Shown: positions 1 to 53,638 of the stretch, in pieces
How positions within the stretch are numbered: position 1 is the stretch's first letter
Layout of the letters: every line of letters starts with the position of its first letter
NCBI GenBank assembly: GCA_026992355.1
Contig: JALXAE010000178.1
Span: 1 to 53,638 of the forward strand
DNA length: 53,638 nt
Direction of reading: 5' to 3'
Source of the DNA: Syntrophobacterales bacterium
Lineage (GTDB): Bacteria; Desulfobacterota; Syntrophobacteria; Syntrophobacterales; Thermodesulforhabdaceae
Notes under the pieces: generated by a model
Seen by the model: the letters and a program-made list of their open reading frames with translations, nothing else
Told to the model about the DNA's origin: nothing
Databases searched by the model: none
Made by a program: the position numbers and the translations under genes

Positions 1-1131
1 TATGTAATTATGAAGCCTGACAATAGGATGCTGAATTTCTTCGTCAGTTTGATGCTTGAATCCGCCTGTTTTCCAAAAAAGGAATACAAGCAACGATCCT
101 CCAATCAAAGCGACCGCCACATCTGTAGAATCAATCGAAAACAACCTCTTCCGCAGTTCAGATAAGATAATATTTTCTGGTGCTGCGAACCCTACCCACA
201 GGTCGTCCTTTCCCTTGAAAAGTGGTAGCAAGGATGCGATCCATCTTTTTCCTTCAAGATTAACGGAAATAAATTTTTCCACAGGTTGCTTTTCCTCTTT
301 CCATTTTTCCACAATATGTGAAAGCAACTTTGTATTAAAGGATGAACTCCTTTCTACCCCAAGAAAATCCATTTCTCTGCTAGTGATGTAGTATCTTTTA
401 CGAGCGTTTAAGAGAAACAGTACCCCGTGCGTCTTATTTTCTGAGAGTGCGAGTATCTCCTGAACCTTGGCAAGGGGAATATCAAGAGCACAAACCATGA
501 AGCCTGGCTTGTTCCCACCCTTTGCCCAGGAAACAGATGCAGTTACACCACGCTCTTTTGATCCGTAAAATTGATACATGGGCGACCAGTGTATATTCCT
601 ATCTGATGTCGGTTTTCTAAACCATGGTTGTTTGCGGGGATCGTAGTCCGAGTTTTCTTCCCATTCTTTGAGCGGAACATTTGGGCTTTTCCACTGATGG
701 AAAACCATCTTGCTTCCTTGGGGTAAAACTTTTGTTCTGCGGGTAATCCAAGCACCGTTATTTCTGTACAAAAAATATTCGTTTCCCTTTTCGTCTGCCA
801 GAATTACAACGCTAAACGACTTGTTACTAACGAGAAAGGGCATAAATTTTCTGTTGAGAGCCGGTGTATCTCCAAGCGTGAGGTTGCCGTTTCTTCCCAG
901 GTCATAAATAAACGATAACTTGCTGTTAACATCGTTAAAAAAGTCCCTAAGTTTTTCCACCTCATCTTGATTTGTCTCGGTTATAATTAAGACAGCAAAA
1001 TGATCCTGTGCTCTGAAATATTGGTAAAACTTCATTCCGAGTAGAATGACCAGGAACCCGATAAGCAGTAGACTTAGCGATGCTATAGTTCTAATTCTTT
1101 TTTTCTCTTTTTTATCCTTTCTTTTTGGCAT
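1..1131 (-). CDS. Membrane-anchored sensor-type protein, N-terminal 377 aa only (TM1, ~300-aa extracytoplasmic Cache-like domain, TM2, start of cytoplasmic part); 3' end lies outside the window
   Basis: Not in the supplied ORF track because it is open at the window edge. Reverse-complement reading from ATG 1131-1129 stays open for exactly 377 codons to position 1 (MPKRKDKKEKKRIRTIASLSLLLIGFLVILLG...VAVALIGGSLLVFLFWKTGGFKHQTDEE...). Two hydrophobic segments bracket a soluble domain. The output domain is not visible. Confidence 0.6.
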   Translation of the reverse strand, partial: MPKRKDKKEKKRIRTIASLSLLLIGFLVILLGMKFYQYFRAQDHFAVLIITETNQDEVEKLRDFFNDVNSKLSFIYDLGRNGNLTLGDTPALNRKFMPFLVSNKSFSVVILADEKGNEYFLYRNNGAWITRRTKVLPQGSKMVFHQWKSPNVPLKEWEENSDYDPRKQPWFRKPTSDRNIHWSPMYQFYGSKERGVTASVSWAKGGNKPGFMVCALDIPLAKVQEILALSENKTHGVLFLLNARKRYYITSREMDFLGVERSSSFNTKLLSHIVEKWKEEKQPVEKFISVNLEGKRWIASLLPLFKGKDDLWVGFAAPENIILSELRKRLFSIDSTDVAVALIGGSLLVFLFWKTGGFKHQTDEEIQHPIVRLHNYI

Positions 1132-1283
1132 TAGTCTTTACCTTTTAAAAATCATGCTTAAATCGTGTTTATTCAATAGCCACCGACATTAGGGCAAAAA
1201 ACAAGTCCTGAGTGCTAGTCAAGCCTAACCCTAGCTTCATCAAATATGTTGCTTTTATTTCTCTTAGCCCTTGATTCTAGTTT

Positions 1284-2683
1284 TTAAGTCAGCATCGTGT
1301 CAATATTGCCGGTTGAATAGTGTTGGTAACACATTAATTGTCCGGTTTTGGGTTGTAGCGATGGCTGAAGTGGAGGTGTTTTTTTATATGCCATCAGTAT
1401 TACTCCACGTTGGATGTGCTTAATAAGGGGGCGCCGAGAATGGGCCCGCCATGTAGCCCGTCGGAGGCACTTGTCAAGAATATTGTGTCTGTTGGAGGAA
1501 TTTGGAATTGAACATTGTCTGAGTTCGTAGATGGTTTCTTTTACGGCCGGCATGGTTTTTTTCCATTTGCCCTTGCTTATTCTATCAATAGTTACGAATA
1601 TGGCCACTTCAGTGGTTTTTATTGACTGGAAATATCCTCCGCAGTTTAAGTTGAGCATTTCGAGCTTGTTGTTTAAGTTTTCCACTATGGCGTCTTACAG
1701 GCTCTGGATACTAAAGGAAAGAGAGGTAAAGTTCTTTTTTGCTGGAGAGGGCTTTTATGTAGATAGGGTATTTTGAATGGAGGTGTTTACACAGTTCCTC
1801 AGACCTTATCAAGGCATTATCATAGTCATTTTCGAGCCTGATTCTGGTCAGTTCCTGGTTGAATATCTTTGCATCGTGCTTGGACATATTTCTTCTGACA
1901 TTTCTTTGTAAACGGACAAAACAAAGCTGGTGATCTGTTCCAGGCAAAAGGGATTTTACAGCTTGTTGAAGTCCCGGGAAATCATCCGAGACCAGTATCA
2001 TAACTTTTTTCATACCCCGATGTATCATGTCATTTAGAATCTGGAGCCATCCACCCCTGCTTTCTGAACCGTAAAGGACATAATAGCCAAAGAGACTCTT
2101 CTTGCCCTCCATATCTATGCCAATGCAGCTGTAAATAACAGCTTTTCTTACTCTTTTGGTCTCCTCATCCTTTATCTGACAGTTATAAGCATCAATAAAA
2201 AGAGCAAATACTTCCTCCGGAAGTTCCCTGCTTCGAAGTTCTCGAGCTTTCCGGTAAAGCTCATCCTTAAGCTCATCTATCTGCTGAGGCGAATAGGGCA
2301 AGTTAAGAGATCGAAGCAAGGCCTTGAGTCTTGATGGGGAATAGCTCTGTAAGATCAGGTTTAATAATGAAATCCTGAAAAGCTCCATCAGCCCTTTTCC
2401 AGTGTTCAGGAAAAATCGCCGGTTTAAATAATCCATTCCTATTTCTGGGAACACTCAAATCCAGATTCCATAGACTGGCTAGAGATCTCGTATAATACCC
2501 ATTTACCTTATTGCCATCAGACACCTTCTGATTCCTGAGAAAAAACTCCATTTCTTTTTGCATAATCCAATTAAGAAGAACTTCTGTTACCTGCTTCAAA
2601 CCCTCTTCCGTCAAAACAAGCTTTCTCAATTCCTCCAAAAGCCTATTTACATCTGAGTTCTTCATTGGTACATCTACCTCCAT
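1284..2683 (-). mobile_element. IS256-family insertion sequence remnant; transposase broken into three reading frames (pseudogene)
   Basis: ORF 2683-2303 carries the IS256 N-terminal signature (NGYYTRSL...LSVPRNRNGLFKPAIFP). ORF 2454-1711 carries the DDE core (FIDAYNCQIKD...CIGIDMEGKKSLFGYYV...MILVSDDFPGLQQAV). ORF 1685-1284 carries the C-terminal motif (NLNNKLE...GYFQS...KWKK). The three pieces lie in different frames, so there are two frame breaks. I could not identify terminal inverted repeats. Confidence 0.7.
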
Positions 2684-2930
2684 ACAAAATATCCTTTTTA
2701 CCCTCTATAATCCAACAAACTAAAACAACCGATAAAAAGACACAATTTCTTGTATACTCCCTGGTAGTTTCTGACAGGGAGTAAATAGGGCTACCACACA
2801 AAAAACCCTTCTTTTTTTCGCGATAGAGTGAAAAAAAAATGAAAAGATGTGAGGTAAAGAAATGCAGTAACGATGAGCATTTAGAGGATGTTTGGGAAAG
2901 TTTTTGGAGTAATGATACATCAGTAGGGGG

Positions 2931-3003
2931 TGGAGATGACGGGATTCGAACCCGTGACCTCAGCCTTGCGAAGGCTGCGCTCTCCCACCTGAGCTACATC
3001 CCC
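2931..3003 (-). tRNA. tRNA-Ala (anticodon CGC)
   Basis: The reverse complement reads GGGGATGTAGCTCAGGTGGGAGAGCGCAGCCTTCGCAAGGCTGAGGTCACGGGTTCGAATCCCGTCATCTCCA. It folds as a cloverleaf with the G3:U70 Ala identity pair, anticodon loop TTCGCAA and T-loop GGTTCGAATCC. CCA is not encoded. Confidence 0.93.
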
Positions 3004-3193
3004 CTAATTGCTTTCTACTTATAAATACCAACTATACGATGTCAACAAAATCTTTTTCCACAGTTGTAAGTCTTTTCAAAAAAACACTGAAAATTTTTAT
3101 TGTAAATTGACCCAAGTTTTCGCATGAAAAATGACCCACCAGTGTTAAAGAGTCCCCCTATCATAGAGATAGGAAGGGATAGAGGTGATAAGC

Positions 3194-3322
3194 ATGGAAG
3201 ACTGGGTAACCATCAGAAACTTGAAGAAAAAACGTCCTGATTTGGGCAAGAGGAAAATCGCTGAGTTATTGGGCGTATCCAGGAACACGGTAAGGCGGGC
3301 TTTGAGGTTAATAATACTCTAA
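3194..3322 (+). pseudogene. 42-aa helix-turn-helix fragment resembling the N-terminus of an IS21-family IstA transposase (remnant)
   Basis: ATG 3194 to TAA 3320-3322 translates to MEDWVTIRNLKKKRPDLGKRKIAELLGVSRNTVRRALRLIIL. The pattern W..IR.L....S.R.IA..LG.SRNTVR..L is typical of the IstA HTH. It stops after the HTH and its 3' end overlaps the mog stop region. Confidence 0.35.
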
Positions 3323-3828
3323 GACGTACATTCCGTATCATCACCTTGAATCTTTTCTATAGCATGCTTTAAAGCCGGGGATATTACTCTATAATTTTCT
3401 ACAGCACCTTTTGGACTACCTGGCAAATTAACTATGAGTGTGGTTCCTCTTATACCAGCAACAGCTCGGGAAATCATAGCATGAGGAGTAATCTTCAAGC
3501 TCTCCATCCTCATAGCTTCAGCCATCCCAGGAATTTCCCTTTCTATTACCTCTTTGGTTGCTTCTGGTGTAACATCTCTTGGACTTACCCCAGTACCTCC
3601 ATTTGTTAAAATCAGATCGCAGGTGCGATTTTCGCACAAATAAGTCAAGGTATTGATTATGGTCGTCAAGTCGTCAGGAATGACAGTGTAATAAACAACA
3701 TTAAACCCCTCTTGCTCCAAAAGTTCTTTAAGACACTGTCCAGTCTTATCGTTCCTCTTCCCTTCAGAACACCTGTCGCTCACAGTAATAATGGCTGCCC
3801 TAAAATTCTTATCCGTACTACTCCCCAT
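3319..3828 (-). CDS. mog: Molybdopterin adenylyltransferase, MogA/MoaB family
   Basis: Motifs ITVSDR, TNGGTGVSPRDVTPEAT, PGMAEAMR and LIVNLPGSPKG match MogA. The start is moved to ATG 3828 (MGSS...) because GGAGG sits 5 nt upstream. The track start at 3840 is a TTG inside that RBS. Confidence 0.85.
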   Translation of the reverse strand: MGSSTDKNFRAAIITVSDRCSEGKRNDKTGQCLKELLEQEGFNVVYYTVIPDDLTTIINTLTYLCENRTCDLILTNGGTGVSPRDVTPEATKEVIEREIPGMAEAMRMESLKITPHAMISRAVAGIRGTTLIVNLPGSPKGAVENYRVISPALKHAIEKIQGDDTECTS

Positions 3829-3838
3829 GAATGCCTCC

Positions 3839-3875
3839 AAAAAAACAAGCGCGCCATTATGAGAAATGACGCGCT
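3839..3875 (-). terminator. Rho-independent terminator downstream of the EF-G gene
   Basis: On the minus strand the sequence is AGCGCG-(16 nt loop)-CGCGCT followed by TTGTTTTTTT. It lies between the EF-G stop (3907) and the mog RBS. Confidence 0.5.
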
Positions 3876-3906
3876 CTATATCTAAGATTTTTTATTTCAA
3901 GTTTTT

Positions 3907-5988
3907 TTATTTGCCCTCCTTTTCAGCTCGGGATTCTTCAATTATTTTTTCCTGAAGCTGAGCAGGAACCTCTTCATAGTGATCAAACTTCATGACGAAC
4001 ATTCCTCGCCCTGCTGTCATTGAACGGAGATCTGGAGCGTACCTTAAAACTTCGGCAAGAGGTACATGGGCTTTGATAATCTGTTTCTTACCCTTGCTCT
4101 CCATACCAAGGACCTTGCCTCTTCTGCCGTTCAAATCACCAATTACATCCCCCATACAATCATCCGGCACAGTGATTTCCATATACATGATGGGTTCCAG
4201 AAGAGTTGGCTTTGCTTCCGCAGCAGCCTTTTTGAAAGCCATTGAGCCTGCAATTTTAAAGGCGAGTTCTGAAGAGTCAACAGAATGGTACGAGCCATCA
4301 ACGAGTTCCACCTTGAAGTCAACCACCGGATATCCAGCAAGTATCCCTTCCTGGGCTGCTTCCACAATGCCCTTTTCCACTGCCGGAATAAACTGTTTGG
4401 GTATTACGCCACCAACTATTTTATCCACAAACTGAAATCCTTCGCCCCTTGGAAGAGGCTCTAGTTCAATCCAGCAATCACCATACTGTCCCCTACCGCC
4501 GGTCTGCTTTTTATACTTACCTTGAACCCGGGCCTTTCCTTTAACTGTCTCTTTGTAAGGAACCTTTGGAAGCCTAAGATTCACTTCCACCCCGAATTTT
4601 CTCTGGAGCTTATCCACTGTCGCTTCAATATGAATCTCCCCCATGCCCGACAAAATCATTTCTTTCGTTTCGTCGTTTCTTTCCAACTTAAGAGCAACAT
4701 CCTCTTCCATTAACCTTGCAAGAGACGAAAAGATCTTCTCTTCATCTCCCCGACTTTTAGGTTCCACTGCCAGAGAATAAACAACCGGTGGAAGCGGAAG
4801 CATTTCGAAAATAATTGGATTCTTCTCATCACACAGGGTATCGCCTGTAACTGTTTCTTTTAATTTAGCAACAGCTACTATGGCGCCAGGGCCTGCCTGC
4901 TCAATTGACTTCTGAGCTTTCCCTTGAAGAATTAAAAGGTTACCAAAACGCTCCTTGACCTTTTTGTTAGCATTAAACACTGTAGAATCAGGACTAAGTG
5001 TGCCTGAAAAAATGCGCATGATGGTTAACCGGCCAGCGTAAGGATCGCTGAGTGTTTTGATCACAAGAGCACTAAAAGGCTCATCAGGAAGGGGTTTCCT
5101 TTCAATTTCGTTACCGTCAAAGTCTTTGCCTTTTCTGGAACCTCTATCTGAAGGTGACGGAAAATACTTCTGGATCATATCCAAAAACTGTGCAATTCCT
5201 TTGTTGGCCACCCCGGAACCGCAGGCGATAGGCACAAGCTTGTGATTGACGACAGCCTGCTTAATTCCTGTCTCGATTTCTTCTGGAGTTAGTTCTTCTC
5301 CTTCAAGATATTTTTCCAATAGCTCATCGTCGGCTTCGGCTACCCGCTCAATTATCTGTTCTCTATACTGCTCCACTTGATCTACCAATTCATCAGGGAC
5401 ATCCGTTGTTTCAAATTTGCCTGTCTCATCCTCCGAATAAACAAAAGCTTTTTGATGCAAGATGTCCACAACTCCCTTAAAATCTTCTCCGCTTCCTATT
5501 GGAATCAAGAATGGAACACATACATCACCGAAATTACTCTGTATATCCTCTACTGTCTGCTGAAAATCAGCTCTCTCCCTGTCAATTTTGCTGACAAAAA
5601 CGAATCTGGGATGTTCCAAGGCATCAGCAATTTCCCATACCTTTTCGGTTTGTACCTTTACACCATCAACAGCATCAACCAGAACAATAATTCCATCTGC
5701 ACCATGGAGAGCGGTCTGGGTTTCCGCGATAAAATTAAAATCGCCAGGCGTGTCAATCAAATTAAAAGTGTGCTTATTCCACTCAAAGGTATAAAAGGAC
5801 GTGCTAATAGTAATCTTGCGTTTAACTTCCTCCGGCTCAAAATCCAACACGGAGTTTCCCTGGTCGACCTTGTTCAACCGAGTGGTTGAGCCGGACGTAA
5901 AAAGCATGGCTTCTCCAAGTGATGTTTTTCCGGCTCCCGCATGAGCAACCAGCGCAAATGTTCTTATCTTTCCAAAATCGTCTTTCAT
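3907..5988 (-). CDS. Elongation factor G family GTPase (EF-G paralogue, EF-G2-like)
   Basis: Full five-domain EF-G length with G motifs AHAGAGKTS, DTPG and SKID, and a C-terminal LEPIM...VP. The start is taken at ATG 5988 (MKDDFGKIRT) with GGGGAG 4 nt upstream. The track start at 6000 is a GTG within the RBS. Confidence 0.9.
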   Translation of the reverse strand: MKDDFGKIRTFALVAHAGAGKTSLGEAMLFTSGSTTRLNKVDQGNSVLDFEPEEVKRKITISTSFYTFEWNKHTFNLIDTPGDFNFIAETQTALHGADGIIVLVDAVDGVKVQTEKVWEIADALEHPRFVFVSKIDRERADFQQTVEDIQSNFGDVCVPFLIPIGSGEDFKGVVDILHQKAFVYSEDETGKFETTDVPDELVDQVEQYREQIIERVAEADDELLEKYLEGEELTPEEIETGIKQAVVNHKLVPIACGSGVANKGIAQFLDMIQKYFPSPSDRGSRKGKDFDGNEIERKPLPDEPFSALVIKTLSDPYAGRLTIMRIFSGTLSPDSTVFNANKKVKERFGNLLILQGKAQKSIEQAGPGAIVAVAKLKETVTGDTLCDEKNPIIFEMLPLPPVVYSLAVEPKSRGDEEKIFSSLARLMEEDVALKLERNDETKEMILSGMGEIHIEATVDKLQRKFGVEVNLRLPKVPYKETVKGKARVQGKYKKQTGGRGQYGDCWIELEPLPRGEGFQFVDKIVGGVIPKQFIPAVEKGIVEAAQEGILAGYPVVDFKVELVDGSYHSVDSSELAFKIAGSMAFKKAAAEAKPTLLEPIMYMEITVPDDCMGDVIGDLNGRRGKVLGMESKGKKQIIKAHVPLAEVLRYAPDLRSMTAGRGMFVMKFDHYEEVPAQLQEKIIEESRAEKEGK

Positions 5989-6229
5989 TGTGCTCCCCAC
6001 CCTTCGTCTTTTTGAAGAATCCCAAAATACAGAATTAACTGAACAGGTATGAGAAAATAGAGGATTATGCTCAATTTAGTCAAGGTATTTTAAGCTGAAA
6101 TAGAAAATTACATGAATCTTGGGGTTTTAATTAAAAATTCTTATGTTTATGATTTTATCTGCTATGGCAAAGTTACACAGAACAGGCGAGCAGATGGAAT
6201 TCTCCCATCCGCTCGAAAAAACCTCTCAA

Positions 6230-6712
6230 TTATGAGCTCAATTTAATGCATAGTTCAGCTACTCGCTTCCCGAGTTTTCTAGCATTGTCCGCTGTTTTTT
6301 CATCAGGTGCTCCAACACAGGCAACACCGTAATGTCCCGTTGCGTCCATGGGGTCTCCAACTATAATCATGCCGTAAATTAACATACACTGAATAATAGA
6401 TATCATAGTGGTTTCTTTTCCACCTGTGGGATCTCCGGAAGTGGTAAATGCAGCTCCCACCTTGTTCTCCATTTTCTTTCTTATTCCTACAAAATCATCG
6501 AATATTTTCTTGAGTTCCGCAGCCATTACACCAAAATAGACAGGAGAACCGGCTATAATACCGGCCGCTTCAAGAAAATCCTCTTTGGTGACTTCTTTGG
6601 TGCTTTTGAGAACGGCTTCAACACCCGACACCTTATTCACGCCTTCGGCAATAAATTCAGCTAATCTCCGTGTATTACCCCCTCTGGAATAGTACAAAAC
6701 CAACACCTTCAT
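6230..6712 (-). CDS. Flavodoxin-like fold FMN protein (WrbA/NAD(P)H-dependent FMN reductase type)
   Basis: MKVLVLYYSRGGNTRRLAEFIAEG... is the classical flavodoxin-like N-terminus, and SPVYFG is also present. ATG 6712 overlaps the TGA of the upstream rSAM gene (ATGA), and AAGGAGG sits 10 nt upstream. Confidence 0.8.
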   Translation of the reverse strand: MKVLVLYYSRGGNTRRLAEFIAEGVNKVSGVEAVLKSTKEVTKEDFLEAAGIIAGSPVYFGVMAAELKKIFDDFVGIRKKMENKVGAAFTTSGDPTGGKETTMISIIQCMLIYGMIIVGDPMDATGHYGVACVGAPDEKTADNARKLGKRVAELCIKLSS

Positions 6713-8004
6713 AACTCGCATACCTCCTTTGTGGGTTCATGTCTGTAAGACAGTTCCCTGCCAATTCGTTCTTGATGCATCCACTGTCCAAATAGTTTAC
6801 CATCAGCTATCAGACTTTCAAGAAATCGCTTCACAAAATCAGGAATGGGTTTGGTTTTTTTACCTGCCCACTTTGATCCTGGAAGAGGCATAAACGTATG
6901 AGCATGAATTCGTGCTCCCATTTCTATCAGAGTTTTTATCAAGTTCAGCGACTGAATGGCATCTTCAGGTTGTTCATGGGGTAAGCCAAAAATGAAATCA
7001 ACGGAAGGCCTAAAATTATTTTCAAGAAGAATCTGACAGGCATTAATAACATCTTCAACAGTATGACCACGATTCATGATATCAAGCATTCTTTGACTTC
7101 CACTCTGAGCACCAACGACCACTTGTTTATTGTTGCAAAACTCCTTCATTATTCTGACTGTATCCCTCGTTACAAATTCCGGTCGAACTTCAGAAGGAAA
7201 ACTTCCAAAAAAAATCCTGCCGGAGGACGGGAGTAGCTCCCGAATGTTATTTAGAAGTGCATACAGACTGGCTGTGTCAGGTTCTCTGCCATTCTTCGAT
7301 CCATATCCGAGAGCATTAGGTGTTATGAATCTAATATCTGCTCTGTTGTGCTTTACCATGAAGTTAACCGCCTCTAAAATTACATCTAGCTTTTTGTGCC
7401 TTACCCTTGCACCCTTTATCAATGGCGTTTCACAATATTTGCATTTAAAGGGACATCCCCTGGTAATTTCTATCGGCCCAAAGCGATATGGATTTCTGGG
7501 AAAGGGAAATAATGTTTCCCAACAACCAGAAAGACGTGCAGTCCCTTTCGACAGTTTGCCCTGTTTATAATAGTAAATATTCTCCGGTATGTGTTTAACG
7601 TTTCCAGTTCGTAAGAAACGCACGAATTCAACAATGGAAAATTCGCCTTCACCAACACATACAAAGTCAGCCCCACGGCGCAGGACATGCTTCACGGCAC
7701 CAGTTGGATGAGGTCCTCCGGCAAGAATTATGATCCTTTTCGCTCCACTGTACCTTGCCCTTAACAATTGCCATTCTTCTGCCACATTCTTCCACATGGG
7801 GGTTGCAAAGGAGTAAGCAAGTATTGGTACACTTTCGGGTGAACCAACAGCATTAGTGAAATTAACCCTGAAAAACTCTTCTTCTGGATGAGAAAAAAAT
7901 TCTATTCGTACAGAAGGCTGCACAAGTTGTTCCAGAGCAGCTAAAAGAGCCAGCACACTGTATCTGTTATCTTTAAACAATCTGAAGAAAATATTAATCT
8001 CCAT
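6709..8004 (-). CDS. Radical SAM enzyme with N-terminal B12-binding-like/Rossmann domain
   Basis: It has the CxxxCxxC cluster motif (TRGCPFKCKYCETP), an N-terminal domain ending in ILAGGPHPTG, and is 431 aa long. Substrate unknown. Confidence 0.8.
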   Translation of the reverse strand: MEINIFFRLFKDNRYSVLALLAALEQLVQPSVRIEFFSHPEEEFFRVNFTNAVGSPESVPILAYSFATPMWKNVAEEWQLLRARYSGAKRIIILAGGPHPTGAVKHVLRRGADFVCVGEGEFSIVEFVRFLRTGNVKHIPENIYYYKQGKLSKGTARLSGCWETLFPFPRNPYRFGPIEITRGCPFKCKYCETPLIKGARVRHKKLDVILEAVNFMVKHNRADIRFITPNALGYGSKNGREPDTASLYALLNNIRELLPSSGRIFFGSFPSEVRPEFVTRDTVRIMKEFCNNKQVVVGAQSGSQRMLDIMNRGHTVEDVINACQILLENNFRPSVDFIFGLPHEQPEDAIQSLNLIKTLIEMGARIHAHTFMPLPGSKWAGKKTKPIPDFVKRFLESLIADGKLFGQWMHQERIGRELSYRHEPTKEVCEL

Positions 8005-8154
8005 GTTCTTCGCTGCCTAAATACCATTTTCGCTATTTTTACAAACTTATACTCAGTCCAACAACTCAGGCACCATTGACATTAAGCAATAATACTGAAA
8101 TGGTAAACAGGCGACAGTTTTTTGTAACCGAAGCTCTTTAGGAGGACAAAACTA

Positions 8155-9135
8155 ATGATGATTCTTGCGTTCTTTGTTGCCGTTGTCGCCGGAATTTTTG
8201 GTCTGGTATGGGGAGCTGATAAGTTCATCGAAGGGGCAGTGCAACTTTCTAGAAAGTTTGCTATCTCCCCACTCATTGTTGGACTTACAGTAGTTTCTTT
8301 TGGCACTTCCCTCCCAGAACTAATAACCACTCTTACCGCAAACCTAACCGGCCACCCCTCAGTCGCAATTGGAAACGTAGTGGGTAGTAACATCGCTAAT
8401 ATTTGCCTAATCCTGGGAACAGCAGCCCTTTTCAAGCCACTTACGACAAGCGCGTCCATGATGAAGCGCGAATATCCATTTTTGGTGGTTATTTCGGTTA
8501 TAATATGGCTCATGTCCTTTAATGGATGGTTTGGCCGAGGTGATGGCTTCCTGTTGTGCTCTGGCCTGATAGGCTTTTTGTTGTGGATGGCGAAAAGTGC
8601 TAAAGACTCAGACATTGCCAGGTCTCTGGTAAAGGATGTGCCAAATGCACCAAACCTTTCAACTCAACATATCTTTCTGTACCTGACTGTGGGTTTAATT
8701 ATTTTGACAGCAGGAAGTCGTTCACTGGTATGGGGAGGCGTTGGAATAGCCAGGTGGCTTGGAGTAGATGAATTGATAATTGGGCTTTCTCTTGTGGCCA
8801 TAGGCACAAGCCTTCCGGAACTTGCCGCCTCCATCGCTGGGGTCATAAAAAAGGAACATGACATCGCCGTGGGAAACGTAATAGGTTCAAACATTTTCAA
8901 CACCCTGGCTATTCTGGGTATCCCTTCCGTTATAAGGCCCCTATACGTAACAAAAAATGCTATTGTAAGAGACATCCCAATCATGCTCCTGATTACTCTG
9001 GTGCTTTGGCCTATCGCAAAACCAAAAGCAAACAACGATGGAAAAATCAGCAGAAAAGAAGCTATTTTATTGCTAGGAATCTATGTTGCGTACATCTTTT
9101 TTATTTTCCTCAGAGAAAAAAGCAAAATAGGGTAA
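8155..9135 (+). CDS. Ca2+/cation antiporter, CaCA (YrbG-like) family
   Basis: Two alpha-repeat signatures are present (GTSLPELITT...GNVVGSNIANI and GTSLPELAASI...GNVIGSNIFNT). The protein is polytopic and GGAGG lies upstream of the ATG. Confidence 0.88.
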   Translation: MMILAFFVAVVAGIFGLVWGADKFIEGAVQLSRKFAISPLIVGLTVVSFGTSLPELITTLTANLTGHPSVAIGNVVGSNIANICLILGTAALFKPLTTSASMMKREYPFLVVISVIIWLMSFNGWFGRGDGFLLCSGLIGFLLWMAKSAKDSDIARSLVKDVPNAPNLSTQHIFLYLTVGLIILTAGSRSLVWGGVGIARWLGVDELIIGLSLVAIGTSLPELAASIAGVIKKEHDIAVGNVIGSNIFNTLAILGIPSVIRPLYVTKNAIVRDIPIMLLITLVLWPIAKPKANNDGKISRKEAILLLGIYVAYIFFIFLREKSKIG

Positions 9136-9377
9136 AAAATGAAGAAAATTATTAACTTATTCCTTTCCAGGGATAAAATATATTTTCGCAACAAAATCCA
9201 TAGCGGAGATTAAAAGTCACCAGATGAATTCGAAAGTGGGAGTAGCAGAAACAGAAAGGCTTATCAGCAAAAAACCGAGGCATTTGAATGTAGAATAAAG
9301 GTTTTCAGATTATTCCAATAGACGGTTAAGAGTGCTGCTGAATTTAGTTATTAACAGCGATTACACATAGGGGTGAG

Positions 9378-11237
9378 ATGATCAAGGAATACGATGTAAT
9401 AGTAGTTGGAGCAGGTCATGCAGGGTGTGAAGCAGCTCTCGCTTCTGCGCGCCTTGGGTGTCGTACCCTTGTCTTATCTATCTTTCTTGATACTGTTGCC
9501 CATATGCCATGTTCTCCTTCTGTCGGTGGTATTGGAAAAGGTCACCTAGTTAAGGAAATTGATGCCCTGGGTGGCTTTATGGCTCGTGTTACCGACAAAA
9601 CAGCCATTCAGTTCAGAATACTGAATACCAAAAAAGGTCCCGCTGTAAGGGGCACAAGAACTCAAAATGATAAAGTCCGTTACCGAACCCTCATGAAACA
9701 TGTTCTGGAACAAACCGCGAACCTTGACTTAAAACAGGCTCTAGTTGAAAGGCTAGTGGTAGAAGACGGCAAGATAAAGGGAGTAATAGATGAAATAGGA
9801 AATTTTTATGGAGCTAAAGGAGTTGTTCTGGCAACAGGGACGTTTCTGCATGGTCTTATTCACATTGGACCCAAGCAGATTCCATCAGGCAGGGCTGGTG
9901 AATTTCCTTCCAACACCCTTGCCGATCAGCTAAAAGAACTAGGTTTCGAATTAGGTCGAATGAAAACTGGAACCCCTGCCCGCCTTCACAGAAGTAGCAT
10001 TGACTTTTCTGTCTTTGATGAACAGAAGGGAGACGAAAACCCACAGCCATTTTCTCTTTTTACAGACAAGATAGAACTTCCCCAAATATCATGTTACATA
10101 GGAAAAACTACAAAAGAGACTCATAGAATTGTGAGAGATAATATAACCTTTTCCCCTCTCTACAATGGAACCATAAAGGGGATTTCTGCAAGGTATTGTC
10201 CCTCTCTTGAGGATAAGATTATGAAATTTCCCCATAAAGAATTTCACCAGATAATCCTTGAGCCAGAAGGGATAGACACGGAAGAGATTTACGCGAGTGG
10301 CACTGGAAATTCCTTGCCCTATGAAATTCAGTTAAAGATTGTGCATTCTATTCCCGGATTAGAAGAAGCAGAAATAATGAGGCCTGCTTATGCCATTGAA
10401 TACGACTTTGTGCAACCGACTCAGCTAAAATTAACTCTGGAAACAAAACTCGTTGAAGGACTATATCTTGCAGGACAGATAAACGGTACTTCAGGTTATG
10501 AGGAGGCAGCAGCACAGGGTATGTGGGCTGGCATAAATGCTGCCTTGAAAGTTCAGAAAAGACCACCTTTCGTATTGGACCGATCAGAAGCATATATGGC
10601 TGTTTTGGTTGACGATCTGGTTACACGGGGAACCAACGAACCTTATCGTATGTTTACATCCAGAGCTGAATACAGGCTTTTGCTAAGAGAAGATAACGCA
10701 GATCTTAGACTTCTGGAAAAAGGGTATGAACTGGGTTTGCACGATAAGGACACCTATCTGGAGCTCCTCGAAAGAAAGAAAGCCATAGAGGCTGAAATCA
10801 GACGGCTTAAAAGAACGGTTTTTCGCCCGGGCAAAAAGATAAACGATTTTCTCAAAAGTAAAAAATCTGCTCCCATAGTTGAACCGACCAACCTCGATAA
10901 GCTTCTTAAAAGGCCTGAGTTGAGCTATGAAGATATAGAAGCTTTAGCTCCCCCAGAAAATTATCTTCCCGACAGGGTAAAACAACAGGTTGAAATAATC
11001 TGTAAATACGAAGGATATATAAAACGCCAAGAAGCCGAAGTTAAAAAATTTAAAAACCTTGAAAAAATTCTCATACCCGATGATTTCCCCTATGACGATA
11101 TTCCCGGTTTGTCCAATGAAATACGAGAAAAACTGAAGTCCATACGCCCAGAGTCCCTTGGTCAGGCTTCTCGTATTCCAGGTATGACTCCGGCTGCACT
11201 TTCGATACTAATGGTTCACCTAAAGAAGAAGAGATAA
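9378..11237 (+). CDS. mnmG: tRNA uridine 5-carboxymethylaminomethyl modification enzyme MnmG (GidA)
   Basis: [23 protein letters not shown] at the N-terminus, 619 aa, and the conserved [16 protein letters not shown] and C-terminal [10 protein letters not shown] motifs. Confidence 0.95.
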
Positions 11238-11275
11238 ATTTTTATTTTGCCAGCCTAATTTTTTTGTTATATGTA

Positions 11276-11296
11276 TGAATGAATAACCATTCATTA
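11276..11296. promoter_or_regulatory. Perfect inverted repeat (candidate operator) upstream of etfB
   Basis: TGAATGAAT-AACC-ATTCATTA has AATGAAT/ATTCATT arms. It lies immediately upstream of a candidate -35 element. Confidence 0.3.
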
Positions 11297-11297
11297 T

Positions 11298-11326
11298 TTG
11301 AAGATACAAAAAATCTTGCAATATAA
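11298..11326 (+). promoter_or_regulatory. Candidate sigma70-type promoter of the etfBA-fadD cluster
   Basis: TTGAAG (11298-11303), a 17-nt spacer, then ATATAA (11321-11326), about 80 nt upstream of the etfB GTG start. Confidence 0.25.
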
Positions 11327-11403
11327 GCAAAAATTTAATTAGTTTACTCTGCTTGTGGAAGTGGCAAGTTGAAAATATTAGTCAACAAAAGGAGGATGGG
11401 GAA

Positions 11404-12201
11404 GTGAACATTGTTGTTTTGCTCAAACAAACACCGGACACCGAATCAGTAATTCGGATTGCAGAAGATGGACGCTCGATCAACACTCAGGACATCAAAT
11501 GGATTATTAATCCTTACGATGAATTTGCTGTTGAAGCAGCATTGAGGCTTAAAGAGCAACACGGTGGTACTGTCACTATCGTTAGCTGGGGTCCTCAGAG
11601 AGTAGTTGAGTCCATCAGAACAGCTATGGCAATGGGAGCGGATAAGGGAGTTTTAATTGACGACGAGGCGCTCTATGAAAGTGACAGTCTTGGAGTAGCA
11701 AAGGCACTCACTGCTGCCGTCAAAGAGATTGATCCTGACATTGTGCTATGCGGTCACAGGGCTGTTGATTACGATCACAATCAGAGGGGCCCGATGGTGG
11801 CAGAAATGCTGGGCTGGCCTCACCTACCACTGGCTGTATCCCTGGAATGCGATGGCACTACAGTAAAGATTGAACGTCCGGTAGAAGGCGGCAAAATGAT
11901 TCTTGAATCTTCACTGCCTGCGGTGGTTACCATGGGAGGATCTCACGCAGTCTGGAATCCCAGATATGCCAGCCTTCCCGGAATCATGAAGGCCAAGAAA
12001 AAACCTCTTGAAGTCAAAAAACTGGCTGATTTGGGTCTTGACCCGTCCGAATGCGGTGAGGAAGCTGCAAAGATACGTCTGGTATCACTCGAAATGCCCC
12101 CAGAAAGAAAACCGGGACGTATCATTAACGGTAATCTTGACACTGAAGGTAAGGCTAAAGAGCTGGTTAGGGCTTTGCGAGAGGAGGCGAAGGTTATCTA
12201 A
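11404..12201 (+). CDS. etfB: Electron transfer flavoprotein beta subunit
   Basis: VNIVVLLKQTPDTES... is the typical EtfB start. The start is set at GTG 11404, preceded by AAGGAGGATGGGGAA. The upstream 17 codons of the track ORF have no homologous counterpart. Confidence 0.88.
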   Translation: MNIVVLLKQTPDTESVIRIAEDGRSINTQDIKWIINPYDEFAVEAALRLKEQHGGTVTIVSWGPQRVVESIRTAMAMGADKGVLIDDEALYESDSLGVAKALTAAVKEIDPDIVLCGHRAVDYDHNQRGPMVAEMLGWPHLPLAVSLECDGTTVKIERPVEGGKMILESSLPAVVTMGGSHAVWNPRYASLPGIMKAKKKPLEVKKLADLGLDPSECGEEAAKIRLVSLEMPPERKPGRIINGNLDTEGKAKELVRALREEAKVI

Positions 12202-12254
12202 GGTAGGTTTGTTGATATTAGGAAAAAAATATCATGGAGGATGAGGAGATAAAA

Positions 12255-13241
12255 ATGGCTGATTCGGTATGTATTGTAGCTGAATTTAGAGATGGAGCTT
12301 TCAGAAAGGTTTCCTATGAGATAGCCAGTGAAGGGCGCCGTATTGCAGATGCTATGGGTCTGAAGCTTTACGGAATTGCTATAGGCTCGGGAGTAAGTGA
12401 TAAGGCCCAAGAGCTTGCTAAATATGGGGTGGAAAAAGTTTTCGTAGCAGACAATCCTGTCTTTGAACACTATATTGCGGAAACCTATGTTCCTGCCGTT
12501 GCAGAAATGATTAACCAGTGCAATCCGTCGGTGATTCTACTTCCTGCTTCAATGAACGGTAAGGATCTGTCTGCTCGACTTGCTGCACGGCTGGAAACAG
12601 GTCTCGCACAGGATTCCACCGAAATTTCCGTAGAAGATGGCAAGATAAAGGCTAAAAGGCCCTTGTTTGGGGGGAAATGCCTTGGCTGGTATGAATGGGC
12701 AGACGATGCTTTGGTCATGATTTCCTGCAGACCAAATGTCATGAGTTGTCTTGAACCAGACGAAAGCAAACAGGCTGAAATTGTTACCGTAGATGTAGAT
12801 GTTCCAGAACCAAGATCTAAAGTAGTTTCGGTTGACATGGATACATCTGGGAAGATCGAGCTTACGGAGGCAGAAATAATTGTTTCAGGCGGCAGAGGCA
12901 TGAAAGGACCGGAAAACTTTGCAATGCTGGAAGAACTTGCCCAACTTCTGGGTGCCGCCGTTGGAGCTTCCCGTGCTGCCGTTGATGCGGGCTGGAGACC
13001 ACATTCTGACCAAGTTGGCCAGACTGGAAAGGTGGTCACACCCAACCTTTACATAGCTGTAGGAATTTCGGGAGCTATCCAGCATCTAGCCGGTATGGGC
13101 TCATCAAAATACATTGTGGCAGTAAACAAAGATCCTGATGCCCCCATATTCAGCAAGGCTGATTACGGAGTAGTTGAAGACCTTTTTAAATTTATCCCGG
13201 TGTTTACTGAAGAGGTCAGGAAACTCAAGAGTGCGGAATAG
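12255..13241 (+). CDS. etfA: Electron transfer flavoprotein alpha subunit
   Basis: The C-terminal FAD-binding region matches (SGGRGMK...VGASRAAVDAGW...QVGQTGKVVTPNLYIAVGISGAIQHLAGM). The start is taken at ATG 12255 (MADSV...) with GAGGAG 7 nt upstream. Confidence 0.9.
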   Translation: MADSVCIVAEFRDGAFRKVSYEIASEGRRIADAMGLKLYGIAIGSGVSDKAQELAKYGVEKVFVADNPVFEHYIAETYVPAVAEMINQCNPSVILLPASMNGKDLSARLAARLETGLAQDSTEISVEDGKIKAKRPLFGGKCLGWYEWADDALVMISCRPNVMSCLEPDESKQAEIVTVDVDVPEPRSKVVSVDMDTSGKIELTEAEIIVSGGRGMKGPENFAMLEELAQLLGAAVGASRAAVDAGWRPHSDQVGQTGKVVTPNLYIAVGISGAIQHLAGMGSSKYIVAVNKDPDAPIFSKADYGVVEDLFKFIPVFTEEVRKLKSAE

Positions 13242-13256
13242 TTCTACCTCTGCTCG

Positions 13257-13289
13257 GGGCTTCGAGCAGACTGCTCGAAGCCCTTTTTA
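13257..13289 (+). terminator. Strong hairpin plus T-run between etfA and fadD (terminator or attenuator)
   Basis: GGGCTTCGAGCAG / CTGCTCGAAGCCC is a near-perfect 13-nt inverted repeat followed by TTTTT. Confidence 0.6.
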
Positions 13290-13318
13290 TATATTCTGCA
13301 ACAGGAGGCTAAGGAAAA

Positions 13319-15004
13319 ATGACCATGGAGAGTGCCTGGCTGCAACATTATGATAAAGATGTTCCCCGCCATTTAGATTATCCCGGTGAACCACTCCCGC
13401 TAATTTTGAAAAAAAATCTGGCACGGTGGGCTCATAGACCGGCAACTCAGTTTTATGGCGCTACTCTAAGCTATGGGGAATTGTGGCGAAAAATTACACG
13501 ATTTGCCGAGGTTTTAAGAAAATTAGGAATTCAGAAAGGCGATAGATTTGCCATTATGCTTCCAAATTGCCCTCAAAATATCATAGCTCACTATGCTACT
13601 CTTTGGTTAGGAGGAATTGTCGTAAATACAAATCCTATGTACGTAGAGCGAGAAATAGAGCATCAATGGCAGGATGCAGGTGTAAAAGGAGCCATAGTCC
13701 TTGATCATCTCTTCCCAAAAGTCCAACCCATTCTTGAAAAAACAGGAGTAGAATTTCTGATTGTGACCAGCCTCAAGGATGCACTACCCTTCCCATTATC
13801 AATTCTTTACCCGCTAAAGGCAAAAAAACAAAAACTTTTTACCAATGTACCTTATAATGACCACATCTTATCCTACAACCATTTGCTGAAATCTACACCT
13901 CCTACAGAAGTAGAATGTCCGGTGAGTTTAGACGATATTGCTTTGCTCCAGTATACTGGTGGTACCACCGGAGTAGCCAAAGGCGTAATGCTTACACATA
14001 GAAATATTCTGGCAAATGTTGTCCAAATATCAGCGTGGTTTTCTGATCTTGAATGGGGAAAAGAACGCATAGTTGGAATTCTCCCACTATTCCATGTTTT
14101 TGGAATGACAACCTGTATGAATTGGCCATTGTATACCGGAAGTTGTGTGCTCTTAATACCACGTTTTGAAGTAAATGAGTTTTTAAAGCTGATACACAAA
14201 TTCAAACCGACTTTATTTCCCGGTGTACCAACGATTTATGTTGCCGTCGTAAATCACCCTAACATTGAAAAGTTCGACCTTTCTTCCGTAAAATTCTGTA
14301 TAACTGGCTCCGCACCGATGCCCGTTGAAATACTAAAGAAGTTTGAGAAGTTAACTGGAAGCACTATAGTGGAAGGGTTTGGTCTTACTGAATCTAGCCC
14401 CGTCACCCACTGTAATCCACTCAAAGGATTGAGAAAGATCGGTTCCATCGGAATTCCTGTTCCTGATACAGATTGCAAAATAATGGATTTAGAAACGGGA
14501 ACGAAGGAGCTTCCACCAGGAGAGGTTGGAGAACTTGTTGTTCGCGGGCCACAGGTAATGTTAGGCTACTGGAATCGTAAAGAAGAAACAGAACAAACCC
14601 TGAAAGACGGCTGGCTTTATACGGGCGACATTGCCCGCATGGATGAAGACGGGTACGCTTACATTGTGGATCGTAAGAAAGACATGATTATAGCCGGAGG
14701 CTACAATATTTACCCAAGGGAAATAGATGAAGTTCTTTACAGCCACCCCAAGATAATGGATGCAGTAACTGTTGGAGTTCCAGATCCATACAGGGGAGAA
14801 ACAGTCAAAGTATTTATTGTTCCCAAACCGGGCGAAAGTCTAACCAAGGAGGAAGTAATAGATTTTTGTAAGGAAAGACTTGCTGCATACAAAGTTCCTA
14901 AATTGGTTGAATTCAGGGATAGTTTACCCAAAACTGCTGTAGGAAAAATTCTTAGAAAAGACTTAAAGCAGGAAGAGATAGAAAAAGCAAAGAAAGAAAA
15001 TTGA
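13319..15004 (+). CDS. fadD: Long-chain fatty acid--CoA ligase (AMP-forming acyl-CoA synthetase)
   Basis: AMP-binding motif LQYTGGTTGVAKGVMLTH, plus GYGLTE-like (GFGLTES), TGDIARMDEDGY and a C-terminal PKTAVGKILRK. Confidence 0.88.
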   Translation: MTMESAWLQHYDKDVPRHLDYPGEPLPLILKKNLARWAHRPATQFYGATLSYGELWRKITRFAEVLRKLGIQKGDRFAIMLPNCPQNIIAHYATLWLGGIVVNTNPMYVEREIEHQWQDAGVKGAIVLDHLFPKVQPILEKTGVEFLIVTSLKDALPFPLSILYPLKAKKQKLFTNVPYNDHILSYNHLLKSTPPTEVECPVSLDDIALLQYTGGTTGVAKGVMLTHRNILANVVQISAWFSDLEWGKERIVGILPLFHVFGMTTCMNWPLYTGSCVLLIPRFEVNEFLKLIHKFKPTLFPGVPTIYVAVVNHPNIEKFDLSSVKFCITGSAPMPVEILKKFEKLTGSTIVEGFGLTESSPVTHCNPLKGLRKIGSIGIPVPDTDCKIMDLETGTKELPPGEVGELVVRGPQVMLGYWNRKEETEQTLKDGWLYTGDIARMDEDGYAYIVDRKKDMIIAGGYNIYPREIDEVLYSHPKIMDAVTVGVPDPYRGETVKVFIVPKPGESLTKEEVIDFCKERLAAYKVPKLVEFRDSLPKTAVGKILRKDLKQEEIEKAKKEN

Positions 15005-15084
15005 TTCACGGGGTTTTCCCCCAAGTCCCTTTAAATGCCTTCCCAAAATCTGGCAAACTTTTTGTTTTCTTGGATGGGGTTGTT

Positions 15085-15363
15085 ATGAACTGGAAGCTTT
15101 TTGTTACCACTTTTCTAACAATCTTTCTGGCAGAACTGGGGGATAAAACTCAGCTAGCAACCTTTAGCTTTGCAGCCGGTACAAAATACAAACTCACAAT
15201 ATTCTTTGCGGCATCATGCGCTTTAATTCTCACCTCGGCAATAGGTGTGCTACTGGCAGGCCAAATTCAAAAGCTAGTATCCCCCAAAGCCCTCAAGGTT
15301 CTGTCTGGAGGAATCTTTATTGTTATCGGACTGTGGATAATTATCAGGTGTAATTCTCAGTAA
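15085..15363 (+). CDS. Single-domain UPF0016 (GDT1/TMEM165-like) cation transporter subunit, 92 aa
   Basis: It carries one E-x-G-D-K-T motif (LAELGDKTQLAT) and three hydrophobic segments. The start is set at ATG 15085 (MNWKLF...). The upstream track extension overlaps the fadD end and looks non-coding. Confidence 0.7.
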   Translation: MNWKLFVTTFLTIFLAELGDKTQLATFSFAAGTKYKLTIFFAASCALILTSAIGVLLAGQIQKLVSPKALKVLSGGIFIVIGLWIIIRCNSQ

Positions 15364-15402
15364 TTAATACTATCAGATGACTTTACACCTTCTTAGTAAA
15401 GT

Positions 15403-15427
15403 GACATTACATTGCTTATGTAATGTC
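15403..15427 (+). terminator. AT-rich hairpin after the UPF0016 gene (possible terminator)
   Basis: GACATTACAT-tgctt-ATGTAATGTC is a perfect 10-bp stem followed by ATTTTAT. Confidence 0.35.
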
Positions 15428-15620
15428 ATTTTATCCGTGCTAATGAATAACTTTTAATTTTTTTTGGTAGATTACATATATTTTCACTTGCTTTGTCTTC
15501 TGCCTTGTGGTAGCTTAGCTTACGAATGGGAAAGGGATAATTCCAGGTTATCTCTCCAGAAGACATTTTAAAGTCAAAAGGGGCGGCTTTTTATTAAGGC
15601 CAATAAGAGGAGGGATCGAA

Positions 15621-17066
15621 ATGAAAAAACTGGGGCATTTATCATCGCTTTTGTTGTTATGCGGGGTACTATGCATTGCACCACCTGCTACTGCCAAAAT
15701 GGGTACTGGTAAGGTAATAGCCAAGAGTTCAGATGTGGATATAAAGATTTTTGGCAGTATGCATACCTATCCGACCTATGTTTCTAACCCGGACTTCAAC
15801 AAAGGTGACACCAAGTATGACTTTGTCCTTGATGAGAGTGGTTTTCAATCGGAGTACAACATAAGAAATGAAGCTCGACTGGGGTTTTCGGGTGGAGGTG
15901 AAAACTGGCATTTCTTAATGATATTGGAAGCTGATTTCACATACAACAAGCAAAATGGAGATCGCGGAGCTGACAAAACAGATCCTTTAGACAGTGGAAT
16001 GACTGGTGAGGACTTCGGGATAGAAAAATTAGAATTCACGTATAACTTTGGTCCTTTCACTTTGGAAACAGGCTGGCAGACCAAGTTTTTAGATCTTAAA
16101 ACCGGTGGCCTGCTTTATGGAGATGATCATCCATTTATTGGAATCAAAGGTAAATACAACGACATTAGCTGGGAGATTCTCTCTCTCTACATCTTTGATG
16201 AAATAAAGAATCTTGAACACGGAAAGGTCAACGGGCCTCTCGATGCCGATTCTCTGGACTGGAGAGCCTATACTGCAAAGGTGATTGTTCCCTTTCAGGG
16301 TATCAATGTTAGTCCGTTTTATGCTTTCAGCGATAACGCAGCCCATTCTGCCCGAGTTCATTACTTAGGTGCAGAAGCTTATGGTAAGGTGGGAATGGTA
16401 ATTCCAAGGGCTGAATTTGTATACGCCGTTGGAGATCAAGGAAGAGACGTAGGATCTGATTATGACATAAGTGCTTTTGCGGCTTTTGCATCTCTTGAAT
16501 TTGACTTGTCGCCCTATTTCAAGCCATATATTGGTGGTTATTTCATAAGTGGTGACGATGATGCCAATGATAATGACATAGATGCATTTAATCCTATCAC
16601 CAACATTTCCAGATATACTCCAACTTTTGGCATGGAGAATGCCTTCATTTATAAGTATGTCCCTGTACTCGGTTCGCACCTGTACAGTAATGCTCCTGAT
16701 CTGCTAGGCGGAGCGAAAACAGGCTACGGCGGAATTGGTGATACATCCAGTCGAAATAGCCCAGGTCTCGTATCCATAGGCGTTGGTGCCAAAGGAAACT
16801 ATGGTAAATGGTATTATAAGGCTCAATTCCAATATTTCTGGTTTGATGAAACTGGAGCTCTTGAAGATTATTACAACGTTCCAGACATAGACAAAGATAT
16901 GGGTATGGAATTTGATTTGCAGGTCGTCTACAAATTTGGTAAACATTTTTCTGTTGGTGATGTAATCTCCATATTTGATCCCGGTGATGGTATCCAGGAC
17001 ATATATGGGGATGATTATGACGAGACAGCCATCATGAATACAGTTGAGCTCAAATGGCAATTTTAG
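15621..17066 (+). CDS. Putative outer-membrane beta-barrel porin
   Basis: It has a signal peptide (MKKLGHLSSLLLLCGVLCIAPPATA), alternating aromatic/Gly-rich beta-strand-like segments and a C-terminal ...VELKWQF with terminal Phe. GGAGGG RBS. Confidence 0.65.
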   Translation: MKKLGHLSSLLLLCGVLCIAPPATAKMGTGKVIAKSSDVDIKIFGSMHTYPTYVSNPDFNKGDTKYDFVLDESGFQSEYNIRNEARLGFSGGGENWHFLMILEADFTYNKQNGDRGADKTDPLDSGMTGEDFGIEKLEFTYNFGPFTLETGWQTKFLDLKTGGLLYGDDHPFIGIKGKYNDISWEILSLYIFDEIKNLEHGKVNGPLDADSLDWRAYTAKVIVPFQGINVSPFYAFSDNAAHSARVHYLGAEAYGKVGMVIPRAEFVYAVGDQGRDVGSDYDISAFAAFASLEFDLSPYFKPYIGGYFISGDDDANDNDIDAFNPITNISRYTPTFGMENAFIYKYVPVLGSHLYSNAPDLLGGAKTGYGGIGDTSSRNSPGLVSIGVGAKGNYGKWYYKAQFQYFWFDETGALEDYYNVPDIDKDMGMEFDLQVVYKFGKHFSVGDVISIFDPGDGIQDIYGDDYDETAIMNTVELKWQF

Positions 17067-17097
17067 TTACAAAAGTTAATCGGTACTGACTGGTAAA

Positions 17098-17123
17098 CCC
17101 CCTCCACAGCGAGGGGGTTTTTT
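17098..17123 (+). terminator. Rho-independent terminator after the porin gene
   Basis: CCCCCTC-cacagc-GAGGGGG followed by TTTTTT. Confidence 0.7.
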
Positions 17124-17155
17124 ATTAAATGTTGCTCTTCCCTCTGGAGGGCTAT

Positions 17156-18991
17156 ATGAAGCGCACCTTGCTGGTAACAATTATATTATTCTTTGTTTAT
17201 CCCGTAATAGTTCTCGGTAGAGTGACTCCCACATCTTTTTTCACCAATCAATTCTCTACCTTTTTAACAAAACGATTTCCGTCTTCTTATAAAGTAGTAG
17301 GAAAAGTTTCGGAACGTCATGGCTCGAGGCTTGTATTTCCCAAAGGCAACCATGAATTAAGGCGAGGTGACGAGCTTTTAGCTCTCAAATATGAAAAAAA
17401 CGTACCCCTTTATCTACTTCATCAGGCTTCTGTTATTCGAATTGAAGCCATCATGGGCAATAAAATACTAGCTCAGGAAATGGCCGTTATAGAAAGACCC
17501 GCAAAGGTTGGAGATCCTATTGTAATACCATCTTCTCCTGTTGTTTACTTGTATACAAACATTAAAAGAAAGGAGGTTTTCAAGCCCTACACTCAACTAA
17601 TTAAAATGCTCCTTGCAAAAAATTTTGAAGTGGTTGAATTAGGAAAACCAGAATTGAAACCCAAAACCGATAGATATGGAATTTTAATTAAGCTAGAGGG
17701 CGAATCTGGATATTTAGCTTTACGGGTGCAATCCATATATTCCGGTGACACTTTATATTTCGACAGCACATCCTACGCAGGGCCTATCGCAACCGCTGCG
17801 CCATCAGGTGTTACAATCGTTTTACCAGACTGGTCTTCTCTTAGAATCGCCCGCTACGCACAAACTTTCGCATCCCAGGAAGCTATTGGAACAACGCCTA
17901 AACCGTTGCCAGAACCCGGGAAGCAAACAACGCCTAAAGCAACTAAAAGCTTCCTGCGGGTTGGAGAAATCCCAGAAACAAACCAATATAGGCTTAACGA
18001 AAAATTTAAGAGAATGGTAATTGCTGAAATTGACGGAGATAGAAAACCTGATTTTGTCTTTTTAAATGATGATTTCCTGGAAGTTTATAATTTTGAAAAT
18101 GGTGTCTTTCAAAAAACAAGAAGATATGAGCTCTCCGGAGGCCCTTATGTGGCGCTGCATTTACACGCAATGGATATTACGGGAGATGGACAGGATGAAC
18201 TATTCCTGACCTTAGGAAGACAAATAATGCTGGATGATTACCATGACACCATTCTCAGGTCTATGATTCTTACTTTCAAAAATGGAGCCTTTGAGGTTTT
18301 GGACGAAGATCTCCCATATTATCTGCGAGTCATAGAAGATAGGCAAGGCAATCTTGTAGCTCTTGCTCAGAATAAAGGAAATAAATCTCTCTATGATGGA
18401 GACATTATTAGAATTAAATGGAACAATGCTCTAGGAAAAATCATCGAGACTGGTGAGTATGCACCTGCCCATGATGTATATTCAATTTATCAGTTCAACC
18501 TTATACCTGACGACATTGATAGAATTGTCATCCTGGAGCCAACCAATGATTTACAAGTATATTACACACCTACCGAAGAACCGGAAGTTATTTCGGATAA
18601 AAATTTTGGTTTTTATGATGAAATTCCTTTTTTAATTAGCCCCAGGGAAGAAAAATTCATTGGTGGTTTTAACAAAAAATTATCTGAAACTGCTTACGCT
18701 CCAAGAAGATTTGTATTGAAACGTGAATACGACGATCAAATGTTTTTAATTCGCAAGGGCAGAACTAGGGTATCTGTAAGCACTTCTCTGGGCAATGTTT
18801 TAAAAACATCCCAGGGCGAAGATTCTCTCGTTGCAGTAAAATGGCTCAAAGGTCAAATTTTAGAAACATGGCAGAGTGAAAGTTTATCTAAGGATATTAT
18901 AGATTTTGGCTTTGTAAAAATTGGCCAAGAAGACAAAATAGTATTGCTGGTAAGAGATAAGCAAGGTTACGCTATTGAAATAATAAAATAA
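17156..18991 (+). CDS. Secreted or periplasmic hypothetical protein with FG-GAP/VCBS-like repeats
   Basis: The start is set at ATG 17156 (MKRTLLVTIILFFVYPVIVLG, signal-like) with GGAGGG upstream. Segments such as EIDGDRKPDFVFLND and DITGDGQDELFL resemble FG-GAP calcium-binding repeats. There is no other recognisable motif. Confidence 0.55.
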   Translation: MKRTLLVTIILFFVYPVIVLGRVTPTSFFTNQFSTFLTKRFPSSYKVVGKVSERHGSRLVFPKGNHELRRGDELLALKYEKNVPLYLLHQASVIRIEAIMGNKILAQEMAVIERPAKVGDPIVIPSSPVVYLYTNIKRKEVFKPYTQLIKMLLAKNFEVVELGKPELKPKTDRYGILIKLEGESGYLALRVQSIYSGDTLYFDSTSYAGPIATAAPSGVTIVLPDWSSLRIARYAQTFASQEAIGTTPKPLPEPGKQTTPKATKSFLRVGEIPETNQYRLNEKFKRMVIAEIDGDRKPDFVFLNDDFLEVYNFENGVFQKTRRYELSGGPYVALHLHAMDITGDGQDELFLTLGRQIMLDDYHDTILRSMILTFKNGAFEVLDEDLPYYLRVIEDRQGNLVALAQNKGNKSLYDGDIIRIKWNNALGKIIETGEYAPAHDVYSIYQFNLIPDDIDRIVILEPTNDLQVYYTPTEEPEVISDKNFGFYDEIPFLISPREEKFIGGFNKKLSETAYAPRRFVLKREYDDQMFLIRKGRTRVSVSTSLGNVLKTSQGEDSLVAVKWLKGQILETWQSESLSKDIIDFGFVKIGQEDKIVLLVRDKQGYAIEIIK

Positions 18992-19010
18992 AAAGCACAA
19001 CAAGAATATA

Positions 19011-20987
19011 TCAGTATGCCAGTCTACCTAAAGATCGCATAATTAGGGTAAACCCCATTCCGAGCATGCCCATGATGCCCATTCCGCAGGAAAAACCAGC
19101 AAGGAGGACAGGGGCATATTGTCGCCATTTTATGCCGTATTTCTTAATAAAATAGTGCCTTCCCAGCAAAGCCCCGATTACTTCTAGGAAAATGCCGTGA
19201 GGTGTTGTTTGCCCCAGACCTCTCGTAACACCATAAATCAACATTATTGGAAGATTCAACGCTGCGAGAATCCAGTATGTGACTAAACCCAGCCCTAGTC
19301 CCCAGAACATGTATGAAAGCTTAAAAGCCTGAAAAAAAGGAGAGTTTCCCTCTAACGTAGCGCTTTGTAACAACAACGTATTTAAAGCTTGTAAATGCCA
19401 TAACTCCTGGGCATAGGGATACTGGTTAGAGGGAATGGGGGCAAGTCGCCATAGATATTGCGAAAAAAGCAGACTGGAAATCATAACAACCGGAAAGACA
19501 AATATTTCCGCTTTTATAATGCTTCTAAAGCTTGTTCCTGTGAGCTCTATTTCTCTGAATTTAACGGTAGCCTTTCCGTAATTATGAATAGGAATAGGCG
19601 CATACCATATTCCAATGCCATGATAACCAAAAAACTTCGAGGCCATTATAAAACTTGCTTCTCTTACCATTGGAAGGCTTACAAACTGGCCAGCAACCCC
19701 TTCCATCCTGGCGGATATATAGGAAATAATGGGCGTGTAAATAAATCCGTAAGCCACCAGAAAAATAATGGGAAAACCCGGAACCAAATAATTACAGAGA
19801 ATAATATAAGCTGTAGTAGAGGCTATATATATACCAATGGCTATCCATATATTGAAATCACCTCTTCCAGGTGGAGGCGAAAACAGTTTTTTTAGTTTTT
19901 CTCTAAAAGAAATAGCCTTTGAACTCCGGAACATTGTCATAACGTGAATTATACCTGCTATCGCAATAGCCAGACCAAGTCCGATACCGAAACTCATGTA
20001 AAAGTCAAAATTATTGGCAAAGACCGTGTCCACAGTTTCCATTCCCTTGTGCCAGTGGAACAATATACCATGTTTGTAAAGAATAGGATTTGCTATAAGA
20101 GTTATAATAAAACCGATCAGGCCGCCGATAACTGCCCAGAAGGGTAAAACCATCCCCAGAAAAAGCAGACCCAGATCCAGTTGAATTCCCGTGGCAACTG
20201 CAGGCAAAAAATTTTCCGTATAATGGGTAAGTTCAATCCAGGGAATGGGAAGTATACGTATCGGCTCGGACAAAATCACACCAGAAGCAGAAGGCAGCAA
20301 AACATATAAAGCCCCAAAGGCAAGTCCTATCATCCCACCTATAGAAAAAACTCTCCATCTCCAGCTTGTTTCTTCCCTGTTTGCTGACTCGGTAAGAGCC
20401 ATTGTCCCCAAAGCACCAACAGGTGCCATCGGGAATGGAAGCTTTTCAACATCCGATGTTAATCTGTACAGAGCGTACCCCAATCCAAAGTGATCAACAG
20501 CCTGTATTAATTCAAAGCCAACCATAAGAAGTATAGGAACAAGCCAATCCCGGTGGAAAAAAGACCTTTCAAGATAAGAGACAGAATCTGGAGGCGGGGC
20601 AACCCAATGGGGAATCAGGTGTGTTAAGCCAAGAACTCTGGCTGCTTCAGACTGAACCAAATACTGATTCCACAAAAGACCGGAAAAAGGGGATGAAAGA
20701 GCAGCACCAGCCATGTAATACAAAACAAAAATTTCCTGCTGCTTAAGTCTTGTGTATGCCCGTTTCGCAACTTCTGCAAACAAAATGATCGTAACCCATC
20801 GAGCCGCTGGTCCTATCCCGGTGCCAATTACGAGGTTCAAATACATGGAGCCGGGCATCATTACAAAACCAATAAAAATTGCCCCAATTACCGACTTCCA
20901 GCCAAAACCTTCTTCAAAATGATCAGGAGGTGGGAGTAAATCTCTATATTCTTTGAGTTCTCTATCTTCCTTCACAACAGCCCTCAA
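19011..20987 (-). CDS. 658-aa polytopic membrane protein B of the ABC module (possibly OPT-like or DUF-type transporter)
   Basis: There are more than 12 hydrophobic segments. The N-terminal pattern GAIFIGFVMMPGSMYLNLVIGTGIGPAARWVTIILFAEVAKR is reminiscent of OPT-superfamily N-termini (weak, by eye). A 15-nt gap separates it from the upstream gene. Confidence 0.6.
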   Translation of the reverse strand: MRAVVKEDRELKEYRDLLPPPDHFEEGFGWKSVIGAIFIGFVMMPGSMYLNLVIGTGIGPAARWVTIILFAEVAKRAYTRLKQQEIFVLYYMAGAALSSPFSGLLWNQYLVQSEAARVLGLTHLIPHWVAPPPDSVSYLERSFFHRDWLVPILLMVGFELIQAVDHFGLGYALYRLTSDVEKLPFPMAPVGALGTMALTESANREETSWRWRVFSIGGMIGLAFGALYVLLPSASGVILSEPIRILPIPWIELTHYTENFLPAVATGIQLDLGLLFLGMVLPFWAVIGGLIGFIITLIANPILYKHGILFHWHKGMETVDTVFANNFDFYMSFGIGLGLAIAIAGIIHVMTMFRSSKAISFREKLKKLFSPPPGRGDFNIWIAIGIYIASTTAYIILCNYLVPGFPIIFLVAYGFIYTPIISYISARMEGVAGQFVSLPMVREASFIMASKFFGYHGIGIWYAPIPIHNYGKATVKFREIELTGTSFRSIIKAEIFVFPVVMISSLLFSQYLWRLAPIPSNQYPYAQELWHLQALNTLLLQSATLEGNSPFFQAFKLSYMFWGLGLGLVTYWILAALNLPIMLIYGVTRGLGQTTPHGIFLEVIGALLGRHYFIKKYGIKWRQYAPVLLAGFSCGMGIMGMLGMGFTLIMRSLGRLAY

Positions 20988-21002
20988 AGCATCATTCTTA
21001 AT

Positions 21003-22979
21003 TTATAGAGGAAACACATGGTAGGTCATAGGAACATAAAAGCCCACAATTAACCATGCCACCGCCATTATAGTATCACCAACTATTAACCCAATGAAAA
21101 ACCACCTGACCGTCCTGTATGCATTTATTCCGCCATAATGGACGATAAGTGCATTGCTCAACCACCCAAGAAAAAAAGAGAACCATAAAATTCTCATGGC
21201 TGAGCTGTAAGCCAATAAATATCCAATTGGGTGGAGAGGCCACCACACGAATTGGTAGTATCCAAAGATTAATAAGGAGGTTACAAAAGCCCCAATCCCG
21301 GTAAAAATCATGCTCCATTTTTTGGGTTCTTCCGGATGTTGAAGTAACCTTATGGCACTTTCATGAACTCGAGTAACCGTATCAACAGCCCATGTATCTG
21401 GCAAAGAAAAAATGCCATATTTGTAAGAAAGAACCATCATAGAAATGATGGATATTAAAACAGTACACAACAGAGCCAGCAGTATTCCTGTTACAAATCT
21501 TCTCTTTTCTTTTGCAGATTCAGAAAGAGCGGAAGCATGAAATAATGACGGCATTAAGGATTCTCTAAAATCTACAAAGGCCATTTTCTGGACAACGGCG
21601 CCGATGTATATGGCCGATGTTGAAAATATGTTTGTGGGCAAAAAGGCTAGAAAGCCGTCAGAAGGCGCTGCAGTAAGAGTATAATAAGGCAGCCCTCCCT
21701 GACATATGAGCCTAGCAGATACCAGTTGAATCATAAAACAAACGACCAAAAATGCAGCAGCAACATGAAAACTTATTCCCATAAAAACTGTCCAGGTAAC
21801 TGAGCCCAGAATACCCACAAGAGCAATGCGGAGCGATGTAACGGGATGTAACATTCCGGAATATTCATAATCATAGGACCGTTTTTTAAAGAATGATTTA
21901 AAAGTAATAAGCAGGTGTTCTCTGGCAAGCCATATCAAAAATATTGCAAACACTCCATAAGCCCCTACTGCTTGCATTTCCTCCACTTTGGATATTACGG
22001 GACCGAACGTGGTGCCCAAGGCAGCCTCAGGTATCTTCAGACCGAAAATGCTTAAAAAACCTGGCATCAAGGCTCCAAGAACAAAAAAAAGCCACAGGCT
22101 AAGAGAAACCTGTCGAGTTGTAAGATAAGCAAACCCTATAAAAGCCGGGTAGATGTAGATTTTAGCTTTGTAAAAACCCTTAAGTAATCCTTCCTTGGGA
22201 ACGAAAGGCTGAGCAAGAATTAATGTCGGTATTTGAGGGACGCCCGGGAAAAAATTGTGCAAGCCATTTAAGGTATGCAAGAACACAGGAATGAAAAAAC
22301 CTACAATGAAATAAGGACTTTTCAGGAATCCCCAGAGTGTTCCCTTGGTTGCATGTTCAGTAAACAAAACAGGAACCCTTAGCAGAGGGAAATTCATTCT
22401 TTCGTTTTCTATCCATTGGTGAGAAAAAAGACCAGTGATTCCGAGAACAGTGAGAAATACAAATCCAATTAAAGATAACCAGACTCCCAGAGGTACAATC
22501 CATTTGTCCCAAGGAATGGTTTTAATTATGTCAAAAACACTGGAGGTATATCCTGTTTCAAGACCATATAATGTGGTTCTTATAATGCTTGAGTCAGTGG
22601 GAAAAAGATAAGGCTTTACAGTGCTCATAATCTGCTGGATACCTTCAACTCCTGTCATTTTCATCCAACCGGGAATGACCATGTTTACAATGAATGTTCG
22701 AGCAAAACCGGTATAAGAAAGGGTTGCAGATATTCCTGACATTATCCAGATAAGCAATATCTCACTTCCGGATAAACATAACCGAAGAGAAATATGTCGA
22801 ACTAATGGATTCCAAAGAATGGTAAAGAAAATAAGAAAGAAAAATGCAATTAACGGAAAATGCCCACCGCCCAGAGGGGAATTTTGCCATAGGATGTTAT
22901 TCCATGGAGTTATCCACGCAACCACCGAAGACAATAAGACACTTACAACCAACACGGATATGCGAATAGTACTATTCAC
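21003..22979 (-). CDS. 658-aa polytopic membrane protein A of the ABC module (uncharacterised family)
   Basis: There are more than 12 hydrophobic segments and a C-terminal WWPLHPIGYLL...YGGINAYRTVRWFFIGLIVGD. Its start overlaps the stop of the 1600-aa gene by 8 nt. Confidence 0.6.
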   Translation of the reverse strand: MNSTIRISVLVVSVLLSSVVAWITPWNNILWQNSPLGGGHFPLIAFFFLIFFTILWNPLVRHISLRLCLSGSEILLIWIMSGISATLSYTGFARTFIVNMVIPGWMKMTGVEGIQQIMSTVKPYLFPTDSSIIRTTLYGLETGYTSSVFDIIKTIPWDKWIVPLGVWLSLIGFVFLTVLGITGLFSHQWIENERMNFPLLRVPVLFTEHATKGTLWGFLKSPYFIVGFFIPVFLHTLNGLHNFFPGVPQIPTLILAQPFVPKEGLLKGFYKAKIYIYPAFIGFAYLTTRQVSLSLWLFFVLGALMPGFLSIFGLKIPEAALGTTFGPVISKVEEMQAVGAYGVFAIFLIWLAREHLLITFKSFFKKRSYDYEYSGMLHPVTSLRIALVGILGSVTWTVFMGISFHVAAAFLVVCFMIQLVSARLICQGGLPYYTLTAAPSDGFLAFLPTNIFSTSAIYIGAVVQKMAFVDFRESLMPSLFHASALSESAKEKRRFVTGILLALLCTVLISIISMMVLSYKYGIFSLPDTWAVDTVTRVHESAIRLLQHPEEPKKWSMIFTGIGAFVTSLLIFGYYQFVWWPLHPIGYLLAYSSAMRILWFSFFLGWLSNALIVHYGGINAYRTVRWFFIGLIVGDTIMAVAWLIVGFYVPMTYHVFPL

Positions 22980-25900
22980 CAGAGATTTTCTCCCGCATTC
23001 GTATACTTTCCTTCATTTCGGGGCTCAACGTATGCCACTGCAGTAGCTGTTTTCTAATTGCTCGGACAAAGCTCCTATTGGCTCTATGCCAAGACCTGAC
23101 TTCTCCATGCAGTCGCAACAATCTTAGAGTTATGTGTACGTACCCCGGTTCTTCCAGATCAGGGCAGCAATAGAAATAAACCCGTTCTTTTAAACCGAAA
23201 TCAAACGGTGCCAACCATACACTAGTCTGAATCAAAAAACATTGTGGAAATCTCGTTATTCCTTCTCTGTGGTCTTCTTGTATCTCTGACCAGTCAGCCC
23301 ATCCGGTTTGAACTCCATCAGACATAAATGTTCCATGAGCCACATCCTTGTGAAGGTTTATATAATCGGCCAGGAACAATAACACCGCCACACGATCTGA
23401 CTCAGGAAACAAAAAAGGAAGATCTACCACCAAAACATCACCATCGGGTTCGGGCAAGTCCCAGGTTTTTTCCACATCTGGCATCGCTATATCCACGGCA
23501 ATCCTAGCGGGATAAAGAGAAGCAACGAACACTACTCCAAATACCATGATCATACTTGCAATACTGGATAGTGATGAATAATTGAAAGTTAAAGATGAGA
23601 AGAAGGGAAGATTGCCAAAATAATGGGCCGTAAACTGAGCAATTAAATAACCGGCAACACACGACATAACAGCGAAAGATAAAGCCTCCATGATGAACAG
23701 CATACCAACGTGGTGAGGAGCAAGACCCACGCTTGTATATACGGAAATTTCCTTCTTCCTTTCATGAACCTGTCCTATTAACGTATTCAGGCAAATCAAA
23801 ATGACTATCAATATAGGTATTATAAGATTTGTTACGCCCTGATATCTAACTGTTACGAGGGCACTATGATACCATACTTTTTGATTCTTACCTATGTAGA
23901 AGGAATGGGCATACCACGTCCCCAGCCTCTGAGCAAGAATGTCTATATCGGGGGAGTTTTTCGACTTTAGCACATAAATAGCCTTAATTTTTCCACCAAG
24001 CGCAAGACAGGTTTCAAAAGGAATCAAAACAGTTGACGAAGGCGTAGCATAATAAAAGCGTTCAATAATCGGCAGAATTTCTTCACCCGACTCCATCGCC
24101 TCAACCTCTACCTCAGTTAATTCCTCTTCCGGATGAGCTTCCAAATAGGCAGGTGTAAAGGGTTTTCCATCAAGGTCCCTGAAGGCATTCATCTTTTCAT
24201 CATCAAAAATCCCAACAACATTAAATGGCATACCGAAAAGAAACACCTTTGGTGTAACAGCACTGACAGGATTCAATGTGATCCTCAGCTTTTTAGCAAG
24301 ACTTTGTGGAAGCAGGATTTCGTTACAGCACGATTTTTGAAGCCACCTACCCTGCACCAGAATTTTCTTCAACCGTTTTGGTGGATTTGAGCCAACACCC
24401 ATTACTCCCTCTAAGCCAACCGCTTTACCCCCGGAGTTTTCAATAAAGGTGATGATTCTTTTGTAAGGATCAACTCTTTCAATCCAGCTCTTTGAAAATA
24501 TGTCAGCATCCCCCCAAAAAATTGACTTTATTTCCCTCAAAGCAAAATCCGTGAGGGGTATCCACAAGGGATGATGAAGCAAAATCCCGTCATAAGGGGG
24601 ATTATCACCTATCTGGGTGTCCGTAACTTTTTGAAAGCTTTTTACACTGGTAAAGGACATTATCGTAAAAGTCAATATTATCAAGGTGATACAGGTAAGA
24701 GCAGTGCGTAATTTTCGCCTGTAAAGATTGGAAACCCCAATCGCAAGCCCCGCTCCAATTGCCTGGGAGGTTCGGATCTGTCCTATAGGTGCAACCCCTG
24801 TTTGGTACCACTTTGACTTCCTAAACGTTTCCATTTCGTGTTCAAAACGACCAAGGATAATGGATCCAACAAGGGTTGAAAGTCCAACAATAAAGAATGC
24901 AATAATAACCATGGTGGGACTATAAGTTAGTCTGAAAGCCGGGTGGATTGCGCGGATAATTAGTATCGTTATAATAAGAATTATAAAAAACGCAGCAATC
25001 TGCTTATAAATGTTTGTGAAGCAAAACAAATATCGTTCCATGCAATAGGCAAAAGGAACAAACAGAGCAATGAAAAAGATAACTCCGAAGAGAACGTCTT
25101 TCTGGGTGGATTCTATGTCATGATATATTTTGTTAAGATAGGCCCAGGATGAGATAATTTGTCTCCAGAAACCGCTATACTCACTCCTTGACAAGCTTTC
25201 TTCGGCTAAATTTATATTGTTTGAAGCTTCTTTGAAAAGTGATTCTATGTAATGATTTCTTATTCCAGTTAGCTTCAAATCGTTTAATCTAATTCCTATG
25301 ATATCCAAAGTATTTCTGGCAGAAATCAGGGGACCTAAAGAAATAACAGGCGGTTTTCCAATTAAAAAACCTTTTCCAGTTGGCTTTTTTGTTGAAGAAT
25401 TGAGAAGTAGAACATCTTTCGTAATGAGTGAATCAGCAAGTATAAGCTTAAAACGGGTACCGGGTTCCAAAAATACAGAAATGACTATTGTGTCCTTTCC
25501 ATCAATCCTGCTGTACCAGTATTTCATAGGGGTTGCATCTGTTCTGGCGTCCAAGAGCTTCACTTTAGTTACATAAGACAGTTTCCTGGGGTGAAATACT
25601 CCCAAGATATCTGTTTGCTCACACGGAAACATAATAAGCGTGGTATAAGCCGTATTGCCCTTTATTTTTATACGGTATCTATTCTTCCCAGTCTCTCGCT
25701 TATCGGTAGCCCACTTGATTCTCCCCGTCTTCTCGTCAATTCCATAGGGTTCCAGTATGAGCTTCTGGTATGAAACCTTTTTATTAGCAACCCCGTGCAG
25801 GTAAAAACGTCCATCCATGAAGACCATGCTTCTAAAAACATTCTCTCCCTGAAGGGCATTGACTATAGTTCCTGGTGCCGGTCTATCTGGAAAGAGTTCT

Positions 25901-27774
25901 CCCTGACGGATGAATTGAGCCGTCCCTTCCAGCGAAGCAATTCCTCTTATACCTTGCTTACAGGCTGAAACTATTGCAATGTCATCAAAAAGTTGTTTCA
26001 AAAATGGCATAAGAAAACGGTTTATTTTGACAAAGTTTACAGAATTCCAGTGTTCCCAGCTATCTTCGGGAGTCCCCCAGTAGGGGGGTGTGACTATCCT
26101 TGAAGAGAGACCAACGGCAGGTAAACCTCCGATAGATGTGACATCGCAGCAAGCACAATGTCCAGTTAACGGGCCAACAGGAGCTGAAGCTGCTTTCCCA
26201 CCACTGGGTTCCAGTAGATTTTCAACCTGAAAATTTTTAGCAACATCTTTTGCAATCCTTGACGCAATGTTCACGAAACGCCCAATTCTATAATATTTGG
26301 TAACCCGTTCCCTAAAAGGGAAGGAAGAACCCCTGTCATAAAACCTTAAAAATGGCGAATAGCTGGAAATATCTAAATCCATTACGAGAACTGGCTCAAA
26401 AATTCTTACTTCCGATCTAACCCTCATTGCCGATCTAATTACAGTCCATCTCTTTTTGAGCTCAGTCAGATATTCTTTTTCTCTTTCCAGTAACGAACCA
26501 AAAAAAGGAATTATCAGGCTAAATTCATCAGATTGCACTTCTTTAAAGGAATGTCTCCACGATATTATCCTGTATCGTCTGGCAAGCTCTGATTTAGCAG
26601 GATCAAAGGATTCATAAAACTGACTTCGTGTAAGATCATCAGCCTTGTTTTTTACACTGGCAAGCACAATAGGCCACAAGAATTGGTTGGCTTCGTCATT
26701 TTTTTTGAGAAAATCTATTATTAATCTATCCTTCTTTTTCAGGATTTTTTTCAGGAGCTTAATACGCTTGGTAGTAAGTTTAATCTGTTTTTTGAGATAT
26801 CTCTTTTCCTTGCGCAAATTTTTTGACGAAGAGGTAATAGCCCATACAAATTCTCTCATACCTGCAGCAGCGTAACCACTTCCTGCTGTGGCCACAAACA
26901 TAACGGATCTTCTGGGAGGATTCTTCGAAAGATATCTTGCCAGATTGAGTAACGTTAGAAGGGAAGTCGCTTCGTCCACTCCAGGAGACGCGTCCGGAAT
27001 GATCGATGTAGCATCGTAACGGGCTTCAACTATTACTAATTGCTCCCTCAAAGTTGGATCGGAACCTTCTATAAAACCGTAACAATTCCGAAGAAGAACA
27101 TTCTCCCAAAGGGCTCTGGATATTATCTTTCCCTCCAATCTTCTTTCCGTTATCAGCCTTCTTACAACGGCAGACTCACCAGGCGGCAACCAATACCGGG
27201 GAAATGCAACTGGTGCCGATGAAAACTTGCCAGTATATTCACCCGACGGATACCCTCTCCAACCCATGTATACAACGGCCTTTGCTCCATGCATGGCTGC
27301 ATAAAGCCAGGCCAAACCGGAATCAAGATCGAGAAAAACTATGCTGTCCTTAATTTTTCTATGATCAAAATCTTTCCACTCACCCTTGTCCAGGTAAATA
27401 CATGGACCAGTCAAACCTTCTGAGCTTGTATTCGAAAGATAAACCATGTTAGGCGTCCAAATTTTCAAGGGAAAACGTGACCCATTCAAATAGAGATAAG
27501 CTTGCTTAACTCTTGGTAAGGGAAGAAAAAAATATTGAACACCTACATTGGAGAGACCAATGCTTTCGAACTGATGCTTAAGATAATCAGCGATTTCGTG
27601 AGACGCCTTGGATCCTGCGGATCGGTTTTCATAACTCAATATATGCTGCAGGTCAGCAGGATTTAAAATCTCAGGACCTAATGGCTCAGGGGGAATTTCA
27701 GTCGCAGACAAAAATCGCGTACAAATAAAAAGAAACAAAACAATTACACAACACCAAAGAAGAGCGCGATTCAT
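22972..27774 (-). CDS. 1600-aa fusion protein: signal/anchor, degenerate M28 peptidase-like domain with PA insert and Lys-rich coiled coil, beta-rich region, 3 TM, FtsX/MacB-type permease (4 TM with ~270-aa ectodomain), 169-aa cytoplasmic tail
   Basis: PA-like segment: GPCIYLDKGEWKDFDHRKIKDSIVFLDL...GAKAVVYM. M28-like blocks: LVIVEARYDA, PGVDEATSLLTLLNLARYL, VMFVATAGSGYAAAGMREF, VMDLDISS, CCDVTSIGGLPAVGL and YWGTPEDSWEHWN. FtsX signature: NLYRRKLRTALTCITLIILTFTIMSF ... HERKKEISVYTSVGLAPHHVGMLFIMEALSF...SLYPARIAVDI. An ATGA overlap links it to the upstream ATPase gene. Confidence 0.75.
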   Translation of the reverse strand: MNRALLWCCVIVLFLFICTRFLSATEIPPEPLGPEILNPADLQHILSYENRSAGSKASHEIADYLKHQFESIGLSNVGVQYFFLPLPRVKQAYLYLNGSRFPLKIWTPNMVYLSNTSSEGLTGPCIYLDKGEWKDFDHRKIKDSIVFLDLDSGLAWLYAAMHGAKAVVYMGWRGYPSGEYTGKFSSAPVAFPRYWLPPGESAVVRRLITERRLEGKIISRALWENVLLRNCYGFIEGSDPTLREQLVIVEARYDATSIIPDASPGVDEATSLLTLLNLARYLSKNPPRRSVMFVATAGSGYAAAGMREFVWAITSSSKNLRKEKRYLKKQIKLTTKRIKLLKKILKKKDRLIIDFLKKNDEANQFLWPIVLASVKNKADDLTRSQFYESFDPAKSELARRYRIISWRHSFKEVQSDEFSLIIPFFGSLLEREKEYLTELKKRWTVIRSAMRVRSEVRIFEPVLVMDLDISSYSPFLRFYDRGSSFPFRERVTKYYRIGRFVNIASRIAKDVAKNFQVENLLEPSGGKAASAPVGPLTGHCACCDVTSIGGLPAVGLSSRIVTPPYWGTPEDSWEHWNSVNFVKINRFLMPFLKQLFDDIAIVSACKQGIRGIASLEGTAQFIRQGELFPDRPAPGTIVNALQGENVFRSMVFMDGRFYLHGVANKKVSYQKLILEPYGIDEKTGRIKWATDKRETGKNRYRIKIKGNTAYTTLIMFPCEQTDILGVFHPRKLSYVTKVKLLDARTDATPMKYWYSRIDGKDTIVISVFLEPGTRFKLILADSLITKDVLLLNSSTKKPTGKGFLIGKPPVISLGPLISARNTLDIIGIRLNDLKLTGIRNHYIESLFKEASNNINLAEESLSRSEYSGFWRQIISSWAYLNKIYHDIESTQKDVLFGVIFFIALFVPFAYCMERYLFCFTNIYKQIAAFFIILIITILIIRAIHPAFRLTYSPTMVIIAFFIVGLSTLVGSIILGRFEHEMETFRKSKWYQTGVAPIGQIRTSQAIGAGLAIGVSNLYRRKLRTALTCITLIILTFTIMSFTSVKSFQKVTDTQIGDNPPYDGILLHHPLWIPLTDFALREIKSIFWGDADIFSKSWIERVDPYKRIITFIENSGGKAVGLEGVMGVGSNPPKRLKKILVQGRWLQKSCCNEILLPQSLAKKLRITLNPVSAVTPKVFLFGMPFNVVGIFDDEKMNAFRDLDGKPFTPAYLEAHPEEELTEVEVEAMESGEEILPIIERFYYATPSSTVLIPFETCLALGGKIKAIYVLKSKNSPDIDILAQRLGTWYAHSFYIGKNQKVWYHSALVTVRYQGVTNLIIPILIVILICLNTLIGQVHERKKEISVYTSVGLAPHHVGMLFIMEALSFAVMSCVAGYLIAQFTAHYFGNLPFFSSLTFNYSSLSSIASMIMVFGVVFVASLYPARIAVDIAMPDVEKTWDLPEPDGDVLVVDLPFLFPESDRVAVLLFLADYINLHKDVAHGTFMSDGVQTGWADWSEIQEDHREGITRFPQCFLIQTSVWLAPFDFGLKERVYFYCCPDLEEPGYVHITLRLLRLHGEVRSWHRANRSFVRAIRKQLLQWHTLSPEMKESIRMREKISGE

Positions 27775-28499
27775 GCAACCTCACCAACAGACACTTTCAA
27801 TTTGTCTCGCGACTCAATTCGCTCTATCATACCGTCTCTTATCCAAACGACTCTGTCAGATACATCTATCATTTTTATGTCGTGAGTGGCCGATATAATT
27901 GTGACACCTCGTTCCCTGGACAAACTTTTTAAAAGCTTTATAATTTCCGCACCAGTCTTCAAGTCCAGATTGCCTGTGGGTTCATCGGCAAGAATAATGG
28001 CAGGATCATTCGCAAGCGCCCTTGCAATGGCCACACGCTGTTGCTGTCCACCGGAAAGCTCTGAAGGTCTATGCCACGCTCTCTCTTTTAATCCCACAAG
28101 TTCCAGAAGCATCATGCCCTTTTCCATATATTCATCTCTATGTACTCCAGCAAAAATCATGGGAAGCGTTACATTTTCTATGGCTGTCATCGCTTGAATA
28201 AGATTGAAGGTCTGGAAAATATATCCAATCTTGTGACATCGGAGCCACGCCAATTCGTAAGCATCCAGTTGCGAAACATCTACCTCATCGATGAATACCC
28301 GACCTTCTGATGGCTTGTCCAATGCACCTATCATATTAAACAAAGTGGTCTTACCCGATCCCGAAGGTCCCATTATGGAAATATATTCTCCCTGTGCGAT
28401 TTCCATCGAAATGCCTTTAAGAGCATCTACTCGATTATTTCCCATAACAAATGTCTTACGGACATTGTTCAATCGGACTACGAAATGTTCCCTTTTCAT
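27771..28499 (-). CDS. ABC transporter ATP-binding protein, MacB/LolD/FtsE-like
   Basis: Walker [11 protein letters not shown]-loop IFQTFNL, signature [15 protein letters not shown], Walker [14 protein letters not shown] and H-loop ATHD. Confidence 0.92.
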
Positions 28500-28513
28500 T
28501 TTTCAACCCTGAA

Positions 28514-28654
28514 TCAATGAGTATCCCTAGATGCCTCAACTATTTCAAAGCATTCCAGACACAGAAACACCTGGTCAAAAGGTACAGCTTCGTCATTCCT
28601 TAATTCCTTACCACAGCTAGCACATTTTTTTCTTACGGATTCCTCCCTTTTCAT
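28514..28654 (-). CDS. 46-aa zinc-ribbon-like mini-protein (CxxC-x17-CxxC), not in the ORF track
   Basis: Translation is MKREESVRKKCASCGKELRNDEAVPFDQVFLCLECFEIVEASRDTH. Its ATG (28654-28652) overlaps the TGA (28653-28651) of the upstream FtsX gene as ATGA. GAGG lies 8 nt upstream, and the ORF ends 14 nt before the ATPase start. Confidence 0.5.
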   Translation of the reverse strand: MKREESVRKKCASCGKELRNDEAVPFDQVFLCLECFEIVEASRDTH

Positions 28655-29328
28655 ATCTCATGCCTCAAAGCTATAGCGGGTTCCATGCGCGCAGCCATCA
28701 CACAGGGATACAAAACGCCTAAAAGCGATAGAATCACAGAAATTATAAAGGAAACCCCAACGTTTTTCAGCATACTGACTACACTTATAAAGAAAAAAAC
28801 CTTTAAGCCCAGTTTAAATGCAAGAGAAATAAGGGCCAGCATTATCCCTAAAAAAGCTCCAGCAAGACTACCCGCAGTTCCCTGATAAAGGGATTCACAA
28901 AGGAAAATTTTTACTATGAAGGTATCCAACGCTCCCAGGCACTTCATTGTTCCTATTTCCCTAAACCTTTCTGTAACAGCCATTATTTGGGCATTGGTAA
29001 TCCCAACAAGACATACCAAGATAGCTAACATCAAAAGCCATATATCTTTGGCAGAGGCCCCAAAAACTCTGTGTCCACTTGAAAGACCCAATGGCTCGTA
29101 ACCGGCCAGTATTATCTTATGTCTGAGAATGTCACTGGCATGAGGCCAAATCGCATTCAGGATATCGAATGTCATAAGTGTATAAGAAAAAAAAGTTATG
29201 GCTAGCATGAGCGACAAAGTAGTTATAGCAACTCTCGTCCAGCGGATTTTTACAGACTGCCAGGCTATGCGCAGCACTTGATGCCATGGGAGAACAATCT
29301 GACGACTCAACTTACCGTGGTCAACCAT
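28651..29328 (-). CDS. Minimal FtsX-family ABC permease (4 TM, no large extracytoplasmic domain)
   Basis: The N-terminus IAWQSVKIRWTRVAITTLSLMLAITFF is the FtsX TM1 motif. FREIGTMKCLGALDTFIVKIFLCESL...VLYPCVMAARMEPAIALRHE is the FtsX domain. Only ~45 aa separate TM1 from TM2. Confidence 0.8.
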   Translation of the reverse strand: MVDHGKLSRQIVLPWHQVLRIAWQSVKIRWTRVAITTLSLMLAITFFSYTLMTFDILNAIWPHASDILRHKIILAGYEPLGLSSGHRVFGASAKDIWLLMLAILVCLVGITNAQIMAVTERFREIGTMKCLGALDTFIVKIFLCESLYQGTAGSLAGAFLGIMLALISLAFKLGLKVFFFISVVSMLKNVGVSFIISVILSLLGVLYPCVMAARMEPAIALRHEI

Positions 29329-29334
29329 GATTCA

Positions 29335-30477
29335 TTAACTCCACCGCTTGTTGAAATAGACTTCAACTATTTCCTTTGTTCTTCTAGCTCCATCAATATT
29401 TACACCAACTTTGAAAGCTTCCTTTTTCCCTGCAAGCTCACGGACTCCTAAAGCAATCTTTCGTGGATCAAAACTATCCAGCACCTTGACAACTCCCATT
29501 TTTTCAAACCTTGTGGCCCTCAATCTCTGCTCTCTATTTTGAGAAAAAGGAAAAACTAAACCGGGAGTCCTGGTTGCCAGCAAATCCATCATTGTATTAT
29601 AACCAGCCATGCTCACAGACAAATGAGCACTAACTAATTCTTTAATAAAATCGAGAGAAAACTCTTTGACATGGACATTCGGTCTACCTTGTGCAAGATC
29701 TTTTATTCTTTTCAAATCAGGGTCAGGAATAAATATACCGGGAAATATTTCAATTCTGTATTCGTTACCTAACAGGTCAGACGCCAGTATGCTGGCTTCA
29801 AGAAGCTCAGAACCAACCCGACCCCCACCATGGCTAACAACTATTCTACGGTAATTCTCAGGAAGTGCTACACCGCCTTTTCCGGAGCATTTTCTTACAA
29901 CATAGCCAGTATACTCTACTGGAACCTTTACTTCAGCCAAGCTTCCAAAGGTTTCATCAAGAGTAATCACGCTCGGATCAGAATGGACAAGAACAAGATC
30001 AAAAAAACTGTTCAAAGTGTCTACGACTCTTCTCTCATACTTCTTTTGGTCTGATTTTTCCACCAGAATATCCCGTACGCTACAAACTACCATCGTATCA
30101 GATTTTGCTCTGGCATACTCAAGAACAGGAATTAGCTCAAACCTGAACTTCTTTCTTCCAAAAGGAAAGAGTTCTATTATAAAAATGTCTGGGTTAAAAT
30201 TAATAAATAAACTCAAAAGCTTCCTTTTTCTGCTCTGCTTTATTTTCTCAAGCAAAGATTGCTCTACCGTAAACGATTTGAACTCCCCGTCCATTTCTAG
30301 AGGCTCAAGAGAAAAAAATTTGATGTGTGTGAAAGCATCGATTTTATCCGTAATCTTTTTACCCCCTTCCACGAAAAGAACTTCATGAGGAAAAAAGGCT
30401 TTGGCTATCTCAAGACTTCTGAAAAAATGCCCTACCCCGAGAACATGCTGACAGTATTGTAAGATCTTCATAGTCAC
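29335..30477 (-). CDS. Glycosyltransferase, MurG/GT28-like fold (COG4671-type predicted glycosyltransferase)
   Basis: The N-terminus ILQYCQHVLGVGHFFRSLEIAKAF is a Gly-rich loop paralogous to ORF 33945-35156 (YSHDTYGLGHIRRTLAIAKSV). The C-terminal half contains SMAGYNTMMDL. The track start is GTG 30477; an alternative ATG is at 30471. Confidence 0.65.
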   Translation of the reverse strand: MTMKILQYCQHVLGVGHFFRSLEIAKAFFPHEVLFVEGGKKITDKIDAFTHIKFFSLEPLEMDGEFKSFTVEQSLLEKIKQSRKRKLLSLFINFNPDIFIIELFPFGRKKFRFELIPVLEYARAKSDTMVVCSVRDILVEKSDQKKYERRVVDTLNSFFDLVLVHSDPSVITLDETFGSLAEVKVPVEYTGYVVRKCSGKGGVALPENYRRIVVSHGGGRVGSELLEASILASDLLGNEYRIEIFPGIFIPDPDLKRIKDLAQGRPNVHVKEFSLDFIKELVSAHLSVSMAGYNTMMDLLATRTPGLVFPFSQNREQRLRATRFEKMGVVKVLDSFDPRKIALGVRELAGKKEAFKVGVNIDGARRTKEIVEVYFNKRWS

Positions 30478-31088
30478 TATTTTTTACAATAAAGAGCTAC
30501 CGTTCTTTTTCCGGAAACATCAGGATCCAATAGGGAAAAACCGTCATAGGAAGGAAGAATGCCAGAAAAACCGTAAACCATATAGTAACTCCCTATCTTC
30601 GCCTTATCCCTCAACATTTCGGCGTAAACGTCATGAAGTGTTATATAGGTGTAAAAAATATCAACATCTTGCATGGTGACACCCGTTTTTTCTTCTATAG
30701 TCCTATGAGTGTTCTCCGATAAGGAATCCCCAAGTAGTACGCATAAACCTGAAGGGAGAGGTAAGAGATTGTTTTGCCGGAGGAAATGCTCTATCTGTTT
30801 TTTGGAATATAGGTATTCATCGTATATAAACTCTTCAACTTCAATCCCTATCGCCCATCGGCAAAAATAAGACATCAACATGCAGACTCGCCCATCTCCA
30901 CACCCAAGATCAAGGAATATCGTGCTATCGGGAACAACTATTCTCCTGGACACAAGTTCATTTACCACATCAAATAGAATGCCTAAATCACTCGTTTTCC
31001 TGTAACCGCTATTTCCAACATGCCCCTTTTTACGTTTATCAAAATACGATGCTATTGTTTTAGCAGTCTTTAACCTTAAATCTTTCAT
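30477..31088 (-). CDS. Class I SAM-dependent methyltransferase
   Basis: Motif I is IFLDLGCGDGRV, and the size (203 aa) fits a Rossmann-type methyltransferase. Confidence 0.65.
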   Translation of the reverse strand: MKDLRLKTAKTIASYFDKRKKGHVGNSGYRKTSDLGILFDVVNELVSRRIVVPDSTIFLDLGCGDGRVCMLMSYFCRWAIGIEVEEFIYDEYLYSKKQIEHFLRQNNLLPLPSGLCVLLGDSLSENTHRTIEEKTGVTMQDVDIFYTYITLHDVYAEMLRDKAKIGSYYMVYGFSGILPSYDGFSLLDPDVSGKRTVALYCKK

Positions 31089-31590
31089 GATGAAGCTTTT
31101 CTAAAAATTTCAAAATCTTCTCATGTAATAAAAATGTCAAATGAATTTCTTCGCCATACACCGACTGAAGCTTGATAACTTTTGCCTGACCTAAATGCTT
31201 ATACAATCGTTCACAAAGATAATTGACGCATATCGTATGTCTCAGCCCCAAGACACACCCTCTCTCTCCAAGAAAATAGCAACCTGACGGGTCAAAGCGA
31301 TTTCCTGGTAATTTAACACCCAAGAGTAAATTGGCCAAAAGTATTGCTACATCATAATAGTTTTCTATTCCCTTTCCACAGCAGCTACCACCTTCCTCTG
31401 TGTCACACTTCATGCACACACTATCAATTCCAAATTCACGGGATATTTGCTGGCTTCTTTCTGCGGCATCAATTGCCCTTAATAGAAGGTCTCCTGCAAA
31501 ATTTTTTAATTCATCTTCATGGAGCATAAAAATGTTTTCCGCTGACTTTATCGCCTCTTCAATGTAGTTTGTAGACAAATCAGAAGACAT
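31060..31590 (-). CDS. Cysteine-cluster protein (YkgJ/UPF0153-like putative Fe-S or Zn domain)
   Basis: CMKCDTEEGGSCCGKG (CxxC...CC) plus CYFLGERGC...CVNYLC. Function unknown. Confidence 0.5.
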   Translation of the reverse strand: MSSDLSTNYIEEAIKSAENIFMLHEDELKNFAGDLLLRAIDAAERSQQISREFGIDSVCMKCDTEEGGSCCGKGIENYYDVAILLANLLLGVKLPGNRFDPSGCYFLGERGCVLGLRHTICVNYLCERLYKHLGQAKVIKLQSVYGEEIHLTFLLHEKILKFLEKLHHERFKVKDC

Positions 31591-32705
31591 CAGTTTTTCA
31601 CCATTTCCTCAATATAGCTCACCAATACTCCCAAATTTTTATGGGCATTGCGTCTATTTTCAACGTACTCCCTAGCTCTGTTTCCCATTTCGCGCATCAT
31701 ATCGTACTGCCGACACAAACGTGCTACAGCTTCGGCGTAGGCTACAACATTTCTTGATTTCACGAGTATCCCCGTTTTACCATCCTCTATAACCTGCTTT
31801 ACGCCTGGACCTTCCAGAGCAACAACAGGAATGCCACAAGACTGAGCTTCCAAGTACACCATCCCAAGGGATTCCCCTATGCCCGGAAACACGAAGAGAT
31901 CTGCTGCTGAATAATATTTGTACAAATGCCGTCGTTCCACTTCTCCTATAAAAATTACGCTACTACCCAGAAGTCTCGTTGCAATCTGCCTAACCTTGAA
32001 TTCCAAAGGACCCGACCCTATTATCATCAGCTTAAAGGGAAACTCCTTTTTGATAAGACTCAGAGACTGAAGTAGGAATTGCATGCTTACCCATTTGACA
32101 TCCCGTCTGAACCTCGCAACTGTAATCAACACTAAATCTTCTGGGGCTATATTGACTTTCGAGCGAATTACTTCTCTCCATTTAGCGCTAAATCTAAAAT
32201 GCTCAGGATAAATACCCGGAGGGATATACATTACCTTCTCTTTAGGAACTATTCTTAAAAGGTCATTAATGTCACAATAGTTGTTTAGAAAAATCATGTC
32301 AGCCTTTTTCAGTGCAATGGTGTTCAACAAATAACCAAGCTTTGTTTTAGCCCTTTTTTTCCTTTTGGTGCTGTACATGGTTTGAAACATAACAAACTTT
32401 ATATTGCCCACATATTGGGATATCCACCACCCCAAAATATCTGGCGATTTATAATAAGAATGATAGGTCAACCATATATCAGGTCGAAAATCACGAAAAA
32501 TTTTTAAAGCATTAACAGAAGCTACTGGAAGTTGCAATAGCTTACGCCCATCAAGCCAGAACCATCGGGATCTAAATGAAGACATTTCCCGACATTTGTG
32601 ACCTTTTATCGAAAATGCAGTAATTAATTGTTCCGAAATAGTTCTGTCACCGGAAGGCGTTTGATAGACTAGGGGCTTATTAGGAAGGTAGTAACCAACT
32701 TTCAT
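31590..32705 (-). CDS. Glycosyltransferase family 4 (GT-B, group 1)
   Basis: C-terminal GT1 motif: FVFPGIGESLGMVYLEAQSCGIPVVALEGPGVKQVIEDGKTGILV. Confidence 0.8.
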   Translation of the reverse strand: MKVGYYLPNKPLVYQTPSGDRTISEQLITAFSIKGHKCREMSSFRSRWFWLDGRKLLQLPVASVNALKIFRDFRPDIWLTYHSYYKSPDILGWWISQYVGNIKFVMFQTMYSTKRKKRAKTKLGYLLNTIALKKADMIFLNNYCDINDLLRIVPKEKVMYIPPGIYPEHFRFSAKWREVIRSKVNIAPEDLVLITVARFRRDVKWVSMQFLLQSLSLIKKEFPFKLMIIGSGPLEFKVRQIATRLLGSSVIFIGEVERRHLYKYYSAADLFVFPGIGESLGMVYLEAQSCGIPVVALEGPGVKQVIEDGKTGILVKSRNVVAYAEAVARLCRQYDMMREMGNRAREYVENRRNAHKNLGVLVSYIEEMVKN

Positions 32706-33955
32706 GAAAGCTGTATAGCATTTTGCATAATAGTATATAGCCTATCCGCCCAAATTCGCCTGTCAAATGAATCTTCCACTTTCTGCCTTGCACGGACAAT
32801 TAGTGAACGGACGCTTGAATCACTTACGTTTGACAACACTCTTTGAATGGAGTTTGCAAGAAGTAAGGGCTCTTCAGGAGGTACAAGAAACCCTGTTTTC
32901 TCATTTTCGACAGCCTCTGGAATTGCAGAAACTGTTGTGGAAACAACCGGGATTCCAACAGCCATTGCTTCCAGTATTACATTCGGAAGGCCATCTCTGT
33001 CACCATTTTTTGCAATCTTACAGGCAAGAACAAAGCAATGGGAAGTTCTGTAGAGCTTAATAACTTCATCTTGTGTAAGGGTACCCAGAAATTTCGTCTG
33101 GTTACTTAAACCAAGGACATGACTCATTTTTAATATTCGCAAACTGTCTTCTCCATCACCTGCGTGTAAAAATTCAAAATCAAGCCCTCGATTTTTTAAT
33201 ATCTTTAACGCCTTCAATAAAATATCATATCCTTTTTTTTCAACAAGCCGCCCCACGGACAAGATACGATAAGGGGGAGCAGGCGGAAAAGAGGCTTCAT
33301 TAAATCTAAACATCGAAAGATCTATGCCATGATAAACAACATGAATTGGAGTCCTAATGCTACCGGCAACTTTCGAAAGGTATCTTTTATTGTATTTCGT
33401 ACATGTTACGACAAACTTCGCTCGTCTTATCTTTCGCCTGAGCTGAGGAACCTCAGATGTGTAAATATCTTTTGCGTGAGCAGTAAAACTAAAGGGAATC
33501 TTCATCAAATCGGCGGCAAACAGAGCAACAGACGTAGGAGTATGACAGAAGTGAGCATGAATGTGGATAATTGGTCTGTTAAGGAGCCTTTTCTGGCAAA
33601 TAAAACCGGCCTGCAAAAAGTGCCGTAAGGTTGCTCCTGTTCGCCTTTCAATAGCTCTTATGGAGGCCTGCAAACCAACGTTCAAAAATCTGAAAGGAAT
33701 TTTAAGGAAAAGCTTTCCATTTGCATAAAGTAGATCCTTTCCAGCGGAATGTACATATTCGGGTACATAGAGCACAGGAGCTTTAATATCTTTTACAAAG
33801 CTATGGGCAAAGCTTTCTCTTGGTTTCCTAAGTGAATAAATCTCTAAAGGAATTCCTTTCTTTTCTAATTCTAATATCTCTCCACTGATGAAAGTTTCGG
33901 AAATTCTGGGATATCCCTTGAGGAGCATTCCCAGTCTGGGAAAATTAGCATTCAA
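32702..33955 (-). CDS. Glycosyltransferase family 4 (WcaL-like, GT-B group 1)
   Basis: GT1 motif: FVLACKIAKNGDRDGLPNVILEAMAVGIPVVSTTVSAIPEAVENEKTGFLV. It is linked to the next gene by an ATGA overlap. Confidence 0.8.
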   Translation of the reverse strand: MNANFPRLGMLLKGYPRISETFISGEILELEKKGIPLEIYSLRKPRESFAHSFVKDIKAPVLYVPEYVHSAGKDLLYANGKLFLKIPFRFLNVGLQASIRAIERRTGATLRHFLQAGFICQKRLLNRPIIHIHAHFCHTPTSVALFAADLMKIPFSFTAHAKDIYTSEVPQLRRKIRRAKFVVTCTKYNKRYLSKVAGSIRTPIHVVYHGIDLSMFRFNEASFPPAPPYRILSVGRLVEKKGYDILLKALKILKNRGLDFEFLHAGDGEDSLRILKMSHVLGLSNQTKFLGTLTQDEVIKLYRTSHCFVLACKIAKNGDRDGLPNVILEAMAVGIPVVSTTVSAIPEAVENEKTGFLVPPEEPLLLANSIQRVLSNVSDSSVRSLIVRARQKVEDSFDRRIWADRLYTIMQNAIQLS

Positions 33956-35156
33956 CTTGAGCCTCCCTATGTCCTAAAACCAAGCGTTCTCGTATGATCT
34001 CAAAAGCCGTAAAAGGAAAATCCTCCATAAGTCGAGCTTTAAACCTTCTTTCTTCAAGCATCCTCAAAAGAACCTTCCTTAAAACCATGGGCGACAATTC
34101 ATCTGGCCTAATAAATTCGCAGAAACCAAGCCTTGCAAGAATCTGAGCCCGGATGAGCTGTTCTTTCCGCGGGACTGTTCTTGGTACAATGATACAGGGT
34201 TTCCTTTGAGAAAATATTTCACAAACAGTGTTATAGCCACCCATACTTATCACAACATCCGACAAGCCTATTACCGCTTCCATCAACCTGTGAAAACGAA
34301 TGGTTATCCATCCGAGCCTGGATGCTCTCCTCTCTATCTCCGCAAACTTCGCCGTTCCTAAAAAGGGTCCCGTGACTAAAAGAGCGATAAAATGCGCCCC
34401 CGCATCCTGCTCGGATTCAAAGGCCTTTAAAAAAGTATTGATTATTGGATAACCGTCTCCTCCACCTCCAGTGGTTACAAGCACAATTGGCTTTTGGGTA
34501 TTTATGCCAATTTCTCTCCTGACCTTAGCTATGTCATTCCTGGTAGGAACATATCTAGGTATATAACCGGTAAAATAAACCTTTTGGGATATGTCATCCG
34601 AGATTTTGTATTCTTTGATTGGATCATAGTATTCCCTGACACCGTACACCCAGATCTCATCATACAGTTCCCTCATAGCGCCATAGACATCTTTATCTCT
34701 CCATTCCCTTATGGTTTCCTCCGCATCATCCATAATATCTCTAAGTCCCAATACTGTCTTACACGACTTTAAGCATCTCTTAATCCACCCAAGAGTCTGA
34801 ACTACTTCCTTTTTGAGACCTAGCGGGGCTTTATCAACCACAAAATAATCTGGCAAAAAAGATCTTGCAGTAGCAAGGATTATGGCTTCTCTTATTTTTA
34901 GAACCTGAGTTGCATCCAGTTTCATCGATAGAGGAAGGTATTCCTCATTGGTTATCTTTATCATGCCAGGAATACGAACGAAATCTACATTTTGAGGAAT
35001 AGCAAAGCGTCCAACAAGGGGAGAGCCTGTTAGTATAAGTATGTTCGCCGGTATAGAACGTACACTCTTTGCTATCGCAAGAGTGCGTCGAATGTGGCCC
35101 AGGCCATAGGTGTCATGAGAATACATTAAAATTTTTAAAGGCCTTCCAACTCCCAA
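33945..35156 (-). CDS. Glycosyltransferase, MurG/GT28-like fold (COG4671-type), paralogue of 29335-30477
   Basis: KILMYSHDTYGLGHIRRTLAIAKSV at the N-terminus, and SMGGYNTVCEI in the C-terminal half. TTG start at 35156 with GGAG 8 nt upstream. Confidence 0.65.
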   Translation of the reverse strand: MGVGRPLKILMYSHDTYGLGHIRRTLAIAKSVRSIPANILILTGSPLVGRFAIPQNVDFVRIPGMIKITNEEYLPLSMKLDATQVLKIREAIILATARSFLPDYFVVDKAPLGLKKEVVQTLGWIKRCLKSCKTVLGLRDIMDDAEETIREWRDKDVYGAMRELYDEIWVYGVREYYDPIKEYKISDDISQKVYFTGYIPRYVPTRNDIAKVRREIGINTQKPIVLVTTGGGGDGYPIINTFLKAFESEQDAGAHFIALLVTGPFLGTAKFAEIERRASRLGWITIRFHRLMEAVIGLSDVVISMGGYNTVCEIFSQRKPCIIVPRTVPRKEQLIRAQILARLGFCEFIRPDELSPMVLRKVLLRMLEERRFKARLMEDFPFTAFEIIRERLVLGHREAQVEC

Positions 35157-35173
35157 ATTGTATTACTCCGGCA

Positions 35174-36031
35174 TTAAACATCCTTATCCAACATGGACAA
35201 GATTAAATCCTTGCGTTCCGGACGCAGAGACAGAATTTTCCTTGCCTCTTCGGGGCTAGCAATTTCTCGTCCTATCTCTTTGGCTATTTTTACTACCTTT
35301 TCCACTAGAGCCGGATTAGATGCAAGGGAACCATCGGGCATATAAAGATTATCTTCCAGGCCTACTCGAACATGCCCGCCCATGACAATTGCCGCAACAG
35401 CCATGGGTATCTCCATCCTTCCTATTCCGGCAACAGACCATGTTGAGCCTGGGGGAATAAGATCGACCAGAAACTGTAAATGTTTTACAGAAGCAGGCAT
35501 GGACCCGGGAGCACCAAGAACAAAGTCAAAGTGAAAAGGCGGATGAATCCACCCTTTTTTGTGTAAATACATGGCATTATTTATCATGCCCGCCTCAAAG
35601 ACTTCAATTTCTGGTTTAACACCTGTTTCGTTAAAGACCTTTGCGAGATATTCAAGAAACTGAGGGGGATTCTCATAAACTATACCGGGAAGATTGTTAG
35701 AACCAGTGGTAAAAGATCCCATTTCAGGACATAGTCTTATAGGTTTGGCCCTGGCTTCCCAGTCCCTTCCAGCACGCCCTCCAGTAGACAGCTGAATGAT
35801 AATCTCTGGAGCCACTTCTTTTATCTTGCGAACATTTTCCTTGAATACATTTATATCAAGAGTTGGTTTCTGTTCCTTATCGCGTGCATGAACATGGAAC
35901 ATCACAGCTCCAGCATCTGCACAGCGTCTTACATCCCTTGCTATCTCATCTGGAGTAACTGGAAGATTGGGGTTCATCTCCTTTGTGGGGACATTCCCCG
36001 TAAGTGCCACTGTAATTACGAGCTTGTCCAT
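35174..36031 (-). CDS. Beta-keto acid cleavage enzyme (BKACE / 3-keto-5-aminohexanoate cleavage enzyme family, DUF849)
   Basis: MDKLVITVALTGNVPTKEMNPNLPVTPDEIARDVRRCADAGAVMFHVHARD is the family N-terminus. ATG 36031 has GAGGAG 4 nt upstream; the track start at 36043 is a TTG. Confidence 0.8.
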   Translation of the reverse strand: MDKLVITVALTGNVPTKEMNPNLPVTPDEIARDVRRCADAGAVMFHVHARDKEQKPTLDINVFKENVRKIKEVAPEIIIQLSTGGRAGRDWEARAKPIRLCPEMGSFTTGSNNLPGIVYENPPQFLEYLAKVFNETGVKPEIEVFEAGMINNAMYLHKKGWIHPPFHFDFVLGAPGSMPASVKHLQFLVDLIPPGSTWSVAGIGRMEIPMAVAAIVMGGHVRVGLEDNLYMPDGSLASNPALVEKVVKIAKEIGREIASPEEARKILSLRPERKDLILSMLDKDV

Positions 36032-36054
36032 AAAACTCCTCAACCACTTTTTAA

Positions 36055-38127
36055 TTAAACATTAGCTCCTCTGCCTGCCCTAAATCTTTGCCAAAGGAAA
36101 ATTCCTCCCCATAATGCTAATCCAGGTATATAAACGAAATATCTCTTATCGTAGGGAATGCCAATCCATTTACTGATCAGTTCAGGCCTCATCATGGTCA
36201 ATGTAACAGCAAGCAACAGTGGAACTTCGTACCACTTGTTTTTCGTTGTGAACCAACCCTGAGTGGCAGAGGCAAAGGCAAAGTTCCCCACACAGGCCAT
36301 GGCAAACACTAGTAGTCCCTGAGGCCAACTGTTTATGTTGTGAAGGATCAAATCATGATTAAAGATAAACATAAAGGGCAGAATTGCCGTTCTCATATCG
36401 TATGTAAATCCCTGCAAACCAGTGGGAATTGGTTCCGAATTTGCGATTGCTGAAGCAGCATAGGCAGCAAGACCAACAGGTGGAGTATCGTCAGCAAGAA
36501 TACCAAAATAAAAGCAAAAAAGGTGAGCCGCCATAGGCGGAACATTAAACCCATTCAAGGCTCCTACATGGACTATTGCTGGAGCCGTAAGAGACGCCAT
36601 AACAATATAGGTAGCTGTGGTCGGAAGTCCCATACCAAGAAGGAGCGATGCAATGGCGGTTATTATTAGCATAAGATAGATATTCCCTCGGGAGAGCGCT
36701 GCCACGATGTCTGTAATAAGGCCTCCAAGCCCCATGGTTACCACGCCGACTATGATACCTGCGGCTGCTGTGGCTATTGCAACCGTAACCATGTTTCTGC
36801 CACCGGCAACCATACTTTCAACGAGTAATTTCCCTGCCTGTTTCAAATGAGTACTAACAGGTTCCTTGTTACTCCTTGCTAATATAAAGGCTCTCACAAT
36901 AACGACGGCAACAAGAATTATAATGGCTCTGAAGGCCGCCAGCTCCGGAGAATGTCTGGGTATTATAAGCTCATATACTAAAACGCCTAAAGGTATCAAA
37001 AAATGAAGCCCGCTTTTCAGGGTGGCGAAAAACTTTGGCAATTGATCTCTAGGAAGCCCTTTTAATCCAAGTTTCGATGCCTCAACGTGTACAATCCAGA
37101 AAAGAGCCGCATAAGATGCAAAAGCAGGGATAGCTGCAGCTTTTATAACATCCACATAGGCCACACTTAAATATTCCGCAATAATAAAAGCAGCGGCTCC
37201 CATAATAGGTGGAGCAAGCTGACCATCTGTACTGGCCGCAACTTCAATAGCAGCTGCCTTTTTCGGGGGATACCCGACACTCTTCATGAGAGGAATCGTA
37301 AAGGTCCCTGTAGTAACTATGTTGGCAACGCTGGAGCCAGACACTGCTCCGGTAAGAGCACTACCCACAATAGCCGCTTTGGCCGGCCCTCCTTTGAATC
37401 CTCCAAGTAAACTAATAGCAAGTTGAATGAAGTACTTACCAGCTCCAGCCCTCTCAAGCATCGCACCAAAGAAGACAAAGTAAAAAACTATGCTGGCTGA
37501 TACATCAAGAGGAATACCGTAAATACCTTCAGTGGACAAACTTATCTGGGTCACATATCTGTTTAAAGATGTTCCTTTAAAGGCTATAAAACTGGGCATA
37601 TACGGACCAAGAAAGCAGTAAGCACTGAACACCAGAGCTATGGCAGGAAGAGCCGGACCAATCGATCTTCTGGCGGCTTCGAGCAGGGTTATGACGAGAG
37701 CTGTACCCAGAACAAGGTCTAGAGTGTTAGGCATACCCATTCGAGCTGAAATGCCCTCATAATCCACAGCAATGTAAAGAGCAGCAACAATAGCAACAAG
37801 ACCAACAATCCAATCAATTAAGGGTATTTTGTCTGTTGGAGATATAAACCTGCGAAGACCCCTGTCAGAACTTTTTCTAAGTGCTGGGTAGCCCCAGAAG
37901 GTAATAGCCATAGCAAAGGCGAGGTGTATAGACCGTACATAAGTGCTTTCTAAGAGTAACCAGCTGGCGATGGACATTTGGAATAAACACCAGCATACTG
38001 CTATTGCAGGAACAACATATTTTGTTGGGCCTGAAACTGAACGAAACCTACCGCTTTCCTCCTGAGCTATCTGTTTGGCTCGCTCAATACCGTTCTTATC
38101 GGCTCCCATGTTGTCGGATGTAAGCAT
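36055..38127 (-). CDS. TRAP transporter fused 4TM/12TM permease (TAXI-type)
   Basis: 690-aa polytopic protein with DctM-like segments (GIPLDVSASIVFYFVFFGAMLERAGAGKYF, GSSVANIVTTGTFTIPLMK). It is adjacent to a TAXI solute-binding protein gene. Confidence 0.85.
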   Translation of the reverse strand: MLTSDNMGADKNGIERAKQIAQEESGRFRSVSGPTKYVVPAIAVCWCLFQMSIASWLLLESTYVRSIHLAFAMAITFWGYPALRKSSDRGLRRFISPTDKIPLIDWIVGLVAIVAALYIAVDYEGISARMGMPNTLDLVLGTALVITLLEAARRSIGPALPAIALVFSAYCFLGPYMPSFIAFKGTSLNRYVTQISLSTEGIYGIPLDVSASIVFYFVFFGAMLERAGAGKYFIQLAISLLGGFKGGPAKAAIVGSALTGAVSGSSVANIVTTGTFTIPLMKSVGYPPKKAAAIEVAASTDGQLAPPIMGAAAFIIAEYLSVAYVDVIKAAAIPAFASYAALFWIVHVEASKLGLKGLPRDQLPKFFATLKSGLHFLIPLGVLVYELIIPRHSPELAAFRAIIILVAVVIVRAFILARSNKEPVSTHLKQAGKLLVESMVAGGRNMVTVAIATAAAGIIVGVVTMGLGGLITDIVAALSRGNIYLMLIITAIASLLLGMGLPTTATYIVMASLTAPAIVHVGALNGFNVPPMAAHLFCFYFGILADDTPPVGLAAYAASAIANSEPIPTGLQGFTYDMRTAILPFMFIFNHDLILHNINSWPQGLLVFAMACVGNFAFASATQGWFTTKNKWYEVPLLLAVTLTMMRPELISKWIGIPYDKRYFVYIPGLALWGGIFLWQRFRAGRGANV

Positions 38128-38224
38128 TATGCAATCCTCCGGAGCAGAATTCTGGAGACTGACAAACTGCTTTTAAATTCTTCGTATCGGTATTACCAAC
38201 TGCCACAATTGCCGAACATAATTC

Positions 38225-38252
38225 GGGGCGTACACCAAGCAATGCACGCCCC
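38225..38252 (-). other. Intercistronic stem-loop between the TRAP solute-binding and permease genes
   Basis: GGGGCGT-(14 nt)-ACGCCCC, a 7-bp GC-rich stem within the 209-nt gap. No clear U-tract, so it may be an mRNA-stability element. Confidence 0.35.
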
Positions 38253-38336
38253 AACTCTATTCAATAATGATCCGTCGATCTCACATACCAGTAAAATTAA
38301 ACATGCCTAATTCATCCAAAATATGCGTACAAAGTC

Positions 38337-39311
38337 TTACTTAATCAAACCTGCCTCTTTGTAGTATTTGAGAGCACCTGGATGAATCGGTGCGCTCAAT
38401 CCTTCGAGCATATTCTTTTTAGTCAAAACCTCAAATGCTGGATGCAACTTTTTGAAGGCATCGAGATTTTCAAATATTTCTTTTGTGATGGCATATACTA
38501 TATCATCAGGCATGTCTGCACGAGTCACAAAGGTAGCCTTTACACCAAAGGTGGGTACGTCCTCTTTGTTTAAGGCCTGAGGATAAAACTTAACGGGGAC
38601 GTAAGCTGGAGCATAGTAAGGGAACTTCTTGCAGAGTTTGTCAACATTGGGAATAGCGATGAACATAACCTTTCTGGTTCCAGCAGTTGCTTCCTTTATG
38701 GCACCAGAAGGATGTCCAACAGTGTAAAAGAAAGCATCAATTCGACCGTCCTGCAACATGCCTGGAGCCTCCGCTGCCTTAAGTCCTTCAGCTTTTATGT
38801 CTTTTTTCCAGTCTATACCATTAATGGTGAGGGCATCTATGGAATTCTGTCTCTGGCCAGAACCGGGATTACCGATGTTAACTTTCTTACCCTTTAAATC
38901 AGCAAACTTCTTAATTCCGGAATCAACGGCAGCAACAAGTGTAACGGCTTCCGGATGAAGAGCAAACACGGCTCTTAAATTCTTCTGAGGTTTTCCTTTC
39001 CATTCAGCCAGACCATTGTAGGCTTGATATTGCCTGTCAGATTGAGCTATTCCAAACTCTAGATCCCCTGACATTACGGCGTTAATGTTGAAAACCGAAC
39101 CAGCGGTTGACTCTACGGTAGCCCGAATATGGTAAACATCCTTTTTTTTGTTAATCATACGACTTATAGCTCCACCCGCCGGATAGTAAACCCCAGTAAC
39201 TCCTCCAGTCCCTATAGTAATAAATGTAGTCTTAGCCGCTGCAGGATAAGGACCAAACCCAAAAATCATTCCCAAAACCGCCAAAAATGCCAAAAACTTT
39301 ACCATTCTCAT
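38337..39311 (-). CDS. TAXI-family TRAP transporter solute-binding protein
   Basis: Signal peptide MRMVKFLAFLAVLGMIFGFGPYPAAA, then ITIGTGGVTGVYYPAGGAISRMIN (TAXI/TIGR02122-like). ATG 39311 has GGGAGG 9 nt upstream. Confidence 0.85.
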   Translation of the reverse strand: MRMVKFLAFLAVLGMIFGFGPYPAAAKTTFITIGTGGVTGVYYPAGGAISRMINKKKDVYHIRATVESTAGSVFNINAVMSGDLEFGIAQSDRQYQAYNGLAEWKGKPQKNLRAVFALHPEAVTLVAAVDSGIKKFADLKGKKVNIGNPGSGQRQNSIDALTINGIDWKKDIKAEGLKAAEAPGMLQDGRIDAFFYTVGHPSGAIKEATAGTRKVMFIAIPNVDKLCKKFPYYAPAYVPVKFYPQALNKEDVPTFGVKATFVTRADMPDDIVYAITKEIFENLDAFKKLHPAFEVLTKKNMLEGLSAPIHPGALKYYKEAGLIK

Positions 39312-39637
39312 AATACACAACCTCCCTTAATGTTTTCGGTTAATGTTAAACTAACAAACCGCCTATTCTCCGTAATGTTTACTCTCTAAAATTCCTCTAT
39401 GAACGCTTGATGCGGATACAGAAACAGTAAAAGATCACATTCTCCAGTAACAATAATTAGTTTCAAAAGTCAAACATAATGTTTCTTAAGAAGAAATATC
39501 CAGTGCTTCATCAACATTTTCAAAAAAATTTGTTGATTCCACGGACGTAAATAAAGATATATTGTTTCTGTGCAACTTCCGTTCGGCAAGGTTTGGCTTG
39601 TAAGTCGTCTTAAACAAATTCATTGTAGGAGGAAGGT

Positions 39638-41257
39638 ATGTTTAAAAAACTACTATGTTTTACATTTTGTTTTTGTCTGGTCATCGGCGGAATTGCTATG
39701 GGGGCAGCCGAAAAACCGAGATACGGTGGAACCCTGGTTTTCGGGCGGGGAGGCGACAGTGTCGGGCTGGATCCTGCTTTTGAAACCGACGGTAATTCCT
39801 TCATGGTTTGCGATAACATCTATGACCAGCTGGTAACCTATGCCGAAGAATCCACCGAAATTATTCCAGATTTAGCCACAAAATGGGAAATTTCACCGGA
39901 CGGCCTTACCTACACGTTCCACCTGAGAAAGGGTGTAAAATTCCATGACGGTACTGATTTTAATGCCGATGCTGTTGTGTTCTCCCTTGGCCGTCAGATG
40001 AAGGAAAAGCGCGTTAAGTTCTATCGCCACAAATGGGAATTTCCAAAGGATCAACCTCCACCAGAGTACTGGTTAAGCATGGAAATGGACAAAATTATTG
40101 ATTCTATAGAAGCCGTTGATGATTACACAGTCGTATTTCATCTAAGAAGACCGGAGGCACCCTTTCTTGCTGACCTGGGCATGGACTTCGCCTCAATCGT
40201 AAGCCCCACGGCGGTTTTGAAATACGGGCCAGATTTTAAAAGCCATCCTGTCGGGACAGGGCCCTTCAAATTCGTAAAGTGGGTAAAAGACGATAAAATA
40301 ATCTTAGAAGCCAACAAGGATTATTGGGATGGCAGGCCCTATCTCGATAGGGTAATTTTCCGGGTCATTCCTGACAATTCCGTACGTTTTCTTGAACTCA
40401 AAGCCGGAAACATTCATATTTGCCAGTTTCCCAATCCCGAAGATATAGAACTGGCAAAAAAGGATCCCAACCTTAAACTCGTATCTCAACCGGGTATGAA
40501 TATAGGCTACATAAGCTTCAACCATACTAAACCTCTATGGCAAGACAAACGCATTAGAAAGGCTATAATGTATGCCATCAATCGAAAAGCCATAGTGGAT
40601 AATATCTATTACGGCTTGGGAACAGTTGCAAAAAATACTATCCCACCAATTATGTGGGGATACAATGATTGTATTATCGACTATCCCTACGATCCAGAAA
40701 TGGCCAAAAAGCTTCTCAAAGAAGCAAAATTTTTCGAAAAGCTTAAAGAAGCAGGTCAAACAAAGATAACTCTTTGGAGCATGCCCGTTCCCAGACCCTA
40801 CAATCCTAACGGTATGAAGGTTGGTGAAGCTGTTCAGGCAGATCTTAAAAAAGTGGGGATTGATGTAGAGTTGGTAACTTTTGAGTGGGGCACGTATCTC
40901 AAGAAACAACGAGAACAAGATCCGTCTATGGACCTTTTTCAATTGGGTTGGACTGGAGACAACGGAGATCCTGACAACTTTCTCGCTATATTGCTCGATG
41001 GCTATGCAGATCCTAATGTAAGAACCCAATGGAAGAACATTGAATATCACGAGATTATTACCAGAGCAAAACAGATCTCCGATAAAGAAGAACGTGCAAA
41101 GCTTTATAAACGTGCTCAGGAAATCATTCATGAAGAGGTGCCGCTAATAAATGTTGCCCACTCTTTGGTTATATGGCCAATGCGTAAAAACGTGATGAAC
41201 TACAAACTTCATCCAACAGGAAGTGTATTTTTGGATAAGGTCTGGTTAGCTAAGTAA
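39638..41257 (+). CDS. ABC transporter substrate-binding protein, family 5 (peptide/nickel, DppA/OppA-like)
   Basis: Signal-like N-terminus, then PRYGGTLVFGRGGDSVGLDPA, and 539 aa typical of SBP_bac_5. Confidence 0.88.
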   Translation: MFKKLLCFTFCFCLVIGGIAMGAAEKPRYGGTLVFGRGGDSVGLDPAFETDGNSFMVCDNIYDQLVTYAEESTEIIPDLATKWEISPDGLTYTFHLRKGVKFHDGTDFNADAVVFSLGRQMKEKRVKFYRHKWEFPKDQPPPEYWLSMEMDKIIDSIEAVDDYTVVFHLRRPEAPFLADLGMDFASIVSPTAVLKYGPDFKSHPVGTGPFKFVKWVKDDKIILEANKDYWDGRPYLDRVIFRVIPDNSVRFLELKAGNIHICQFPNPEDIELAKKDPNLKLVSQPGMNIGYISFNHTKPLWQDKRIRKAIMYAINRKAIVDNIYYGLGTVAKNTIPPIMWGYNDCIIDYPYDPEMAKKLLKEAKFFEKLKEAGQTKITLWSMPVPRPYNPNGMKVGEAVQADLKKVGIDVELVTFEWGTYLKKQREQDPSMDLFQLGWTGDNGDPDNFLAILLDGYADPNVRTQWKNIEYHEIITRAKQISDKEERAKLYKRAQEIIHEEVPLINVAHSLVIWPMRKNVMNYKLHPTGSVFLDKVWLAK

Positions 41258-41272
41258 TGTCAATTACAATAG

Positions 41273-41308
41273 CACCGTGAAGATGGAACTCTTCACGGTG
41301 CTATTTTT
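41273..41308 (+). terminator. Intercistronic hairpin or partial terminator between the SBP and permease genes
   Basis: CACCGTGAAGA-tggaac-TCTTCACGGTG is a perfect 11-bp stem followed by CTATTTTT. Confidence 0.55.
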
Positions 41309-41337
41309 GTGGCCGTAGAAAGGGAGACTGAACAAAG

Positions 41338-42342
41338 GTGTTGAGATTCATCGCAAACAGGCTACTTTCTCTTGTTGTTACCGTATTTGGGATTTCAATT
41401 CTGGTATTTCTCATGATCCATCTTACTCCCGGCGACCCTGCAGAAATGATGCTGGGAGAACGGGCTTCAAAACAAGCTCTGGAAGAACTTCGAGAACGAC
41501 TCGGCCTGAACAAACCCCTTTACGTTCAATACGGCCTTTTTCTATCAAGGCTTCTCCGAGGTGATCTTGGTAGAGCCCTCAGAACAAACGAGAAAATTAC
41601 CACAGAAATAGCTGAAAGATTTCCAGCAACCGTTGAACTGTCGATTATGGCAATGATTTTTGCCGTAACGATAGGCATGACGGCAGGTATTGTATCTGCT
41701 ACTCGCCAATATTCCATTTTTGATTATACAAGCATGTTTTTTTCCCTTGTGGGCGTTTCCATGCCGATTTTCTGGCTGGGGCTTATTTTAATAATCATAT
41801 TTTCACTAAAACTCGGATGGCTACCCTTATCCGGCAGGATTAGCTATACCGTTCATCTGGAAACTATCACAAATTTTTATATCATTGATGCAATCTTAAC
41901 CAGGAATTGGCAGGCATTAAAAGATGTACTCTGGCATTTAATTCTTCCTTCCTTTACCCTGAGCACAATACCGATGGCAATAATTGCCAGAATAACGCGT
42001 TCCAGTATGCTGGAAGTACTCCGTCAAGACTATATTCGTACCGCTATGGCCAAAGGGCTTACACCCAGAATAATTCACTACAAACATGCTTTGCGTAACG
42101 CGTTGATTCCGATAATTACGGTGATTGGACTTCAATTTGGAATACTTTTGGGCGGTGCAATACTTACCGAAACCATTTTTGCATGGCCAGGTATAGGGCT
42201 TTGGTTGTTGAATGCTGTCTATGCAAGAGACTTCAACGCCGTTCAGGGTGGAACAATGCTCATTGCTACAACTTTCGTCACCATAAATATGATAGTAGAT
42301 ATTCTATACGCCTGGATTAACCCCAAAATCAGGGTAAGCTGA
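41338..42342 (+). CDS. Peptide ABC transporter permease (DppB/OppB-like)
   Basis: GTG start. MLRFIANRLLSLVVTVFGISILVFLMIHLTPGDP is the canonical DppB N-terminus, and the EAA-loop region YIRTAMAKGL is present. Confidence 0.9.
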   Translation: MLRFIANRLLSLVVTVFGISILVFLMIHLTPGDPAEMMLGERASKQALEELRERLGLNKPLYVQYGLFLSRLLRGDLGRALRTNEKITTEIAERFPATVELSIMAMIFAVTIGMTAGIVSATRQYSIFDYTSMFFSLVGVSMPIFWLGLILIIIFSLKLGWLPLSGRISYTVHLETITNFYIIDAILTRNWQALKDVLWHLILPSFTLSTIPMAIIARITRSSMLEVLRQDYIRTAMAKGLTPRIIHYKHALRNALIPIITVIGLQFGILLGGAILTETIFAWPGIGLWLLNAVYARDFNAVQGGTMLIATTFVTINMIVDILYAWINPKIRVS

Positions 42343-42369
42343 GTTCCAATGTGGAGTTGTGCAGGAAAT

Positions 42370-43260
42370 ATGAGAGAAAAGGAATACAAAACAGAAACAT
42401 CCATAAGTCCTTTTGTCGAATCTCTGTATAGGTTGAAAAAGAACAAGACCGCTCTGGCTGGTGCAATAATTGTTACACTTTTCGTTATTATGGGTGTATT
42501 TGCTCCAATCCTGGCACCCCACGATCCCATCGAACAATCTCTTTATTTAAAGCTCAAACCTCCTTTTTGGTATAAAAATGGTTCTATCAAATACATTCTG
42601 GGAACGGACGATTTCGGCAGGGACCTTCTCAGCCGAATAATCTACGGTGCCAGAATATCAATGGTGGTAGGGGTTGTTTCCGTTTCAATATCTCTTATTT
42701 TCGGCACCGTCTTTGGGGCCGTAGCTGGATTTTATAGGGGCAAAATAGACAATATTATAATGAGGCTCATGGACCTGTTGCTCGCCTTTCCGTCTATTTT
42801 GCTCGCAATAGTGATCGTGGCTTTTGTAGGTCCCAGTCTTAAAAACGCCATGATAGCAATAGGTATAGTAAGTATTCCACGGTATGCTCGTCTCGTTCGT
42901 GGTTCGGTGCTGGAAGAATACGCAAAGGACTATGTACAGTCTGCTAGAGCCTTGGGAGCTAATGACTTACGACTTATATTTGTACACATTTTGCCCAATT
43001 GTCTGGCCCCAATAATTGTCCAAACTACTTTAGGATTCGGCTCCGCTATACTCGAAGCCGCTGCTCTCAGCTTTTTGGGCCTCGGCGCTCAACCTCCAAC
43101 TCCGGAATGGGGAGCTATGCTTGCCAACGGAAGAGCATTAATACTTAGAGCATGGTGGGCAGTAACCTTCCCTGGCTTCATGATACTACTTGCCGTTCTA
43201 GGGTTTAATCTTCTTGGAGACGGTTTGCGAGATGCTTTGGATCCTCGGTTGAGGGAGTAA
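42370..43260 (+). CDS. Peptide ABC transporter permease (DppC/OppC-like)
   Basis: ILGTDDFGRDLLSRIIYGARIS and YVQSARALGA motifs. The start is tentatively ATG 42370 (MREKEYK); the track start is 42349. Confidence 0.88.
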   Translation: MREKEYKTETSISPFVESLYRLKKNKTALAGAIIVTLFVIMGVFAPILAPHDPIEQSLYLKLKPPFWYKNGSIKYILGTDDFGRDLLSRIIYGARISMVVGVVSVSISLIFGTVFGAVAGFYRGKIDNIIMRLMDLLLAFPSILLAIVIVAFVGPSLKNAMIAIGIVSIPRYARLVRGSVLEEYAKDYVQSARALGANDLRLIFVHILPNCLAPIIVQTTLGFGSAILEAAALSFLGLGAQPPTPEWGAMLANGRALILRAWWAVTFPGFMILLAVLGFNLLGDGLRDALDPRLRE

Positions 43261-43262
43261 GA

Positions 43263-44246
43263 ATGGAATCGAATGAACAAATAATATTGAAGGTAAACAA
43301 CCTTCACACATATTTCTTTACGGAAAGAGGTGTAGCGAAAGCGGTAAATGGTGTAAGTTTCTATGTTCGTGGGGGTGAGACACTCGCGATAGTCGGGGAA
43401 TCGGGATGCGGAAAAAGTGTCACCGCCCTTTCCATTATGAAACTTGTACCGAGTCCTCCAGGTAAAATTGTTGATGGCGAAATTATTTTTGACGATGTGG
43501 ACATAGTTAAGCTTTCCGAAAAAGAAATGAGACAAATTCGGGGAAATAGAATAGGCATGGTATTCCAAGAACCGATGACGGCCTTAAATCCAGTTTTCAA
43601 AATAGGCGACCAGATAGCTGAGGTTCTCTTACATCACCGGAAAGCATCAAAACAGGATGTTCAAAACAAAGTCATAGAGCTTTTACGAAAAGTTGGAATA
43701 CCGTCGCCGGAGAGCAGAATAAACGATTATCCGCACCAAATGAGTGGAGGTATGCGACAAAGGGTCATAATAGCAATGGCATTGGCCTGCAATCCCAAAT
43801 TGATATTAGCTGATGAGCCGACAACCGCTCTTGACGTTACCATTCAGGCTCAAATCCTTGAACTAATGAAAGAACTCCAAGAGAACACCGGCACAGCCTT
43901 TATCCTTATTACTCACGATCTGGGGGTAGTCGCCGAAATGGCCGAACGGGTAATTGTAATGTATGCGGGAAGAATCGTTGAAGCATCCGCTGTTAAAGAC
44001 TTGTTCCACAATCCCTTGCATCCTTATACGGTAGGGTTAATGGAATCTGTTCCAAGCTGGTCTGACACTTCGGGCAAAAAAAGGCTTAAAGCTATACCTG
44101 GCATAGTACCCAGTTTGCTGGCTCTTCCTAGCGGATGTGTATTCCACGATAGATGCTCAAAGGTGTTTGACCGTTGCAAGCTTGAGGAACCACCTTTGCT
44201 GGAACATGATAACAGTCGATTGGTAAGATGCTGGCTTTATAAGTAA
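43263..44246 (+). CDS. Peptide ABC transporter ATP-binding protein (DppD/OppD-like)
   Basis: Walker A GESGCGKS, signature MSGGMRQRV, Walker [13 protein letters not shown], and a C-terminal oligopeptide ABC extension (HPYT...C..RC). Confidence 0.92.
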
Positions 44247-44266
44247 CGGAGGAGTGGCCTATCAAA

Positions 44267-45277
44267 ATGAGCACGCAAAATGGGGCTCTTGTATCGGTAA
44301 AGGGTCTAAAAAAATACTATCCGGTGACCGGTGGCGTCTTTCGGAAACAAATTGGAACCGTAAAAGCAATAGATGGAATTGACTTAGAAGTCTTTAGGGG
44401 AGAAACCCTCGGACTTGTCGGAGAAAGCGGATGCGGTAAGTCTACATTCGGACGGGTAATTCTTAGGCTGGAAAATCCTACAGAAGGTTCTGTTTTTTTC
44501 AACGGAACTAACATATTTGAGATTCCGAAGAAAGAACTGAGGCAATTTAGACGCCGAATGCAGGTGATATTTCAGGATCCCTACTCCTCACTTAACCCGA
44601 GACAAACAGTTGGTCGTATTATTGGAGAGGGACTAGTCATTCACAATATCGGCACAAAAGCAGAAAGGGAAAACCGCGTCAGGGAAATAATGGAGATAGT
44701 TGGTCTTAGACCCGAACACATAAATCGCTACCCCCATGAATTTAGCGGGGGACAGAGACAACGAATATGCATTGCAAGAGCCTTAATTTTGAACCCCGAG
44801 TTTCTGATATGTGACGAGCCTGTCTCGGCACTGGATGTTTCCATCCAGGCCCAGGTAATAAATTTACTGCTGGATCTCCAAGAAAAATATGAACTCACAT
44901 ATCTTTTCATAAGCCACGACCTTTCGGTTGTAAAACACATGTGCGATAGAGTAGCTGTTATGTATCTTGGAAAACTTGTAGAAGTTGCTAACAAAAATGA
45001 ACTTTTCTCCAATCCTTTGCATCCCTATACCCAGATGCTCCTTGAAGCCGTCCCCAGGATGGAGCCATCGTCATCTATAAAACGCAGAAAATTAAAAGGA
45101 GATCTCCCAAGTCCTTTGAATCCCCCTTCGGGTTGCGCTTTTCATCCCCGTTGCCCTGATGTTTTACCTTTCTGCAGGGAAGAAATTCCTGAGTTAAAAG
45201 AAATTAGATCAGGACACTTTGTAAGATGCATTCTATATACAAATGAACATAAAAAATCCGAAGGACAGGTGCGCTAA
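44267..45277 (+). CDS. Peptide ABC transporter ATP-binding protein (DppF/OppF-like)
   Basis: Walker [10 protein letters not shown], signature FSGGQRQRI, Walker B FLICDEPVSALD, and a C-terminal HPYT...PSGCAFHPRC. Confidence 0.92.
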   Translation: MSTQNGALVSVKGLKKYYPVTGGVFRKQIGTVKAIDGIDLEVFRGETLGLVGESGCGKSTFGRVILRLENPTEGSVFFNGTNIFEIPKKELRQFRRRMQVIFQDPYSSLNPRQTVGRIIGEGLVIHNIGTKAERENRVREIMEIVGLRPEHINRYPHEFSGGQRQRICIARALILNPEFLICDEPVSALDVSIQAQVINLLLDLQEKYELTYLFISHDLSVVKHMCDRVAVMYLGKLVEVANKNELFSNPLHPYTQMLLEAVPRMEPSSSIKRRKLKGDLPSPLNPPSGCAFHPRCPDVLPFCREEIPELKEIRSGHFVRCILYTNEHKKSEGQVR

Positions 45278-45320
45278 TCAAAAAATTAGCATTACTTTCC
45301 GAATTTGAAACATCTCGGCA

Positions 45321-45347
45321 AAAAAGATTGGTAAAGATTTCCAATCT
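45321..45347 (-). terminator. Terminator of the 201-aa hypothetical gene
   Basis: On the minus strand: AGATTGG-(9 nt)-CCAATCT followed by TTTTT. Confidence 0.45.
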
Positions 45348-45360
45348 CGAACTGATCTAT

Positions 45361-45966
45361 TTATTGAAGAAACCTTTCATGATCGTAGTCAATGGGTACA
45401 ATACCGGCATCCTTAAGTTTTTTTGCATCTCTTTTGCTGTGAGTCTTTAGCCACCTTTCGTAAAGGCGAAGTATATCGGTCTGACGGTGAAAACCACCAG
45501 CTTCGCTTATTTGAGCAAACAGGTCTTTAAAATCCCAGAACCTCTCGCTTAACTCCTCAAAAATTTCTTCTATACCCCAGGAAATTAACCGATAAGCGAT
45601 CATTGTCACCAGGGTGCTGTATGCTAACTGCCCCATACGACCATAATAGTCAATGTCAACCAGCTTCCGTTTAAAACTATCACTGAAAAAACCAGTCAAA
45701 AACAAAGCAGTATCTCCGATAGTTCTTAACACTGATGCCCGCTCCACGGGCCCAAGTAATTGACTTTCCAGATACAGCTCAGCAAATGTTTTATCCCGAA
45801 ATACAGGATTTTGGGCTCTAACGGTTTTCATTTCTGTAAATCGAGCCAGCAGATCCGTTAGATAGAATTGAGTCACCTCAGAAATTTGAATGTCCAGCTC
45901 CTTTGCCGCTTCGTCCAGAGCATCCCGAAAATATTCTTTGACACTAGAAGCGAGTAACCTCTTCAT
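45361..45966 (-). CDS. Hypothetical protein (201 aa), no recognisable motif
   Basis: Clean ORF. ATG 45966 (MKRLLASS...) has GGAGG 7 nt upstream; the track start at 45984 is a TTG. Predicted helical and soluble. Confidence 0.55.
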   Translation of the reverse strand: MKRLLASSVKEYFRDALDEAAKELDIQISEVTQFYLTDLLARFTEMKTVRAQNPVFRDKTFAELYLESQLLGPVERASVLRTIGDTALFLTGFFSDSFKRKLVDIDYYGRMGQLAYSTLVTMIAYRLISWGIEEIFEELSERFWDFKDLFAQISEAGGFHRQTDILRLYERWLKTHSKRDAKKLKDAGIVPIDYDHERFLQ

Positions 45967-46160
45967 GATGCAACCTCCACTCAATTAGCACTTACCAATA
46001 TCGGTTGCTAACATATTGTTTTTCTTAGAATTATAGAAAATAATTTCCTTTCAGGCAATAGGTCTCACAGTTCAACCATGTTAAAGAAGTTAAAGGGCTG
46101 TGTTAAAATATTGTGTTTGGTAAAGTATCATTAACAATCCTTTCATAAGGAATAACTATT

Positions 46161-46889
46161 ATGGGAAATTCTATTTACGTCATAAAATTACATCGTCTAG
46201 CCCTGGTTTTTTTGCCTGTCCTGGTTGTCATTGTAATTTTTTTGAAGTGGAAAATACAGGTAAAAACAACCATTTATGCCCTCTGTAGAATGCTATCTCA
46301 GCTCCTTCTGGTTGGTTACTTTCTCGCGTATATATTTCAGTCAAACAAGGCAATGATTACCATTGGGGTCCTTAGCATAATGCTCGGCACATCCAGCTGG
46401 ATTGCTCTGAGAACCGTAAAACATGTCAGAAAGAGGCTTTATTTAATAGCCCTAGGGTCTATAGCACTGGGAGGAATTTCAACTCTTGCTGTTGTCATAA
46501 AAGGTGTTTTAAATGTTCAACCGTGGTTCAACCCTCGATTTTTAATTCCTCTGGGAGGAATGATTTTCTCTAACTCAATGAATGGGGTCAGTCTTGCTGC
46601 TGAAAGATTTTATTCTGAGCTTACAAGGAGTACGCCTTTAGAAGAAGCGAAAAAGATTGCCTTTCGAGCATCCCTTATTCCCATTACTAATTCGCTTTTC
46701 GCAGTGGGACTGGTATCACTTCCCGGCATGATGACAGGACAGGTGCTTTCGGGTGTATCTCCTCTCATAGCAGCAAGATACCAAATAATGGTTATGGCAA
46801 TGATTTTTGGGACAACGGGCATTTCGAGCGCTTGTTTTCTCGCCTTTGCCGAGTCTATATTTCTAGAGGAAAAACGTGAGGAGAATTAG
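46161..46889 (+). CDS. UPF0014 (YbbM/FetB-like) putative ABC-type permease
   Basis: Seven or so hydrophobic segments, and the LLLVGYFLAYIF and IPLGGMIFSNSMN patterns resemble FetB-family permeases (recognition by eye). Confidence 0.55.
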   Translation: MGNSIYVIKLHRLALVFLPVLVVIVIFLKWKIQVKTTIYALCRMLSQLLLVGYFLAYIFQSNKAMITIGVLSIMLGTSSWIALRTVKHVRKRLYLIALGSIALGGISTLAVVIKGVLNVQPWFNPRFLIPLGGMIFSNSMNGVSLAAERFYSELTRSTPLEEAKKIAFRASLIPITNSLFAVGLVSLPGMMTGQVLSGVSPLIAARYQIMVMAMIFGTTGISSACFLAFAESIFLEEKREEN

Positions 46890-47212
46890 CCCTCAGGCTT
46901 GACCTTTCGTATTCGAATAGGCCTTTTTTCAAGCGATCCCTTGAGTTTTCCAGCAAGTAAAGATTTGAGGCTGGATTTTGCAAGGTGAGCATCTTCTTTG
47001 GAATCGTAATAGGCTCTTAAACCTTCAATCTCGGGATAAACCTTGTCGACTCTTTCCCAGTAATTGGGAGCAAGTTTGGCTTCAAGAACATAAAGCTCCT
47101 GGGTTTTTTCAACTGCTAAAAGACAAAATCTATCCCCCAGAGATTTCTCAAGAGATTTGATAGCCTTAACCTCTTCTTCCGAAAGCTTTACTATCTTGAA
47201 AGAAGAAGTCAT
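46886..47212 (-). CDS. Hypothetical protein (108 aa)
   Basis: ORF with a GGAGGAGGG RBS region upstream. Co-directional with the recR/isochorismatase string. No recognisable motif. Confidence 0.5.
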   Translation of the reverse strand: MTSSFKIVKLSEEEVKAIKSLEKSLGDRFCLLAVEKTQELYVLEAKLAPNYWERVDKVYPEIEGLRAYYDSKEDAHLAKSSLKSLLAGKLKGSLEKRPIRIRKVKPEG

Positions 47213-47241
47213 AAAATCCAGTCCCTCCTCCCCCTAATTTT

Positions 47242-47802
47242 TCATCTTAACAGTTTCCAACATTCATCATTACCTAATACCTGAAGCAGGGGGTATAAAG
47301 GAGTTTTGCTATAAGCCGCAACAACTGCATCGTGTATCTCTTTGCTGTGGGCTGCACAGCAATCCTTCATTATAATTGCCTTGAAATCGTGACTTATTGC
47401 ATCAAGTGCCGTAGTAAGAACACACACATGAGAGGCTATCCCTGAAACGAAAAGAGTGTTAACTTTGAAAGTTCTTAGTGTCTGATCAAGATCGGTTTTG
47501 AAAAAAGCACTAAATCTTCGCTTGGGAAGTACAATGTCTTTTTCCAGCCTATCAAGCTCATCTATCGGTTCCGATCCTTCGGTATTCCTTAAACTGTGAG
47601 GTTTCATGCGCCCCGTGAAAATGAAATCCTGTGGCAAAAAGCTGTCGCAGGCGAAAATTACGGGAAATTCCTTTTCATGAAAAAAGCGGATAAATTCGTT
47701 GAGTTCAGGTATGAAACCTTTGCAGGCACTTACAATGTATGAATCCGGGTGATTTTTAAAAGTGTCTTTGAGCATGTCTACAATAACAAGACAGGGTTTC
47801 AT
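47242..47802 (-). CDS. Isochorismatase-family cysteine hydrolase
   Basis: LVIVDMLKDTF (catalytic Asp region) and LFVSGIASHVCVLTTALDA (catalytic Cys). ATG 47802 lies 1 nt after the recR stop. Confidence 0.8.
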   Translation of the reverse strand: MKPCLVIVDMLKDTFKNHPDSYIVSACKGFIPELNEFIRFFHEKEFPVIFACDSFLPQDFIFTGRMKPHSLRNTEGSEPIDELDRLEKDIVLPKRRFSAFFKTDLDQTLRTFKVNTLFVSGIASHVCVLTTALDAISHDFKAIIMKDCCAAHSKEIHDAVVAAYSKTPLYPLLQVLGNDECWKLLR

Positions 47803-47803
47803 T

Positions 47804-48412
47804 TCAGTCTCCCGAGATTCTCTTTCGCCCTTCAAGTGCAAATTTTATGGTCACTGGATCTGCGTACTTTATATCTCCTCCCATGGGGATTCCAAGCGCT
47901 ATTCTGGTTACCTGAATGGGTTTATCTTTCAGGAGCTCAAAAAGATAATGAGCAGTTGCCTCACCTTCAGGGGTAGGATTTGTTGCAATGACAACTTCTT
48001 TGACTTCTTCTTCATCTACTCGATCTAACAACTCTCTGATTCTTATGTCATTTGAAGTAACATTTTCCATGGGGTTTATTACTCCGCCGAGTACATGATA
48101 CTTTCCATTAAAAATACCAGCTGCTTCTATCGAAATTAGATCCGATGTGGTTTCAACAACACATACCAGAGAACTGTTTCTATTGGGGTCGGAGCAAATG
48201 CTACACAGATCTCCGTCAGCAAGATGAAAACACTTTTTACATGGCGATATTAATCGCTTCATTTGCAAAAGAGTATCGCAAAAATTTCTTACATCCTTTT
48301 CGTCCATGCGCAACAAATGGAAAGCTATCCTTGTCGCACTTTTTTCTCCAAGACCGGGCATGTTTTTTAAAAGATTTATAACCTCTCTGAGAGACCTAGG
48401 GTAAGCATTCAT
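47804..48412 (-). CDS. recR: Recombination protein RecR
   Basis: LPGLGEKSATRIAFHLL (HhH), the C4 zinc finger CKKCFHLADGDLCSIC, and the Toprim region VVETTSDLISIE...ATNPTPEGEATA. Confidence 0.95.
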   Translation of the reverse strand: MNAYPRSLREVINLLKNMPGLGEKSATRIAFHLLRMDEKDVRNFCDTLLQMKRLISPCKKCFHLADGDLCSICSDPNRNSSLVCVVETTSDLISIEAAGIFNGKYHVLGGVINPMENVTSNDIRIRELLDRVDEEEVKEVVIATNPTPEGEATAHYLFELLKDKPIQVTRIALGIPMGGDIKYADPVTIKFALEGRKRISGD

Positions 48413-48433
48413 GATAATCTCACCAGCTCTCTT

Positions 48434-48757
48434 TTATAAGCCCGGAATCTTAAGACCAGGTATATTGAGCCCTCCTGCAAGACCTGCCATTTCTTGAGCC
48501 ACCATTTCCTGAGCCTTTCGTATACCATCGTTGACTGCGGCAGCTACTAGATCCTCAAGCATTTCAATATCTTCTGGGTCAACAACCTGGGGATCAATCT
48601 TTATATCCACTATTTCAAACTTCCCGTTCACGATTACGGTTACCATGCCCCCGCCTGAAGATGCTTCAACAGTTTTAGATTCTAGTTCTTCCTGCAACTT
48701 GGCCATTTTTGCTTGTATATCTTTGAGTTGCCCAAGAGGGTTAAACATTTTTGCCAT
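48434..48757 (-). CDS. ybaB: Nucleoid-associated protein YbaB/EbfC
   Basis: MAKMFNPLGQLKDIQAKMAKLQEELE...ASSGGGMVTVIVNGK...IKIDP is the family signature. ATG 48757 has GGAGG 5 nt upstream. Confidence 0.9.
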   Translation of the reverse strand: MAKMFNPLGQLKDIQAKMAKLQEELESKTVEASSGGGMVTVIVNGKFEIVDIKIDPQVVDPEDIEMLEDLVAAAVNDGIRKAQEMVAQEMAGLAGGLNIPGLKIPGL

Positions 48758-48780
48758 TTCGTCCTCCGAAAATTTTATTT

Positions 48781-50427
48781 TCACTCTAGATTATTTTCCA
48801 GATTGTTGGTCCTTTTAATCCTTCGAATTTCTACTATATGCCCTCCCAAAATTTCAATGGCGTCCTTTACTGCTGGATGATTTAACGCCATTTGGCGAAT
48901 ATTTCCATCACCTTCTTTGTGAGAGCCATTTTTCTGACCCGCGGAATTGGTTGAACCCGCTTTTACATCAAGGAAAACATTGGAAAGATTAAAAAAGTCT
49001 TCAAACATAGCTCGCAAATGCTTAATCTTTTCCGGCAGGTTTAATATCTCGGCGTAAACAGGTACCACCATTATTTGATATTTATTATTTTCCACCTTAA
49101 AGGGTTTACTTCCCTCAAGCTGAGTTCTTAAAAGAGGGTCTTGTTCATTTAACCATTCCAAAAACAAAGGCCAATCGGAAACAACATCTCCTTTGCGCTT
49201 TCTTTCAATAATGAAATTTCCCCTGTTAACCTTCTCCTCTTTTATTCGTTCGTTTAGACAAATTCCTGATGTTTGCGGTAGCCTTTTTTTTGAAAAGGAT
49301 TGTAATTCCCTTAATATTTCTGGAATGGGTATCAGATTCGGAACGTTTGCCAATTTAATAAGGGTTGCCTCTAAAACAAAATGGGGATCAGCAGAACGTC
49401 TGGCCTGTTCACTTCCCCTTAAAAGAATTTCGTAATAGAGCTGGAGTGTTTCCACATTTATTTTCGAGGCAATGTTTTTAAATTCCTCAAGTTCGTCTGA
49501 AGCAACATTGGAAAATCTATTCGTTTCCGATGAACCTAAAGTTACCAAAAAAAGATTTTGAACAATCTCGAGAAGCCTGTCAAAAAACTTTACACAGTCG
49601 ATTCCCCTTTCGTAAATTCTTTGAGCAAGCTCGGAACACCTTAGATAATCTGAATTCACTACAGCTTTTATCGTTTCCATAATAGTCGCTCTGTCAACTA
49701 TACCAAGGAGATCCAAAAGTTCTTCCGGTTTTATATCTTCTCCGTGGAATGAAACCACCTGCTCCAGAAGTGTTTCAGCATCTCTCATACCACCTTCGGC
49801 TTCTCTAGCTATTGCATTGATAATATCCGGGCTTATATCAAAGTCTTCTTCACGACATATTTTGTTCAGGTGTTCAACAATAAGACCCACAGGAATACGT
49901 CTGAACTCAAAACGCTGACATCTGCTCACAACAGTTGGTGGGAGTTTGTGGGGATCAGTGGTCGCAAATATGAATTTTACATGGGATGGAGGCTCTTCGA
50001 GGGTTTTCAAGAGGGCATTGAAAGCCTCATTTGTAAGCATGTGAACTTCATCTATTATGTAGATTTTGTAACGACTTCTTATGGGTTTATAGGCAATGGA
50101 TTCCTGCAAATTCCTGATATTGTCAATGCCCCGGTTGGATGCTCCGTCAATTTCCAGAACATCGGGAGATTTACCCGCTGCTATGTCGAGGCAATTTTTG
50201 CATTGGTTGCAAGGCTCAGGCGTTACTCCTTTTTCACAATTTATGGCTTTGGACAAAATTCTAGCTACTGAAGTTTTTCCTACGCCCCGAGGCCCGGAGA
50301 ATAAATAAGCGTGAGCTAATCTGCCTGTTTTAATGGCGTTTTGAAGAATTTTAGTTACATGAGGTTGACCTACAACTTCGGAAAATAATTGAGGTCTCCA
50401 CTTTCGAGCAAGTACAAGGTACGTCAT
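48781..50427 (-). CDS. dnaX: DNA polymerase III subunit tau/gamma
   Basis: MTYLVLARKWRPQLFSEVVGQPHV...GPRGVGKTS...the zinc module CNQCKNC...IIDEVHML. The start is set at ATG 50427. The track's extra 27 codons read through tRNA-Ser. Confidence 0.93.
   Translation of the reverse strand: MTYLVLARKWRPQLFSEVVGQPHVTKILQNAIKTGRLAHAYLFSGPRGVGKTSVARILSKAINCEKGVTPEPCNQCKNCLDIAAGKSPDVLEIDGASNRGIDNIRNLQESIAYKPIRSRYKIYIIDEVHMLTNEAFNALLKTLEEPPSHVKFIFATTDPHKLPPTVVSRCQRFEFRRIPVGLIVEHLNKICREEDFDISPDIINAIAREAEGGMRDAETLLEQVVSFHGEDIKPEELLDLLGIVDRATIMETIKAVVNSDYLRCSELAQRIYERGIDCVKFFDRLLEIVQNLFLVTLGSSETNRFSNVASDELEEFKNIASKINVETLQLYYEILLRGSEQARRSADPHFVLEATLIKLANVPNLIPIPEILRELQSFSKKRLPQTSGICLNERIKEEKVNRGNFIIERKRKGDVVSDWPLFLEWLNEQDPLLRTQLEGSKPFKVENNKYQIMVVPVYAEILNLPEKIKHLRAMFEDFFNLSNVFLDVKAGSTNSAGQKNGSHKEGDGNIRQMALNHPAVKDAIEILGGHIVEIRRIKRTNNLENNLE
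49284..49291 (-). other. A8 homopolymer (tcA AAA AAA agg) in dnaX, candidate frameshift or transcriptional-slippage site for a gamma product
   Basis: It sits at codons S379-K380-K381-R382 of the 548-codon gene. The -1 frame stops after 19 codons and the +1 frame after 9 codons (both translated by hand). Confidence 0.35.
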
Positions 50428-50458
50428 TAGCTCCACATTCTCTGGCAAAAATAAAAAA

Positions 50459-50551
50459 TGGCGGAGAGAGAGGGATTCGAACCCTCGGTACGCCTTGTGG
50501 GCGTACACACGATTTCCAGTCGTGCCCCTTCGACCGCTCGGGCATCTCTCC
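50459..50551 (-). tRNA. tRNA-Ser (anticodon GGA), CCA encoded
   Basis: Reverse complement: GGAGAGATGCCCGAGCGGTCGAAGGGGCACGACTGGAAATCGTG-TGTACGCCCACAAGGCGTACC-GAGGGTTCGAATCCCTC-TCTCTCCGCCA. It has a long variable arm (class II) and anticodon loop CTGGAAA. Confidence 0.92.
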
Positions 50552-50605
50552 GCTTATTCGACTGGGCAGATACTAACCTATAAAACTAACATTGTAAATC
50601 ACAAA

Positions 50606-50701
50606 TGGCGGAGAGGGTGGGATTCGAACCCACGTGCCCGGCTCATCACCGGACAAGTCGATTTCGAGTCGACCCCGTTACGACCACTTCGGTACCTCTC
50701 C
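50606..50701 (-). tRNA. tRNA-Ser (anticodon CGA), CCA encoded
   Basis: Reverse complement: GGAGAGGTACCGAAGTGGTCGTAACGGGGTCGACTCGAAATCGAC-TTGTCCGGTGATGAGCCGGGCAC-GTGGGTTCGAATCCCAC-CCTCTCCGCCA. It has a long variable arm and anticodon loop CTCGAAA. Confidence 0.92.
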
Positions 50702-51164
50702 GCTTATTAATAAAGAACTCCCGCAAAATTGATCCACAATCCTCCGCGAGCACTCCACCTTTCACTTCAATATAATGATTAAAAACTTCCATATCTGTCA
50801 AGTCAATACCAGAACTTAGGGCTCCACTCTTGGGATCATCAGTGCCATAGATTAGGCGCTTTATGCGAGCGTGTATCATTGCACTGAAACACATGGAACA
50901 GGGCTCAAGTGTTACATAAATGGAGCAACCCACAAGGCGATAATTGTTTATTCTTTTTGCTGCTTTCCGGATGGCAATAATTTCTGCATGAGCAGTGGGA
51001 TCAGTTCTTCTTATTGGTTCGTTGTGGGCCATAGCCAAAATTTTCCCACTGGAATCAGTTAATACTGCCCCAATGGGAACTTCTCCCAATTTTTTGGCTA
51101 TTTTTGCCATCTTTACCGCGAGACCCATGTAATAGGAATCATCTCGAAAATCGTGTAACGACAT
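50646..51164 (-). CDS. tadA: tRNA adenosine(34) deaminase TadA
   Basis: GEVPIGAVL, the HAEIIAIRKA (H-A-E) and TLEPCSMC (PC..C) zinc motifs. The start is taken at ATG 51164 (MSLHDFRDDSYYMGLAVKMAK). The last 56 nt of the frame lie inside tRNA-Ser(CGA). Confidence 0.88.
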   Translation of the reverse strand: MSLHDFRDDSYYMGLAVKMAKIAKKLGEVPIGAVLTDSSGKILAMAHNEPIRRTDPTAHAEIIAIRKAAKRINNYRLVGCSIYVTLEPCSMCFSAMIHARIKRLIYGTDDPKSGALSSGIDLTDMEVFNHYIEVKGGVLAEDCGSILREFFINKRRGTEVVVTGSTRNRLVR

Positions 51165-51828
51165 CACAAACCCTGGTGAAAATGATCTCACCTTCCCAAT
51201 AAAATCCAACTTGCGTGGTATCTGAAAAAACACTTTCTACTTCCGGAATGTCTGATCCTTCATTTATAAAACCGAGAATTAACGCTGAATAAAGCCTTAC
51301 TAGCGGGCGTTCATGGTTCACATACAGCTTGTAAATTTCTTTTCCCCTGCCACATACAACAGGATCTTTTTCAGCCAATCTTGCCAGTCCCCATAAAGCT
51401 CCTTCAACTAAACTCTCATTGTCTAACATATTCCCGTTTGGATCAACGTAGGAAATCAAGATGTGAGAAAATTCATCGGCAAGTTTTCCATTACAGCGTA
51501 ATATTTCACCCATAGCTTCCGGGCATCCCCATCCAATACCACCGGATTCATCATTAAGCTGCCACATAAGTCTTCTAATAACAACACGGGCATCCTCTAA
51601 GTTCTCCAAAGCAAGCCTGCAAACAACCCATCCTAAAGTGGTTATGGAACGCCATTTTTCGATGGCCGAAGTAGAGCAGAAAAAGGAAATTAAAGGACTC
51701 ACTAACCTTTTGTAACCTATATTGAATTCTTCAATATCTTCCTTTTGAAATCCAGGTGATTTAAGAAATTTTCGTAGGGCAGTTTTTATACTTCTAGAGC
51801 TCTGACGAGCTTGTTCTCTGGCTTTCAT
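51139..51828 (-). CDS. Hypothetical helical-repeat (HEAT/ARM-like) protein
   Basis: 229-aa ORF with repeated amphipathic helices (WRSITTLGWVVCRLA, VEGALWGLARLA, RLYSALILGFI) and a GGIGWGCPEAMGEIL segment. Family not recognised. Confidence 0.55.
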   Translation of the reverse strand: MKAREQARQSSRSIKTALRKFLKSPGFQKEDIEEFNIGYKRLVSPLISFFCSTSAIEKWRSITTLGWVVCRLALENLEDARVVIRRLMWQLNDESGGIGWGCPEAMGEILRCNGKLADEFSHILISYVDPNGNMLDNESLVEGALWGLARLAEKDPVVCGRGKEIYKLYVNHERPLVRLYSALILGFINEGSDIPEVESVFSDTTQVGFYWEGEIIFTRVCDVVTRFSR

Positions 51829-52015
51829 TTTCGTCCCAGTAAATACAGTCGCAGGGGCAACAATCTATGGCTTCTCCCACGAGTTTCTCCGGATAAATTT
51901 CAAGATCCACAACCTCTATGTATGAATCATCAACACAGCGAAAAACTTCCGGGCATATTTCAACACATGCCATGCACATTTTGCAGTGACGAAGATCAAC
52001 AACAGGCCTTTTCAT
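51794..52015 (-). CDS. Small 4Fe-4S ferredoxin
   Basis: CKMCMACVEICP (CxxCxxCxxxCP) plus a distal CCPCDC, 73 aa. Confidence 0.75.
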   Translation of the reverse strand: MKRPVVDLRHCKMCMACVEICPEVFRCVDDSYIEVVDLEIYPEKLVGEAIDCCPCDCIYWDENESQRTSSSEL

Positions 52016-52030
52016 CGGAAACTATCAACA

Positions 52031-53224
52031 TTATCTGCGATTGAGAAGGTAATAATAGGCAGAAAGAGCTGCCTTTGCACCTTCACCGGCAGCAACTACT
52101 ATTTGTTTGTAAGGCACACTGGTAACATCACCACAGGCAAAGACTCCCGCAACTCCCGTCCTACAAAGCTCATCAACAACTATCTCACCCCTCTCATTAG
52201 TTGCAAGCACATCAACAAAAAGGGCAGAATTTGGTAGAAGACCGATTTCCACAAAAATACCTTCAACATCTAACTTTCTGACCTTCCCATCATCCAGAGA
52301 TTCAACCACCAGACCCTCTACTTCGTTATCACCGATGATCTCCACAGGTTTATGCTTTGTCAATATTTCCACAGGCGGCTTGAGAGTCTTAATTTTATTT
52401 TGCAAAACGGGATCTCCCGTGAGAGGGGTTATTGAGACCAAATAAAGTTTTTTTGCTATGGGAGCCAGATCTAATATGGCTTCGAGAGCAGAATTTCCAC
52501 CACCTACAACTGCAACAGAAGCTCCAGCGTAAAGAGGAGCATCGCAAGTAGAACAATAAGAAAGCCCTCTTCCTGCAAGTTTTTGCTCACCTGGTATGTT
52601 CAATGGACGATGGCGACTTCCGGTAGCTATAATCAGGGTCTTGGCATAGAAAATTCTCCCGTCTTCCAGATGTACCCTCTTAACCCTGCTTGCAATATCC
52701 GTGGATATAACTTCTTTACCTACTTCAAGGTGAACCCCATATTTTTCAACATGCTCTTTGAATTTTTGTATTAGCTCACTTGCGTTTACCTGACTGAAGC
52801 CAGGGTAGTTTTCAATGTCATAAGTCCATGTGACCTGCCCACCAATGTTTTTGGTAACAACCAGGGTCTTCATCATCTTGCGAGCCGTATAAATGGCGGC
52901 ACTCAATCCCGCAGGGCCTGCTCCTATAATTATAACATCATACATTTCGTGGCGTTCAGGAACACTTTCCGTAAGGCCAAGTTTTTCGTAAAGAACACCT
53001 GATGCTTCCATGAAAAGGATATCCATGTACCCACCCAAAGGTTCTCCATCAACAACCACTTGAGGCACCGCAGCGCTTCCAGTCAGACGAAACATTTCAT
53101 TCCAGGCTTCAGTCTGGGGTTTTGCTTCAATCTCGGAAAATTCTATGTTTTTGGATTTCAAAAGGTTTTTAACCTGTTCACAGTAAGGACAACCCGTAAC
53201 CGTATAAACTACGATATTTTTCAT
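52031..53224 (-). CDS. Glutaredoxin-domain-fused AhpF/thioredoxin-reductase-like FAD disulfide reductase
   Basis: N-terminal Grx fold with CPYC (VYTVTGCPYCEQVK). It also has FAD motif VIIIGAGPAGLSAAIY, the redox dithiol CSTCD, GGGNSALEA, and an AhpF-like C-terminus SVPYKQIVVAAGEGAKAALSAYYYL. Confidence 0.82.
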   Translation of the reverse strand: MKNIVVYTVTGCPYCEQVKNLLKSKNIEFSEIEAKPQTEAWNEMFRLTGSAAVPQVVVDGEPLGGYMDILFMEASGVLYEKLGLTESVPERHEMYDVIIIGAGPAGLSAAIYTARKMMKTLVVTKNIGGQVTWTYDIENYPGFSQVNASELIQKFKEHVEKYGVHLEVGKEVISTDIASRVKRVHLEDGRIFYAKTLIIATGSRHRPLNIPGEQKLAGRGLSYCSTCDAPLYAGASVAVVGGGNSALEAILDLAPIAKKLYLVSITPLTGDPVLQNKIKTLKPPVEILTKHKPVEIIGDNEVEGLVVESLDDGKVRKLDVEGIFVEIGLLPNSALFVDVLATNERGEIVVDELCRTGVAGVFACGDVTSVPYKQIVVAAGEGAKAALSAYYYLLNRR

Positions 53225-53260
53225 ACCCAGAACCTCTTAGAGAAGTTAAAAATTCCAGGG

Positions 53261-53509
53261 TTACAACAAACCCTTACTTTTTAAGGCTTTTTCGAGCTCC
53301 GGTTGATCAAAACCCACCATTACAATATCATCTATTACTATAACCGGCACACTTCTGGCCCCGCCAGAAACTCTTCTCATTTCCTGAACAGCTTCAGGAT
53401 TCGACATCACATCTATGTCCTCAAAAGCTATGTTGTTTTTTTTGAAAAATTCTTTTGCCTGCCGGCAATATGGGCATGTTGGCGAACTGAATATACGAAC
53501 ATTACTCAT
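53261..53509 (-). CDS. Glutaredoxin-like protein (NrdH/YruB type), 82 aa
   Basis: MSNVRIFSSPTCPYCRQAKEFFKKNNIAFEDIDV... with CPYC and VPVIVID. ATG 53509 has GGAGG 7 nt upstream. The track's 24-codon N-terminal extension is unlikely to be translated. Confidence 0.85.
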   Translation of the reverse strand: MSNVRIFSSPTCPYCRQAKEFFKKNNIAFEDIDVMSNPEAVQEMRRVSGGARSVPVIVIDDIVMVGFDQPELEKALKSKGLL

Positions 53510-53638
53510 TCTGTTTTCCTCCAATCGAGTAGGGTGAGATCGGGTAATTAATCCGATCTCATCCCTCTCACAGAACCGCACGTACGGGCCTCGTATACGG
53601 CTCCTGTTTATTCTTATCCCCGTCGGATCGGGGGAAGC

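Follow-up and report, generated by a model that had tools for sequence, protein, structure and literature searches.

A conserved bacterial gene module that joins a putative type VII ABC system with a predicted dead-peptidase ectodomain to OPT-like membrane proteins

Five genes of the window (the whole 53,638-nucleotide stretch of Syntrophobacterales DNA analyzed here) form a conserved unit, g1, g3, g4, g5 and g6 (Table 1). The unit may be a type VII ABC mechanotransducer that carries a dead-peptidase receptor and works with OPT-type proteins on a peptide-like ligand, a reading on which our judgment is evenly balanced. Type VII ABC systems (Lol, MacB, FtsEX and BceAB) pass mechanical force to periplasmic partners, and OPT/YSL proteins are stand-alone proton-coupled importers. 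Nowhere did we find a description of the two in combination. If true, an obligate ABC-OPT partnership would represent a novel design for a transport machine and offer the first functional handle on bacterial OPT proteins, as well as one on the Pfam families DUF6785 and DUF6784 and on the large family of 1,400-1,900-aa "M28/FtsX" giants.

A first-pass annotation of the sequence had described six minus-strand genes with tight junctions, and the ORF check of the window recovered all six at the same positions. As read directly from the sequence, g1/g2 and g3/g4 are joined by ATGA overlaps, g2 and g3 are separated by 14 nt, and g4 and g5 overlap by 8 nt (GTGAATAG). The start of g6 is the exception to the earlier description. 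GTG 20975, which is preceded by GAGGG, is probably the true start because the homologs of g6 begin at that position, which would give a protein of 654 aa and a g5-g6 gap of 27 nt rather than 15. The tight packing extends upstream of g1, where the stop codon of a GT28-like glycosyltransferase gene lies 6 nt before g1, and the co-directional gene string reaches back to about 38127. Promoter and terminator scans gave results no better than shuffles.

Table 1. Genes of the module, the adjoining glycosyltransferase gene and the parts of g4 (positions in the window)
Feature	Position	Strand	Description
g1	28651-29328	-	FtsX permease, 4 TM, 225 aa
g2	28514-28654	-	CxxC...CxxC mini-protein, zinc-ribbon-like, 46 aa
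g3	27771-28499	-	ABC ATPase of MacB/LolD/FtsE type, 242 aa
g4	22972-27774	-	PA/M28 ectodomain + MacB-type FtsX module + C-terminal tail, 1600 aa
g5	21003-22979	-	DUF6785+DUF6784 polytopic protein, 658 aa
g6	19011-20987	-	Polytopic protein of predicted OPT/YSL fold, 658 aa as annotated
GT28-like gene	29335-30477	-	MurG/MJ1255-type glycosyltransferase, Pfam Glyco_tran_28_C E 9.5e-7
g4 residues 23-893	25096..27708	-	Periplasmic ectodomain (predicted structure and profile matches)
g4 residues 894-974	24853..25095	-	Three extra TM helices (hydropathy)
g4 residues 1026-1420	23515..24699	-	MacB-type FtsX module: TM1, ~270-aa periplasmic domain, TM2-4
g4 residues 1421-1600	22975..23514	-	Cytoplasmic C-terminal domain, conserved

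The products of g1, g3 and g4 are assigned by sequence to the type VII (MacB/FtsX-superfamily) ABC systems because FtsX permeases accompany an ATPase whose motifs are intact and whose subgroup is MacB/LolD/FtsE. g1 matches Pfam FtsX (PF02687; E 7.7e-14, 52.2 bits against a cut-off of 25.5), has four hydrophobic segments by hydropathy and is 35-59% identical to its orthologs. g3 matches ABC_tran (Pfam, E 1.6e-34), is 60-87% identical to its orthologs and retains Walker A (GPSGSGKT), the signature (LSGGQQQR), Walker B (ILADEPT) and the H-loop (ATHD) in its translation. The top NCBIfam matches of g3 are MacB, LolD, DarD, DevA and FtsE (210-227 bits), below the equivalog cut-offs (LolD, 225 against 308 bits; FtsE, 210 against 265; MacB, 227 against 966). 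The best NCBIfam permease matches are lolCE and LolE, and g1 also falls under the equivalog cut-offs (lolCE, 54 against 362 bits; FtsX, 24 against 225-255). Judged by these scores, the system is not a LolCDE, MacB or FtsEX equivalog. Its operon resembles that of LolCDE, where a single LolD-type ATPase gene likewise accompanies a pair of dissimilar FtsX-type permease genes, and by analogy the system would be expected to contain two ATPases and one copy of each permease and to act by mechanotransmission on the periplasmic side. However, LolC and LolE both have periplasmic domains whereas g1 has none, and LolCDE is without the M28/PA ectodomain, extra TM helices, C-terminal cytoplasmic domain and OPT-like partners.

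The pairing of one bare with one hugely decorated FtsX permease, which the first-pass annotation had pointed out, is borne out by the TM1-TM2 loop of g1 (only about 45 aa) against the ectodomain of g4 (about 870 aa, in addition to its MacB-type periplasmic domain). The FtsX module of g4 is matched by Pfam at residues 1319-1426 (E 7.8e-13, 49.0 bits against a cut-off of 25.5) and by the g1 family in hhalign (Prob 97.6). It matches MacB in a PDB sequence search (E 3e-5; YtrF and LolC were also found), and MacB_PCD is detected in a fragment from locus L006 and in the homologs P0007 and P0018, and not in g4 of the window. The unequal pair recalls the two unequal halves of BceB. The module departs from MacB and BceAB in that its ATPase and permeases are separate proteins, its asymmetry is divided between two genes, the ectodomain has an approximately 870-aa dead peptidase and not a Porter/Sabre or BceB-type domain alone, and conserved MacA or TolC genes are lacking in the neighborhood. 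The N-terminal TM of g4 (residues 4-22), the ectodomain and the three extra TMs together resemble an FtsX topology, and distant g4 homologs gave partial phmmer matches to TM3-4 of g1. A duplicated FtsX permease (ADOP/BceB-like) is not supported, as profile comparison and Pfam give one FtsX module only. The extra helices link the ectodomain to the cytoplasmic side, and their region contains the invariant residues F900, F908, E913, R914, H944, P945 and F947. In the cytoplasmic tail, certain P, F, G, W and R residues are invariant throughout the family, and the tail had no match among Pfam and PDB sequences; it is classed from its sequence as a novel domain without known relatives.

Three parts make up the ectodomain of g4: an M28-like pseudo-peptidase with a PA domain, a beta-sandwich and a stalk of three helices. 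The pseudo-peptidase contains a long helical insertion of about 140 residues (approximately residues 317-456). The top Foldseek matches of its AF2 model (pLDDT 89, pTM 0.89) are PA/M28 aminopeptidases, the transferrin receptor and GCPII (E down to 3e-19), and its profile matches 2ek8 in the PDB (E 3e-24) along with nicalin, nicastrin and the transferrin receptor. Pfam Peptidase_M28 partially matches residues 232-298 (22.8 bits against a cut-off of 21.3), and the PA domain is detected in g4 homologs. Across the family, the first zinc-ligand His is replaced by R, Y, P, F, N or M, and the catalytic/ligand Glu-Glu pair is replaced by SG, GH or similar residues in 19/19 members. The last His is also lost, as it is in the transferrin receptor and nicastrin, when its alignment position is compared with the canonical M28 motif (His-Asp-Glu-Asp-His zinc ligands plus a catalytic Glu). 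With substitutions at the first His, the Glu-Glu pair and the last His in the window protein and family-wide, the domain is predicted to be a catalytically dead peptidase, in agreement with the built-in pseudo-peptidase that had been suggested at the outset. Nicastrin, nicalin and the transferrin receptor likewise have a PA+M28 fold without metal and catalytic residues, which in them acts as receptor or lid of a membrane complex. Those proteins are eukaryotic and single-pass, whereas g4 is bacterial and FtsX-fused, and its domain adds the large helical insertion and the beta-sandwich.

The two polytopic proteins were initially guessed to belong to the DUF6785/DUF6784 and OPT families. That guess was sound for g5 by direct matches to DUF6785 (PF20581/PF20580 pair; E 7.8e-130, 434 bits) and DUF6784 (E 1.2e-31, 109 bits), both of which are matched by 27/27 sampled orthologs, and for g6 by its fold and an ortholog. 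The window's own g6 had no Pfam match (OPT, PF03169, was absent even at E 10). Its ortholog P0221 (47% identical) matches Pfam OPT (E 5.9e-12, 45.5 bits against a cut-off of 25.8), and many other orthologs have a precomputed PF03169 match. The AF2 model of g6 (pLDDT 80) superposes on barley YS1 (Foldseek E 3.8e-10, TM 0.63-0.68); the only confident matches were YS1 entries, the next having a TM of about 0.1. The model thus places g6 in the OPT/YSL fold, and source annotations call it "peptide transporter" or "OPT/YSL family transporter". The likeness to barley YS1 and to fungal and plant OPTs has limits: identity between YS1 and g6 is about 14%, the window's g6 fails the Pfam model, and known OPTs act alone whereas g5 and g6 are an operon-bound unequal pair with an ABC system. 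The g5 and g6 family profiles match in the same register (Prob 63%, E 6.8e-5), and g5 is probably a distant OPT-superfamily relative, the g5-OPT relation being only suggestive. Recent paralogy of g5 and g6 was rejected (no BLASTP match, a non-significant first hhalign comparison and only a weak match with richer profiles). By sequence identity (73-89% within Desulfobacterota and 46-48% in PVC), g6 is the most conserved membrane component of the module. Conservation this high would be odd for a nutrient importer and counts against uptake.

Genomes were searched with g6 as the query; the giant-protein alignment had too few conserved stretches. A word-indexed search with g4 gave just 20 clusters, from which known orthologs (for example, the Syntrophobacter fumaroxidans protein) were missing; an exhaustive search with the g4 ectodomain remedied this. 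Relatives of g6 occur in at least 567 species. Of the 47 loci with sufficient flanking sequence, 38 contain all five genes in colinear arrangement, with g1, g3, g4 and g5 upstream of g6 (g5 is present in 44), and the order is identical in 38/38 complete loci, each from a different species, and is therefore more than chance. The same set occurs in permuted order in Lentisphaeria, Phycisphaera, Kiritimatiellia and Sumerlaeota, where the stop codon of the giant gene overlaps the g6 start. Synteny across phyla supports the view, already put forward in the annotation, that g5 and g6 are dedicated partners of the ABC part. Conservation of the ATPase g3 and of g6 is roughly double that of g1, g4 and g5, suggesting that both form a constrained functional core. 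PVC versions have a second, different ATPase gene, in keeping with an asymmetric permease pair.

Co-conservation had been expected of all six genes, and it holds for the five-gene core and fails for the CxxC mini-protein g2. The mini-protein is confined to the window's own clade, where it is found in three lineages (the window, L001 from Thermodesulforhabdus norvegica and L090) with a common C-terminus, IVE(A/S)SRDTH. Among the 44 loci having both g1 and g3, 43 have no counterpart of g2, the exception being L001. Its zinc-ribbon matches in Pfam and NCBIfam are all sub-threshold. Core subunit and precursor peptide were considered as roles for g2, and it was rejected as core given that the mini-protein is clade-specific; it is an accessory outside the conserved core.

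In the proposed machine, two g3 ATPases would sit beneath an asymmetric FtsX-type pair made of the bare g1 and the giant g4, whose heterodimerization is plausible. By analogy with other type VII systems, ATP hydrolysis would move the periplasmic parts of g4 (the MacB-type periplasmic domain and the stalk-borne PA/M28 domain) and would not drive substrate through the ABC dimer. The PA/M28 domain, without zinc and catalytic residues, would be a ligand-binding receptor, and the membrane path for the ligand would be provided by the OPT-fold g6 together with g5. The ligand is likely to be peptide-like (an oligopeptide, peptide conjugate or chelate) because the module combines the OPT family, an aminopeptidase-derived binding domain and, in many lineages, a PqqD-like partner. 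RiPP pathways use PqqD-like proteins as peptide chaperones in the cytoplasm. The peptide theme is also suggested by MR_MLE and M42 peptidase genes that adjoin the module in two PVC phyla and by an M24 peptidase gene beside it in locus L087; MR_MLE is an enolase-superfamily family that includes dipeptide epimerases. If the coupled model holds, we lean slightly toward periplasmic capture followed by uptake over export. It counts against the coupled model that no type VII ABC system is known with a secondary-transporter-type partner and that OPT proteins are not known to need an ATPase. A more specific proposal, which we offer tentatively and regard as doubtful, is a hybrid class in which the type VII ABC engine physically gates or energizes the OPT-fold carrier, with the dead-peptidase ectodomain as substrate receptor. 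Such an ATP-dependent OPT system would account for the ATPase and g6 being the best-conserved parts.

From the adjacent glycosyltransferase, the first-pass annotation had inferred handling of a glycoconjugate. In an export or extraction machine of this kind, the product (a cytoplasmic glycoconjugate or modified peptide) would be made by glycosyltransferases, or by the PqqD-like protein and its partner of about 300 aa, and would cross the inner membrane by way of g5/g6. The ABC mechanotransducer with its receptor would then pull it off the membrane toward the outer envelope, as LolCDE and MacB do. Among 15 loci with sufficient flank, 10 have a GT28-like homolog immediately upstream of g1 (the window's copy has only weak NCBIfam matches), and in L001 and L090 it overlaps g1. 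A DUF2334-like gene lies between GT28 and g1 in several loci, and glycosyltransferase fusions lie downstream of g6 in Syntrophobacterales. The characterized type VII ABCs (LolCDE, MacB, FtsEX and BceAB) also act on the periplasmic side, and a cytoplasmic PqqD-like partner with glycosyltransferase neighbors would suit export of a cytoplasmic product better than uptake. The GT28-like neighbor on which the glycoconjugate idea depends is conserved within Desulfobacterota and not beyond. The five loci lacking the GT28-like homolog include L002, L003 and L004, which are not from Desulfobacterota, the homolog is absent from the PVC and Sumerlaeota versions, and the glycosyltransferase types vary between lineages. 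The recurring partners in PVC and Sumerlaeota are instead the PqqD-like protein and the approximately 300-aa unknown protein (fused to each other in Kiritimatiellia); these and the lipoprotein-like accessory genes are absent from the window and from the Syntrophobacterales loci L001, L005 and L009. In addition, the characterized OPT/YSL proteins are importers, with no exporter known among them, no MacA/TolC-like adaptor or outer-membrane gene was found conserved with the module, and no conserved precursor-peptide gene was seen. Export in this form is judged unlikely.

The fused dead M28 domain and its helical insertion could alternatively control a periplasmic enzyme acting on cell wall or protein, with the released peptides taken up by g5/g6. 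In EnvC, a coiled coil and a dead LytM domain act under FtsEX, whose ATP-driven motion switches on a separate hydrolase. FtsEX-EnvC and FtsEX-PcsB thus share with the module a type VII engine with a periplasmic helical part and an inactive peptidase fold, the approximately 140-residue insertion follows the same logic, and the MR_MLE and M42/M24 genes of PVC loci would fit. However, the element is fused here, its fold is M28/PA rather than LytM or CHAP, and no involvement of the M28 fold in cell-wall work is known. Scores against the FtsX and FtsE equivalogs of NCBIfam are far below the cut-offs, nothing ties the locus to division genes, and no hydrolase gene conserved with the module was found; such a regulator is improbable.

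Equally little credence is given to two independent systems lying side by side, an ordinary MacB-type efflux or resistance pump (g1, g3 and g4) and ordinary OPT-type peptide importers (g5 and g6). Each family works alone elsewhere, g6 (with or without g5) lies apart from the ABC genes in about 8 of 47 loci, and no fusion of the giant with g3, g5 or g6 occurs among 148 diverse giant-homolog representatives; the last two observations also count against coupling. Yet the set holds together through permutations of its order across at least four phyla, the giant gene often shares overlapping stop and start codons with g5 or g6, and in the loci examined the giant family is accompanied almost one-to-one by this g6 clade.

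Neither a paper nor a solved structure that covers the module was found when the literature was searched by DUF name, locus tag and combination of domains, consistent with the earlier remark that no characterized system of this make-up was known. Its composition, called unprecedented at first, is so for the literature and not for the databases, where hundreds of sequenced species carry it, including S. fumaroxidans (chromosome record CP000478). Sulfate reducers, syntrophs and PVC bacteria relevant to anoxic carbon cycling commonly carry the module, whereas the usual model organisms lack it, which is probably why it has gone unstudied. Cultured carriers exist (S. fumaroxidans, T. norvegica, Desulfacinum hydrothermale and Desulfopila sp. 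IMCC35008), and the module is therefore testable.

By its domain content, the ABC engine of the module (the bare FtsX permease g1, the ATPase g3 and the giant protein g4) belongs to the type VII ABC superfamily. The engine failed all of the NCBIfam equivalog tests for Lol, MacB and FtsEX, and g3 itself fell under every NCBIfam equivalog cut-off. The layout of g4, derived from hydropathy and structure modelling, is listed in the table. Its anchor, ectodomain and three helices mimic FtsX topology; homology of this part to a second FtsX module could not be shown. The cytoplasmic C-terminal domain of g4 (~175 aa) has invariant proline, phenylalanine, tryptophan and arginine positions and no Pfam or PDB sequence relatives.

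The model of the g4 ectodomain is confident (pLDDT 89), and its top structural matches are PA-domain M28 aminopeptidases, the transferrin receptor and glutamate carboxypeptidase II; nicalin and nicastrin are further matches of the ectodomain family profile. In the model, a ~140-residue helical insertion breaks up the M28 fold and is followed by a beta-sandwich and then by a three-helix stalk that runs into the membrane. In residue-level alignments to active enzymes, none of the 19 family members has kept the first zinc-binding histidine or the Glu-Glu pair, which supplies the catalytic base and a zinc ligand; the last histidine is likewise missing. The first-pass annotation had called this ectodomain a pseudo-peptidase, correctly so, since these losses are family-wide. 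The family comprises 356 clusters at 50% identity (E <= 1e-30), mostly of 1,400-1,900 residues. Inactive M28/PA domains have a receptor role in nicastrin, nicalin and the transferrin receptor. In five MAG loci (L006, L023, L036, L043 and L058) the giant gene reads as two to five separate ORFs, which may reflect real splits or frameshift errors; some of these loci lie on contigs resembling long-read assemblies.

Pfam assigns the g5 protein to DUF6785 (E 8e-130) and DUF6784 (E 1e-31). The window g6 protein itself has no Pfam or NCBIfam match; its close relatives are named 'peptide transporter' or 'OPT/YSL family transporter' in public sources, and an ortholog at 47% identity passes Pfam OPT. The sole confident match of the g6 AlphaFold model (pLDDT 80) is the barley yellow-stripe transporter YS1 (E 4e-10, TM 0.63-0.68). 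Pairwise similarity between g5 and g6 is undetectable, and PDB sequence searches with either protein gave no match. The two family profiles align in register over 155 columns (Prob 63%, E 7e-5), so g5 is probably a distant member of the g6 superfamily.

An ORF check placed all six minus-strand ORFs at the coordinates of the first-pass annotation, and four of its junctions were read from the sequence as described: ATGA at g1/g2 and at g3/g4, 14 nt between g2 and g3, and an 8-nt overlap at g4/g5. The 15-nt gap between g5 and g6 agrees with the ORF coordinates but not with the probable start of g6. Since every g6 homolog starts at the position that corresponds to GTG 20975 of the window, a codon with GAGGG ahead of it, g6 is most likely 654 aa long and the gap 27 nt. 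The tight packing does not begin at g1: a GT28-like glycosyltransferase gene ends 6 nt ahead of it, and further genes that overlap or nearly touch extend the string upstream to ~38127. Base composition is uniform throughout the region, where scans for consensus promoters and terminators did no better than with shuffled sequence.

Features of the module and of its neighbourhood
Feature	Location	Strand	Description
g1			225 aa; bare four-helix FtsX permease; ~45-residue loop at the site of relatives' periplasmic domain
g3			ABC ATPase, MacB/LolD/FtsE subgroup; all motifs intact
g4 membrane anchor	residues 4-22		N-terminal
g4 ectodomain	residues 23-893		periplasmic
g4 transmembrane helices	residues 894-974		three helices
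g4 linker	residues 975-1025		short, cytoplasmic
g4 FtsX module	residues 1026-1420		periplasmic domain of ~270 residues
g4 tail	residues 1421-1600; window 22975-23514	minus	conserved, cytoplasmic
String upstream of g1	29335-39320	minus	co-directional, packed; GT28-like first, then no-family proteins of 203 and 176 aa, two GT4, second GT28-like; at far end BKACE (3-keto-5-aminohexanoate cleavage-type), fused DctM-type TRAP permease, NMT1_3/TAXI-type binding protein
~300-aa and PqqD-like pair	L060:11618-13647 and equivalents; L002:17207-18465; L087:12045-13380; L088:12003-13283; L089:16275-17633		loci in other genomes

The first-pass annotation had called the composition of the module unprecedented. 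The module is widespread and not unique: relatives of g6 occur in at least 567 species genomes and, at 90% identity, fall into at least 4,790 clusters. Its carriers include Syntrophobacter fumaroxidans (chromosome record CP000478) and Desulfopila sp. IMCC35008 (complete genome). Synteny was assessed in 47 species loci whose sequence extends 9 kb or more upstream of g6. In this sample g5 is present in 44, g3 in 41, g4 in 40 and g1 in 38 loci; all four occur together in 38, and every one of these has the order g1-g3-g4-g5-g6. The upstream genes of the exception loci are unrelated (TamB/BamA, an arginase-family gene and Hyp genes). The gene for the 46-aa zinc-ribbon mini-protein g2 is real: T. 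norvegica and a metagenomic relative have kept it with its cysteine pairs and C-terminal motif. It is missing from the other 43 loci having g1 and g3. The proposed six-gene module is thus a five-gene core without g2. Conservation of the core is uneven: identity to the window orthologs is 60-87% for the ATPase and 46-89% for g6, above g1 (35-59%), g4 (27-60%) and g5 (24-61%).

Lentisphaeria, Phycisphaera, Kiritimatiellia and Sumerlaeota have the module in permuted gene orders. In these versions the end of the giant gene often overlaps the beginning of g6, and the ATPase is usually represented by two different genes. In one further lineage (L003, 1-9829, and L004) the giant-g5-g6 trio is kept behind a gene for a PorV-like outer-membrane protein, with no small FtsX or ATPase gene nearby. 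This trio is preceded by a second DUF6785 gene and by genes for a 1000-aa CarboxypepD_reg protein, an 838-aa unknown protein and the PorV-like protein.

The full 14-gene string of the window (TRAP permease, BKACE enzyme, four glycosyltransferases, two no-family genes and the module) is syntenic within its own clade only, that is, in T. norvegica and a metagenomic relative (L001 and L090). A GT28-like gene directly upstream of g1 recurs in 10 of the 15 loci whose flank is long enough to show it. These 10 come from three Desulfobacterota orders, and a DUF2334-like gene sometimes intervenes; the PVC and Sumerlaeota versions have no GT28-like gene there. The suggested glycoconjugate link is thus confined to some lineages. 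With this restriction, the five-gene core and the wide distribution as its three corrections, the first-pass finding is real and its reading largely right. In 15 Syntrophobacterales loci, including L009:12008-13309, a TIGR04282/TIGR04283 fusion (Pfam DUF2064 plus GT2) lies directly downstream of g6; both families carry the NCBIfam name 'arsenosugar biosynthesis glycosyltransferase', and the fusion has no counterpart in the window.

Module loci of Desulfobacterales, Desulfobulbales, PVC and Sumerlaeota have in common a gene for a ~300-aa no-family protein followed by one for a PqqD-like protein. One Kiritimatiellia genome encodes the pair as a single fusion of 452 aa, and in Desulfobacterales a 207-aa lipoprotein-like gene precedes the pair; none of these genes is present in the window. 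Downstream of the PqqD-like gene, L060 (13759-15265) and ~17-20 other Desulfobacterales loci have a conserved opposite-strand block encoding a 110-aa protein (STAS-like by eye), an RsbW-like HATPase_c_2 protein, a cNMP-binding protein and a ~860-aa protein matching the g3 ATPase, which may be a partner-switching regulatory set. In two PVC phyla an MR_MLE gene and an M42 peptidase gene adjoin the module (Lentisphaeria L002:1-1105 and Phycisphaera L087:55-2434), and in L087 an M24 peptidase gene lies downstream. MR_MLE proteins belong to the enolase superfamily, and the family includes dipeptide epimerases.

In FtsX-type ABC systems, ATP hydrolysis moves periplasmic domains and not a substrate through the dimer. 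Given the established parts, folds, dead active site and co-inheritance of the module, a coupled mechanism can be proposed. Two g3 subunits would drive an asymmetric g1-g4 pair, and the stalk and MacB-type domain of g4 would pass the motion to the dead-peptidase receptor. This receptor would bind a peptide-like ligand, for which g6, with g5, would supply the membrane route. We give this mechanism an even chance. A peptide is pointed to by the OPT fold, the aminopeptidase-derived domain, the PqqD-like partner and the MR_MLE and M42/M24 genes near PVC modules. The OPT/YSL proteins that have been characterised import oligopeptides, glutathione and metal chelates by proton coupling. Within the coupled mechanism we lean slightly towards uptake. 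Export of a cytoplasmic product is unlikely, and is kept alive as an alternative by the PqqD-like and glycosyltransferase neighbours.

The engine resembles LolCDE in its two unlike permeases and one ATPase, BceB in the pairing of a bare module with a decorated one, and FtsEX-EnvC in that what it drives is a dead peptidase fold with helices attached. All three are without OPT-type partners, a g4-type ectodomain and a g4-type cytoplasmic tail. An FtsEX-EnvC-like regulatory role is given little credence. It is equally improbable that the ABC part and the OPT-type proteins are simply co-located. The module has a fair, though less than even, chance of being a hybrid of a truly new kind, namely an ATP-dependent OPT system. 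Full-text literature searches for the module, for its DUF families and for its locus tags turned up no paper.

On the plus strand of the window, genes for a 481-aa protein without Pfam match and a 620-aa FG-GAP repeat protein (15621-18991) converge on the end of g6 and are not kept beside the module in other genomes. Also on the plus strand, four ORFs of 303-336 aa, reaching to 45277, come after a gene for an SBP_bac_5 binding protein (39638-41257). By its layout this region looks like a classical Opp/Dpp-type ABC importer, the family scan covering the binding protein only, and the organism may therefore already have a conventional peptide uptake system.

Follow-up and report, generated by a model that had tools for sequence, protein, structure and literature searches.

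A zinc-site-deficient homologue of PA-domain M28 aminopeptidases fused to a type VII ABC permease in a Syntrophobacterales bacterium

What does a peptidase fold do on an ABC permease when the residues that would make it a peptidase are missing? This question is raised by a 1600-amino-acid (aa) protein encoded in the window, i.e., the whole stretch of 53,638 nucleotides analysed here. The only database name for this protein is "FtsX-like permease," and a sequence-only reading of positions 25970-27700, which encode residues ~25 to 602, had proposed an M28 peptidase-like ectodomain deprived of its metal and catalytic residues. Full-length orthologues with 33 to 62% identity occur in 61 genomes, the closest named relative being that of Thermodesulforhabdus norvegica (55% identity). 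The protein combines, in order, a PA-M28-like ectodomain, a beta-rich domain, three extra transmembrane (TM) helices, an FtsX/MacB-type 4-TM module, and a cytoplasmic C-terminal domain, with the following parts.

22972..27774 (-): whole gene, 1600 aa (ORF list and translation, cluster look-up)
27691..27774 (-): N-terminal signal peptide or anchor, residues 1-28 (hydrophobic segment 1-28, predicted helix 2-24)
27475..27657 (-): M28-fold N-terminal lobe, residues 40-100, with the motif ENRSAGS..ADYL (aligned to 2ek8, YwaD, and canonical M28)
27085..27474 (-): PA (protease-associated) domain within the M28 fold, residues 101-230 (profile alignment, hhalign, Foldseek)
26833..27084 (-): M28 core with the former ligand blocks, residues 231-314 (PF04389 at 232-298, residue-level alignments, column counts)
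26401..26832 (-): Lys-rich helical insert, residues 315-458 (alignment, insert lengths, predicted helices 317-456)
25945..26400 (-): second half of the M28 core, residues 459-610 (family columns, weak collinear M28 matches, Foldseek)
25345..25944 (-): beta-rich post-M28 domain, residues 611-810 (regional identity; low-confidence model)
24835..25119 (-): three extra TM helices linking ectodomain to permease, residues 886-980 (hydropathy, conservation)
23485..24711 (-): FtsX/MacB-type module, residues 1022-1430 (Pfam FtsX, PDB matches, hydropathy)
22975..23484 (-): conserved cytoplasmic C-terminal domain, residues 1431-1600, with WLAPFDFG at 1520-1527 (alignments, motif coordinates)

Residues ~40 to 610 are a true homologue of the PA-domain M28 aminopeptidases. 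Single-sequence searches are too weak to decide the matter: phmmer against the PDB reaches E 0.08, to the transferrin receptor (TfR); PF04389 alone is marginal, with 22.8 to 24.4 bits against a cut-off of 21.3 over the 67 residues 232-298; and the Pfam PA model, PF02225, gave no match on the window protein itself, although it recognises two of nine members of the family (2 of 9, with a best E value of 2.5e-5). The phmmer and PF04389 scores are all that speaks for a chance resemblance, and profiles were therefore needed. A family profile built from nine sequences matches the Aneurinibacillus AM-1 aminopeptidase 2ek8 at E 2.5e-22 over profile positions 29-318, PA region included, and the Bacillus subtilis enzyme YwaD/BSAP (6hc6) at 1.4e-19, as well as the Vibrio aminopeptidase 1amp (5e-8), nicalin (3e-7), and TfR (3e-6). 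Comparison of the family with ten canonical M28 peptidases by hhalign gave a probability of 99.9 and an E value of 1.6e-34. Foldseek with the AF2 model retrieves 2ek8 (3.5e-19), and also BSAP, TfR1, Pseudomonas aeruginosa PaAP, and GCPII, every one with a probability of 1.00; TM-scores normalised to target length are 0.54 to 0.62 for the bacterial PA-M28 enzymes, and alignments run to 569 to 598 columns against aminopeptidases of 407 to 412 residues. By profile alignment and hhalign, the PA fold at residues ~100-230 occupies the insertion position known from 2ek8, YwaD, TfR, and PSMA, and the preceding lobe (residues 40-100) is predicted with a pLDDT of 81 to 94. The M28 block order with a PA insert, as first proposed from the translation, is thus borne out. 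Chance resemblance has a vanishingly small probability and is ruled out by these significant and collinear profile, profile-profile, and fold comparisons over both M28 and PA.

The closest proteins by sequence profile and fold are 2ek8, YwaD/BSAP, and PaAP, which share the order of M28 N-terminal lobe, PA insert, and M28 core, and the nearest sequence relatives are these bacterial aminopeptidases (2ek8, YwaD) and not the TfR/PSMA subfamily. TfR and GCPII score below the bacterial enzymes, and whereas the helical domain of TfR and PSMA follows the protease-like domain, the helical module here lies within it, features that place the protein outside subfamily M28B. The likeness to TfR as a relative of PSMA, drawn in the sequence-only reading, therefore holds for the fold, as Foldseek shows, but not for closest kinship. 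The bacterial PA-M28 enzymes are soluble di-zinc proteins with the full H-D-E-D-H set and a catalytic Glu. Unlike them, the window protein has replacements at His97, Glu151, Glu152, and His256 (Vibrio aminopeptidase numbering), carries a helical module of ~150 aa, and is fused to a 7-TM permease.

That the domain has lost the canonical chemistry of a peptidase is well supported. All of the motifs on which it had been argued lie where they were reported in the translation of 22972-27774 (-): ARYDA at 251-255, PGVDEATS at 264-271, FVATAGSGYAAAGMREF at 293-309, VMDLDISS at 464-471, CCDV at 542-545, and a Lys-rich run from 318. Residue-level profile and hhalign alignments to 1amp and canonical M28 peptidases agree that His97 has become R252 and that the Glu151-Glu152 pair has become S299-G300, the general base thus being Ser; Asp99 and Asp117 are kept as D254 and D267. 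These substitutions extend beyond the window protein, since Glu occurs at either of the two columns in 0 of 140 family representatives, and the full five-ligand M28 set is found in no family member. Of the five co-catalytic zinc ligands (His97, Asp117, Glu152, Asp179, and His256), only two Asp appear to persist, D267 and D468.

For the C-terminal half, where every significant sequence alignment stops short of the Asp179 and His256 columns, the equivalences are drawn from the fold and the order of the motifs. There, hhalign against M28 gave a probability of 19%, and a dedicated sub-profile against the PDB gave E 0.5, recovering only the "YHTPxD" motif of M28, whose counterpart is YWGTPED at 565-571. 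Residue 468 is indeed an Asp, as had been noted for VMDLDISS, but its correspondence to Asp179 is our inference, and the position is not conserved across orthologues. The distal His is likewise absent, but the earlier assignment to V545 was off by two residues: a gap-free anchor on G550-x-P552, which follows P0012, P0013, and P0016 in setting the canonical Asp-His 10 and 9 residues ahead of that Pro, assigns the pair to C542-C543 rather than D544-V545, and neither register has a His at the distal position. The loop at 535-545 (PLTGHCACCDV) sits in place of the distal Asp-His. Within it, GHCACC (538-543) forms a Cys/His-rich loop exactly at the former distal His position, and the CC is also found in 12 to 16 of the 61 orthologues. 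A residual cation site may exist at the old zinc site, because D254, D267, D544, and D571 are invariant or acidic in 61 of 61 orthologues.

Across the family, which comprises at least 150 clusters at 50% identity, the former site is not simply degenerate. The catalytic Glu is absent and the canonical ligand set incomplete, as a pseudo-enzyme would have it, but most members conserve another polar constellation, with the consensus Y-D-E-H-F-D-D-[SAG]-E, in which the Glu151 column is His in 145 of 158 members and the consensus Asp and Glu occur in 141 and 125 of 158. Among Desulfobacterota, 30 of the 61 orthologues carry F-D-D-H-A-H..E, that is, both His plus D254, D267, and E544, the second His of many members, such as the Solidesulfovibrio aerotolerans clade, falling at the Asp179 column. 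The His97 column of the 61 orthologues holds F, P, R, S, A, or Y, and the His256 column G, C, S, or T. Given this constellation and the His+His+Asp+Asp+Glu set of those 30 orthologues, a remodelled metal or catalytic site is possible in the relatives, whose conserved His columns look like a functional, possibly catalytic, site.

The window protein belongs to a lineage that departs from this pattern. The two His columns are occupied by Ser and Asp in the window protein and by Ser and Asn in its closest orthologue (L006), and Arg fills the Tyr/Phe column of the window protein. Throughout this Syntrophobacterales-like lineage (~24 orthologues, 40 to 62% identity), the Glu151 column varies among S, N, G, K, and Y and the Asp179 column among D, N, H, Y, C, and R. 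Fold-defining residues are nevertheless kept in the 61 orthologues (R51, G54, N109, W156, P192, D254, G265, D267, R289, G305, and D571 each reach 95% conservation or more), the variation within the window's lineage being at the former ligand columns. A non-catalytic protein is credible for the window because its lineage has lost the His of its relatives and varies at those positions.

These columns also weigh on the idea that the family kept catalysis as a remodelled enzyme, its rebuilt site binding a single metal and hydrolysing whatever substrate the ABC module supplies, in the manner of TesA with YbbAP. At the Glu151 column such a site could use the His, at Asp179 either Asp or His, at Asp117 either Asp or Glu, and it could add a Glu two residues past the old Asp255; YbbAP-TesA offers a precedent. 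The two His columns leave the window lineage without a common catalytic set, and we regard this idea as unlikely.

The helical insert separates the two halves of the M28 core, lying after the EE helix and before the Asp179 strand. It fills the 162 aa that separate G305 and D468 (the family median is 36), contains 14% Lys compared with 6% overall, and is predicted to be helical over 304-456, with low confidence at 379-414. It had been called a Lys-rich coiled coil of ~150 aa; its length, composition, and helicity agree, but no clear coiled coil emerges, and "helical insert" is the safer term because hydrophobic occupancy of heptad a/d positions is 6 of 8 at best. The Lys-rich insert is a clade-wide helical module: each of the 61 orthologues from Desulfobacterota has it, as do ~27 of 140 family representatives, and K318, K375, D379, and R402 are conserved. 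Eight distant homologues had given the impression of an insert unique to the window protein, which the exhaustive search and the genome loci ruled out.

Regional conservation bears on whether the M28/PA domain does anything at all. Identity to the window protein is 0.21 to 0.51 in the M28/PA regions, 0.48 to 0.53 in the post-M28 domain, and 0.58 to 0.66 in the TM regions, the most conserved of which are the extra TM helices at 886-980 (0.66). The best-conserved ectodomain motifs, GELFPDRPAPG (625-635) and YWYSRIDG (752-759), lie in the post-M28 domain, the former in an invariant form, GELFPDxPAPG, outside the M28 part. This ranking would suit a vestigial spacer, in which M28/PA is a remnant kept for bulk or stability and the post-M28 domain is the functional ectodomain. 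A mere remnant is highly improbable given that the 61 orthologues retain the full length, the PA insert, and fold residues at 95% or more, that the family spans so many clusters, and that the domain gained, and then kept, an internal helical module of 150 aa in which some residues are invariant.

As its large permease, the 1600-aa protein belongs to a type VII (MacB/LolCE/FtsX-like) ABC system, in line with the fusion to an ABC permease originally proposed. Pfam FtsX matches residues 1319-1426 at E 7.8e-13, and PDB matches are to MacB (2e-6), YtrF, LolC, and LolF. The FtsX-type module has the layout of type VII permeases, four TM helices with a large periplasmic domain after the first: hydropathy places TM1 at 1022-1047, a periplasmic loop of ~260 aa at 1048-1308, and TM2-4 at 1309-1427. 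The same topology puts the ectodomain on the side of the FtsX periplasmic domain, and the N-terminal signal peptide or anchor suggests that it lies outside the cytoplasm. The surrounding genes are as follows.

27771..28499 (-): MacB/LolD-type ABC ATPase (Pfam ABC_tran, E 1.6e-34), its stop overlapping the start of the large gene
28651..29328 (-): short FtsX-type permease, 225 aa, 4 TM (Pfam FtsX, PDB matches, hydropathy)
21003..22979 (-): polytopic membrane protein with DUF6785+DUF6784 (Pfam, E 7.8e-130 and 1.2e-31), its gene overlapping the large gene at the latter's stop
19011..20987 (-): unk658, a polytopic membrane protein of 658 aa whose gene is the best conserved in the cluster (70-89% identity)
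29335..35156 (-): upstream glycosyltransferase genes (Pfam), namely:
29335-30477 (-): GT28-like
30477-31590 (-): two small ORFs
31590-32705 (-): GT4
32702-33955 (-): GT4
33945-35156 (-): GT28

The ATPase gene adjoins the large gene in 67 of 67 loci, and its product scores ~1e-62 to 1e-67 against the NCBIfam MacB, LolD, DevA, and FtsE models, in each case below the model's own cut-off. The short FtsX-type protein, present in 54 of 57 loci, has no large periplasmic domain and matches LolF (2.5e-14), YtrF, MacB, LolE, and FtsX in the PDB; it is probably the heterodimer partner of the large permease, judging from synteny only. The DUF6785 gene occurs in 52 of 59 Desulfobacterota loci and also beside very distant family members, unk658 occurs in 46 of 53 loci, and the link to these two polytopic genes lasts down to family members only 26 to 29% identical. 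Glycosyltransferases are co-located in many orthologous loci (GT28b in 33 of 47, GT4b in 20 of 42). The same cluster is found in Syntrophobacter fumaroxidans MPOB, and carriers among cultured strains further include Thermodesulforhabdus norvegica, Desulfacinum hydrothermale, and Solidesulfovibrio aerotolerans. A promoter and terminator scan of the operon stayed at chance level, and PDB searches with single sequences and profiles, together with tblastn against plasmids, yielded no identification of the operon partner proteins.

In public sources, unk658 goes by "peptide transporter" or "OPT/YSL family transporter," and for one orthologue a PF03169 match is on record. Together with the deep linkage of the M28-FtsX gene to the two polytopic genes, this label could make the dead fold a periplasmic peptide receptor that recognises peptide N termini and passes peptides to two polytopic, OPT-like importers. 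The label is not reproduced: 18 unk658 members have no Pfam or NCBIfam match to the OPT family at E<=1-10, and unk658 has no match in the PDB, even by profile. Its AF2 model, built from 35 sequences all at least 74% identical, has a pLDDT of 39.5, too low for a fold search to be meaningful, and hhalign of unk658 against DUF6785 gave a probability of 9.6%. Moreover, FtsEX-EnvC, LolCDE-LolA, MacAB-TolC, and YbbAP-TesA drive periplasmic or envelope processes, with none of the four described as an importer, and with glycosyltransferases encoded nearby, a glycoconjugate is a better candidate than peptides. A receptor feeding peptide importers is thus quite doubtful.

With high confidence, the locus encodes a true PA-M28 homologue that lacks the zinc site and the catalytic base, and its gene belongs to a conserved cluster that includes an ATPase, a short FtsX, two polytopic proteins, and often glycosyltransferases. 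The explanation that we favour, and consider somewhat probable as a whole, is a large type VII permease whose zinc-site-dead M28/PA module has a non-catalytic binding or scaffold role; an ATPase-driven binding or scaffold mechanism, taken by itself, has about an even chance of being correct. An ATPase dimer and a heterodimer of short and giant FtsX proteins would form a mechanotransmitting complex, in which ATP binding and hydrolysis would set the periplasmic parts in motion, among them the fused M28/PA module with the helical insert specific to its clade. In the periplasm, the module would bind a ligand or a partner protein so as to hold or present it, candidates being a peptide, a glycoconjugate from the neighbouring glycosyltransferases, or either polytopic partner; judging from synteny, a complex with DUF6785 and unk658 may form.

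TfR1 (compared with PSMA/GCPII, M28B), nicastrin, and nicalin likewise have M28-fold ectodomains, with PA, on membrane proteins that have lost the metal ligands, and they act by binding or scaffolding. All of them are matched by the family profile or the model, with sequence similarity below that of the bacterial enzymes; TfR, nicastrin, and nicalin are eukaryotic, single-pass, and in no case fused to an ABC permease. Among bacteria, FtsEX acts through a coiled coil to drive EnvC, whose LytM domain "lacks catalytic residues" (PMC7668044). Degenerate peptidase folds act as binding elements in EnvC with FtsEX, TfR, nicastrin, and nicalin, as we propose for the module here. FtsEX-EnvC shares with the present system an FtsX-type permease, here a putative mechanotransmitter, a periplasmic peptidase-fold module without catalytic residues, and long helical elements. 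EnvC, however, is a separate protein of M23 fold that activates amidases, whereas the module here is covalently fused and of M28 fold, its permease pair is probably heteromeric (short plus giant), and its putative partners are two polytopic membrane proteins; no amidase gene was noted among the annotated neighbours. YbbAP-TesA is a type VII ABC transporter coupled to a periplasmic hydrolase, and in it, as in LolCDE-LolA, a MacB-like permease and ATPase work with a periplasmic partner that receives extracted material (PMC12646458). Both FtsX-type genes here match MacB and LolC/E/F structures. TesA is an active SGNH hydrolase and LolA a carrier, whereas the periplasmic module here is fused and has no canonical active site, and the operon adds glycosyltransferases, DUF6785, and the 658-aa membrane protein.

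A more far-reaching reading, which we put forward tentatively as a minority possibility, joins these elements into an unrecognised class of type VII ABC system. A heteromeric short/giant-FtsX permease would move the fused M28/PA module by mechanotransmission; the di-zinc site would have been rebuilt (His/His/Asp/Asp/Glu) in most members and extinguished in the window lineage; and an obligate complex with DUF6785/6784 and the 658-aa protein, two polytopic proteins that do not look related, would process or export an envelope glycoconjugate or peptide. If so, the window lineage would be a natural "catalysis-off" variant, and the essential role of the module would be mechanical or binding.

Literature searches on DUF6785, FtsX with M28, and MacB with aminopeptidase-like domains returned nothing relevant, and no paper describing an M28 domain on an ABC permease was found, in line with the sequence-only reading. 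Type VII ABC systems (FtsEX, LolCDE, MacAB, and YbbAP) form a small, well-studied set of envelope machines whose task is to transmit force, not to carry a substrate across the membrane. If a peptidase-fold module is fused to the permease throughout a widespread family, beside two uncharacterised polytopic proteins, this set would gain a new functional type. The operon is directly testable, being present in cultured strains. Its ectodomain would be a bacterial counterpart to the M28 folds of TfR, nicastrin, and nicalin that have turned into binding modules, and the natural series that leads from a canonical M28 ancestor through a rebuilt, His-containing site to one without any His could reveal how enzyme folds come to be repurposed.

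The whole feature lies in a single open reading frame (22972-27774, minus strand) encoding the 1600-aa giant FtsX-type permease, with 25970-27700 corresponding to residues ~25 to 602. The strings from which the sequence-only reading proposed an M28/PA pseudo-peptidase ectodomain are present at the residues it gave (ARYDA, 251-255; PGVDEATS, 264-271; FVATAGSGYAAAGMREF, 293-309; VMDLDISS, 464-471; CCDV, 542-545), and the Lys-rich run begins, as it stated, at residue 318. Hydropathy divides the protein as follows.

Residues 1-28: putative N-terminal signal or anchor segment
Up to ~residue 885: ectodomain
Residues 886-980: three transmembrane (TM) helices
Residues 1022-1047: TM1 of the FtsX-type module
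Between TM1 and TM2: periplasmic loop of the FtsX-type module, ~260 aa
Residues 1309-1427: TM2-4 of the FtsX-type module
22975-23484, minus strand: cytoplasmic C-terminal domain, ~170 residues

The permease portion matches the Pfam FtsX family, with MacB, YtrF, LolC, and LolF as its PDB matches. The C-terminal domain, which has no family assignment, is found in all family members examined and contains the motif WLAPFDFG (residues 1520-1527; 23194-23217, minus strand), followed by RKQLLxW close to the end.

From the window protein alone, the M28/PA relationship is marginal: PF04389 matches residues 232-298 at 22.8 bits (cut-off, 21.3), the Pfam Nicastrin model matches below its cut-off, the PA domain has no Pfam match, and the transferrin receptor is a nonsignificant single-sequence phmmer match in the PDB (E = 0.08). 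The proposed relationship becomes clear when relatives are included in profile, profile-profile, and fold comparisons. A nine-sequence ectodomain profile matches two M28 aminopeptidases that carry a PA domain, 2ek8 (E = 2.5e-22) and YwaD/BSAP (1.4e-19), with its positions 29-318, the PA region among them, and also matches Vibrio aminopeptidase (5e-8), nicalin (3e-7), the transferrin receptor (3e-6), and nicastrin (0.05). Eight of nine family members pass the Pfam M28 model and two of nine match Pfam PA, and hhalign comparison of a 140-sequence family alignment with ten canonical M28 peptidases gives a probability of 99.9 (E = 1.6e-34). An AF2 model of residues 1-880 has a mean pLDDT of 66.5, with 80-94 in the M28/PA core, and its fold matches are 2ek8 (3.5e-19), BSAP (TM-score of ~0.6, normalized by target length), TfR1, PaAP, and GCPII, all at probability 1.00.

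The best-conserved ectodomain motifs sit outside the M28 part, in a beta-rich domain whose model pLDDT is mostly below 60.

25870-25902, minus strand: GELFPDRPAPG, residues 625-635, nearly invariant in 61 orthologues
25498-25521, minus strand: YWYSRIDG, residues 752-759

The first is still recognizable as F.PD.P.PG in family members of 26% identity, and this domain may be the part of the ectodomain that matters most for function.

Alignments to Vibrio aminopeptidase (1amp, whose numbering is used for the ligand columns) and to the canonical M28 set pair R252 with His97, D254 with Asp99, D267 with Asp117, S299 with the catalytic Glu151, and G300 with the ligand Glu152, in exact agreement with the first-half assignments proposed from sequence. 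For the second half of the M28 domain, no significant sequence alignment was obtained, and only collinear G-x-P and YHTPxD-type motifs were recovered. D468 is the likely Asp179 equivalent, from the family motif L-D-[LI]-S that ends a predicted strand. In three canonical M28 sequences (P0012, P0013, and P0016), the Asp-His pair precedes the Pro of G-x-P by 10 and 9 residues, and gap-free anchoring on G550-L-P552 would place C542-C543 in these columns, with D544 two residues on, at a Glu that the family conserves, and V545 in a hydrophobic column. The distal site had been read as CDV, with His replaced by Val545; the loss of His holds, since neither register has one, but the position was probably two residues off. 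The ectodomain contains a homologue of the PA-M28 enzymes that lacks the canonical ligands and the catalytic base.

The exact place of the distal Asp-His ligand pair is occupied by a Cys/His-rich loop, PLTGHCACC (residues 535-543; 26146-26172, minus strand), made up of an 8-residue insertion, PLTGHCAC, and C543. Cys-Cys at 542-543 occurs in 12 to 16 of 61 orthologues, every one from the window's lineage, and the loop might form a disulfide or bind a metal through thiolates.

A word-indexed search returned only eight relatives, and an exhaustive profile search raised this to 1343 cluster representatives (E < 1e-30). The 150 best of these all score below 1e-147, span the full ectodomain profile, and mostly have lengths of 1400-1700 aa. 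In 158 family proteins, residues at the former site are distributed nonrandomly.

Residues at the former M28 site columns in the family (158 proteins where a number is given)
His97 column: Y 107, H 16, F 14 (158)
Asp99 column: D 157 (158)
Asp117 column: E 101, D 35 (158)
Glu151 column: H 145 (158)
Glu152 column: F, G, H, C, and others (158)
Asp179 column: D 141 (158)
Asp255 column: D 90, E 22 (140 representatives)
His256 column: S, A, G, C (family proteins)
Two residues after Asp255: E 125 (158)

Glu is absent from both EE columns in all 140 representatives, and no representative has the full canonical ligand set, so the entire family has left M28 di-zinc chemistry, yet most members conserve a new set of polar residues, a His among them. 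The main alternative reading, an active site that was rebuilt rather than lost, is plausible for the majority of the family, in which His replaces the catalytic Glu (145 of 158 proteins).

A genome scan found 80 loci, nearly all from Desulfobacterota, including Syntrophobacteraceae MAGs, Desulfacinum hydrothermale DSM 13146, Desulforhabdus sp. TSK, and Solidesulfovibrio aerotolerans DSM 16695; among named relatives, the Thermodesulforhabdus norvegica protein (WP_093394367.1) is closest, at 55% identity. The 61 full-length orthologues fall into two groups. At columns 252/254/267/299/300/468/542/543/544/545/571, the distant group (33-38% identity) has F-D-D-H-A-H-G-G-E-V-D almost uniformly. His at both 299 and 468 occurs in 30 of the 61 orthologues, all in this group, and their conserved His/His/Asp/Asp/Glu set may represent a mononuclear metal site that has been rebuilt. 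The window's lineage (40-62% identity) has S, N, G, K, or Y rather than His at 299, is variable at 468 (D/N/H/Y/C/R), and frequently has Cys-Cys at 542-543; the window protein and its nearest relative (L006) read R-D-D-S-G-D/N-C-C-D-V-D. A rebuilt site is unlikely in the window protein because both His are missing.

The substitutions are thus shared in that the canonical site is lost across the family, with further variation in the window's lineage. The columns of D254, D267, D/E544, and D571 are either unchanged or acidic throughout the 61 orthologues, and R51, G54, N109, W156, P192, G265, R289, G305, and other fold-defining residues are at least 95% conserved. Purifying selection therefore acts on the scaffold, whereas the columns of the old catalytic site drift in the window's lineage, and this contrast is the best argument that the window protein is noncatalytic.

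The spacing from G305 to D468 is 162 residues in the window protein, against a family median of 36. AF2 predicts long helices at 317-456, with low confidence at 379-414. The proposed Lys-rich coiled-coil insert stands as an insert and as a helical prediction, but the heptad regularity is modest for a coiled coil. Its length is 152-179 in all 61 Desulfobacterota orthologues, which rules out a peculiarity of the window gene, and at least 140 in ~27 of 140 family representatives; it is best viewed as a predicted clade-level helical module. K318, K375, D379, and R402 are invariant in an alignment of nine sequences drawn from the closest relatives, and for two of them, K375 and R402, conservation reaches at least 95% in the 61 orthologues as well.

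The gene overlapping the upstream end of the giant gene encodes a MacB/LolD-type ATPase. The other neighbors are as follows.

28651-29328, minus strand: short FtsX-type permease upstream of the ATPase, 225 aa, four TM helices, no periplasmic domain
29335-35156, minus strand: GT28- and GT4-type glycosyltransferase genes, further upstream
30477-31590, minus strand: two small unassigned ORFs among the glycosyltransferase genes
Downstream of the giant gene: DUF6785+DUF6784 polytopic protein (Pfam E = 7.8e-130)
19011-20987, minus strand: 658-aa polytopic membrane protein, downstream, no Pfam family match

This synteny is conserved: among loci with enough flank, the ATPase is present in 67 of 67, the short FtsX in 54 of 57, DUF6785 in 52 of 59, the 658-aa protein in 46 of 53, and GT28 in 33 of 47. 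The same six genes occur in S. fumaroxidans MPOB (S. fumaroxidans giant permease, WP_083763896.1). Conservation of a minimal 225-aa FtsX beside the ATPase suggests that it pairs with the 1600-aa subunit in an unusual heterodimer of strong asymmetry. The glycosyltransferase run is syntenic in many orthologous loci, a hint that the ABC system handles a glycoconjugate. The two polytopic genes adjoin even family members of only 26-29% identity from other phyla-level contexts, so their linkage to the giant permease gene is ancient.

No other protein of the cluster is as conserved as the 658-aa one (70-89% identity across Desulfobacterota and 44-47% in distant phyla), compared with 70-87% for the ATPase and 30-57% for the ectodomain. 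Public sources label it a "peptide transporter" or "OPT/YSL family transporter," a label that was not reproduced (no Pfam or NCBIfam OPT match in 18 members). It has no PDB match, profiles included, its AF2 model is unusable (pLDDT of 39.5), and its profile-profile signal to the DUF6785 family is faint (probability of 9.6%). PDB searches gave no match for the DUF6785 protein either, and we found no paper mentioning DUF6785.

Elsewhere in the window, the whole 77-position Rfam group II catalytic intron model RF00029 matches near the end (53534-53605, minus strand; 41.8 bits, gathering score 40). Two tRNA-Ser genes lying side by side (anticodons GGA and CGA; 50459-50701, minus strand) overlap the mechanically called ORFs 48781-50508 and 50646-51233, whose starts are therefore probably overcalled.

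We found no paper mentioning an M28 domain fused to an FtsX/MacB permease, in line with the sequence-only reading. Desulfobacterota orthologues are named only "FtsX-like permease family protein," "DUF214," or "MacB-like core domain-containing protein" in databases, and one distant family member is named "M28 family peptidase." Type VII ABC systems are known, as are M28 folds without the canonical site; no description exists of the two combined, of the operon, or of the graded way in which the site is lost. The two nearest mechanistic precedents are FtsEX-EnvC, in which FtsEX acts through a coiled coil on an EnvC LytM domain devoid of catalytic residues (PMC7668044), and YbbAP-TesA, the latter a type VII system in which extracted molecules are presented to a periplasmic hydrolase (PMC12646458).

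The PA-M28 module is fused to a type VII ABC permease and is periplasmic by hydropathy-predicted topology. Beyond homology, topology, and synteny, we infer that the ATPase dimer and the short/giant FtsX heterodimer would form a mechanotransmitting complex, in which the ATP cycle would move the fused M28/PA module and its helical insert, the two together serving as a noncatalytic binding or scaffolding element.
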